DNA of 40,504 bases from a virus. Its lineage: Duplodnaviria > Caudoviricetes. This document shows positions 1 through 40,504 of this stretch, piece after piece. Made by a program: the position numbers and the translations under genes. The notes below the pieces were generated by a model. That model was not told the DNA's origin. It searched no databases and was given only the letters and a program-made list of their open reading frames with translations. The stretch covers positions 1-40,504 of the IMG/VR virus record IMGVR_UViG_3300024325_000007; one strand, written 5' to 3'. Numbering within the stretch: position 1 is the first letter of the stretch; each line of letters begins with the position of its first letter.

Positions 1-3
1 CTC

Positions 4-3000
4 GTGGTGAGAGAGCGCATCGAAGTCCCGTCGTTGGTGCATGGCATCTCGCAACTGCCGGCACCGATGCGCTCGCCCGCGCACGCCGAGAGCGAGGTGA
101 ACTGCTGGCCCACCGTCGAACACGGCCTGACCAAGCGCCCGCCGCTCGTCTGGGTCGGCAAGGTCAAGTCATCGACGTTCGGCACGTCGCCGTTCACCGG
201 CAAGATCGACCGAGGCCCGGATGAGCAGTACATCTTCCTCGCCAAGCTGTTCGATGCGTCTGGATCGGGCGCTGGATCTGCGCTGCTCTTCGATCTCGCG
301 GCCAACGTCTATCTGATCCAGGACAACCTCGTCCCCACGAATCCCAGCGCGTTCCTGTACCTCGGGATCAACTCGACCGACGTGGCGGCAGGACTGCTCA
401 CGAAGTCGGCTGAGCACATCCGCGCGCTGTCGGTGTTCGATTCGGCCTACATCGTGAACCGGCGTCAGTCGCCGACGATGAGCGGCTCGGTCTACTCGCC
501 CACGCGGCCGAAGGGTCACGCCTACGTCTTCATCAAGACGGGCAACTACGGTCTCAAGTACACGATCTCGTTCAAGATCGGCGGGACGACGTACACCTGC
601 TCGGCGCACACGCATGATGCAATCGGCGGGCTGTCATTCCCGGCTGGAACGACCGGCAGCGCAACGGATTACGGCACTGGCTACGACGGAACGGACGGGT
701 ACAAGGTCTGGGACTTCGGCAACGCGAACTATCCCGGCGACGCCGGCAAGCCGTTCAAGGTCAGCGCGAAGACGCAGGACATCGCGCACAACCTGGAGGA
801 CAAGCTCAACTCGGTCCTCTACGGCGGAGTCACGGCACTTGGCTCGATTGCGGCCAATGTCGCGGCCTCTCCGGTGACGGCGACGCGCATGGCGGCTGCG
901 ACGGGCGAGTCGGGCGCTGTCATCAAAATTGTCATCAAGGCCGCGAACACGGACTTCGACAACTTCTCGGTCACGACATCGCAGGGCGACGTGTACGCCT
1001 ACGCGATCTGGAACGAGATCGACAGTAAGAACGATCTGCCGCTGTTCTGCACGCACGATTACGTCGTCAAGGTCAAGGGCGCGATCTCTAGCCCCGACGA
1101 CGATTTCTACGTGAAGTTCGTCGCGGATCAGGGATCGGGCGTCTTCGGCAAGGGCGATTGGGCCGAGTGCCCACAGCCTGCCGATCCGGCCGCAGCGTCA
1201 GCGTTCCCCATCGCGATCTCGGACGTGACGACGCCGCACAAGCTCACGCGGCACACGGACGACGGTGCTGGTACGGTCACGGGAACGGCGTTCAAGCGGT
1301 ACTTCACGTTCGACCCGGTGACGTGGGATCAGATCGTGGCGGGCGACGCGGAGAGCAATCCGAAGTCGGTCTGCATCGACTCGTCGCGGCACGTCATGGA
1401 CATCGTGGAGTTCATCGACCGCATCTGCTGGCTGTACGAGGACGGGATTCTCGCGAGCGAGCAGGGAGAGCACCTCAACTATTTCCGCACGAGCGTCCGG
1501 TCGATACTCGACAAAGACCCAATCGACACGAAGTTCACGGCCGATCAGAGCGGGACGTTCCACTCCGCGATCCTGATGGCTGGACAGCTCGTGATCTTCG
1601 GCAAGGAATCGCAGATCGCGTTCCGTGGGACTCCGGTTCTCACGCCGACGACGTACGAAGGGCCGCAAGTCGCGAAGAATGGCAACGTCACAACGGCGCG
1701 TCCTGCGACGTTCCGCAACGGCGTCACTTTCGGGATGGATTTTGGCACGTACATCGGGCTCGGCCACCTCACGCCGTCGAGCAGCGATCAAAACGTGTTC
1801 GACGCGACTGACTTGACGCAGCACGCATCGGCGTTCATCACCGCGCCGCTGCGGCAAATCGAGATCAACGCGAACAGCTCGATCACGGCGGTTCGCGGCG
1901 GATCGACGGACACGATCCACGTCCTCAAACAGCACCGCGAGGGCGATGAGATCCGTCAGTCGGCGTGGTTCTCGTTCACGCTCCCAGGGGCCACGATCCT
2001 CGGGATGCACTTCTTCGGGACGAAGCTCTACATCGTCACGGAGCACACGTCGCTGGACACGGCGATCACGTTCACGGCGATCTCGAATGGAACGGAGAAC
2101 GGCCTTGCGCGTCTGAGCAACGGAACGGTCGTCTCCTGGGGATGGAACCGCTGGGGAGAGAGCACGGTCCCGAGTTTTGGCGTGCTCACTTGCACGGCCA
2201 TCGACTCCAGCAAGGCGAACCTCTCGGCTCCGACCGACATGGGGCACTCGCTGTTCCTGATGAGCAACGGGACGGTTCTGTGCGCTGGGAACAACGTGAA
2301 GCTCCAGGCTCCGACGACGCCGCAGACGGCTGGCGTCGGGCGCACGTACACGAAGATCGCGGCTGGCGGCAAGCACTCGATTGCGCTGCGCGACAACGGC
2401 ACGGTCGCGTGCTGGGGAGACAATTTCTTCGGTCAGGCTCCGCCTGCTGGGCAAGTTGCCACGACGCACACGCACATCGACGCCGGGCTCTATCACAGCG
2501 CCGCGCGCAAGAGCGACGGAAGCATCGTCGTCTGGGGACCGACTCTCGGAACCATCGGCTACGACGTGCTGACGGTGCCGGTGCTCACTGGCGGCCTCAC
2601 GTACACGGACGTGAAGTGCGGCGGACGGCATTGCATCGGGCTCGTCTCCGATGGCTCGGTGCGCTGCTGGGGATCGAACACGAGCGGGCAATGCACGATC
2701 CCGGCGTTTGGCGGGCTCACAGCGGTCAAGATCGAAGCCGGAGAGTCGCACTCGCTCGCGCTGATGAGCGACGGAACGATCAAGACGTGGGGCTTCTCGT
2801 CGAACGGGCTGGGCACGGTGCCGACGCTGCCTGCCGGCAAGACGTACACGGAGATCGCTGGCGGCTGGGACCACTCCAGCGCGATTCGCAGCGACGGCGT
2901 GATCGTCTGCTGGGGCGGCGTCGGAGCGCATGGGCAGCTCAGCCCGCCTTCGCCTTTCGGATCTGCCGCAACGGTCGGCGTCCACCTCGGCTACATCGAC

Positions 3001-3633
3001 CTCTCGCCTGGCATCGACGACAACGGGCGCGACTACTGGCTGCACCTGGATCGCCGCGTCACGAACTCGACCAGCGGTGTGTCCATCGTCGCTGCGGCAG
3101 GAGTCTCGACGGTTACTGTGCCGTACGACATCGAAGCCAACACGCAGATGGAGCTTGTGGCGTTCGGAGCGATCCCGGCATTTTCACCTGCCGGAACACC
3201 GGCCAGCGTCTCGCGCTACATCGGCACGGTCAGTGGGCTCAACACGTTCACCGTGCAGGTCGATCTCACTGGACTTACCTGGGTCGCCGGGAAGAAGTAC
3301 ACCTGCACGCACAACTTCCACAAGCCGCAGGTGATGGAGGACGCGCGCACTGGACAGCGACTCGTGCTCGACCAGACGAGCAGCGTGATCCAACTCGCGG
3401 TGCGCTACGAACGCACGAGCTACCTAGAACTCTACGTCGGCTCGGACGTGACGAGCATCGGCGACGCGACGACGGCTTTCCAAGGCCCGCTCAGCGATCA
3501 AATCACGGCCGGAATCGGGCAGCGGCTCGAAGCGCCGTGGACGGTGTATGTGTCCAACCCAACCCCTTTCCCGCACTCAATCGTCTCGGCCGAATGGCTC
3601 CTGAATGTCGTGAAACGATCCCAGCCGGTCTGA
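4..3633 (+). CDS. Tail tubular protein B / nozzle (T7 gp12-like) with an inserted RCC1-repeat beta-propeller
   Basis: N-terminus SLVHGISQLP..R...EVNCWPTVEHGLTKRPP resembles T7 gp12 (LKGGISQQP..R...QVNGW....GLQKRPP). Also has NYFRTSV...DKDPID, QSAW and HLDRR motifs. Seven RCC1-like repeats at about nt 2050-2975. Confidence 0.9.
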   Translation: MVRERIEVPSLVHGISQLPAPMRSPAHAESEVNCWPTVEHGLTKRPPLVWVGKVKSSTFGTSPFTGKIDRGPDEQYIFLAKLFDASGSGAGSALLFDLAANVYLIQDNLVPTNPSAFLYLGINSTDVAAGLLTKSAEHIRALSVFDSAYIVNRRQSPTMSGSVYSPTRPKGHAYVFIKTGNYGLKYTISFKIGGTTYTCSAHTHDAIGGLSFPAGTTGSATDYGTGYDGTDGYKVWDFGNANYPGDAGKPFKVSAKTQDIAHNLEDKLNSVLYGGVTALGSIAANVAASPVTATRMAAATGESGAVIKIVIKAANTDFDNFSVTTSQGDVYAYAIWNEIDSKNDLPLFCTHDYVVKVKGAISSPDDDFYVKFVADQGSGVFGKGDWAECPQPADPAAASAFPIAISDVTTPHKLTRHTDDGAGTVTGTAFKRYFTFDPVTWDQIVAGDAESNPKSVCIDSSRHVMDIVEFIDRICWLYEDGILASEQGEHLNYFRTSVRSILDKDPIDTKFTADQSGTFHSAILMAGQLVIFGKESQIAFRGTPVLTPTTYEGPQVAKNGNVTTARPATFRNGVTFGMDFGTYIGLGHLTPSSSDQNVFDATDLTQHASAFITAPLRQIEINANSSITAVRGGSTDTIHVLKQHREGDEIRQSAWFSFTLPGATILGMHFFGTKLYIVTEHTSLDTAITFTAISNGTENGLARLSNGTVVSWGWNRWGESTVPSFGVLTCTAIDSSKANLSAPTDMGHSLFLMSNGTVLCAGNNVKLQAPTTPQTAGVGRTYTKIAAGGKHSIALRDNGTVACWGDNFFGQAPPAGQVATTHTHIDAGLYHSAARKSDGSIVVWGPTLGTIGYDVLTVPVLTGGLTYTDVKCGGRHCIGLVSDGSVRCWGSNTSGQCTIPAFGGLTAVKIEAGESHSLALMSDGTIKTWGFSSNGLGTVPTLPAGKTYTEIAGGWDHSSAIRSDGVIVCWGGVGAHGQLSPPSPFGSAATVGVHLGYIDLSPGIDDNGRDYWLHLDRRVTNSTSGVSIVAAAGVSTVTVPYDIEANTQMELVAFGAIPAFSPAGTPASVSRYIGTVSGLNTFTVQVDLTGLTWVAGKKYTCTHNFHKPQVMEDARTGQRLVLDQTSSVIQLAVRYERTSYLELYVGSDVTSIGDATTAFQGPLSDQITAGIGQRLEAPWTVYVSNPTPFPHSIVSAEWLLNVVKRSQPV

Positions 3634-4064
3634 CTCTGACGCCTTCAACGGCAGAGTCGGTCGCGTGGACCCTGAGCCTGCTCGATGACGAATCGAGCGG
3701 GGATAGGGAGGCTCTCGCCGATGCGAAGGGCTACATCGCGTGGCTTGGCGATCCGGCCGAGATGCTTCCAATTGCGCTGGCTGGCATCAAGAACGATCCG
3801 GGGCAGCGTGGCGCGCGAGCGTGGATGGTGACGACGACGCTACTCCAGGCGCACAAGGCTCACCGCCATCTGATTCGTGCGATGCGGTTCATGCTCGGGA
3901 GAGCGGTGCTGGAACGTGGCTACGTGTGGGGGACGGTGATGCGCGCACACTCGACCGTGCGGATTCTCGATCTGCTCGGCGCAGAGTTCCGCGTCATGCA
4001 CGCCGACGATGTTGAGTGCGTGTGGAGTCTGACCGTCAACCGCAAGCTGTGGAGGACGATCTGA
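3594..4064 (+). CDS. T7 gp13-like internal virion protein A (GNAT-like fold)
   Basis: C-terminal part of the 1965..4064 frame, from ATG 3594. Lies between the gp12- and gp14-like genes. AWMVTT and RILDLLGAEF recall gp13-family motifs. Its stop overlaps the next ATG (TGATG). Confidence 0.65.
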   Translation: MAPECRETIPAGLTLTPSTAESVAWTLSLLDDESSGDREALADAKGYIAWLGDPAEMLPIALAGIKNDPGQRGARAWMVTTTLLQAHKAHRHLIRAMRFMLGRAVLERGYVWGTVMRAHSTVRILDLLGAEFRVMHADDVECVWSLTVNRKLWRTI

Positions 4065-4714
4065 TGGTGGTGTGGATTCCCTTGGTTCTTGCAGCCGCGC
4101 AGGGCCTCAACAGCGGGCTCGCGAAGGACGCCGCGTATCGCGCTCAGAAGCGCGCACAAAACCGCTTCGACCGCCAGAATCGCGAGTTCACGAACGCGGA
4201 CCTGATCGCTGGCTACGGCGCGCTGACGATGCACCGTCTCCAGCAGCGCCGCCAGTTCGCGGACACCCTCGATCAACTCACGCGCCAGTCGGGGCAGCGC
4301 ATCGCGACGGCTTCGGTCAGCGCGGCGCAGTCAGGCGTCAAGGGCAATACGGTCGATGCCGTGCTCAACGACTTCAAACGCATTCAGCTTGAGAGCGAGC
4401 AGAACATCCTCGACACGGAAGAGTACGCGCAGGCGCAGTACACGCAGGAAGTCGAGTCGATGCGCAGCCAGGCGCACTCGCGGCTTGTCGCCGGCCAGAT
4501 GGGGCAGATCCAGCGCCCGAACTACATGCAGGAGTTCGTGAACTTCACCACGGCTGCGCTCCAGGCGTTCGACTACGAGCGGCAGTTCAAGAACAAGTAC
4601 CCGACCGAGGGGCTTGGCGGTGGATACGGCAGTGGCCCGTACGGAGCGCACGGTCAGCCGCCGTCGCAGATCGTCTCCCTGCCCGGCCCGTCAGCGCCGG
4701 TGATCCCTTACTGA
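4064..4714 (+). CDS. Internal virion protein (T7 gp14-like ejection protein)
   Basis: ATG 4064 is coupled to the upstream stop. Hydrophobic N-terminus, Ala/Gln-rich helix and SAAQSGVKGNTVD motif typical of gp14-like proteins; synteny fits. Confidence 0.75.
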   Translation: MVVWIPLVLAAAQGLNSGLAKDAAYRAQKRAQNRFDRQNREFTNADLIAGYGALTMHRLQQRRQFADTLDQLTRQSGQRIATASVSAAQSGVKGNTVDAVLNDFKRIQLESEQNILDTEEYAQAQYTQEVESMRSQAHSRLVAGQMGQIQRPNYMQEFVNFTTAALQAFDYERQFKNKYPTEGLGGGYGSGPYGAHGQPPSQIVSLPGPSAPVIPY

Positions 4715-4715
4715 C

Positions 4716-7400
4716 ATGCGCTACCAAGTCCAAGAGCCGGGGGTGGCAGGAGTCGAGCCGCAAGCGCGTCCGACCGATCAGTTCGTGCGCGCGAAGTACA
4801 TCCCGCCCGAGCTGCGCGAGTTGGCCGATCTGCGCCAGTTCAGTCCGACGCTCAACGCATTCTTCCAGGCTGCGCACGAGGACGAGGTGCAGCGCCAGAT
4901 TGCAGCAGGCGAGGCGTCGGTCGCGCTCAAGCGCCCGTTCGGCTCTCCAATCGCGTACACGCCGAAGGAGGAGGCCAACCGCAAGCAGGTCGAGGGGCTC
5001 GTCAACAGAGGCGAACTGGCGCGCTCGAACAGTCCGTACTTCCGTCTCGGGCAAGTCTCGATGGAGGCTCAGCGCGCGGTGCTGAATCTGCAAGATCACG
5101 CGCTCTCTGAGGACACGCTGCGCGCGATGAGCGTGCAGACCGACGAGAACGGGAACCTGTCGTTGAATCACGCCGACATCGACGGCGAGTTGGATCGCAT
5201 GTCCGGGGAGTTTCTCAACATCCCGGCGATGGCGAACCCGTACGCGAAGAAGGTCGCAATCGACATGCTCCAGGGCGTGCGGGCGAAGTTCCACACGGCG
5301 GTTTCGGCGCGGCGTGACCAGGAGGCGCAGCAGTACACCGAAGCTGAAACGTCGCGGCTGCTCGTCGGGCGCATGACCGAGCTGTACGGGCTCAAGCAGG
5401 ACACGACTGACCAGGGGCGGAAGCTGTACGACGACGCATTCATCGGCTTCGATTCCGAGCGCGTCCGCATGACGATCAAGCCCGGCCTCGCCGATCCGAA
5501 GGGCACGTTCCGCAACGCGGCGCGCTCGTTTGCGATGTCGATGGCGGAGTCGGGGCACGGCCAAGAGGGCATCGACTTCATTCGCGAGTTCAAGATCGGC
5601 GACAAGACGACGATTGGAAACGACACGTCGGAGGATGGGGTCAAGTTCAGGCTGGTGCTGGACCAGATGGAAGAGGACTACCAGCACGACGCTGACCGCA
5701 TGGAGGAGCGCAAGGATCGCAAGATTCACAACGAGCGCCGAGACGCGCTGATGGCGTTCGATCAGCAGATTGCGCAGGAAGATTGGGTCGGGAGTCCGCT
5801 TGGAGCAAAGCAGCGTCTTCGCGCCGCCGCCGAGGCGAGCAATTCTCCGTACGAGTCGGACTACATCGACGCGATTGAGAAGCGGTACGCGAACGAACTG
5901 AAAGCCATCGCGCCGGATCCTCGCGTGGACGAGGAAGTGCAGCGTCGGCTCAACAAGGAAGGCCCGGACGCGACGAAGGCCTGGCTCGACACGAAGGCGG
6001 ATGCTGGCGAGATTCCGTGGACGCAGGCGAACGCGCAGAAGGCCGTCGTTGACGACGCGCACGCGAAGTACGCCTCGACGCAGGAAGTGAAGGACATGCG
6101 CTCGTCCATCGGCTCGCTCGTCGGGACGATGACGCAGGGGCGCTCGACGGACGCGCAGCAGGATCTTGAGCGGTTCCGCGACGAGACGATTGACGCGGCG
6201 CTGACTCAGATTCGAGTCGATGTTGGCAAGCTTCCGCCGGAGGATGCTGCCGGTCGTTCTGCTGCGGTGGCGAAGGCTCTCAATGACGCCAAGGCGACGA
6301 TCAAAACGAAGGCTGACGGACTTCGCGAGGCGCAGCGCAACCTGGAGAATGTGCGGCGCGAGCGGAACGAAAAGGGCGTCTCGGTTCGCGGGTTGATCCT
6401 GACGGCTTCGCGCGCAGGCGTGATCGACACGGCGCAGACGGACAAGTTTTTGGCCGACGACGACGCGCTGACGAATCCTGTCTCGTATCTCAAGAGCGCC
6501 GACGTTTCAAACGCCGTGTCCGGTGCGTTCGGCGGCGTCGATCTGTCGCTGATCCGTGCCGGGCTCGTCGCCGACGTTCGCGGGCTGGCGCAGAAAGAGG
6601 TGCGCGACTTCTACCGTGAGAACCGTGGCAAGATGAGCCCGGACGACTTCAATCTCGCGTTCACGACATGGGCGCAGACTGATCTTGCTCAGAAGCTCTT
6701 GAGCGCGGCTGGAACGACCGACGAGAGCCAGGCCGAGGGCGTGACCTCTCAGGGCGAGCGCGTGCGCAAGGGGCTCTCCACGGAGCCCGAGGCCGCGCAG
6801 ATCCGACTCGACCAAGCCGAAGGCCAGGCGCTTCGCCAAGGCATCAAGGCGCTCCAGAGCGGCAATCCCGACGATCTCCGAATCAAGGCGCAGGCGGCGT
6901 GGACGGTTCCCAAGGAACTCGGCGTCAAGCTGCCCGCCGTCAAGATGATGGCCGAGTCGTTCGGCGTGTCGGCTGTCGGCGTGCGCGAGGCGCGGACTGC
7001 TGCGCGCGAAGCGTTCGGGCGAGTGCCGTTCGAGAAAGCCATCGCTGGCGACGAGGCGAAGCAAGTCGAGGCGCGCAAGATCCTGATGAAGACTGGATTC
7101 CCGTCGCCGGAAGAGATGCTGCGCGGGTCGATCCAAGTCGGCACCGAGCAAGTTCCTGTCGATCCCAAGGACGTGAACGCCTGGACCCAATCGTTCTTTC
7201 ACAACCGCGCGAGCTTCGATGCGTGGCTGGCGAAGGAAGGCACCGGCCAACTCGCCGCGCTCGCGAAACGCTATGGCGTTGACGTGAGCAACCCGGCAGA
7301 GTTCAAGGCATGGAAGGCAACGCAGGCTGCGCTGATTGAGGGCGCGTCATTCACTCGGCCGCAGCCCGACTACGTGCCCGCAGGATTCTTCGAGCAATGA
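4716..7400 (+). CDS. Internal virion protein (T7 gp15-like)
   Basis: 894 aa, alpha-helical composition, between the gp14-like and gp16-like genes. Called mainly on synteny. Confidence 0.65.
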   Translation: MRYQVQEPGVAGVEPQARPTDQFVRAKYIPPELRELADLRQFSPTLNAFFQAAHEDEVQRQIAAGEASVALKRPFGSPIAYTPKEEANRKQVEGLVNRGELARSNSPYFRLGQVSMEAQRAVLNLQDHALSEDTLRAMSVQTDENGNLSLNHADIDGELDRMSGEFLNIPAMANPYAKKVAIDMLQGVRAKFHTAVSARRDQEAQQYTEAETSRLLVGRMTELYGLKQDTTDQGRKLYDDAFIGFDSERVRMTIKPGLADPKGTFRNAARSFAMSMAESGHGQEGIDFIREFKIGDKTTIGNDTSEDGVKFRLVLDQMEEDYQHDADRMEERKDRKIHNERRDALMAFDQQIAQEDWVGSPLGAKQRLRAAAEASNSPYESDYIDAIEKRYANELKAIAPDPRVDEEVQRRLNKEGPDATKAWLDTKADAGEIPWTQANAQKAVVDDAHAKYASTQEVKDMRSSIGSLVGTMTQGRSTDAQQDLERFRDETIDAALTQIRVDVGKLPPEDAAGRSAAVAKALNDAKATIKTKADGLREAQRNLENVRRERNEKGVSVRGLILTASRAGVIDTAQTDKFLADDDALTNPVSYLKSADVSNAVSGAFGGVDLSLIRAGLVADVRGLAQKEVRDFYRENRGKMSPDDFNLAFTTWAQTDLAQKLLSAAGTTDESQAEGVTSQGERVRKGLSTEPEAAQIRLDQAEGQALRQGIKALQSGNPDDLRIKAQAAWTVPKELGVKLPAVKMMAESFGVSAVGVREARTAAREAFGRVPFEKAIAGDEAKQVEARKILMKTGFPSPEEMLRGSIQVGTEQVPVDPKDVNAWTQSFFHNRASFDAWLAKEGTGQLAALAKRYGVDVSNPAEFKAWKATQAALIEGASFTRPQPDYVPAGFFEQ

Positions 7401-10400
7401 GCGAATACGACGATCTCCTGAAAGGCGTCTACTCCGGCGAGTTCGACACTCCCGACGAGCAGGCTCAGAAGCCGAAGCCTGCGAAGGGTAACGCGCTCAC
7501 TCCTCCCGACGAGGGCGTGACGTTCGGGATGGCGGCGCGCGACACGGCGCTGTTCATCCCTCGCGGGATCGAGGGCGCTGTGCGCTCGACCTACGGGCTG
7601 CTTGACACGCTCACGTTGGACGCGCTGCCCGACTACAAGGAGAACTTCCTCGGTCGGAGCGAAACGATTGTCGGCGGGCTGGCCGAGGGCATCGTGCAGT
7701 TCGGAGCTGGGTTTGCCGCCCTCGGAGGCGCGCTCGGCGCAGTCGCGAAGGGCGTCAAGGGCGCGGAGTTCCTGCTCGGGGCCGAAGGCGGGCTAAGTGC
7801 GGCGGGCAACATCGTGGCTGGCGCGGCGACGCAGTTCACCGTGTTCGACGGGCAGAGCGGGCGGCTTGCGGATCTCGTGGCGCGGATCCCTGGTCTCGAA
7901 GAGCCGATGAACCGCTACCTGTCCTTCACGCTCACGAAGGAAGAGGACGGCGAACTGCTCGGGCGCATGAAGAACGCGCTCGAAGGCGCTGGCGTCGGGG
8001 CAGCGTTCGACGGGATCTTCAAGGGCGTGCGCTGGCTCAAGAAGGTCAAGGAAGCCGAGGCCGCTGGCAAGACGGTGCCGGAAGCCGTCGAGCACGCCAA
8101 TCGCTCTGTGGGCTCGCTGGAGAGCGTCCAGAATGATCTGGCGCAGTTGGATGACTTGCGGGACTCGCCCAACCCGTTCACGCAGGAGAAGGTGAACGAG
8201 GCGCTGAGCCAGAGCCGCACGGTCGGACGCGCATTCTTCAACTCGGACGCGACGCCTGACCCGGCGCAGGGCGCTCGCTTCGTGCCGCTGGCTGAGGCTG
8301 CTGAAGGGCAGGCTCCGACCGCCTTCCTGTCCAAGTACCGCACGCTGCTCGACAACCCGCAGTCCACGGTCGAGTTCAACGCGGACGGCACGGTGCGCGT
8401 CGGGGTGACGCTCAACGCCGAGCAGGCTGCGATGCCTGAGATCGCCGAGCGGTTGAACGCTCTGCGCGAGTCGGAGACGCCTGGCGGTCTGGGGCGCAAG
8501 GCGAGCGCTGTGCTGAGCGAGCCGATGCCGGGCGTGGTCAAGAATCTGCCCAAGGAAGAGGCCGCGCCGAACCTCGGCCTGTTCACTCAGATCGGTTTCA
8601 GCGAGGCGCACGCTGCGAGCACGCTCAAGAACCTCGGGATCGAGTTCGCCAAGCGCGAGGGAGCCGACGCTGGCTGGAACATCAAGATCAACGCGCCGGT
8701 CGAGGGCGTGTCGGACGTGCCGCTCCTGTTCCCGGTCAAGGCTGGCGAGAACCCGCGCGCGATGTCGGCACTGGAGCGCACCGAACGCGCCATCGACCTC
8801 AAGGACGTGAATCTCGACACGACTGTCGGCCTGGGCGTCGAGAAGGTGCTGCGCGTCGCCGAGACGATGACCAAGGCGGCGTTCCTGCACGACTTCCCCG
8901 AGGCGGGCGGGCAGAAGATCACCGAGTTCCTGAAAGCGACGGACGCGCAGAGAGCGCGGCTCAACGGATCTGCCGAGACGCTGCCGGAGCTGTCGATGAT
9001 GGCGCAGCAGGGCGGCAAGGCGCACGCGCAGAACATCATGCAGGCGGCGTTCGCCGAGCGGGCGTACATGATTACGGCGTCGGCGCTGGCCGAGCAGAAC
9101 AAGGCCCGTGCGCTCCAGTTGTTCGCAGAGCTTGAGAAGGGGCCTGCGGCGAAGATCAGCAACATCGAGCGCGCGATCTACGTCGAGCACTTGGGATCCA
9201 TCGGCGACCTCGTGATTGCTTCGCGGGCGATCCGCAACGCCTGGGGCAAGGCCGGGCGTTTTATGCAGGAGACCATCTCGGATCTGCCGAAGACGCCCAA
9301 GCGCGCCACGGCGATGGAGATGCGCGCCGACCCGGACGTGGTGAACAAGATCATCCGCGACGCCGGGGGCGTGGAAGCCATCGACGCGATGGTTCGCAAC
9401 ATGGCGCGGCTCGGGACGGATCGCTCGATTGAGTCGATCTCGGCCATGCTCAAGGTGGCTGAAACCGCCAAGGCCACGAGGATCTTCGCGGCGACGCTCG
9501 AAGGCTGGTTCGGCGCGCTGCTCTCCAGCTTCCGCACGCTCGACATGAACGCGGCTGGCAACCTCTTTGGGGCGCTCTACCAGCCTCTTGAGCGAGCCAT
9601 CTCGGCCAAGGTCGCGCAGCAGTTCGCGAGCACGCCTGCGCAAGCCCAGGAGCTACAGCGGGCCTTCCAGGTCTCGGTCGGAACCTACGCCGACATGTGG
9701 GCCTCGATGTCCGAGGCGCTGCATATCGGCAAGCAGTCGTTCAAGCTGAACCGACGGATCACCGATCCGATGTCCGGGCCGCTCGAAGGGACGCAGCGAC
9801 GCGCGTTCTCGGCCGAGTCCATCGGTGCCGATCCTGGCAAGGGCGTGTTCGGGAAGCTCGGAGCGGTCGATCCAAACAGCGCGGTCGGGCAGACCATCAA
9901 CGCCACCGGATACATGCTCAACCTGCCGCTGCGCGTCCTGCGCGGGACCGACGACGGCGTGAAGCAGCTTGTCGCACGGGGCTACGCCCGCTCGTACATC
10001 CGCCAGCAGCTCATCGCCGAGGGCAAGACAGCGCCGAACATGCTCCAGAAGGCGGTCGAGGCCAAGCTGGACAAGGTGATCGTGGACGGTCAGATCCTCT
10101 CTGTCCGGGCCGCGCGCACGCGATTTGAGCAGCAGGCGCTCACCGAGGGCTACGACGGCTTCCACGCGCTCCAGCGCTCGGAGAACCTCCTCGCCGAATA
10201 CCTCCAGTCGCCGGAGTGGCAGGAGTTCTCGCCGATTGCGAATCAGGCGCGGACGCTTTCGCGCGAGGCGACGTACACGACCGAGCAGCGTGCCTACGAC
10301 GCCTCGACTGGCAAAGCGATCCCGTCTGTGACCGCCGACTTCGCGGACCTCATCGGCCGTCACCCCGGCATGAAGTTCGTCTCGCCGTTCGTGAATACGC

Positions 10401-11611
10401 CGATGAACCTCGCCAAGTTCGGTGCGCAGCGATTCGACGCGATCAGCGCCGCGCGCTGGTACACGACCAAGATTTTCGGCGGCGACACCTCGGCCTATGC
10501 CGCTTCGCGGATGCGCTTCCTGCGCGACATGGCGTCTGGCGATCCGATGGTGCAGGCCGCAGCGCAGGGCCGGATCATCATGGGCGCGACGTTCGCTACG
10601 GGCATCAGCGCCGCCGCGCTCGCCGGCACGATCACCGGCCACGGGCCTGCCGATCCGACCGAGCGCAAGGCGCTGATCGACGCTGGCTGGCTGCCGTACT
10701 CCATCAAGATCGGCGACACGTACGTCTCCTACGCGCGCATGGACCCGGTGGCGTCGATGATCGGCACGGTCGCGGACATCGTGAACATGACCGCCTACGC
10801 GCCAGAGGACAAGCAGGGCGACATCGAGGAAATCAGCAAGGGCGTCATCGTCGCGATCCAGGGCAACTTCGCCAACAAGACGTACCTGCAAGGCATCGAG
10901 AACTTCGTCGCGCTGCTCAGCGAAGGCTCTAGCGCCGCCAGCCGCACCGTGCGCTCGTTCGTCTCGTCCTTCGTCCCGAACATCGTCAAGGACGCGGCGA
11001 CGACGTACGACGATCTCGCAGGCGGAGACCCTGCGCTGCGCGACGTGCGCTCGGCGATGGACGCGGTTCGCGCGAAGATTCCTGGACTCTCGAACAACCT
11101 GGAGCCGGTGCGCAACGCGCTCGGCGAGAAGGTCACGCGGCAGACTTCGCTCGGATCAAACGCCAGCGCGCTCGCCAACCTGTTCGTGCCGTTCGCGTCG
11201 TCGGAAGCGAAGGGCGGCGTGGACGAGGCGATTGCCGCGAAGGGGCTCGGATTCGCACGCCCGCCGTCCAAGCGCAACGGCTACGACCTCACGGACATCA
11301 TCGGCTCTGACGGACGCACGGCCTATGACCGCTGGCAAGACACTACGAGCAAGGCGCGGATCGGTGGGATGACGCTGCGCCAATCGCTCGACCAGCTCAT
11401 CAAATCGCCGCGCTACCAGCAGCTTTCGCCGTACGACACGTCGGATCAGCCGAGCCCGCGCAAGAACGCGATCCAAACCGTGATCTCGCGTTACCGCCGA
11501 GCCGCGATGGATCAAACCATGCGCGAGATGCCCGCCCTCTCCGCCGCCGAACGCAACTTCCTCCTCACGCGCCGCTCGCTGCGCGCCGGATCTGACCCGA
11601 GGCAATTCTGA
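7397..11611 (+). CDS. Large internal virion protein (T7 gp16-like), C-terminal LPD38-like region
   Basis: 1404 aa. PFVNTPMN, GWLPYSIKIGDTYVSYARMDP, NKTYLQGI and RNALGE motifs are typical of large podovirus ejection proteins. ATGA overlap with the upstream gene. Confidence 0.75.
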   Translation: MSEYDDLLKGVYSGEFDTPDEQAQKPKPAKGNALTPPDEGVTFGMAARDTALFIPRGIEGAVRSTYGLLDTLTLDALPDYKENFLGRSETIVGGLAEGIVQFGAGFAALGGALGAVAKGVKGAEFLLGAEGGLSAAGNIVAGAATQFTVFDGQSGRLADLVARIPGLEEPMNRYLSFTLTKEEDGELLGRMKNALEGAGVGAAFDGIFKGVRWLKKVKEAEAAGKTVPEAVEHANRSVGSLESVQNDLAQLDDLRDSPNPFTQEKVNEALSQSRTVGRAFFNSDATPDPAQGARFVPLAEAAEGQAPTAFLSKYRTLLDNPQSTVEFNADGTVRVGVTLNAEQAAMPEIAERLNALRESETPGGLGRKASAVLSEPMPGVVKNLPKEEAAPNLGLFTQIGFSEAHAASTLKNLGIEFAKREGADAGWNIKINAPVEGVSDVPLLFPVKAGENPRAMSALERTERAIDLKDVNLDTTVGLGVEKVLRVAETMTKAAFLHDFPEAGGQKITEFLKATDAQRARLNGSAETLPELSMMAQQGGKAHAQNIMQAAFAERAYMITASALAEQNKARALQLFAELEKGPAAKISNIERAIYVEHLGSIGDLVIASRAIRNAWGKAGRFMQETISDLPKTPKRATAMEMRADPDVVNKIIRDAGGVEAIDAMVRNMARLGTDRSIESISAMLKVAETAKATRIFAATLEGWFGALLSSFRTLDMNAAGNLFGALYQPLERAISAKVAQQFASTPAQAQELQRAFQVSVGTYADMWASMSEALHIGKQSFKLNRRITDPMSGPLEGTQRRAFSAESIGADPGKGVFGKLGAVDPNSAVGQTINATGYMLNLPLRVLRGTDDGVKQLVARGYARSYIRQQLIAEGKTAPNMLQKAVEAKLDKVIVDGQILSVRAARTRFEQQALTEGYDGFHALQRSENLLAEYLQSPEWQEFSPIANQARTLSREATYTTEQRAYDASTGKAIPSVTADFADLIGRHPGMKFVSPFVNTPMNLAKFGAQRFDAISAARWYTTKIFGGDTSAYAASRMRFLRDMASGDPMVQAAAQGRIIMGATFATGISAAALAGTITGHGPADPTERKALIDAGWLPYSIKIGDTYVSYARMDPVASMIGTVADIVNMTAYAPEDKQGDIEEISKGVIVAIQGNFANKTYLQGIENFVALLSEGSSAASRTVRSFVSSFVPNIVKDAATTYDDLAGGDPALRDVRSAMDAVRAKIPGLSNNLEPVRNALGEKVTRQTSLGSNASALANLFVPFASSEAKGGVDEAIAAKGLGFARPPSKRNGYDLTDIIGSDGRTAYDRWQDTTSKARIGGMTLRQSLDQLIKSPRYQQLSPYDTSDQPSPRKNAIQTVISRYRRAAMDQTMREMPALSAAERNFLLTRRSLRAGSDPRQF

Positions 11612-12282
11612 TGGCTGATCTCCGACAGCGCGTAATCAACATGTTCACCCGTGGAGCGACGGGTTTGGCGGCGTACGTCCGCAACGAAACCAACGGCGCG
11701 CTGTCTCCGGTCGCGATCCGCGACGGCGACGGCACTCGGCGCGGCGGTCGAATCCTGTGCTGCGACTCAAGCTCGGGTAGCGACTGGCTGATGACGGACA
11801 CGACACCGCTGGTGGCGACGACGTTGCCCCAGGCGCGGTTCACTCTTCCGATGCTGCGCCGTGCCGGGCTCTACCGCTGGGTCATCGTCGGCGACTACGA
11901 GAACACCGTCCCGAACAACACAACGTTCTCGGCGACGCTGCTCGTGGACAACGGCGCGGTCGGATCGGCATTCACTTGGGCGCAGAACGGCGCGGTGACG
12001 ACGCCCGGCATCGCGATCCTCACGCTCGATCTGTACGTCATCGGCAACCTCACGTCGCCGCGCCACGTCATCAACGCGGAGATGCTCGTGCTCAACTCGT
12101 CTGGCGTGGCCGTGATCGGCGGGGCGACGAGCAACACGAAGCTCTCGCAGATTTACTCGCTCAACTCGCTCGCCGAGCAGAACCACACCATTCAGCTCGC
12201 CAAGTCGGTGAGCGCGGGCGTCAACCCGTGGAATCCGCAAACCATCGCCTGCTACGAAGTGTTCAGCACTTCGGGGGTCTGA
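11611..12282 (+). CDS. Hypothetical beta-rich virion-associated protein
   Basis: TGATG coupling to the gp16-like gene; Thr/Val/Gly-rich beta-strand pattern; late-gene position. Confidence 0.55.
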   Translation: MADLRQRVINMFTRGATGLAAYVRNETNGALSPVAIRDGDGTRRGGRILCCDSSSGSDWLMTDTTPLVATTLPQARFTLPMLRRAGLYRWVIVGDYENTVPNNTTFSATLLVDNGAVGSAFTWAQNGAVTTPGIAILTLDLYVIGNLTSPRHVINAEMLVLNSSGVAVIGGATSNTKLSQIYSLNSLAEQNHTIQLAKSVSAGVNPWNPQTIACYEVFSTSGV

Positions 12283-12285
12283 TCC

Positions 12286-13314
12286 ATGACGACAGTTACC
12301 CCGACGTACAGCGCAGTCCAGTGGGGGCCGCTGCCTCACCAACTTTTCGATTACTACGCCAACCCCACGAGGATCACTGGCGGCAACCCGCTCTTGATCC
12401 TGCGCCACTCGTCCTGGAGTTCAAACAACTACCAGGCATACCGCGATAGCTCGAACACCAACCTCTTCTACTTCTACCGCTGGCTGCTCGCCAATCAGGG
12501 CTCTCAAGAGTCCGCTGCGCACGCCGCCTCGTCTCCCGCTGAATGCTGGGACGTGTGCTGCGTCGAGACGGGCCAGCAGAAGCACGGTAACACCGTGACG
12601 CCGCGCTCGATTGCGATGTACGCGATGGACGCGGTTCGCGACTACCAGGCCGCGATCTGCGCGATTCGTGGGGCGTACCGGACCTACTCGTTCAACCCTG
12701 ACCGCGTGGTGGTCGGCGGCGAGTCTGCCGGTGCGGCGATGGGCGCGATCTCGCAGCTCGCACCGCCGCGTCTTGGTGGCGGAGGCGGCGGCACGTACAT
12801 CGACTCGATCTACAGCGCCAACTCGTTCTCGTCGGTGTGTCGAGGGATCTTCAACTGCGAAGGGCCGGTTGACATTCGCAACTCGAACAACGACAACCCG
12901 CCGACCGGCACGGATTACTTCCACTACTCGCGCATCGGCCCGTGGACCGGGACCAGCATCGTCTCGGCTACGGAGTGGAACGCCATCCCCGCTCGCGTGA
13001 AGGACGCGCTGAGTATGCTCGCGTACTTCGAGCGCGGCGATCTCGCAAACTACTCGAACATGCTGGCGATCTATGCGCGTCGCGGGAATGGCGTCAAGCC
13101 GCTCGGAAACGCAGGCGTGTCGGGATCAGACCCGCACGACAGCATTCAGCTTACGGACCTTGCGCGAGCCGCCGTGACCGCGAGTATGCCGCTGACGGCG
13201 CGGCTGATCGACGCATCCGACTACACGAATGACCTCTATCCCAGCGCGCCGAGCACGGCTTGGCTCAAAACCTGGCGTCCGGCTGCCGACGCGCTGGCGG
13301 GGATGGTCAATTGA
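12286..13314 (+). CDS. Alpha/beta-hydrolase (carboxylesterase-like)
   Basis: FNPDRVVVGGESAGA nucleophile elbow (G-x-S-x-G), preceded by VRDYQAAI; candidate catalytic His in DPHDS. Confidence 0.75.
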   Translation: MTTVTPTYSAVQWGPLPHQLFDYYANPTRITGGNPLLILRHSSWSSNNYQAYRDSSNTNLFYFYRWLLANQGSQESAAHAASSPAECWDVCCVETGQQKHGNTVTPRSIAMYAMDAVRDYQAAICAIRGAYRTYSFNPDRVVVGGESAGAAMGAISQLAPPRLGGGGGGTYIDSIYSANSFSSVCRGIFNCEGPVDIRNSNNDNPPTGTDYFHYSRIGPWTGTSIVSATEWNAIPARVKDALSMLAYFERGDLANYSNMLAIYARRGNGVKPLGNAGVSGSDPHDSIQLTDLARAAVTASMPLTARLIDASDYTNDLYPSAPSTAWLKTWRPAADALAGMVN

Positions 13315-13390
13315 GAACGCCGCGTCACTTTCGGCGCGGCCTGACAATGCCCTGTAACTCGAAGCGGTTTGGAATCCGCAAGCTACTCAC

Positions 13391-14170
13391 ATGACACGCG
13401 ACAACTACAACATCGACCGCAGCACCAAGTTCGCCAAATCGGTGGAGTTCACCCTCGCCAAGAAGCGCGTTGGGCGCGCTTCCGCCGTCCCTGCGGGCAC
13501 GACGTTCATCGTCTCCAACTTCCCGGCCTTCGCTGGCGCGCTCGTCGTCAACGTCGGCGCGAACGGAACGGCGGCGACGAACAGCGACTCGATCTCGGGT
13601 GCGTTCGTGTTTGCCAACACTGGCACCACGGCTGCCGACTCGGTGAAGGTCGTCACGGCGACCGCTGCGACGCGCCGCCAGTGGAATCCTCGCACGCGGT
13701 TCAAGTTCGTCGCCCCGCAAGCGATCACGAACGTCCGTACGCACTTCGGCCTGTTCAGCGCAGACCCGAGCGCGGTTGCCGGAGCTGGGCTTGGCGCGGG
13801 CGGATTGAGTGCCGCCGTGTTCAACTACGACACCGCCGTTGACACTGGCGCGGCTGTCGGATTCTGGCAAGTCGAGTGTGGAAACGCGGTCGGCTCCACG
13901 CGCCTCCAGCTCCCGAACGCGATCACGGCTGGCAATCTCTACACCGCTGAAATCGTGATCGACGATGCTGGCGGAGAGGTCGATTTCTGGTTTGCCGATC
14001 ACGGCGCGGCGACTGCTCCGGTGAAGGACACGCCGCTCAAGCTCGTGGCGACGCTCCAGGCGACCCTTCCGGTGGCGGCGACTCCGCTGCTCATCGGCGG
14101 AACCGCGACGAACCTGGGCACCGCCACGCGCCGCTGCACCATCGGCGAGGTGACCCTGATCCAAGACTGA
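13391..14170 (+). CDS. Hypothetical beta-sandwich (lectin/ConA-like?) structural protein
   Basis: Ala/Thr/Val-rich, beta-strand pattern such as YTAEIVIDDAGGEVDFW. Fold is an inference. Confidence 0.5.
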   Translation: MTRDNYNIDRSTKFAKSVEFTLAKKRVGRASAVPAGTTFIVSNFPAFAGALVVNVGANGTAATNSDSISGAFVFANTGTTAADSVKVVTATAATRRQWNPRTRFKFVAPQAITNVRTHFGLFSADPSAVAGAGLGAGGLSAAVFNYDTAVDTGAAVGFWQVECGNAVGSTRLQLPNAITAGNLYTAEIVIDDAGGEVDFWFADHGAATAPVKDTPLKLVATLQATLPVAATPLLIGGTATNLGTATRRCTIGEVTLIQD

Positions 14171-14217
14171 CAGCAACAACGATCCGGGGTTGCGAGCCCC
14201 GGCTCACCCACACTCAC

Positions 14218-14466
14218 ATGACGATCAAACACACACGCGGGCAGTTCATCAGCGACGCCATGATCGAGCACCTCTACGCGAGGCTCACCGAGGGCGCGTG
14301 CGAGCACTGTGGGCAGACGAACATCACGGCCGGAGAACTTGGCATCCTGCGTGACGTGCTCAAGATCAACGGCGTCGAGGGCATCGCGCCGCCGGAAGCG
14401 GCTACGTCGATCAAGTCCACGAAGAAGTACGACTACTCGCAGGACGCTGAGAAGAAGCAAGCCTGA
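14218..14466 (+). CDS. terS: Terminase small subunit (T7 gp18-like)
   Basis: 82 aa directly upstream of and coupled (TGATG) to TerL. ITAGELGILRDVLKINGV resembles the gp18-family 'A.DL..A..FLKDNGI' motif. Confidence 0.7.
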   Translation: MTIKHTRGQFISDAMIEHLYARLTEGACEHCGQTNITAGELGILRDVLKINGVEGIAPPEAATSIKSTKKYDYSQDAEKKQA

Positions 14467-16340
14467 TGCCTCTCCAGAAACAGCGGAAACGGGTTGCGAT
14501 ACCTGCGCGGAATGACGAGTTCCGAGACTTCCGCTGCTTCCTTCAATACGGCTTCGAGGAAACCCTTGACGGCGCAAAGCCGACGCCGTTGCAGTACGAC
14601 ATCGCCGATGCGATGCAGACTGCGGCGTGGAAAGTGGTCTTCGGTGTCCCCCGCCCTGGGTACGGCAAGGCAGCGGAGGAGAACCACATCATCATCGAGG
14701 CTTTGCGCGGCGAGGGCAAATCAGTCATCGCGATCTGGCTCGGGATCTGGTGCCTGTACTGGAAGCCGAAAGAGAACGTTCTCACGCTCTCGGCGTCCGA
14801 GGGCTTTGCTGGTCAGTTTTCGACAGCGATGCTGAGCAACATCTCGAACCTGCCAGAACTCCAATGGATGATGCCCGCCGAAGGCAACCGCGAGTCGGTC
14901 CTCAAGTTCGACGTGGCCGGGATCATTACTCAGCAGCACCCGTCCATGAAGGCGCTTGGGATCGCAGGGCAGCTTGCCGGTTGCCGTGGCGGACTCATCA
15001 TCGTCGATGACGTTGAGACAGATGAGAACTCGCGTACGGATACAGAGCGCGCGAAGAATCTGTCGCGCATGAAGGAGCTTGCGTGGATTCGCAAGAAACC
15101 GCTCTCCGCGACAATCATCCTCGGGACTCCGCACACCGAGGAGTCCATGTACAACATTCTGGCCAAAGACTACGGCTACAAGCGGCTTATCTGGCCTGCA
15201 CGATACCCAGACCACGAATGGATCGAGGCCGTCGCAACGGCCGACAAGAACTCGCAACTTGGCCCGCTCATCGCGAAGCACATCAAGGACGATCCAACGC
15301 TCGTCGGTCCTGTGATGCGCGAGAATCCGCCGACCGAGCCAACGCGATTCAGCCACATCGACTTGCTTGCGGAAGAAGAGCGCGGAGGCCGCTCTGCCTT
15401 CGCGATGCAGATGCTTCTCAGCACCGCGCTCACTGACGAGACGCGCCACCCTCTCAAACTGCGCGACTTGATCGTGACGGACTTTGGATCGGAAGGCGCT
15501 CCGCTCGGACTCCAATGGTCGAACGCGAACGAGCATCAGTTCTCAGAGGTGCCGTGGCTCGGGCTTCCTGGAGACAGGCTCTACCGCCCGTCTATCGTTG
15601 GCGGCGAAATCGGCAAGTTCGAGAATGGGATCATGGCGATTGACCCTGCTGGAATGGGTAAGGATGCGATGGGGCTGTGCATCACGCGCCTCATGGGAGG
15701 ATTCATTTTCGTCTCATACATCGGCGGGCTTTTCGGAGGCTATGGCGAGCACAATCTCAGAAAGGTGTGCATGCTGGCGCAGAAGCACGGCGTCCGCACG
15801 CTGGTCCCCGAGCCGAATCTAGGAGATGGGATGTACACGTCTCTCCTGATCTCAGCCGTGAAGAAGTATTACCCGGATTGTTCCGTCAAAGAACCGCCGC
15901 GCTCGTCTGGCCAGAAGGAATGTCGGATCATCGACACCCTCGAACCGCTGATGAACCAGCATCGCGTGGTTTTTTCCGCACAGGCATTGATCGACGAGAT
16001 GAAGCCGATTGCTGGCGTTCCGGCCGCTTTGGAACTGCCATATCGGTTTCAGCACCAGCTCACGAGAATCACCCGCGAGCGCAACGCGCTCGGGCACGAT
16101 GACCTCGTGGAAGCCTTTTCGATGGGGGTCGAATACTGGATTCCCCACATGGCCGTTACCACCGAGCAGGCTCAGGCCAATGAGCACGCCAAAAGCTTCG
16201 AGGAGCGCGTGCAGGAATGGTATAAGCACGCGGGGCGCTCTTCGTGGGTGGACCCACACAAGCAAAAAATTCGTGTCGGGCACTCGCCTACAACAGCCAA
16301 CTGGATCCAGAGGCAACGCGCACGCGCTGTAAACAGATGA
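14466..16340 (+). CDS. terL: Terminase large subunit (T7 gp19-like)
   Basis: Walker A IIEALRGEGKS, Walker B IIVDDVE, LGTPHTEES, WPARYP; nuclease motifs IDPAGMGKD, QKECRIIDTLEP and HDDLVEA. Confidence 0.95.
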   Translation: MPLQKQRKRVAIPARNDEFRDFRCFLQYGFEETLDGAKPTPLQYDIADAMQTAAWKVVFGVPRPGYGKAAEENHIIIEALRGEGKSVIAIWLGIWCLYWKPKENVLTLSASEGFAGQFSTAMLSNISNLPELQWMMPAEGNRESVLKFDVAGIITQQHPSMKALGIAGQLAGCRGGLIIVDDVETDENSRTDTERAKNLSRMKELAWIRKKPLSATIILGTPHTEESMYNILAKDYGYKRLIWPARYPDHEWIEAVATADKNSQLGPLIAKHIKDDPTLVGPVMRENPPTEPTRFSHIDLLAEEERGGRSAFAMQMLLSTALTDETRHPLKLRDLIVTDFGSEGAPLGLQWSNANEHQFSEVPWLGLPGDRLYRPSIVGGEIGKFENGIMAIDPAGMGKDAMGLCITRLMGGFIFVSYIGGLFGGYGEHNLRKVCMLAQKHGVRTLVPEPNLGDGMYTSLLISAVKKYYPDCSVKEPPRSSGQKECRIIDTLEPLMNQHRVVFSAQALIDEMKPIAGVPAALELPYRFQHQLTRITRERNALGHDDLVEAFSMGVEYWIPHMAVTTEQAQANEHAKSFEERVQEWYKHAGRSSWVDPHKQKIRVGHSPTTANWIQRQRARAVNR

Positions 16341-16831
16341 ACTACGTCGAACTTCTTGAGAGTGTAGGCCCGGCGGATCCGATCACCGGATGCAGAGAGT
16401 GGCTTCGCGGCAAGCAGGGTCGCGGCTACGGGATGGCTACATGGGAGGGACGGCGCGTTCTCGCGCATCGCCTTGCGTACGAACTGGCTCGCGGCCCCAT
16501 TCCTGACGGGCACTATGTCTGCCACAAGTGCGACAACCCAGGATGCGTTGAGCACACGCACCTTTTCACTGGGACGCAGCGCGAGAACATCCACGACTGC
16601 ATCGCCAAGGGGCGCAAGCGCGTAGCTGTCGGAACGGCGTGCGGCAGCGCGAAGCTAACTGACGAGGCGGTTGCATCAATCCTGGCGCGCTACCGTCCCT
16701 GGGACCGCAAGAACTCGCTCCACGTCTTAGGCCGCGAATACGGGGTAGACCACAAGACGGTCTCGCGCATCGTTCGTGGCGAGGGTTGGAAACACATCCA
16801 GCGCGGCAGGGCGCTGCTCAACAGGAGATAG
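16337..16831 (+). CDS. HNH homing endonuclease with C-terminal HTH
   Basis: From ATG 16337: GCREW..GYG..AHRLAYELARGPIP..VCHKCDNPGCV..HLFTGTQRENIHD, then AKLT..REYGVDHKTVSRIVRG. Confidence 0.9.
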   Translation: MNYVELLESVGPADPITGCREWLRGKQGRGYGMATWEGRRVLAHRLAYELARGPIPDGHYVCHKCDNPGCVEHTHLFTGTQRENIHDCIAKGRKRVAVGTACGSAKLTDEAVASILARYRPWDRKNSLHVLGREYGVDHKTVSRIVRGEGWKHIQRGRALLNRR

Positions 16832-16833
16832 GC

Positions 16834-17697
16834 ATGTCATACCGACTCCACGCTTACAACTCGAACAGCGTCATCAAGAACCTCGTTCTCGAAGGTACGA
16901 GCTACACCGGGGCCATCGTGACCTCGGCGGCGACGGAGACGCTCTCCAACATCCTCTTCACGCGCTTCAAGATCCGTGACGACATCGCTGCCGGGGATCG
17001 CTCGCGCTGGGCGTTCAACGTCTCGAACCTCGTGGAGTGCGTGTTTGAGAACGGAGTCGTCGAGGACATCTATTGGGAGCACAACCACTACCCGCACTCG
17101 CCGCGCGGGAACCTCACGTACCGCAACTGCATCGGGCGTCGCGCTGGCGCGCAGGACATCCAGATCGTCTACCGCGACATCGAGAGCGACACGCCGTTCG
17201 GTTGGCAGCAGACGGGCCTGCACCTCATCGAAGGCGGGATGACGGATCACTGTGGCCTGCCTCGCGGCTCGGGGCGCGCAAGCTACGCGATCAGCGCGTT
17301 CGGGCGGCAGGAAGGCGACGGCTCGACTCCGCGCAAGGCTTGGGACTGCCCGCTGCGGATCAAGGATCGCAACATCGTCCACGACCAGATCGGGCAGCCT
17401 GCGGGCTGGCTCTTGAACGGTGCGATCCTGTGCGAGTGGCGACCGCGCTTCGAGCTGCTTGGCGGCGAGGTCAACTACGATGGCACGGCGGACCAGAACC
17501 TCGTTCACTCCTACATGAACGAAGAGGTGATCGTCGATGGGACGAAGCTCCACGGGCAGCGGTACTTCAACATCGACGGCGTGAAGGCTGGGCGCACGAA
17601 ACTGATCGACATTCAGGGCGTGACCGGCGACGTGCTCTTGCGCATCGACGGGGCGAAGATCGGGCCGATGAGCCAAGGATACAGGTGGAGCGCCTGA
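16834..17697 (+). CDS. Putative right-handed beta-helix (pectin lyase-like) protein
   Basis: ATG 16834 after SD AGGAG. Repeated short beta/Asn patterns (NILFTRFKI, CVFENGVVED, NLTYRNC, EVIVDGTKL). Fold is inferred. Confidence 0.5.
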   Translation: MSYRLHAYNSNSVIKNLVLEGTSYTGAIVTSAATETLSNILFTRFKIRDDIAAGDRSRWAFNVSNLVECVFENGVVEDIYWEHNHYPHSPRGNLTYRNCIGRRAGAQDIQIVYRDIESDTPFGWQQTGLHLIEGGMTDHCGLPRGSGRASYAISAFGRQEGDGSTPRKAWDCPLRIKDRNIVHDQIGQPAGWLLNGAILCEWRPRFELLGGEVNYDGTADQNLVHSYMNEEVIVDGTKLHGQRYFNIDGVKAGRTKLIDIQGVTGDVLLRIDGAKIGPMSQGYRWSA

Positions 17698-18065
17698 TGC
17701 AGATTTTAGGCACCGATGGATTCATGCCGCGAACATCGTGCGGGCCGTCGTGGTCATCGACGCTCATCCTCGTTCACGAGCTTTCCAACCTCGCCATCTT
17801 TCTGTGCTACATGCTGATCCCGTTCGGCTGCGTCGGGCTGTACCGGCGTATTTCGACGGGAGGGAGCGTGCGCAATCCGAAGCTCGGTGTCGTGCTTTCG
17901 TTCGGGTTCATCCTGACGTGCGGGCTGACGCATCTGATGGACCGACTCATGTTCCAGTGGCCTGCATACCGCCTCGGCGGGCTCGTGCTGGCTGTCTGCG
18001 CAGCGTTCTCAATCGCCACGGTGGCGTGGATGACCCAGGCTCTTGGAGATCAGCATGGCCGATGA
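17697..18065 (+). CDS. Stand-alone ethylene-receptor (ETR1-type) ethylene/Cu-binding transmembrane domain
   Basis: 122 aa from ATG 17697 (TGATG coupling). FMP..C...W, SNLAIFLCYMLIP, FILTCGLTHL and WPAYRL..AAFSIAT align without gaps to ETR1 TM1 (SDFFIAIAYFSIP), TM2 (FIVLCGATHL) and TM3 (TAVVSCATA). Three TM segments, no output domain. Confidence 0.85.
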   Translation: MQILGTDGFMPRTSCGPSWSSTLILVHELSNLAIFLCYMLIPFGCVGLYRRISTGGSVRNPKLGVVLSFGFILTCGLTHLMDRLMFQWPAYRLGGLVLAVCAAFSIATVAWMTQALGDQHGR

Positions 18066-18306
18066 GAAAAAGCGGATTTTCGACTCCACCACGCTCGTCC
18101 CAATCGGAGTCCTCGTTACGGTTGCGGGGGGCTTGCTGGGCGGGGCCGTGTGGCTCAACACCAAATTCCTCGAACTGGATTTCAGGCTCCAGAGCATCGA
18201 GAGAAAGGTAGCTGACCCGTGGAACATCGACAGAATGAGAGCGTGGCGGGATCTCCTGGAGGTGTCGAACCCGAGCGTCAAGGTGCCGCCAGTCGCACGC
18301 GACTGA
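18055..18306 (+). CDS. Single-TM plus coiled-coil membrane protein (holin/lysis-accessory candidate)
   Basis: ATG 18055 after GGAG. TM segment LVPIGVLVTVAGGLLGGAVWL followed by a heptad segment. Confidence 0.55.
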   Translation: MADEKKRIFDSTTLVPIGVLVTVAGGLLGGAVWLNTKFLELDFRLQSIERKVADPWNIDRMRAWRDLLEVSNPSVKVPPVARD

Positions 18307-18620
18307 ATGGTTCGCAGCGGTTCACTCTCTGGACGACGGGTGCGGCACTCAGCCTCGTCATCGTCCTATTCATCGTGCTCGACGCACGGATCTTGTCTTT
18401 GGCGCGGTCGGTCGAGCGGCTGGCGCAGCACATCGAGTCGATGGAGCAAGTTGAGATCGAAGAAATGAGCACCACCTACATTGCACTCGTGAACGGCACC
18501 GCGACCCCGCATACCGTCACCGACACCCAGAACGCGGGCGAGTCGGACGACGACTTCCAGGATCGCCACAACAAGCACATCGCGTACGACCGTGCGAACG
18601 GCTACCCCATCTACCACTGA
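18219..18620 (+). CDS. Single-TM membrane protein (start uncertain, possibly near 18303)
   Basis: TM segment LWTTGAALSLVIVLFIVL plus coiled coil; fills the gap between its neighbours. Confidence 0.5.
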   Translation: MEHRQNESVAGSPGGVEPERQGAASRTRLNGSQRFTLWTTGAALSLVIVLFIVLDARILSLARSVERLAQHIESMEQVEIEEMSTTYIALVNGTATPHTVTDTQNAGESDDDFQDRHNKHIAYDRANGYPIYH

Positions 18621-18621
18621 C

Positions 18622-19095
18622 ATGAACCAAAACCAGAAGATCCAAGCGACCGTCTCGGGCCTCGTGGCGTTCGTCGCGGCGGTGCTGATTGCGGCGGCGG
18701 TGTGCTCGTGCGCCGTGCTCGTGCAGAGCGCGGAGGTGGCTGGAGCGACAGTGGCCGGAGCCGGGATTGGATTCGTCGCTGGCGGTCCTCCTGGGGCTGT
18801 CGCAGGCGGCGGGATCGGTGCCGCGACGGCTCACGCGCTCATCGAGGCCAGCGAGAGCCAGAAGCGACTGGACGCCTACCAGAGCGCCGATAAGCCGAGC
18901 ACGTCGCATTCGCCGCCACCGAGCGGGCCTCCGAGCTTCCTCGGGATCGCGTGGTATTGGTGGGCGCTCATCCTGTACGCGCTCTACCGCAACCGCGCGC
19001 ACCTGATCGACATGCTCTCCAAGAGTGGCGGGCGCTGGGACGCGATTCTCCGTGCTGTCGGATGGCGCACGCATCGGAGCAAGGGGGCGGCCTGA
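18622..19095 (+). CDS. Glycine-zipper putative lipoprotein with C-terminal TM (unimolecular-spanin-like topology)
   Basis: Signal-like N-terminus ending AAAVCSC, Gly-zipper GAGIGFVAGGPPGAVAGGGIGAA, Pro/Ser linker, aromatic TM FLGIAWYWWALILYALY. Confidence 0.55.
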   Translation: MNQNQKIQATVSGLVAFVAAVLIAAAVCSCAVLVQSAEVAGATVAGAGIGFVAGGPPGAVAGGGIGAATAHALIEASESQKRLDAYQSADKPSTSHSPPPSGPPSFLGIAWYWWALILYALYRNRAHLIDMLSKSGGRWDAILRAVGWRTHRSKGAA

Positions 19096-19412
19096 TGTGC
19101 GTCTTTTCAATGGTCGGCGATCACTACGGCGAGAAGTGGGGCCATCTTCCGTACATCAACCCGCAGCCGCAGCCTGGAATCCATGTCACGCCTGGAACGG
19201 TAACGGTGTTCCCGGCTCTTGCAACGCAGGCGGAGCTTGAAGCGCTGCGCCGCGAGGTGCTCGACATGAAGGAACTGCTCAAGCGTGCGATCAAGTACGA
19301 CACCGAGCACGGTCAGCCCGGTTGCGAGAACGAGGACAAGGTCAAGCTGCTGCGCCGCGTCGCGGACCTCGTCGGGGTCAGCCTCGAAGACGTGCTCGGG
19401 AGCAAGCCGTGA
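19095..19412 (+). CDS. Conserved phage hypothetical protein (MCVxSMVGDHY...YD...QPxCE..K type)
   Basis: TGATG coupling; motif pattern recurrent in phage hypothetical proteins. Confidence 0.6.
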   Translation: MCVFSMVGDHYGEKWGHLPYINPQPQPGIHVTPGTVTVFPALATQAELEALRREVLDMKELLKRAIKYDTEHGQPGCENEDKVKLLRRVADLVGVSLEDVLGSKP

Positions 19413-19507
19413 TCCTCCGCACCGACCGCGACCGCTGGCTCTTCTGCGGTGCTGGGCTCTTCGGCGTCGGGGCCGCGCTTGGATTCATCGCCGGGTTGCT
19501 CTGGTAG
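19409..19507 (+). CDS. Small hydrophobic peptide (32 aa)
   Basis: GTGA overlap with the upstream stop; one TM segment WLFCGAGLFGVGAALGFIAGLLW. Confidence 0.4.
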   Translation: MILRTDRDRWLFCGAGLFGVGAALGFIAGLLW

Positions 19508-19558
19508 CCGATCCTGAGCGGCTACTTGCGGGCCGTCTCCCTGGGGTCGGGAGGCGGC
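19504..19558. terminator. Twin hairpins at the convergence of the late (+) and middle (-) operons
   Basis: GTAGCCG/CGGCTAC (19504-19525) and GCCGTCTCCC/GGGAGGCGGC (19532-19558) lie at the junction of the convergent stop codons. No clear U-tract. Confidence 0.5.
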
Positions 19559-19563
19559 TCGCG

Positions 19564-19767
19564 CTAGTCTCGGATCAGCGGGATCTTGGTCTCGTCCCAA
19601 ACGATTGATCTCGTCGGCCCGCACTCCTTGATTGGCTCAGACCAACGCTCGCCGCTCGTGGGAACGTCGCCGACCAAGAAGAACTCGACCCACTGTTGAG
19701 GCCCGAGGCGCATCCGGTAGACGCCCTGGATGTCGGCTGGCTCGGTCGATGTCCAGTAGCCGGTCAT
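19564..19767 (-). CDS. Hypothetical protein
   Basis: ATG 19767 overlaps the upstream stop (ATGA); Trp-rich small phage protein. Confidence 0.5.
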   Translation of the reverse strand: MTGYWTSTEPADIQGVYRMRLGPQQWVEFFLVGDVPTSGERWSEPIKECGPTRSIVWDETKIPLIRD

Positions 19768-20465
19768 GCCTTCACCGTCCCGGCGCGCAGCATCTTGCAC
19801 TCTTCCTCGCATTCGCGGCGGCGCGTGTTGAGATCCATCACCTGCAAGTCTTGTGCGGTAATCGCCGCGTCGCGTGTCGCAATAGTGCGCCGCATGGCTT
19901 CGCGTTCGTCCACGAGGTCGCGGATGATCGTCGCGCGCTTCTCGACTTCGGTATTCGCCTCCGCGAGCGCGCGTTCGGCGGCGTCCTTCTGCTCGATGGC
20001 TCGGCGCAAGTCGCACATGACTGACTCGGCCAGCACGTCGAGCGGGAGCATCGTGCAGCCGCAGCCCTGGTCTGTTTCGGGTGTATGGCCCTTCTGCAAG
20101 ATTGCCTCCGCCTTCCCGCGCAGCTCGCGCTCCTGAGAGAGCTGGGCTTCGAGCGCGGCGATCTTGGCCTGATAGTCCAGGTGTCGAATCCGCATCGTCT
20201 CCGCGCCCTCGAAGGCCGGAATGCCCGCCCCCTCTCGCCCGCCAGCGAGCGCGCGGAGAATCTCAGGTGGCGCGTCTCTGCCTGGGGCACGTGCGTTGTC
20301 CGAACGTCCGCGAGTCACGAGCTGCGCGCGGGCAATCGCCGCGTCCCAGGAAATCGCACTGTGCGGACTCCACCATGAAGCGGCGAAGATCGCGCAAGCA
20401 ATAACGGCCTCGTTCGGAGTCAGTGTCTCGCTCATCGCGCGCGGGTCGGGGGTCGGCATGGTCAT
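19764..20465 (-). CDS. Hypothetical coiled-coil protein
   Basis: ATG 20465 is coupled to the upstream stop; long heptad-rich C-terminal half. Confidence 0.55.
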   Translation of the reverse strand: MTMPTPDPRAMSETLTPNEAVIACAIFAASWWSPHSAISWDAAIARAQLVTRGRSDNARAPGRDAPPEILRALAGGREGAGIPAFEGAETMRIRHLDYQAKIAALEAQLSQERELRGKAEAILQKGHTPETDQGCGCTMLPLDVLAESVMCDLRRAIEQKDAAERALAEANTEVEKRATIIRDLVDEREAMRRTIATRDAAITAQDLQVMDLNTRRRECEEECKMLRAGTVKA

Positions 20466-20689
20466 GGCTTTGTTGAGGGAAGGGGCGGCGGAATCGGATC
20501 GGGAATCGGATCGACGCTGCGGTAGCCGCCGACACGCACGACGGACTGCCACCACGCGACATCTTTCGCGTTGTAGCGGCGCTGGAGCGGTCGCCTCCAG
20601 AAGTTGTGATCGGCGTCCGGTGCGCGCGTGATCCAGTACATGCACCCGACTTCCGGCACGTCCTGCGTCCAGTGCTCCCCCTCTTTCAT
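20462..20689 (-). CDS. Hypothetical protein
   Basis: ATG 20689 after GAGGAG; ATGA overlaps at both ends. Confidence 0.55.
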   Translation of the reverse strand: MKEGEHWTQDVPEVGCMYWITRAPDADHNFWRRPLQRRYNAKDVAWWQSVVRVGGYRSVDPIPDPIPPPLPSTKP

Positions 20690-21099
20690 CGCGTCTCCTC
20701 TGCGGCGGGCTCCTCGAATTCGATGGCGCGCAGCAATTCCAGGATGTGCTTGCCCTTGTCGGTCAGCCAGCACGAGTTGACGCTACTACCATGTTCGGCG
20801 AGCCCCGCCGTGTCGAGCAGGTACAGAAACAGCCAGCGCGCAGCCGGCGGCCCGTAGATCGCTGATTCCTTGGCGGTCCATTCCTTGTACCAAGCGTCGA
20901 AGCCCATCGCCTCACGGCGGTCGTCGGCGATGTGGGCGAGCATGTCGCGCAGGAACCGCATCGCATCCTCTGGCGCTCCGCATCCACAGAACTTGAGCAG
21001 CCCTCCGTGAACCAGCTCAAGCTCATCCTTGCAGTAGCATCCATCGGGATCGGCAAGCTCGCCGTCCTTCCGGTATTGGGCGAACGGATCAGCTTTCAT
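20686..21099 (-). CDS. Conserved phage protein (CGCG.P ... EHG.S...WLT.KG; winged-helix-like C-terminus)
   Basis: ATG 21099 after GAGGAG; motifs FCGCGAPE and LAEHGSSVNSCWLTDKG. Confidence 0.6.
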   Translation of the reverse strand: MKADPFAQYRKDGELADPDGCYCKDELELVHGGLLKFCGCGAPEDAMRFLRDMLAHIADDRREAMGFDAWYKEWTAKESAIYGPPAARWLFLYLLDTAGLAEHGSSVNSCWLTDKGKHILELLRAIEFEEPAAEETR

Positions 21100-21734
21100 G
21101 CGCTCTCCTCTGCGTCCTTCCCCGTCGCTTCGGGCAGCGGGGGCGCGACTCCGACCGGAAGTGCGATGCGCAGGAACGTGCGCGGCGTGTCGGCGTGCAT
21201 CGGCATCGACTCGTGAACGCAATCCGGCGAGAGCAGGTAGCCGACGTTCGCTGGCAGGACTTCGCCGCCGTCAAGCTGCGCCGCGATGTGCTTCAAGTCG
21301 CCGTCGCTCGCGGGCGTGCCGGTGAACTCGCCGCGCCATGCGCGACAGCCTGGAACGCTCGCCGCGACGATGACCGCCATGCGCGCGATTACCTCGGCGT
21401 GGATGTCGTTGCATCCGTGGAGCCAGCCACCTCCTCCGCCGCCATGCCCCCACTTGTTCGCGGCGGGCGTGAAGCATCCGTCAACGTGCGGGCCTGGACG
21501 CCGTTGCGTTGCGCCCGCGCTGACGATCTTCTCGTCCACGGTCATGTACGCGCGCCCGCGAGTCGCGCCAGCCGCAGCGCACAGCGCCGTGACGGGCTCA
21601 AGGTAGTCCTCGAAACCCGGAGGCATCGCGGGCGATTCGAGGTCGAATCCGTGCATGTAGAACTGCCTCCCTTGGAACGGCAATTCGACTTCGCACAAGC
21701 GTTGAAAGTCACTCTTGAGTATTTGCATCTTCAC
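21096..21734 (-). CDS. Putative 2OG-Fe(II) dioxygenase-like protein
   Basis: RRPGPHVDG (HxD), distal CVHES His and RTFLRI (Arg for 2-oxoglutarate), in double-stranded beta-helix order. Confidence 0.65.
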   Translation of the reverse strand: MKMQILKSDFQRLCEVELPFQGRQFYMHGFDLESPAMPPGFEDYLEPVTALCAAAGATRGRAYMTVDEKIVSAGATQRRPGPHVDGCFTPAANKWGHGGGGGGWLHGCNDIHAEVIARMAVIVAASVPGCRAWRGEFTGTPASDGDLKHIAAQLDGGEVLPANVGYLLSPDCVHESMPMHADTPRTFLRIALPVGVAPPLPEATGKDAEESA

Positions 21735-21973
21735 TCCTCTCGCAGCCGCCGCAGGGCGCGGACGGATTCGATGCTGTCTTTGAGCCTGTCGATCTCACGC
21801 TCGTAGCGGGTGATCTTGTAGACGAACAGGAATGTGAACAGGAAGATCATCGGTCTCGGCAAATCCTCGAACGCGATCATGGCGAGCAGGATGTAGACGC
21901 TTTGATCCGCGAGCCACAGGCACGAGTAGATGCCACACTGGAAACAGCCGACAGGTCGATCCTTTTCTCTCAA
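21731..21973 (-). CDS. Small membrane protein with C-terminal coiled coil
   Basis: TTG 21973 after GGAGG, overlapping the upstream stop; two hydrophobic stretches. Confidence 0.45.
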   Translation of the reverse strand: MREKDRPVGCFQCGIYSCLWLADQSVYILLAMIAFEDLPRPMIFLFTFLFVYKITRYEREIDRLKDSIESVRALRRLREE

Positions 21974-22686
21974 GCCTCCGCCTCCTCGCCGCTCGCGCGC
22001 GGGGTCGCGTTCTCCTCGGCAGCGGCGGCGCGCAGCCATCCGGTCATCTGGCATCCGTGCGGGCATGGATTGTCGGGATGCTCCAATCCGCTCCACTTGC
22101 CTTTGTGCTCAGGGCACTTCTCGGTGCGAAGCGTCTCGCGCGCGTAGATGAGGCGGTAGAGCAGGCTGCTCTTGCGGATCAAGGTGAACACCAGCCGGAT
22201 CGCTTCGATGCTTCCGGCCCAGCGCGGATTGCCGTGATGCTCTTCTTCGATGCAGTGCCGCCAAGTGTTCATGCTCTCGCACACGAGCCGAACGTGTCCA
22301 TCTTCAAGTTCCGCCACGCGCTTCCCCGCCGCGTCGCGCTCGGCTTCGAGGCGGGCGAGCTGAGAGCGGGCCGCGTCGAGGTCGTCGCGTAGCGAGCTGC
22401 AACGCAGGATCAGCTCACGGATCTGTTCGTCGTGAAGCACACCTTCACCGCTGTACGACTCCAGCGCGACAGCGGCGGCGGCCAATTCCGCCTTGACCCT
22501 CTCGCTCTCAGCCTGCGCGGCGGAAAGGGCGAGGCGGAGAGCGGATTCGCGCGCTTCGACTCGCTGACGAATCCCGTCTGCGAGCTTCCCGCTCGCATCG
22601 CTGTCTAGATTGACGGCCTCGGGAATCAATGCCGTGATTTCATCCGCCGTAAGCGGACCCGGCTCCGCTTTCAGTTGCTCGCTCAA
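21970..22686 (-). CDS. Hypothetical protein (coiled coil plus C-terminal Cys/His cluster)
   Basis: Coupled ORF; CPEHKG..W....CPHGCQ..GW putative metal site. Confidence 0.55.
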   Translation of the reverse strand: MSEQLKAEPGPLTADEITALIPEAVNLDSDASGKLADGIRQRVEARESALRLALSAAQAESERVKAELAAAAVALESYSGEGVLHDEQIRELILRCSSLRDDLDAARSQLARLEAERDAAGKRVAELEDGHVRLVCESMNTWRHCIEEEHHGNPRWAGSIEAIRLVFTLIRKSSLLYRLIYARETLRTEKCPEHKGKWSGLEHPDNPCPHGCQMTGWLRAAAAEENATPRASGEEAEA

Positions 22687-22937
22687 CGGGGCTCCTGCGC
22701 GGGCTCATAGGTTGCGGCGAAGATGTCAGCCTTGCACGGATAGACTTCGCCTTTGACTCCTTGAATCAGCCAGTCGCCTGGGCTCGCGCTCATGTTGCCT
22801 TCGAGCGTCGGGATCATCAGTGACTTCGGCGACCAGTGAGGCACGACGGCTTGAAGCCACTCGGGCGCTTTCGTCCAGTCGGTGTCGCCATCCCAGCACC
22901 ACGCCTCGATCACAACAGGCTTCTTGCGGTACTTCAT
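22683..22937 (-). CDS. Widespread conserved phage protein (RKKPVVIEA / TLEG / GDW.I.GVKGE.YPCK family, PGDYG-like)
   Basis: Near-consensus match to the family motif MKYRKKPVVIEA...IPTLEG.M.A.PGDW.I.GVKGE.YPCK.DIF..TYE. Confidence 0.8.
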   Translation of the reverse strand: MKYRKKPVVIEAWCWDGDTDWTKAPEWLQAVVPHWSPKSLMIPTLEGNMSASPGDWLIQGVKGEVYPCKADIFAATYEPAQEPR

Positions 22938-23292
22938 TTCCCCTCCGTCTCTCTCGCCGCGCGGTCGCGCAGCAGGGTTTCGAGCTTCGTGATTCGCTGC
23001 TCAGCCCTGTCGATGCTGAGCGTTTGGCAAAAGTTGATTACCGCCGCGATGGCAATAAGCGACGACCAGAACTCTGAAATCTGAGAGCGTCGTGAAGTCG
23101 TGGAACAGACGAACTGCCGCCCACTCTCCCGAGCGCAAGCGCGGGAAGGCGGGGAGGAAAGGGACACGATGAGCCTCGACGTGTATCACGCTTCCGAGCC
23201 TCGCCGTCGCGGTGCTCCAGGCGGATAGCCGATGAAGCTCGGCCTCTCGACGACGCTCTCCGACGCGGGGACGGGGGACGGGGCGGTCATGG

Positions 23293-24072
23293 CTAGTGAT
23301 CCGTCGAGCGCGTGCGCTTCGCCTTGCCCTTGTCGTCGCCAGCGAAGAACTCGACCGGGTTCTCGCGCTTCGCCTCTTCCTCGGCGATCTGGCGGTCCAG
23401 CGCGGCGTTGTCGAGCACGGGCGTTGCCTCAACTTCGCGCACGACGGGCTGCTCCTGCTCAGCCTGCTGCATCATCCCGCGCAGCGACTTGACCGGCGAT
23501 GGCACGTTGCTGTTGACGACTTCCGCCTCGACGATCTCCTTTGCCTCGGTCTCGTCGTAGAGCCCGGAGAACGAGAACGCAAGTCGCGCGCACTGGATCA
23601 TCGCGCGGTGGCGCAGCATCCGAAGCGGAGCCTTCGCCCACGGCTGCGACGTGCCCTTGCACTCTTCCATGAACTCGGTGACGACGAGCGGATGCGCGCG
23701 ATCCTTGCGGTGGATGATGCACGTCACGGCGTAGACCTCGCCGCTCTGCTGGTCCTTCTCGTAGCGGAAGTTCATGCCGTTGAACTGCGGGTGCTGATTG
23801 ATGATCGACGCCCAGCCATCGACGGAGATCATCGGCACGATGCCGCCGCCCTTGGACGGGAAGGCGTACACCTGCTTGGTGAATGGGTTGAGCCCGTATT
23901 CCTTGGCGACGATACAGAAGGCCGCGAGTTGCTCGTTCGTGGCCTGCCCGTTGGGGAACACCGTCGCCTTGACGGTCTGCGCGAACGCAACCGCGTCCAT
24001 CTGGTACGACTCGGCCAGCGCTCCAACGGCCCCAATCGGCTTCCGCTCTGTGACTGCTTGCTGCTGATTCAT
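23293..24072 (-). CDS. bet: Bet/RecT-family single-strand annealing protein
   Basis: EQLAAFCIVAKEYGLNPFTKQVYAFP.KGGGIVPMISVDGW..IINQHPQFNG, TCIIHRKDR.HP..VTEFM.EC, PW...P.RMLRHRAMIQCARLAF: lambda Bet-like. Confidence 0.92.
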   Translation of the reverse strand: MNQQQAVTERKPIGAVGALAESYQMDAVAFAQTVKATVFPNGQATNEQLAAFCIVAKEYGLNPFTKQVYAFPSKGGGIVPMISVDGWASIINQHPQFNGMNFRYEKDQQSGEVYAVTCIIHRKDRAHPLVVTEFMEECKGTSQPWAKAPLRMLRHRAMIQCARLAFSFSGLYDETEAKEIVEAEVVNSNVPSPVKSLRGMMQQAEQEQPVVREVEATPVLDNAALDRQIAEEEAKRENPVEFFAGDDKGKAKRTRSTDH

Positions 24073-24941
24073 TCGTCTTCTCCGGTGCGAAGCACCCTAG
24101 ATTCCACGGTTCTCGCCGGACGCGCCTTGTGTTGGGCGACCTGGGACTTCCAGGTTGCCCGCGCGTTTGGCGTTACGAGAGTGGTCGCGTCTTGCATCGC
24201 GGCCTTGATGACTGCCTCGCAGGCGTCCTTGTGAAGTTCGAGAGCTTTGATCTGGCGCTTGAAGTCGATTAGTTCGAGCAGCGCAATCGAAGCGTTGTCC
24301 TTCGGCCCTGCGGTGATCGTGCGCCCGCAATCCTTCGGCCACATGCGCTTGAGCACGTCGAGATCGTCCGCGCTCGTCGGGGGCGGCACGTCGGCCTTGA
24401 CGTGATGCTCGATGAAGTTGAGCAGTTGCTCCATGAGCCACGCGAGGAACACGTCGTCGCGGTCCATGCGCGGCGTCTCAAGGTGATTCCCGCCGACAAT
24501 TGCCGCGAAGTACCCGACCTCGAATCCAGTGATCCGCAGGTACGTTTGCAGTTGCACCTGATAGCCCAACGGCGCGGTGATCGCCTCGCTGTCGGCCTGC
24601 TTCCAGTCCTTCGCAGCGAAGCCGTGCGTGTTCTTACATTCGAGCACGCCGGGCTTGCCGCTCGGAAGCAATAGCAGGCGATCTGGCGAGCCCGCGAGCC
24701 ACGGGAACTCCTTGTCCACCATGAGCCCCGGAGAATCGACCACGGCGATTCCAGTGCGCTTGCGGAACCATGCGGCAGCGGCGGGCTCCATGAACGTCCC
24801 AGCCTCGACGCGCTCGATGTCGTCGAGATTCTCGGGCTGGACTTTCCCAGTAAGGATCGCCCAAGCCTCGTAGGGCGACTTGAAGCCGTGGCCGACGATG
24901 TTCGCCGCCATCGTGCCGCCTATGCGCAGTTGTTCGCTCAT
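24069..24941 (-). CDS. YqaJ-like phage exonuclease (partner of Bet)
   Basis: RIGG, FKSPYEAW, G..MEP, LAGSPDR, VLECKNT, YQVQLQTY: PD-(D/E)xK YqaJ motifs. Adjacent to bet. Confidence 0.9.
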   Translation of the reverse strand: MSEQLRIGGTMAANIVGHGFKSPYEAWAILTGKVQPENLDDIERVEAGTFMEPAAAAWFRKRTGIAVVDSPGLMVDKEFPWLAGSPDRLLLLPSGKPGVLECKNTHGFAAKDWKQADSEAITAPLGYQVQLQTYLRITGFEVGYFAAIVGGNHLETPRMDRDDVFLAWLMEQLLNFIEHHVKADVPPPTSADDLDVLKRMWPKDCGRTITAGPKDNASIALLELIDFKRQIKALELHKDACEAVIKAAMQDATTLVTPNARATWKSQVAQHKARPARTVESRVLRTGEDE

Positions 24942-25147
24942 TCGTGGCTCTCCGCAAGTTCGCAAAGCTCATCGTAGTAGCGGTCGATCAACCGCTCTTC
25001 GATCCAGTCCGGCAGCCGCTCGTCGCCGACTGAGATCGACTCGACTTCAAGCTCGCTCGGATCGGGACCGCCAGAAGGCGTCGAGCCGCTGTACCAGTCG
25101 GCTTCGACGTAGAGCCCCCGCCATGAGAACGAGACGTGCTTGGTCAT
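24938..25147 (-). CDS. Small acidic hypothetical protein
   Basis: ATGA coupling at both ends; acidic composition. Confidence 0.55.
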   Translation of the reverse strand: MTKHVSFSWRGLYVEADWYSGSTPSGGPDPSELEVESISVGDERLPDWIEERLIDRYYDELCELAESHE

Positions 25148-25404
25148 CGGTAGCACCAATCCTTCGCCATCTTCCATGCAAGATCGGAGACTTGCTCGCG
25201 CCAATTGTCGTCGTACTCAAGAACGTCCAGCGTCGCCTTCGGAATCTCCACGATCACTGGTTCGCCGTGGTCGCAGAGAGTCTCGATGCGCGCCGAATGA
25301 ACCTTGAACTCTCCGCAATCGCCGCCGTACTCGAACATGCGCACTTCGCAGTCGATCACGAGACCGCCGTACTCAACGCGAACGTCGATGGCTACCTCGC
25401 TCAC
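25144..25404 (-). CDS. Small acidic hypothetical protein
   Basis: GTGA/ATGA coupling; acidic composition. Confidence 0.55.
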   Translation of the reverse strand: MSEVAIDVRVEYGGLVIDCEVRMFEYGGDCGEFKVHSARIETLCDHGEPVIVEIPKATLDVLEYDDNWREQVSDLAWKMAKDWCYR

Positions 25405-25625
25405 TTGCGCACCCTCCCGGTCAAGATCCAGTCCACGCTCACTTTCAGCACGCGACTCAGCGGCTCAAGTTGCCGCGACGTAGGAAAGCGCGCACCCGAC
25501 TCGATCCGATTCCAGGCCGTGCGGTCGATGCCAGCTTGCAGCGCAGCATCGGCCTGCGTCAGCCCTAGTGCCTCGCGCTTGCGCTGAACGCGGACGCCGG
25601 GCGAGTCTTTCGGTTGCGTCTTCAT
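25401..25625 (-). CDS. XRE/Cro-like HTH transcriptional regulator
   Basis: REALGLTQADAALQAGIDRTAWNRIESG.R.P....L..L...L.VSVDWILTG, a classic HTH_3 pattern. Start at 25625 or 25634. Confidence 0.9.
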   Translation of the reverse strand: MKTQPKDSPGVRVQRKREALGLTQADAALQAGIDRTAWNRIESGARFPTSRQLEPLSRVLKVSVDWILTGRVRK

Positions 25626-25632
25626 GTGTGGC

Positions 25633-25661
25633 ATCCTGGCAACGTGATTTCAGCGTGTCAA
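25633..25661 (-). promoter_or_regulatory. Sigma70-like promoter for the HTH-exo-bet operon (probably leaderless)
   Basis: On the - strand: TTGACA-17 nt-(TG.)CAGGAT, then 7 nt to ATG 25625. Confidence 0.6.
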
Positions 25662-25710
25662 GCGGGCACTACGGATTTCCCGTCGCCGCAACCCCATCCC
25701 ATCCCTAGCC

Positions 25711-26223
25711 TTACGCGCCCTCTGCGCGCAAGATCGCCGGGCAGTACCGGATGCGAGCGCACTCCGCGAGGAACAGCGCGTCGGCAATCGGCCAGTGCTT
25801 GACCTTGGATAGATCCTTCGCAGCGGCGGGCCAGCGTTGGATCGCGGCCTTGACGGTTGCTTCCTTCACGGCGCGCGTGCGAGCTGCGCGTTCCTGGTCT
25901 TTCTCCTTGGTCGGCAGCGAAAGCCCGACTTCCTTGCGCCACGCCTGCGGCTGCACGAGCGCGTAGCCGATGGAGAGCGCGGCAAGGATTCCCTGCACCT
26001 CTCCGAAGCGTTGGCCGAACGTGAACATCGAAGTCACGCCTTGGCCGGGCATTGCGGAGACGCGCTCGATCACGGCGAACGCTGGGGCTGAGCCCTTGAT
26101 CTCCCGTGCCAGTTCGGGCAGCGACATGCCCTGAAACAGCGCGCTTCCGCAGTAGCCGCCTTGCTCGTTCACGAACGCGAGTGCGCCGGATGAGCCGGGG
26201 TCGATGCCGAGGTAGAGGCTCAC
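25711..26223 (-). CDS. ruvC: RuvC-like Holliday junction resolvase
   Basis: YLGIDPG.SGALA, AVIERV.AMPGQGVTSMFTFG, V.PQAWRK, ADAL.LA. Confidence 0.88.
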   Translation of the reverse strand: MSLYLGIDPGSSGALAFVNEQGGYCGSALFQGMSLPELAREIKGSAPAFAVIERVSAMPGQGVTSMFTFGQRFGEVQGILAALSIGYALVQPQAWRKEVGLSLPTKEKDQERAARTRAVKEATVKAAIQRWPAAAKDLSKVKHWPIADALFLAECARIRYCPAILRAEGA

Positions 26224-26579
26224 CGCGCCCCCACAATCCGCTCGCGTTCCCCGCGCAGCGTGCCGAGTTCCTGCTTGAGTTCGGCCATGCGGGCGTCGAT
26301 CTGCGCGAGGCGGGCCTTCGCTGGCATCTGGCGCAGGATCGCGTTGACCTCGGGCGGAAAGCCGTTCCCCGTGCTCACCTCCACGTCGAGCCCTCTCGGC
26401 TTCGGCGGCGGGTCAAGCGCGGCAAGCTCGCGGCACTCCAGCGAAGCAAGACGGTTGAGGACTTTAGGCAACTGCTCGCCGTAGTGATCGGCGACCGCTT
26501 CGAGGCGTTCAAGGCGGAGAATGTTCTCGCTGAGCAGCCTCGCGTGCGCGGCCAGCGTCTCTGAGATTGAGTCGGTCAC
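26220..26579 (-). CDS. Hypothetical coiled-coil protein
   Basis: GTG 26579 is coupled to the upstream stop. Confidence 0.5.
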   Translation of the reverse strand: MTDSISETLAAHARLLSENILRLERLEAVADHYGEQLPKVLNRLASLECRELAALDPPPKPRGLDVEVSTGNGFPPEVNAILRQMPAKARLAQIDARMAELKQELGTLRGERERIVGAR

Positions 26580-26917
26580 GGCTTGGCTCCTTCTCTCGCC
26601 CAAGCGGGCTCTCCGTCTTTTTGATCCTTCGGCCACACGATGTCGTTGTTTTCGTCCAAGGAAAATCCAGTGTCCACGAGGCACCACTTCGTAGCGGTTC
26701 CGCTCCAATACGAGCCGCCGCCGTATTTGCTGTAGATTTCGACCGGCACAACTTGGTCGTCAGCTTCAACGCGATTGGTGTCCGAAGAGAATTGCAGTTT
26801 CGTCCACTCGTCACGTTCGGTCGTGAGGTCGTGGTATGGCAGATCGGAAGTGCCGTGGTACTTGCCGTAACGGATCTCGCCGTCAGGGAAGCGCACGAGC
26901 ATCAGCGCGGAACTCAC
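26576..26917 (-). CDS. Hypothetical phage protein
   Basis: Coupled ORF; VRFPDG.I.YG.Y.GTSD ... PVEIYS.YGGGSYW.G.A pattern. Confidence 0.6.
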   Translation of the reverse strand: MSSALMLVRFPDGEIRYGKYHGTSDLPYHDLTTERDEWTKLQFSSDTNRVEADDQVVPVEIYSKYGGGSYWSGTATKWCLVDTGFSLDENNDIVWPKDQKDGEPAWAREGAKP

Positions 26918-27105
26918 GCCCCCACCGCCTTGCGATCCGCCGCTCTCTCCAGCTCTTGCAGCCTGCGGTGCATCGCGCGGACAAGCTCGTTCGTCGCGGA
27001 GAGTTCGCGCTCAAGCGCCAGGAGTTGCTTCAAGTAGCCTGCTCTGCCCTCCTCGGGCGTCAGGTCGCGGATCTTGTCGATTGCCTTGGATCGTTCGGCG
27101 TTCAT
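26914..27105 (-). CDS. Small hypothetical protein
   Basis: ATGA overlap with the dnaB stop. Confidence 0.5.
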   Translation of the reverse strand: MNAERSKAIDKIRDLTPEEGRAGYLKQLLALERELSATNELVRAMHRRLQELERAADRKAVGA

Positions 27106-28385
27106 CGGATTTCCTCTGCTTTCCAGGTTGTCGGTAGTTCGATTCGGAATTGCGCGCGCAGGAACGCGAGCGCCACGTCACAGGTGCGGCCTCCGCGATT
27201 CTTGGCGATGATCGCGGTGATCGTCGATCCGTCGCGCTCCCCGTGGAGCAGGATCACGACATCGGCCTCGTTCTCGATTGCGCCGGATTCGCGCAGGTGC
27301 GCCAGCGTCGGGCGCTGCCCCTCGGCTTCGCGGTTGAGCTGCGCGAGCGCGATGATCGGGATGGAAAGCTCTTTCGAGAGCTGCTTGAGCGAGCGAAACA
27401 CCTCGGTCACTTCGAGCTGACGCTCCCCGGCCTTGAAGCCTTGCACGCGAACCTGCTGCGCGTAGTCGATGACGGCGAGTTCCAGCCCGTGCTTGCGCTT
27501 GTGGCGGCGCAAGATCGCGCGCACCTTGGCGAACGTGATGTAGTTCTCGGTGACGTAGCGCAGTCGCCCGTGCGCTCGAAGCTCTCGCGCAGCCACCTCC
27601 AGCTTCCCGAGGTCTTCCTCGGAAACGTTCTTGGACGAGACAAGTCCTCCGTCCAGCTCGCCGAACATGCAAAGCGTCCGGTCGCCGATCTCGTCCTCCG
27701 GCATCTCAAGCTCGACCAGCGTGGCCCGGTGCCCGTTCTTGGCGGCGTTCACCACGAGTTGCTGCCCGAACGCCGACTTTCCAAGGCTCGGCCTGCCCGC
27801 GATGACGTAGAGCTTCCCCGGCCTCAGCCCGTGGAGCACACGGTCCAGGTCCGAGAGCCCGGTACTGAGCCCTTCCTGCGTCTCGCGCTCGCGCTGGCGG
27901 GCTACGGCGTCCTGGAGCACATCTCCGGCGTCTCTGTCGCTGGTTGCGACGCTGCCTCTGTCAGCCAATGCCGTGAGGTCTGACGAGAGCTGGCCGAGGA
28001 AACCCTCCAGCGCGTCCTCGGTCGCTGGCGTCTCGCACAGGTCAGCTAATGCGGCCTGGAGGGCAGCGGTGAGGCGGCGCTTGACTGCGGCGGCGCGGAC
28101 GAGTCTTGCGTGGTGCCCGGCGTGGGCGCTGGAGACGACCGGGGCGGCGTACTCGAATGCGGCCTGCCCCCAGGCTGCGCGCTTGGCCGGATCGTTCGGG
28201 GCGAGGATCTGACTCAGGCTCGAAAGCGTCCAGGCGCGGCGCGCGTCGTCTTCCTGGCAGCACGCCTTGAACAGCTTGCGCGGCGCGTCCTCCTCGAAGT
28301 CGTCGGCCTCCACGAGCGGGCGCACGTCGCCGAGGCACTCCGGGAATTGGAGCACCGCGCCGATGAGGTCTGTTTCGGCGCTCAT
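27102..28385 (-). CDS. dnaB: Replicative DNA helicase DnaB
   Basis: TGLSDLD, IAGRPSLGKS (Walker A), LEM, IDYAQ, LKQLSKEL.IPIIALAQLNR, LRESGAIE.EADVVILL, AKNRGG. Confidence 0.95.
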   Translation of the reverse strand: MSAETDLIGAVLQFPECLGDVRPLVEADDFEEDAPRKLFKACCQEDDARRAWTLSSLSQILAPNDPAKRAAWGQAAFEYAAPVVSSAHAGHHARLVRAAAVKRRLTAALQAALADLCETPATEDALEGFLGQLSSDLTALADRGSVATSDRDAGDVLQDAVARQRERETQEGLSTGLSDLDRVLHGLRPGKLYVIAGRPSLGKSAFGQQLVVNAAKNGHRATLVELEMPEDEIGDRTLCMFGELDGGLVSSKNVSEEDLGKLEVAARELRAHGRLRYVTENYITFAKVRAILRRHKRKHGLELAVIDYAQQVRVQGFKAGERQLEVTEVFRSLKQLSKELSIPIIALAQLNREAEGQRPTLAHLRESGAIENEADVVILLHGERDGSTITAIIAKNRGGRTCDVALAFLRAQFRIELPTTWKAEEIR

Positions 28386-29320
28386 GCGCTCCTCCGCACG
28401 TCGTCAGCGGTCAGCCGGTACTTCGCCAAGCCGTCCTGTACGGCCTTCCAGGTCGCCTCGGCGCTCGTGTTGCCCTTTGGCGGTGGCCCCATCGCCAGGA
28501 CGCGGCGGGCTTCTTCTAGGAAGCCGGGAGGGGCGGTCGGGCCGCTTGAGAACAGGTCCGCCCTCGCCGCGATGCTGTCCCAGTGCTCTTCGAGGTACTT
28601 CGGCGTCAGGAACTTGCGCGCCTTGTCGTCGGCCAGGACAGCGCGCATCTTCGCCGCGATGGCTTCCGGCCCGAACACCTTGCCGACGCGCCCGAGCGCG
28701 ATGCTGCCGTGAGGCGGGAGCTTGGCTGGCTCGGTGCCGTAGTGTGCCCGGAGGGTGTCGTACCACGCCTGCTCATAGGCGTTGGGCGGTCTGGGGCCTC
28801 TGGCTTTCCTGGAGGACGGCTTGGCGTCAGCCGAGCCCTGTTCCGTAGGAACAGAGACATCCGATCCTGTCCTATCCGATCCTATCAGAGCTTGAGGCTC
28901 GCTTGAGCGACCCTTCAAGGGTTGCTTCAAGGGTTGCTTGAGCGACCCTTCAAGGCTCGCTTGAGCAAGCCTTCGGACGCGCTCCAAACCGCCTCTCTTG
29001 CCCGATTCGGCTGCCTTGAGGATGCGGCGGCTCGCTTCGGACAGGTGCTCGTGGAGAACCTTGTTGCGCAGGCGCGCGTCGGTTCCGATCTCGAAGCGAG
29101 GCTTCACCTTGGGCCAGCTCTCGTCAAAAGTGGCGGCGAAGCGCGACGGGAGAAGCCTCTTGAGCGCGACCGGATCGGCAGGCAGCGAGCCGCTCTGCCA
29201 CTGCCGCCCGAGGCACCACTGGTACAGCAGCGCCTCGGTGTCGGTCATGTCCGCGACGTGCTCTGAGCCCCAGAAGTCGTCGATGTAAAAAGGCATCCAG
29301 TCGGAGGCGGCGTGGCTCAC
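28382..29320 (-). CDS. Phage replication initiator (DUF1376/YdaU-like N-terminus)
   Basis: WMPFYIDDF.....MT..E..LY..L..QW.SGSLP.D...L pattern; directly upstream of dnaB; internal iteron-like repeats. Confidence 0.8.
   Translation of the reverse strand: MSHAASDWMPFYIDDFWGSEHVADMTDTEALLYQWCLGRQWQSGSLPADPVALKRLLPSRFAATFDESWPKVKPRFEIGTDARLRNKVLHEHLSEASRRILKAAESGKRGGLERVRRLAQASLEGSLKQPLKQPLKGRSSEPQALIGSDRTGSDVSVPTEQGSADAKPSSRKARGPRPPNAYEQAWYDTLRAHYGTEPAKLPPHGSIALGRVGKVFGPEAIAAKMRAVLADDKARKFLTPKYLEEHWDSIAARADLFSSGPTAPPGFLEEARRVLAMGPPPKGNTSAEATWKAVQDGLAKYRLTADDVRRSA
28890..28970. repeat. Iteron-like repeats (candidate replication origin) inside the initiator gene
   Basis: GCTTGAGCGACCCTTCAAGG at 28901-28920 and 28936-28955; CTTGAG/CTTCAAG units about every 11-12 bp. 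Confidence 0.65.
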
Positions 29321-29574
29321 GCGGCACCGCCTTTGACTCGGCGCGAGCGGGCGATTGCTCTCTCTCGCTCTCGGACGAGGTATGCCTGCCCCTTCGGGCT
29401 CTCCAGGAAGCGCAGCCTCGCGCGTATCCCCTTGGCTGATCTTGCGTAGCGACGCTGGGCCAGGGCGCGTCCTGAAACCTGGGTATTGCAGCCAGATGAG
29501 GCCGCGTTATTCTGCATTCGATCCATCGGAGCGAGTATCCGTTGGTGCCGACCTTGGCGGCTCGTGTCCCTCAC
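29317..29574 (-). CDS. Hypothetical basic protein
   Basis: Stop overlaps the initiator start (GTGA); Arg-rich; start uncertain. Confidence 0.45.
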   Translation of the reverse strand: MRDTSRQGRHQRILAPMDRMQNNAASSGCNTQVSGRALAQRRYARSAKGIRARLRFLESPKGQAYLVRERERAIARSRRVKGGAA

Positions 29575-29676
29575 CCGGACGCGGGCCGTCGCTCTTTCAG
29601 CGAGCGATGCTAGACGATGGCTACCGCAAAGCTCCGCGTCAAGGGCCTTCGCGCACGATCTCCAAAAACGGGTAGC

Positions 29677-30081
29677 TCACCCGCGCACTACCCGCACCTC
29701 GACTCCCGCCTTCCTCGCCTGCTCGACCATGTTCGCGGTGCCTTTTCCGCCGGGGAAGGCGATCACAAGTGCGGGCCGCATGAACTTGAGCATCCAGCCG
29801 TTGCGGATCGGGCCAGCGGCTCGCCCTCGGTCGCCCCAATTCGCGCGGAATCCGGCGCAGGGTATCCCGCGCTTCGCCGCCCAATTCGCCGCCGAGTCGT
29901 CAACCCCGCGCGCCTCACCCTGTACGATCAGCTCGGGCCTTGGGTCCAGCGCGTCCAGCGTGCGGTAGACGAGATGGTAGTGCGGGTCGAGGTGTGAGCC
30001 GCATACCAGGACCACGTAGGGCTCCTGCGCTCGCGTCCCTCGCACGCTGGCCGGATTCGTGCCGTTCTGGTCGTGGCTCAC
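29677..30081 (-). CDS. SLOG-family protein (DUF2493/YspA-like)
   Basis: VLVCGS, LIVQGEARGVD..A..WA, ANW...GRAAGPIRN.WML...P.LVIAFPGGKGTANMV.QA.KAG. Confidence 0.88.
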   Translation of the reverse strand: MSHDQNGTNPASVRGTRAQEPYVVLVCGSHLDPHYHLVYRTLDALDPRPELIVQGEARGVDDSAANWAAKRGIPCAGFRANWGDRGRAAGPIRNGWMLKFMRPALVIAFPGGKGTANMVEQARKAGVEVRVVRG

Positions 30082-30169
30082 GGTGCGGGCTCCTGCGCGT
30101 TCCTAGACGGCACCTCGCACATGCGCGGCAGTCCTGCGATCAGTTCCACGGCGCGCATGGCGTCGTAGG
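30078..30169 (-). pseudogene. Detached original 3' end of the YkgJ-like gene split by the IS
   Basis: Removing 30170-33611 plus one TSD copy restores ...KREAYDAMRAVELIAGLPRMCEVPSRNAQEPAP*, whose TGA overlaps the GTG at 30081. Confidence 0.85.
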
Positions 30170-30171
30170 GG

Positions 30172-31077
30172 TCATGGTGCACTTTGAACCACGGGCGGCT
30201 CAGTCCGCTTCGGCGAGGGCCGGTAGTCGCTGAGCCGTCCGCCCTTCTCGATCTCCGCGACTTCGATCATGTCCACTAGATCGAGGACGGTCAACGGGCG
30301 TTCGGCGAGTCCGACCGCAACGGCGGGAGTCGTCTTGAGCGCGGCGTGCTTCTTCACGAAGTTGTACGCGAGGAACTGGAGCGCGGTCGCCGCGACGTGG
30401 TTGCCGATGATCCGGCTCCAGCCGTTCGTGAGTCGCGTGTAGCGGCGCGTCTGCGTGCGGATCGTGAGATTGAGCCTCTCCGAGTAGCTCGTGGAGATCA
30501 GCTCGCCAGCAGGGGAGCCGATCTTGCGGCGCTTCGTGCATCCGACGCAGACAGGGGGCGAGTAGCGAGCTTCCGCTTTCGCTTCCGGCGCGTACTTCTT
30601 CACGACTTGCCCGTAGTCAACCTCGAAGCCGAACGAGCGACGCACGGCCTCGAAGTACGGCTTGAAGGCGTCGCTCGAAAGCTGGATGCGATGCACGAGG
30701 CGCGACTTCAAGTCGCCGATGAACTCCATCGCGTTCGCCTTGTTGCGGTCGCCGACGATGTAGGACACGACGAGCTTGGAGTCCGCGTCGATGGCAACCC
30801 AGCACCAAGCGTCGCCGTGCTTGTCCGACTCGCCAGCGAGCTTCGTGCGAGCCTTGCACCCGACGAAGCTCCACAGCTCGTCAACCTCGACGCGCACGGT
30901 CGGAAGCTGGCGCACGGTCGCGTCGTGGAACTCCAGCGCGAAAGCGCCAGCGTCGCGGAGCAAGCGGAGCACGGTCAGCTTCGAGACGTTGCACATGCGA
31001 GCGGTCGCGTTGACGCCCATTCCTTCGGTGAGGGCCGACAGGACCAGGGCGCGGGTTTCGCGGGGGAGCTTTCTCAT
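30172..31077 (-). CDS. IS1-family DDE transposase (single ORF)
   Basis: N-terminal HTH (EGMGVNATARMCNVSKLTVLR); VDELWSFV, W.WVAIDADSKL..SY.VG.R, LSSD, TSYSERLNLTIR...RRYTRLT, YNF, TPA. Its stop codon lies in the TIR. Confidence 0.92.
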   Translation of the reverse strand: MRKLPRETRALVLSALTEGMGVNATARMCNVSKLTVLRLLRDAGAFALEFHDATVRQLPTVRVEVDELWSFVGCKARTKLAGESDKHGDAWCWVAIDADSKLVVSYIVGDRNKANAMEFIGDLKSRLVHRIQLSSDAFKPYFEAVRRSFGFEVDYGQVVKKYAPEAKAEARYSPPVCVGCTKRRKIGSPAGELISTSYSERLNLTIRTQTRRYTRLTNGWSRIIGNHVAATALQFLAYNFVKKHAALKTTPAVAVGLAERPLTVLDLVDMIEVAEIEKGGRLSDYRPSPKRTEPPVVQSAP

Positions 31078-31083
31078 GCCACC

Positions 31084-31111
31084 AGTATGCTTGCCCGGGC
31101 AAGCAATGCAA
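31084..31111 (-). promoter_or_regulatory. Transposase promoter with an 18-bp palindromic operator
   Basis: - strand TTGCAT-16 nt-CATACT-6 nt-ATG; perfect palindrome TGCTTGCCCGGGCAAGCA at 31088-31105. Confidence 0.7.
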
Positions 31112-31142
31112 GCAGAAAGCTAGGGATTTTGAGCCTAATCGG

Positions 31143-31325
31143 CTATTTCCGAGCGACTGTCGCCTTGCCGTGGGACTCGCCATGCTCTGTGCATGGCTTG
31201 GCCTTGGACAGGCGCTTTACCAGCGTCTCCCAGCGCTGCCCCTTGCTCGCGCGGGTCAGCTCCACAAGCAGCGCGGCGCTACCGCGTCGCTTCTCGGTCC
31301 CTTGTGAGGCTCTCTGCCTGTTCAT
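31143..31325 (-). CDS. Small basic hypothetical protein (IS cargo)
   Basis: ATG 31325 overlaps the protease stop (ATGA); weak evidence otherwise. Confidence 0.35.
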   Translation of the reverse strand: MNRQRASQGTEKRRGSAALLVELTRASKGQRWETLVKRLSKAKPCTEHGESHGKATVARK

Positions 31326-32311
31326 GGCGTCTTCTTCTCCTCGAACCGGCCGATCCAAGTTCCGGCTGACATGTTGTCGCGCACGTTTCCTAGTAACCCT
31401 TCGATCTCCGCATCCCAGTCCACAACTTGCAGACCGATCCGCTGCGCCTCATCTAGGTCGATCAAGAATTCGTGGTCAGGGTAGCCTTCTGTCAGTTTGT
31501 CCGCGAGATGTTGAGCGTGTACCTCGCGGTCGCGCTCGGCATCGTCTCCAGAATGGAACTGGAGCAGATTGCGCGCATACTGCTTACCAACCGTCAGTTC
31601 GCGGTGCCGTGACGTGTAGTGGATCACGTCGATGTTCGCGAGCAACGGGCGTACGAACTCGGCCGCGAACTTGAGTGCATCCGGCAGGAGCCGCCCTACC
31701 TTCTTTCCGGTGCGGTCCACGGACAGCACCATGGCGGCATCGAGAGCCTCCGCAGCAACTGTCTGGAGTTGCTTGACGGCGTGCACTTCGTTCAGCGCAG
31801 AACTGAACTCTTCTCGATCAAGGTCTACCACCTGCGCGTCTAGCGGCCCAAGCTCTGCATAGCGAGACATCACGATCTCCCCAGCTCCGCAGCAGAAGAG
31901 CGTACCGGCGCTCTTACACCTCGAAAAAACCACAGCGGAGAAAGAGCCGCAATGCTGGTGAAGGATGCGCGCGGCCTGGTAGGCGCACTTGGCGAAGCCT
32001 CCATCAGTCTCGATCAATACAGCGATCGGAATGTCGGGCGCCAAGATCTTCGTGGAATTCAGCGCTGCGGCGACGACCGACTCGTCAAGCATGTCGTGCT
32101 GCTCGCTTCCCGAGCGCTGAATCAATAGCCACAACTGGCGGCCGAGCTTGGCTTGTAGCCCTTGCAGCGCTGCCGAAAGCCCCGGTGGAATGTCTTGTGT
32201 CGACACCTCACTTGCCGCAAATGTTTTAGGTGCCGCAAGTACCGTCGTCGTCGGCTTCAGCTCGACGACGCGCTCCATCTCCTCGCTGCGCATAGTTGTA
32301 GTGTCGGTCAT
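31322..32311 (-). CDS. ClpP-class SDH_sah-like serine protease (IS cargo)
   Basis: IETDGG, KSAGTLFCCGAGEIVM...ELGPLDAQ, YPDHEFLIDLDEAQRIGL: Ser/Asp/His pattern of the serine-dehydrogenase-protease family. Confidence 0.85.
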   Translation of the reverse strand: MTDTTTMRSEEMERVVELKPTTTVLAAPKTFAASEVSTQDIPPGLSAALQGLQAKLGRQLWLLIQRSGSEQHDMLDESVVAAALNSTKILAPDIPIAVLIETDGGFAKCAYQAARILHQHCGSFSAVVFSRCKSAGTLFCCGAGEIVMSRYAELGPLDAQVVDLDREEFSSALNEVHAVKQLQTVAAEALDAAMVLSVDRTGKKVGRLLPDALKFAAEFVRPLLANIDVIHYTSRHRELTVGKQYARNLLQFHSGDDAERDREVHAQHLADKLTEGYPDHEFLIDLDEAQRIGLQVVDWDAEIEGLLGNVRDNMSAGTWIGRFEEKKTP

Positions 32312-32652
32312 TTCGATTTTCCTTCCCTATTGAGCCTCGACCATCGCGCGGTCGCAGCCTGCTTTGCAATGTCCTTTCTTCGACTCGCGGAGAGGCTCGC
32401 GGCCCTTGCCTCACCGCCCTTGCTCGCGCCGCGCTTGCCCAGCTCTGATGCAGAGAGCCTCGCGCCAGCCTCTACGCCTACATCGAACGCGGCGCGGGCG
32501 AGCGTCTTTGTCCGCTCGTCGCATGAGTGGATGCGAGCCTTCCAGTCGTTCCATGCGGCCTCGATGGTCTCCGGCAGTTCGTCGGGCTTGCCCGTCGCCG
32601 CACGCACAACGCTGGCGGCGGCCTCGTTCGGATCGGTAGTGCGCTTCGCCAT
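32308..32652 (-). CDS. Small basic KGG-motif protein commonly linked to IS1/IS1595-type elements
   Basis: D.NE.A.SVV..ATG N-terminus and ELGKRGASKGGEARAASLS..RRKDIAKQAATARW C-terminus. Confidence 0.8.
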   Translation of the reverse strand: MAKRTTDPNEAAASVVRAATGKPDELPETIEAAWNDWKARIHSCDERTKTLARAAFDVGVEAGARLSASELGKRGASKGGEARAASLSASRRKDIAKQAATARWSRLNREGKSK

Positions 32653-32799
32653 GCGCGTATCCTAGCCCGCGCAAGCAGATGAGCAAAGCCCGCCGTTTAA
32701 CAGTCCGTGTAATTAGCCTGGTGTTAAGGTACAAGCCGAGCGTTGGGTGGCCGTGGGGGTCGCCCGTTCCGACATCACGTTTCAGACCTGGAGCATCGA

Positions 32800-32961
32800 A
32801 TGACCTGGAAGTCGCCTTGGAACTCGAAAATCATGAACGTCCACCACAACAACAACCAGTGCAAGACTGGCAACAACATCGAGAGTTACAACTTGCAGCA
32901 AGGCACGGGCGGGAAACCGCTCTGCAAGGAATGCGCTGACCTCAACAAGGCCGGGAAGTAG
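32800..32961 (+). CDS. Small Cys/His protein (HNNNQC.TGNNIE...GTGG.PLC..C type), IS cargo
   Basis: ATG 32800 after GGAG; 53 aa with H/C/C/C putative metal ligands. Confidence 0.65.
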   Translation: MTWKSPWNSKIMNVHHNNNQCKTGNNIESYNLQQGTGGKPLCKECADLNKAGK

Positions 32962-33259
32962 CGCCGAAGGTCAGTTCCCACCAAGGCCCCGTCGGCTCGC
33001 CGTCATTGACCGGCCAGACGCGGCGTAGTTCACGGACAGGCAGCCCCATCGAAAGCGCGCGCGACAACACTCGCAATCCTTCGGGGCGCTCGCCGTGAAA
33101 GCGGACGGTCGGCTCCGGGTACGCATGCCCGGGGCCACCCTCGCAAGACTCGAACGTCTCCGCGCCGGCCTCGTGGAGCGCGCGCACGATCTCACGGATA
33201 CCTGGATCCAGGTTCGGCGAGAGCACCTCGAAGGGGGCGGTGGCGGTGGCGGAAGTCAT
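32942..33259 (-). CDS. Conserved hypothetical protein (LDPGI...ETFESCEGG.GH.YPEPTVRF), IS cargo
   Basis: From ATG 33259; T.ESCEG motif. Confidence 0.65.
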   Translation of the reverse strand: MTSATATAPFEVLSPNLDPGIREIVRALHEAGAETFESCEGGPGHAYPEPTVRFHGERPEGLRVLSRALSMGLPVRELRRVWPVNDGEPTGPWWELTFGATSRPC

Positions 33260-33334
33260 GCGGTCGTGTGGAAATTTAACCATGCCGCGCGGCATCCAAG
33301 CAAGCGGCGTTCCGCCCCGCGCTACGCTGGCGGC

Positions 33335-33574
33335 ATGAGAACGCTCGCAGCCTTCGCGCTCGGCCTCCTGTTCGCGTCCTGCGATAGCTCGCCCGTCGGG
33401 CTCAAGGTCGGCGACGAGGTCACGGCCATCACTCTGGAGCGCGGGCAAGTGATCTACTTGAATGGCAGCTCGAGCATGCAAGTCAAGAGCATCGACGGCG
33501 ACATGGTCACGTTCTCAGCCGAGGGGCTGCCCGACAAGCGCGTCTACTTCGGCGACGTGGAGAAGTGGTGGTAG
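33335..33574 (+). CDS. Small putative lipoprotein (IS cargo)
   Basis: MRTLAAFALGLLFASC lipobox-type signal peptide; ends just inside the right TIR. Confidence 0.6.
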   Translation: MRTLAAFALGLLFASCDSSPVGLKVGDEVTAITLERGQVIYLNGSSSMQVKSIDGDMVTFSAEGLPDKRVYFGDVEKWW

Positions 33575-33918
33575 GCGTCGAGCCCCGTGCACATCAAAGT
33601 GCACCATGACCCGTCGTAGGCTTCGCGCTTGGAGAGCATCCGGTCGGGCTTGCAGCCGTGCGGACACTCAAGCCCTCCGGCAACCCCGAACAGGCGGCAG
33701 ATCAGCGGACGCGCGGCGTAGACCGAGCATCGGCCCTCAGCGGTCAGCATTGAACACTGGCCGTCAGGGCGAACGCTCAGAGGCTTTCCCGCGACTCGCT
33801 CCAGGCGCTCGATCTCGCCATCGGCCCCCGCAATCGGCCCGCAGGCTTCGTGGCAGAGGCCCTTGCAGGCGATCCGTGGCAGCGCCCGGTAGATCCGGTC
33901 GAGAGCTTGGGCGCTCAC
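33544..33918 (-). CDS. YkgJ/CxxCxxCC-like Fe-S/Zn cluster protein, 3' end replaced by IS sequence
   Basis: GTG 33918 is coupled to the upstream stop. ACKGLCHEACGP, QCSML...GRCSVYAARPLICRLFG, CPHGC. Reads through the TIR to a stop at 33544. Confidence 0.85.
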   Translation of the reverse strand: MSAQALDRIYRALPRIACKGLCHEACGPIAGADGEIERLERVAGKPLSVRPDGQCSMLTAEGRCSVYAARPLICRLFGVAGGLECPHGCKPDRMLSKREAYDGSWCTLMCTGLDAYHHFSTSPK

Positions 33919-34226
33919 TGGCGCTTCTCGGGCGTGGCTGGAATCAGGTGCGCCGGCCCGAAGTGGGGAATGGAGCGACAACGGGCAAGGAAGCGCGAGA
34001 AGCCGCTCGTCCCCTCTCCAACCTGCGGGCAGCGTCGGCGGTAGGCCATCCAGCGGTCGAAGTCGCGCGCGAAGTGGCCCCGGCGCGTGCGATGCGGGAG
34101 CCATACCGCGCACTTGAGCGGCGTGCGAGCCCAGGCATGGAACCGCTTGCGCTGCTTCCTGGTCATCGTGGCTTCGGCGTCCTCGAAAATCAGGATGTCG
34201 GCGCGCGGGCCGTTGAGGCTGCTCAT
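33915..34226 (-). CDS. Hypothetical protein
   Basis: ATGA/GTGA coupling on both sides. Confidence 0.45.
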   Translation of the reverse strand: MSSLNGPRADILIFEDAEATMTRKQRKRFHAWARTPLKCAVWLPHRTRRGHFARDFDRWMAYRRRCPQVGEGTSGFSRFLARCRSIPHFGPAHLIPATPEKRQ

Positions 34227-34414
34227 TGCCGCTTCTCCCGCTTCTCAGCCTCGGCCAGGATGCGACGCAAAGCCGCCGACCGCCCGCACCTCCACTCCAG
34301 CGTCATGCGCTGGATGAAGGCGTCGCCCTGCTTGTCCAGCGTGAACGTGCAGGGGAGCATGTTGGCGTACTTCGGCTTCGGGCGCGGGGGAGGGGTGGTG
34401 GTTTCGGGGGTCAT
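34223..34414 (-). CDS. Putative ribbon-helix-helix protein
   Basis: CTFTLDKQGDAFIQRM......RSAALRRIL fits an RHH pattern; SD GAGGAG. Confidence 0.5.
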   Translation of the reverse strand: MTPETTTPPPRPKPKYANMLPCTFTLDKQGDAFIQRMTLEWRCGRSAALRRILAEAEKREKRQ

Positions 34415-34578
34415 TTCAGTTTCTCCTCAAGGGCGCGCAGGCGAAGCTCTGTCGGGCCTGGGTCGTAGCTGTTCAGGATGCCGTGGACGAGTCCGTTGAT
34501 GATCGTCTGGATGATGCCCATGACCAGGATCGCGCCGATGACCCAGCCCTTCGTCGCCTTGTCGTCGGGGCTGCTCAC
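34411..34578 (-). CDS. Small single-TM protein
   Basis: GTG 34578 coupled; TM segment WVIGAILVMGIIQTIINGLV. Confidence 0.5.
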   Translation of the reverse strand: MSSPDDKATKGWVIGAILVMGIIQTIINGLVHGILNSYDPGPTELRLRALEEKLK

Positions 34579-34973
34579 GGCTTCGCTCCAGGGGCGCGAG
34601 CGGAGGGGGCGGGCTTGAGCGTGGCGTCCAGCAGCCCCAGCGCGTAGATGCACAGATCCAGTTCAGCGGCGGTCGCGGCCTTGCTCTCGGTGAAGAGAAG
34701 GGCTGCCTTCGCCATCTCGCTAGCCTTGCGACGCTTGACGCGCAGGTTGAGCCTCGCGGCGTCATCCTCCTGCGTTGGCGCGATGTGCGGGCCGTTGTAC
34801 CAGGAATCGCCGGACGTTCCCCAGCCATGCCCGGAGCTTGCGATCCAGTCGTGGCCCGCGCTGTCGGTGACCTTCCTGGCCGTGAGCGCCGCGACCGTGC
34901 GGATAGCCTTCGGCTCGCTGCGGTCCCAGACCGTGATCGAGTCGCCGACCTTGAGGGTTGACGGGAGCCTCAC
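34575..34973 (-). CDS. Hypothetical protein (SH3/beta-barrel-like N-terminus)
   Basis: LKVGDSITV pattern; coupled ORF. Confidence 0.5.
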   Translation of the reverse strand: MRLPSTLKVGDSITVWDRSEPKAIRTVAALTARKVTDSAGHDWIASSGHGWGTSGDSWYNGPHIAPTQEDDAARLNLRVKRRKASEMAKAALLFTESKAATAAELDLCIYALGLLDATLKPAPSARAPGAKP

Positions 34974-35446
34974 GATTCCACCTCAGCGCACTCGGCCTTG
35001 TAGTGCATCTGGCTCGTGGCTAGCGCGGCGGGCAGATCAAGGCCCATTGCGTCTGACCAGTGGCGCAGGTCCGAGAGCAAGTCCACGAGGTTCGTCTGCG
35101 GGTCTTCGTCGCGGTAGTTGCCGCCACGGAGCGCACGTTTCGCGCGGTCAAGGCGCTGCTCGTTCGCGCAGGGTTGCGAGCGGCTCGCCTTGACCTTGGA
35201 GTAATCCGCAGGCGGCAGCCCCAGATCGGCCCGGCACGTCGGACACGTCACGGGCGCGTTGTCGTCAGCCGGTACCGGATGCTGCTCGGCGCAGTCCTCG
35301 TAGCGGCACGCAGGCCCATCGTACTCCGGCGCGCGCGAGCAGTCCGCGCGGAACGCCTTGCCCGTCGCGTCGTCCATCCACAGTTCCGACCCGTCCGGCG
35401 CGTGGAAGCGCGTGAGGCCGTGGCGGGTTTCGAGTTTGGAGCCCAT
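34970..35446 (-). CDS. Hypothetical early protein (Cys motifs plus DLL.DLRH domain)
   Basis: C...C and CPTC motifs followed by NLVDLLSDLRHW....LD...AL.....HY.AE. Confidence 0.6.
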   Translation of the reverse strand: MGSKLETRHGLTRFHAPDGSELWMDDATGKAFRADCSRAPEYDGPACRYEDCAEQHPVPADDNAPVTCPTCRADLGLPPADYSKVKASRSQPCANEQRLDRAKRALRGGNYRDEDPQTNLVDLLSDLRHWSDAMGLDLPAALATSQMHYKAECAEVES

Positions 35447-35673
35447 TACGACAGCCTCCCTTCATCCACAGAGACCTTGCCGACCGTGTTCCCGTTCACG
35501 TCGTAGAGCTTGCCGATCTCTCCGCGCCCGATCCACGACGCGACGGCGTGCGGCGCGGTGCATCCGCTCTCGCGCAGGGAGCCCGCAATCCCTTTCAGGA
35601 TGCGCGCGATCTCTGCCGAGCAATCGTCCTCGAACGCTGCGTTGTCGCAGTCGATGTAGAGCTTGAATCTCAT
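35446..35673 (-). CDS. Conserved small phage protein (F.L.I..DNAAF...E.ARIL...D.NGN.VG)
   Basis: Recurrent phage early-gene motif. Confidence 0.65.
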   Translation of the reverse strand: MRFKLYIDCDNAAFEDDCSAEIARILKGIAGSLRESGCTAPHAVASWIGRGEIGKLYDVNGNTVGKVSVDEGRLS

Positions 35674-35912
35674 CGCGGCGCGACCTCCGGCGCGGATTCG
35701 AGCTCACGCGGGCAAACGTCCAGCTTGAAGCCGTGGACGATCATCGGCGAGCCGTTCGAGTGATTCGGGCCGCCGGGCTCCGCGACGTACACCGTACGCT
35801 CGCCCAGGCCGTGCCGCGCGCCTTCGATTGCGGCAGCGTGCCGCATGTCCCGAGCTTCGACCCAGCGCCATTTGCGCGGGTTGGTTTCAGCGTGCTGTGC
35901 TCTGAATTTCAT
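35670..35912 (-). CDS. Hypothetical protein
   Basis: ATG 35912 immediately follows the upstream stop; ATGA overlap downstream. Confidence 0.5.
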   Translation of the reverse strand: MKFRAQHAETNPRKWRWVEARDMRHAAAIEGARHGLGERTVYVAEPGGPNHSNGSPMIVHGFKLDVCPRELESAPEVAPR

Positions 35913-35913
35913 G

Positions 35914-36249
35914 TCAGGAGCCCTCCGCAGCGTCGCGCATCGCAGCGCGCTTGGCAGCACGTCCAGCCGCGCGGATGTTCGCGTGCTCTTGGAACGCGCC
36001 AACTTGGTCGATGCTGCCCGTCGCGGTGTTCAGCACGCGAACGGTTCCGAAGCGCCCGCTCCGCTCGTCGAATTGCTCCGAGGTGGCGAAGTAGATGCGC
36101 GGCGAGCCGTCAGCTTGAAAGCAGGATTGAGCGATCCGGCTTCGGAAAAAGCGCATCGCGCCGGGCGTGAAGAAATAGCCTTTGTGCTGTCCGATGGCGT
36201 GGTCAATCGAGTGTTCGCGGACCAGTCTCGGGGCGGTGTCGGTTTCCAT
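35914..36249 (-). CDS. Conserved phage early protein (YFF....MRFF.SRI...YF.TSE)
   Basis: SD GAGG; recurrent motif; first gene downstream of the hammerhead. Confidence 0.65.
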   Translation of the reverse strand: METDTAPRLVREHSIDHAIGQHKGYFFTPGAMRFFRSRIAQSCFQADGSPRIYFATSEQFDERSGRFGTVRVLNTATGSIDQVGAFQEHANIRAAGRAAKRAAMRDAAEGS

Positions 36250-36271
36250 GTTTCCTCGTTCCGTTGCTAGT

Positions 36272-36325
36272 CGGGTTTCGGCCTATCTGAGGCCTCGTCA
36301 GCGCCGGTCATACCGGACGGACCCG
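36272..36325 (-). ncRNA. Hammerhead ribozyme (type III topology)
   Basis: - strand: CGG-GUC^-CG(U)CCGG uauga CCGGCG-CUGACGA-GGCCU cagau AGGCC-GAAA-CCCG. Full conserved core with all three stems; intergenic. Confidence 0.9.
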
Positions 36326-36369
36326 CCCCCGTCGCCGGGAGCATTCGCGCCGCTGGGGCGCGGGGTGGG

Positions 36370-36657
36370 TTAGGTGCGGCGTGGCCTCCGAACCTGGACG
36401 CGCAGGCGGTAGCCGTAGGGCGCTGATTCAAGCTCGCGGTAGAGCGCCTTCACGTCGTTTTCGGTCATCTTCGCGGGGCGAGTCCTGCTGATGCACCCCG
36501 CGTAGTCGGCCGCGCCATGCTGCCCGACATGCTCGAACGACTCGCAATAGCCCGGCTTCGCTTCAAGGCCAGGGAATAGCGCGAGCACTCCGCCACCTTC
36601 GCTCTTGGGCCAGCGACGGAAAACAACGTCCGTGATCGGCTCGGATGTAGCTTCCAC
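36370..36657 (-). CDS. Conserved phage early protein (VVFR.W...VLALFP...HVGQH..A...TRPA...L..EL...GY.L)
   Basis: Recurrent motif family; SD GGAG. Confidence 0.65.
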   Translation of the reverse strand: MEATSEPITDVVFRRWPKSEGGGVLALFPGLEAKPGYCESFEHVGQHGAADYAGCISRTRPAKMTENDVKALYRELESAPYGYRLRVQVRRPRRT

Positions 36658-36659
36658 GT

Positions 36660-36869
36660 CTACGCTCCCTGCGCGGACGGGGCGCGCGACGAATGACCAC
36701 GGAAGTACTCGAACGGGCAGCGCGCGGACGGAGCGGGTGTCCAGTCCGTTGCCTTGTCATCGTCCCACGCGCGTCCGCACGTTCCGCAGCGCGCGAAGCT
36801 ATCGGGCGCATCGTTCCACGGCGCGACGTAGCGGACACCTTGCCAGTAGCGGAATTTGAAAGCTTCCAC
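36660..36869 (-). CDS. Small Cys-containing protein (CGTCGRAWDD...TP.PSARCPFE)
   Basis: SD GGAGG; CxxC motif. Confidence 0.6.
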   Translation of the reverse strand: MEAFKFRYWQGVRYVAPWNDAPDSFARCGTCGRAWDDDKATDWTPAPSARCPFEYFRGHSSRAPSAQGA

Positions 36870-36872
36870 GGC

Positions 36873-37112
36873 TCAGCCCTCCACCGCGCGCGAAGGGAGG
36901 GTGGCGGAGAGCGACACGGAGCGAGCCGCGAGGATCGCGGACAGCTCTTCGAGCGTGCTCGCTCGCGCCGGCTCGAACTTGCCAGCCGACGATCCGAGCG
37001 CGTACGTTTCCCAGCCAGCCGAGCAACGGCGAATCCGCTGCGCCCCGTTGCAGTACCCGACATACTCTCCGCGCCGGAATGCTGCCTTGTCGATGTTCGG
37101 AAGGTTCTTCAC
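36873..37112 (-). CDS. Hypothetical early protein
   Basis: GTG 37112 after AAGGAG; NI.K.AFR.GEYVGY motif. Confidence 0.6.
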   Translation of the reverse strand: MKNLPNIDKAAFRRGEYVGYCNGAQRIRRCSAGWETYALGSSAGKFEPARASTLEELSAILAARSVSLSATLPSRAVEG

Positions 37113-37269
37113 GTCCTGCTCCTTGCTAGAGGATCGCGCGCCAGGAAGTCCGACGCGCATGGTGGAATCATCGGCTAGGATCGCGTGCAACGCAAGTGCA
37201 TTCCGCGTGCAATCTGACGGGATGACCGGAAGCCTAGAGCCGAGCGTGACTTAGAGCCGCGAGAATCTT

Positions 37270-37578
37270 TCAGGTAGCCGGAGGATCGACCGATTCCGCC
37301 GCAGACTCCGCACGCTCGCGCTCGATCCACGGCGGAACCTTGGTAGGACCGCGAGGCTTGCGAGGCTTCGATACTCGCTCCACCTTGGCAGCGCGCAGAA
37401 TCGCAAGGTGCTCGGCTTCGATCCGCTTCGCTCGCGCTCGCGCAGCATCGGCCAGGAGCTTCGAGACCAGCTCGCGCAGCACGGCCGTTTTCGTCGGCTT
37501 GTCGATCCGCTCCTCGCAGTAGACGCCAAGCTCCGCGATCATGCGGTCAGTGAAACTGACATGAAGGATGCTCCCCAT
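37270..37578 (-). CDS. Putative ribbon-helix-helix regulator
   Basis: ILHVSFTDRMIAEL...(PTKTAVLRELV) fits RHH; basic tail. Confidence 0.5.
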   Translation of the reverse strand: MGSILHVSFTDRMIAELGVYCEERIDKPTKTAVLRELVSKLLADAARARAKRIEAEHLAILRAAKVERVSKPRKPRGPTKVPPWIERERAESAAESVDPPAT

Positions 37579-37589
37579 GAGGCGCAAGC

Positions 37590-38340
37590 TCTAGCACGGC
37601 CGAAGGATCATCGGCAAGAGTGAGCAACGGCCGATGATTCAGCGGAGACAATAGGGAGAGAGAGAAGGAATGTCATCACTCAGGAACGAGCGAGCGGCGA
37701 GCTGAGGACGGGATCGGCCAGGATGCCAGCCGGAAGGCCGCGCGGGCCAGTGTTCGGGCAATGTTGCTGGCGTCCGATGTCGTGGCGTCTGATAATACCC
37801 AGTTCGTTGCGTTCGATTCGAGGAATTATCGGCATCCTTGCCACCTAGAAGGCCGATTCCAGGTAATTCGAGCGCGTCGGACAACGGCAGACCACAAGCC
37901 CTGGTAGGTCGGGCATCATCGGAGCGCGTTCCGACATCGCAGGCGTTCCTTTACTCCGCGCGTACACGAGCGAGCCCGGCATCGTGGACCCCCGCCTGGG
38001 GGGATCGCCGGCCGCAAGTGGACGTGAGACCTCTGACAGAAATCTGCAACATTTTTCGATTCTGCCCCGCCCGCTCGATCTTCGCCTTAGCGCTGTGTGG
38101 CAGGAGCAACCCGTCGTGCCATTGGTCTCGTTCGGCGCGCGTGCTGTCAGCGCCGGCAGACCATCGCCTCGCAATCTTGGCGTCAGAAGAAGCGTCGCCG
38201 TTTTTCGGCGCGGCTGTCAAGGAAAAACTACAGGCGTAGTAGGTCGGTTTCTCGCGCTTGAATCGCCCCTCTGCGGATGGGAGGATTGCGCCGGGCGCTG
38301 TGAGTTCGAAGCTCGCAGGCCCGGCGACTGAAACACCTGG
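37590..38340. other. Largely non-coding divergence region (candidate control region and/or genome end)
   Basis: Operons diverge here; no credible ORF; repeated ATCATCGG motif; C5/G6 palindrome near 37990-38003. Confidence 0.5.
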
Positions 38341-38356
38341 ACGTAAGGAGTCCGAG

Positions 38357-38779
38357 ATGGATCTCGAAGAAGTAGAACCTGCGCTGTGTGACCCGTCAAA
38401 CGTGGCGCGGTTCTGGCGCAACGTGGACAAGTCGTCTGGACCGAAGTGCTGCTGGCCGTGGCTCACGAACAGCGCATGGCCTCACGGCGAAGGCAGTCCT
38501 GGCGGATTCGGTGTGCGCTGGAATGGCGAGCGTCGCACGCTCAACGCTCCACGGGTGTCGTGGATGCTGACGCACGGACCAATTCCTAACGGGCTTTGGG
38601 TTCTGCACGACCCGGTTGTCTGCAACTGGGCGAGGTGCGTGAACCCTCGCCACCTTCGACTTGGAACGTGCAAGGACAACGCGAACGATGCGAAGATTGC
38701 CAGGGCGCTGCGCGGCAGTGGCGGCTCTGTGTGGCAACATCTTGAGTTCGTCGTTGCGCTCCCCACTTCTCGCGGCTAG
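38357..38779 (+). CDS. HNH endonuclease
   Basis: SD TAAGGAG; RFWRNVDKS.GPKCCWPW, APRVSWMLTHGPIP.GLWVLH...CN..RCVNPRHLRLGT.KDN. Confidence 0.88.
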   Translation: MDLEEVEPALCDPSNVARFWRNVDKSSGPKCCWPWLTNSAWPHGEGSPGGFGVRWNGERRTLNAPRVSWMLTHGPIPNGLWVLHDPVVCNWARCVNPRHLRLGTCKDNANDAKIARALRGSGGSVWQHLEFVVALPTSRG

Positions 38780-38873
38780 CCTTCCCACCGAGCTTCCGCC
38801 GCCCGTGCTAGCGGGATGCCGTGCGCGGGTGAACCTCCACCTGGCGGCTATGGCGGCGGCTCGACTAGCACAC

Positions 38874-39113
38874 ATGGAGAACCTGCTGACGGCGAATCAG
38901 TTGGCGCAGAGGCTCAAGGTCTCGCCGGTCACGGTGCAGCGTTGGTCGCGCGATGGCCGCATTCCGTGTCTCAAGCTCACGGCCAAGGTGGTCCGCTTCG
39001 ACTACGAGGCCGTGTGCGCGGCGCTCAGAGAGATCGGCGCGAAGCCCGCGCCCCCGCTCCCCTCCGACGACGCCTTCAAATATTGCCCGCCTGCCCCGGA
39101 ACCAGCGCCGTGA
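38874..39113 (+). CDS. Excisionase-like HTH (HTH_17/MerR-like) DNA-binding protein
   Basis: LLTANQLAQRLKVSPVTVQRWSRDGRIPCLKL...VRFD. Confidence 0.85.
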   Translation: MENLLTANQLAQRLKVSPVTVQRWSRDGRIPCLKLTAKVVRFDYEAVCAALREIGAKPAPPLPSDDAFKYCPPAPEPAP

Positions 39114-39370
39114 CGCTCATTCAGCTTCCGAAGCTCGATTCGCCGACGATTGACGATCTCGAACACGTCGTTGAGGCGGTTCGATGCTCTGGCAAGCCGA
39201 CTGTTGCCATCGTACTCGCTGAGCGCTGGATCGCCCGAATGCGCGCGTGGGATGATCGGAACGCACAGGCGATCATCGCGTGGTTGCCCTTCGGCCACGG
39301 CGTTTTCGATGAACCGATGCCGTCGAGCCCGATGGCGGCGCTTGTCCTCGAACCAATGCCTCTCCCGTGA
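39110..39370 (+). CDS. Hypothetical protein
   Basis: GTGA coupling to the upstream HTH gene. Confidence 0.5.
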   Translation: MTLIQLPKLDSPTIDDLEHVVEAVRCSGKPTVAIVLAERWIARMRAWDDRNAQAIIAWLPFGHGVFDEPMPSSPMAALVLEPMPLP

Positions 39371-39513
39371 CAGACACTCGCAAGCCTCTCGACCTGATCC
39401 TCGCGCACAAGGGGCCAAAAAACGGGCCGCTGTGGGAGTTGAAGAAGCGTATCGCCGAGCTGGAGGCTGAGGTTGCGGCGCTGCGGGCGAGGTTGAAGGA
39501 GAGGCAGGCGTGA
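39367..39513 (+). CDS. Small coiled-coil protein (48 aa, not in the ORF track)
   Basis: GTGA overlaps on both sides; translates as VTDTRKPLDLILAHKGPKNGPLWELKKRIAELEAEVAALRARLKERQA. Confidence 0.5.
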   Translation: MTDTRKPLDLILAHKGPKNGPLWELKKRIAELEAEVAALRARLKERQA

Positions 39514-39758
39514 TTCCCGACCGCCAAATGTTCGCCACAAGACACGAGTGCGCAGAGGATCAGGCTCGCGTTCTCGCGGCTCTGCGCGACGCGGCCGATC
39601 AACTGGACGCGAATCCGATCCCGACGCGAACGCAGGCAGAAGCCGAAGCTATTGTCGAGGTCTGGAAGGCGCAGGGCGTTTGGGACGAGATGCGCCGAAA
39701 ACTGGAGCCGAAGTACCGCTACCAGATGTCGCTGGCTGGGCCGTTTCCGGGGCAATGA
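39510..39758 (+). CDS. Hypothetical protein
   Basis: SD AAGGAG; coupled ORF. Confidence 0.55.
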   Translation: MIPDRQMFATRHECAEDQARVLAALRDAADQLDANPIPTRTQAEAEAIVEVWKAQGVWDEMRRKLEPKYRYQMSLAGPFPGQ

Positions 39759-39961
39759 GCCGCGTCCGAGAGACGCTCGACGCCGCCCTGGCCCGCTTCC
39801 GGGCGAACGGCGTCGGCGAGTGGCCGGAAGTCATCACCATCGCGGCCAAAGAGATCCACAAGCCGGAGGTGACGCACTGGGCTCACGACCGGGGCGTGGT
39901 CGTCATCTTCGGCGACCCGTTCCAGGGCAAGGTTGAGACGATCATCCCCGACTTCGGCTGA
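39755..39961 (+). CDS. Hypothetical protein
   Basis: ATGA coupling at 39755. Confidence 0.5.
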   Translation: MSRVRETLDAALARFRANGVGEWPEVITIAAKEIHKPEVTHWAHDRGVVVIFGDPFQGKVETIIPDFG

Positions 39962-40008
39962 CATCTTGTGTTGGAGTGCTTGACACCCACAAGATGTGGT
40001 GTCAGGGT
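39961..40008 (+). promoter_or_regulatory. Sigma70-like promoter with overlapping inverted repeats
   Basis: TTGACA (39980-39985)-17 nt-CAGGGT, 8 nt before ATG 40017. IRs: ACATCTTGTG/CACAAGATGT and TGACACC/GGTGTCA. Confidence 0.6.
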
Positions 40009-40016
40009 TTCCAGGC

Positions 40017-40331
40017 ATGGTGTACCGGAAGAAGGCGGTGGCGGCGATTCCGAACAACGGCACGGAGGTCGAGGTGGTCGCCGCACCGCTCGAACCTGAA
40101 TCACAAGCGGAGACCGCGCCGCCGCCTTCACCTGAGCCGGTCAAGACGGACGCCGAGCGCATCGCGGAGCTGGAGATGGACAACGCGGCGCTGCGTGCGC
40201 GCCTGAGTTCTGGAAGCGGGCCGAGGATCGAGCAGCTTGGCGTGCAGACCTCGAATCGGAATCAGTGCCACATCTGCAAGGGCGAGGGGTGCCGGTTCTG
40301 CGGCGGGCGTGGATACAACGTTTCGCGATGA
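40017..40331 (+). CDS. Hypothetical protein with C-terminal CxxCxGxG zinc-finger-like motif
   Basis: CHICKGEGCRFCGGRG after a short coiled coil. Confidence 0.55.
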   Translation: MVYRKKAVAAIPNNGTEVEVVAAPLEPESQAETAPPPSPEPVKTDAERIAELEMDNAALRARLSSGSGPRIEQLGVQTSNRNQCHICKGEGCRFCGGRGYNVSR

Positions 40332-40504
40332 GCAAGTCGCCTGCATACCCTCCGATGATCGCGGTCGGCGCTCCGCTGGAGAAATTCCTGCCGGAGTCTG
40401 ACGCGCAGAAGCTCATCGAGGGCGTTCACTACCCGAAGGGCATCCAGGGGGTCGATCTCTCGATGATGTTCGGGCAGATCACGTTTCGGACGATTGCGGC
40501 GTGC
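40328..40504 (+). CDS. Hypothetical protein, truncated by the window end
   Basis: ATGA overlap at 40328; frame stays open to the end of the window. Confidence 0.45.
   Translation, partial: MSKSPAYPPMIAVGAPLEKFLPESDAQKLIEGVHYPKGIQGVDLSMMFGQITFRTIAAC

Follow-up and report, generated by a model that had tools for sequence, protein, structure and literature searches.

A stand-alone ethylene-receptor-type membrane domain encoded in the late membrane gene module of a tailed phage

The closest described relatives of the protein reported here are the ethylene receptors, whose ETR1_N domain is known in bacteria with many outputs (PMC7700396, the available part of which does not mention phages). Ethylene binding by ETR1 requires seven residues (PMC11819568, PMC6682694), and D35, C75, H79, and K98 of the receptor AzoEtr1 have been equated with D25, C65, H69, and K91 of ETR1 (PMC11819568). 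The single leader cysteine of bacterial receptors may join the dimer (PMC6682694). Replacement of Asp25 by Asn, which is the residue at this position in 3.67% of 1,221 domains, reduces copper binding in vitro to a minimum but still allows signalling in plants (PMC10266040); the same substitution lowers the affinity for ethylene 100-fold (PMC11971883). Lys91 relays the signal to helix 3, and a non-basic residue in its place results in lower binding and function (PMC10266040). With respect to phage lysis, the best-known control of its timing from outside is T4 lysis inhibition by superinfection (PMC11413866). Judged from titles and the openings of abstracts, a targeted and mainly open-access literature search returned no description of phage ETR1_N proteins, in agreement with the first-pass annotation of this locus, which knew of no such phage system (reviews and supplements may list stand-alone bacterial forms); it also returned no chemically gated lysis timing. 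In our assessment, the ETR1_N gene described below is genuine and encodes a form of this known domain, not described before within that search, that belongs to a late membrane module of a phage.

The window, by which we mean the whole stretch of 40,504 nucleotides that was analysed, is a 40.5-kb virus record estimated by CheckV to be 72% complete. Genes for T7-type nozzle, internal virion, and terminase proteins lie on its + strand, and genes for RecT, YqaJ, and DnaB on its - strand. Because recombination, repressor-like, and excisionase-like genes (within 23293-29320 (-), 25401-25634 (-), and 38688-39113 (+), together with DnaB) stand beside T7-type virion genes, the virus is probably a temperate podophage. 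We note that the nozzle protein carries RCC1 repeats (4-3633 (+); PF25675, PF13540), that an IS1-family transposase gene adjoins a gene for an SDH/ClpP-like protease (30172-32652 (-)), and that the product of a late gene at 12286-13314 (+) resembles alpha/beta-hydrolases weakly and at a level below the cut-off (PF20434, E 0.003). Comparison of the terminase large subunit (terL) found no sister phage. One DNA run, from a soil metagenome, contains the stretch in identical form, although the record may have been assembled from that run; no RNA run was among those listed as carrying it.

The ETR1_N gene is the 3' end of a longer frame (17073..18065) and runs from an ATG at 17697 to a TGA at 18063-18065 (Table 1). 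The stop codon of the upstream 287-aa gene overlaps its start in the sequence TGATG (17695-17699), a GGAG lies ten bases 5' of this start, and the next ATG (18055) falls inside the gene, giving an 11-base overlap with its stop. The three-helix ORF of 122 aa, TGATG-coupled and overlapping the next start, is thus present as the first-pass annotation had described it, as judged from ORF coordinates, hydropathy, and the structural model. GC3 of its frame is 0.76-0.77, similar to that of terL (0.74), whereas the two alternative frames give 0.58 and 0.49; its codon use is phage-like. We found no sigma-70-like promoter in 16300-20200. The same annotation had placed the gene after terL and directly before holin- and spanin-like genes: two genes intervene after terL, and the downstream genes do encode membrane proteins by hydropathy, but none of them matched a holin or spanin family in Pfam, PHROG, or NCBIfam.

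Table 1. Coordinates of the ETR1_N gene and its neighbours in the window
Feature	Position	Strand	Description	Basis
Terminase large subunit, T7-type	14466..16340	+	Marks the late operon	PF22530 E 5e-28; phrog_38 E 3e-76
HNH endonuclease	16337..16831	+	Between terL and the membrane genes	PF13392 E 7e-13
287-aa soluble protein, no known family	16834..17697	+	TGATG-coupled to the ETR1_N gene	
ETR1_N gene	17697..18065	+	122 aa, three membrane helices	PF25487, AlphaFold2 model, AzoEtr1 alignment
83-aa single-helix + coiled-coil protein	18055..18306	+	Recurring partner type, holin-like by shape alone	Hydropathy
~105-aa single-helix protein + small C-terminal domain	18303..18620	+		Hydropathy
157-aa protein	18622..19095	+	N-terminal helix that ends in an imperfect lipobox, then a glycine-rich segment and an aromatic, hydrophobic segment at the C terminus	Sequence

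The product of the gene immediately downstream (18055..18306) had no match in Pfam, PHROG, or NCBIfam, and its look-alikes are viral hypothetical clusters (score 0.92-0.94); complex prediction for this product with the ETR1_N protein gave no answer (score 0.00), which speaks neither for nor against a contact. The start of the following gene is uncertain (CTG at 18303 or a GTG upstream), and its product is weakly like that of the second gene after ETR1_N in L004, a phage-like metagenome locus (E 0.004, one comparison). A small unnamed domain seemingly recurs behind a membrane helix in the window (18303-18620 (+)) and in L004 (6309-6596 and 6600-6890 (+)), seemingly in two copies in the last L004 gene (6600-6890); that one comparison was the sole one to reach weak significance. 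The third downstream product matched no family in Pfam, PHROG, or NCBIfam and, judged by its sequence against the lipobox consensus and spanin criteria in PMC6139136, may faintly resemble a one-piece spanin.

The ETR1_N protein matches the Pfam profile PF25487 (ETR1_N) with an E value of 8e-16 and 58.5 bits (curated cut-off 27), a significant match that backs the earlier assignment to the ethylene-binding domains and spans residues 23-115 of the protein and positions 2-90 of 97 of the profile; PHROG and NCBIfam gave no match. The same protein also occurs on a 47-kb contig. Hydropathy delineates three hydrophobic stretches (residues 23-41, 63-81, and 93-111), and the AlphaFold2 model (pLDDT 93) has helices at 21-53, 61-84, and 91-117. 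The stop codon lies five residues past helix 3, and there is no C-terminal output domain (GAF, PAS, or kinase). A fold search with the model returned nothing from the PDB under E 0.38 and nothing among viral models under E 0.93, and sequence searches of the PDB with the protein gave nothing significant; no solved ETR1_N domain structure was found.

To place individual residues, we used as reference the 525-aa AzoEtr1 from an Azospirillum brasilense Sp7 plasmid, the length and D35/C75/H79/K98 of which agree with PMC11819568. The two proteins are 29% identical with 5 gap positions in 105, so that the gap-free alignment to ETR1 claimed in the first-pass annotation holds inside the helices and not elsewhere. 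We take the residues needed in ETR1 to include Tyr32, Ile35, Pro36, and Ile62, and these were mapped onto the window protein through AzoEtr1. The aligned residues are N31, Y38, I41, P42, I72, C75, H79, and L98, with the predicted copper ligands C75 and H79 bearing the same numbers as in AzoEtr1. Six of the seven ethylene-binding residues have kept equivalents, the exception being Asp25, which is replaced by Asn (N31); L98 stands in place of Lys91, and the Asp25-Lys91 relay is lost. The first-pass annotation had read these positions correctly from the letters, including the equivalents of Cys65/His69 and Tyr32/Ile35/Pro36, the Asn and Leu substitutions, and the leader cysteine; the latter is C15, kept in 148/150 of the top matches of a motif-free profile search. 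The His-to-Lys spacing is 19, as in AzoEtr1 (22 in Arabidopsis). Going by the alignment, the window protein has the metal ligands but no relay. Because Asp25Asn cuts affinity 100-fold and a non-basic residue at Lys91 reduces ETR1 binding, an ethylene cue is doubtful, and high-affinity ethylene sensing by the window copy is unlikely; since Asp25Asn leaves minimal copper binding in ETR1 in vitro, the window copy may bind copper weakly.

We then considered whether short forms of the domain constitute a family. Of 1974 candidates from a word-indexed search, 49 proved to be relatives of similar length, and the ten best of these have 121-138 aa; ten short relatives, at 46-66% identity or near it, terminate just past helix 3. 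A cluster look-up for 10 relatives returned neither names nor hosts. Among longer proteins, 21 were found, all annotated as signalling proteins, with a best identity of 41-42%. A profile search with neither motif nor length filter returned 7363 matches, and the 11 of these under E 1e-30 (two of them query rows) are all 119-157 aa long, which argues that the window gene is no stray fragment. Invariance of Cys and His in the motif-requiring searches is circular because those searches demanded the motif; the motif-free top 150 of the 7363 alone test it. Split by tail length, these comprise 32 short, 28 mid (tail of 31-110 aa), and 90 long forms, in counts that ignore kinship and in which a few short rows resemble cut-off kinases, blurring the contrast with the long forms. 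In this set, Cys is kept in 30/32 short, 28/28 mid, and 90/90 long forms (the two losses are P0117 and P0177) and His in 31/32, 28/28, and 90/90, respectively; the CGxTH ligands that the first-pass annotation had singled out are therefore conserved among the short homologues. Asp is kept in 18/32 short, 14/28 mid, and 89/90 long forms, with Asn in 10 short and 10 mid forms, and Lys/Arg is kept in 15/32, 16/28, and 88/90. As far as alignment can tell, short forms retain the metal site while the kinase relay drifts.

Further evidence on the distribution of short forms comes from the ESM Atlas, which lists ETR1_N clusters of short proteins (119-130 aa) with 113, 56, and 96 members; in two of the three, Uroviricota is the commonest taxon. 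Among 50,697 GenBank phage records, no ETR1_N match was found (best E 0.6 in one search, none in another), and scanning virus contigs for peptide patterns derived from the window protein or from its clade brought up no true relative; one pattern match in virus contigs, L002, was a chance frame. A clade-specific pattern hit four stretches in GTDB genomes, namely three long receptor-type ORFs and one chance match. A quick tree of 129 domains places the window protein within a ten-member short-form clade (support 90) and excludes this clade from the branch with all kinases (support 88). Other viral short forms group among AzoEtr1-like kinases in the quick tree, and an AU test that used 48 of the 129 rows did not reject a single origin of short forms (p 0.07). 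Some short database entries are kinase fragments, as with P0013, which pairs with the L017 kinase in the tree. The ETR1_N short forms make up a widespread family of phage proteins that lacks annotation and is not represented in PHROGs.

The stand-alone homologues whose search the first-pass annotation had proposed were found in virus contigs: a motif scan yielded 27 stretches, of which 5 were chance matches, 7 encoded whole kinases (4 of them distinct), and 15 carried short forms. Of these short forms 14 are distinct, and all of them exceed the Pfam cut-off. From metagenomes, the best 80 of 222 stretches were kept, and, apart from the contig of the window itself, these included the phage-like stand-alone copy L004 and the short form L059, whose contig resembles a chromosome, the remainder being mostly long receptor-type ORFs or cut by contig ends. 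The 14 viral loci, the window, L004, and L059 make up the 17 short loci compared; the closest relatives of the window protein (P0002-P0015) are not among them. In 10/17 short loci a small gene for a membrane helix and coiled coil lies directly downstream, a shape seen in 32/538 background ORFs (6%) and in 0/4 viral kinase loci; several of the loci are related (L102/L103, L059/L097), for which the significance figures make no correction. The script had flagged 11/17, and L116 was removed, its neighbour being a PAS gene. L086 and L113 were near misses for a downstream single-helix coiled-coil gene, and L096, L100, and L114 have neither a membrane partner nor a PAS gene downstream. The partners of L059 and L097 are 46% identical, and the downstream protein of L095, alone among the loci, matches a named family ('hol-like', E 3e-5). 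No sequence similarity could be detected between the proteins encoded downstream in the window and in L004, so that the partner is defined by its shape and is not a single family. Overall, a link of the short forms to a late membrane cassette is supported.

A link to lysis itself is a separate matter. Neither an endolysin nor a holin family was found among the 68 ORFs scanned in the window, a record that is 72% complete, and neither the ETR1_N protein nor its three downstream neighbours had a holin match in PHROG, Pfam, or NCBIfam, although the protein, being small, three-helical, and encoded in the late operon, has the topology of a holin. An endolysin lies within 3 kb in 5/14 viral short loci (contig ends truncate two of the short loci), and four enzyme types are represented: a muramidase (L095), a peptidase type (L102), a GH108 (L113), and lysozymes (L086, split by a stop, and L116, a weak match). 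The order in L086 is ETR1_N, membrane gene, lysozyme. Control loci had an endolysin nearby in 2/10 cases (0/4 kinase loci and 2/6 chance matches; Fisher p 0.65 versus 5/14), and endolysin proximity of the short forms is not enriched over controls in this sample. The check for conserved linkage to lysis genes that the first-pass annotation had proposed for such homologues supports a membrane cassette (10/17) and showed no enrichment for endolysins in this sample. Since the window yielded neither an endolysin nor a match to a holin family, and since proximity did not exceed that of the controls, the link of the ETR1_N gene to lysis is only suggestive, if plausible.

Several features of the other loci deserve mention in their own right. 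Stand-alone PAS genes are coupled by a GTGA overlap behind short ETR1_N genes in L085 (6317-6643 (+)) and L116 (8324-8779 (+)), that of L116 lying three genes before the lysozyme-like gene. The lysozyme-type endolysin of L086 (6851-7279 (-)), two genes after ETR1_N, is interrupted by one TAG codon. L004 is the sole phage-like close relative with context among the best 80 of 222; its ETR1_N gene (5639-6016 (+)) follows a 1618-aa gene and has, after a coupled start, an in-frame TGA at codon 7, which is a sequencing error or a nonsense allele. In L059 (3233-4184 (+)), an ETR1_N gene with a coiled coil is accompanied by a partner, and the other genes of the contig look chromosomal by eye. The ETR1_N gene and partner of L105 lie between the terminase and a portal fused to an Acb1 anti-CBASS domain (4599-7283 (-); PF23474, E 1e-32). 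Whole ETR1_N histidine kinases are encoded in L084 (6840-8279 (-)), L087 (7131-8264 (-)), L089 (6252-7421 (+)), and L101 (7164-8279 (-)); all four keep the Asp, Cys, His, and Lys, a receiver gene lies directly behind in L087 and L089, and these appear to be phage-borne ethylene-receptor-type two-component systems.

Because the short relatives keep the copper ligands, often lose the relay, and usually precede a small membrane gene, control of a late membrane step is likely. Our leading explanation, to which we give a little less than an even chance, is that the ETR1_N protein is an accessory or regulator of the adjacent small membrane proteins, with a predicted copper site, probably acting in lysis. 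This is a weaker form of one reading in the first-pass annotation, a gas- or copper-gated holin or antiholin; it is the form that fits best, and the ethylene cue is the doubtful part. From knowledge of the family, the protein would sit N-out/C-in with the basic loop 49-62 inside, as a dimer with Cu(I) on C75/H79, and it may have originated as a sensor kinase minus its output. Lacking both tail and relay, it presumably cannot drive a kinase and would most likely act on its neighbour through helix contacts, made sideways in the host inner membrane with the co-translated product (LysF1b-like or holin-like). Such contacts could restrain or tune hole formation by the neighbour, and occupancy by a metal or small ligand would alter this brake.

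Other explanations have to be weighed against such an accessory role. ETR1_N kinases are common in bacteria (7363 profile matches; 222 metagenome stretches), and the free domain might serve as a decoy or jammer that pairs with those of the host or takes their copper, silencing or locking signalling with motility, biofilm, or capsule as outputs; its place among membrane genes would then be incidental, as in L096 and L100, which lie outside any late or membrane cassette, and the relaxed Asp-Lys relay would suit a non-signalling partner. We regard this as unlikely, as none of the kinases found shares more than 42% identity with the window clade, which forms a kinase-free branch (support 88-90, quick tree), and a late coupled site beside membrane genes (10/17) would not be expected of a host-takeover gene. 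The sensor might alternatively still signal, as a split receptor, through a separate helix-plus-coiled-coil, PAS, or receiver protein to regulators and not to a holin. The PAS genes right behind the short forms of L085 and L116, the whole kinases in four distinct virus loci, two with an adjoining receiver gene, and the coiled-coil tail on many short forms (the 28 mid rows) point this way; however, no PAS, kinase, or receiver gene occurs among the 68 window ORFs scanned (26 in Pfam), and a protein that stops five residues past helix 3 with both relay residues lost makes split signalling quite unlikely for the window.

The fold could also have been co-opted as an ordinary class I-type holin, with the copper site a relic. 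Three helices in an N-out, C-in arrangement are typical of class I holins (PMC9636201), and size and late position fit, but Cys and His stay fixed across 30-66% identity while other positions drift, unlike a relic; because selection holds the metal ligands, a relic site in a plain holin is argued against. The protein also has no PHROG holin match and no viral fold match under E 0.9, and L095, L102, and L113 carry other two-helix holin-like genes alongside (by eye), and we consider a plain holin improbable. Retention of the ligand pair after loss of the output would likewise accord with metal handling, that is, a membrane copper sink or buffer with no tie to lysis or signalling. A single site per monomer would make a poor sink, though, and the coupled neighbour is left unexplained, so this is a very improbable role. 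Finally, a recently captured dead piece of a host kinase gene, a risk that the first-pass annotation had itself raised, might be suspected from the stop at codon 7 in L004 and from the short database proteins that are kinase fragments (P0013 with the L017 kinase). We find it hardly credible: ten short relatives terminate just past helix 3, the gene has phage-like codon use and is coupled at both ends, and the existence of a short-protein family together with the absence of any close, let alone near-identical, kinase donor among the sequences searched counters it.

Going beyond an accessory role, one may picture a chemically gated lysis clock, in which soil and water tailed phages have freed the ETR1 copper sensor from its kinase, perhaps by repeated capture, and wired it to a holin-like partner, the cue being a gas, another small copper ligand, or copper itself. 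We think this full version rather unlikely. If the ETR1_N family does gate lysis, it would couple phage release to the chemistry of soil or roots. Should it have no such role, the window protein is still a naturally occurring minimal form (122 aa) of a domain with no solved structure in our searches, and the natural Asp25/Lys91 variants among the short forms test the current ethylene-binding model.

How does the window protein compare with known systems? It shares three helices, an N-out and C-in arrangement, and similar size with class I holins such as lambda S105 (PMC9636201), from which it differs in its conserved intramembrane Cys/His pair and in having no holin family match. The mycobacteriophage pair LysF1a and LysF1b likewise consists of a multi-helix protein and, encoded after it, a protein that has one N-terminal helix, and normal lysis timing needs both (PMC13056207); compared by architecture, LysF1a differs in having two helices and no sensor ancestry, and its genes adjoin two endolysins, which the window lacks. 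The closest model for the proposed mechanism is T4 holin T with antiholin RI, in which a membrane-anchored regulator delays a single-helix holin on an outside cue (PMC11413866); there, superinfection serves as the cue and is sensed in the periplasm, with no metal site, and no sequence likeness was found. With the domains of ETR1 (Arabidopsis), SynEtr1 (Synechocystis), and AzoEtr1 (Azospirillum), the window protein has in common the three membrane helices, the Cys and His, the Tyr/Ile/Pro/Ile positions, and the leader Cys. Unlike these receptors, it has no GAF, PAS, or kinase region, carries the Asn and Leu substitutions, and is encoded by a late gene of a phage, next to a separate gene for a membrane protein.
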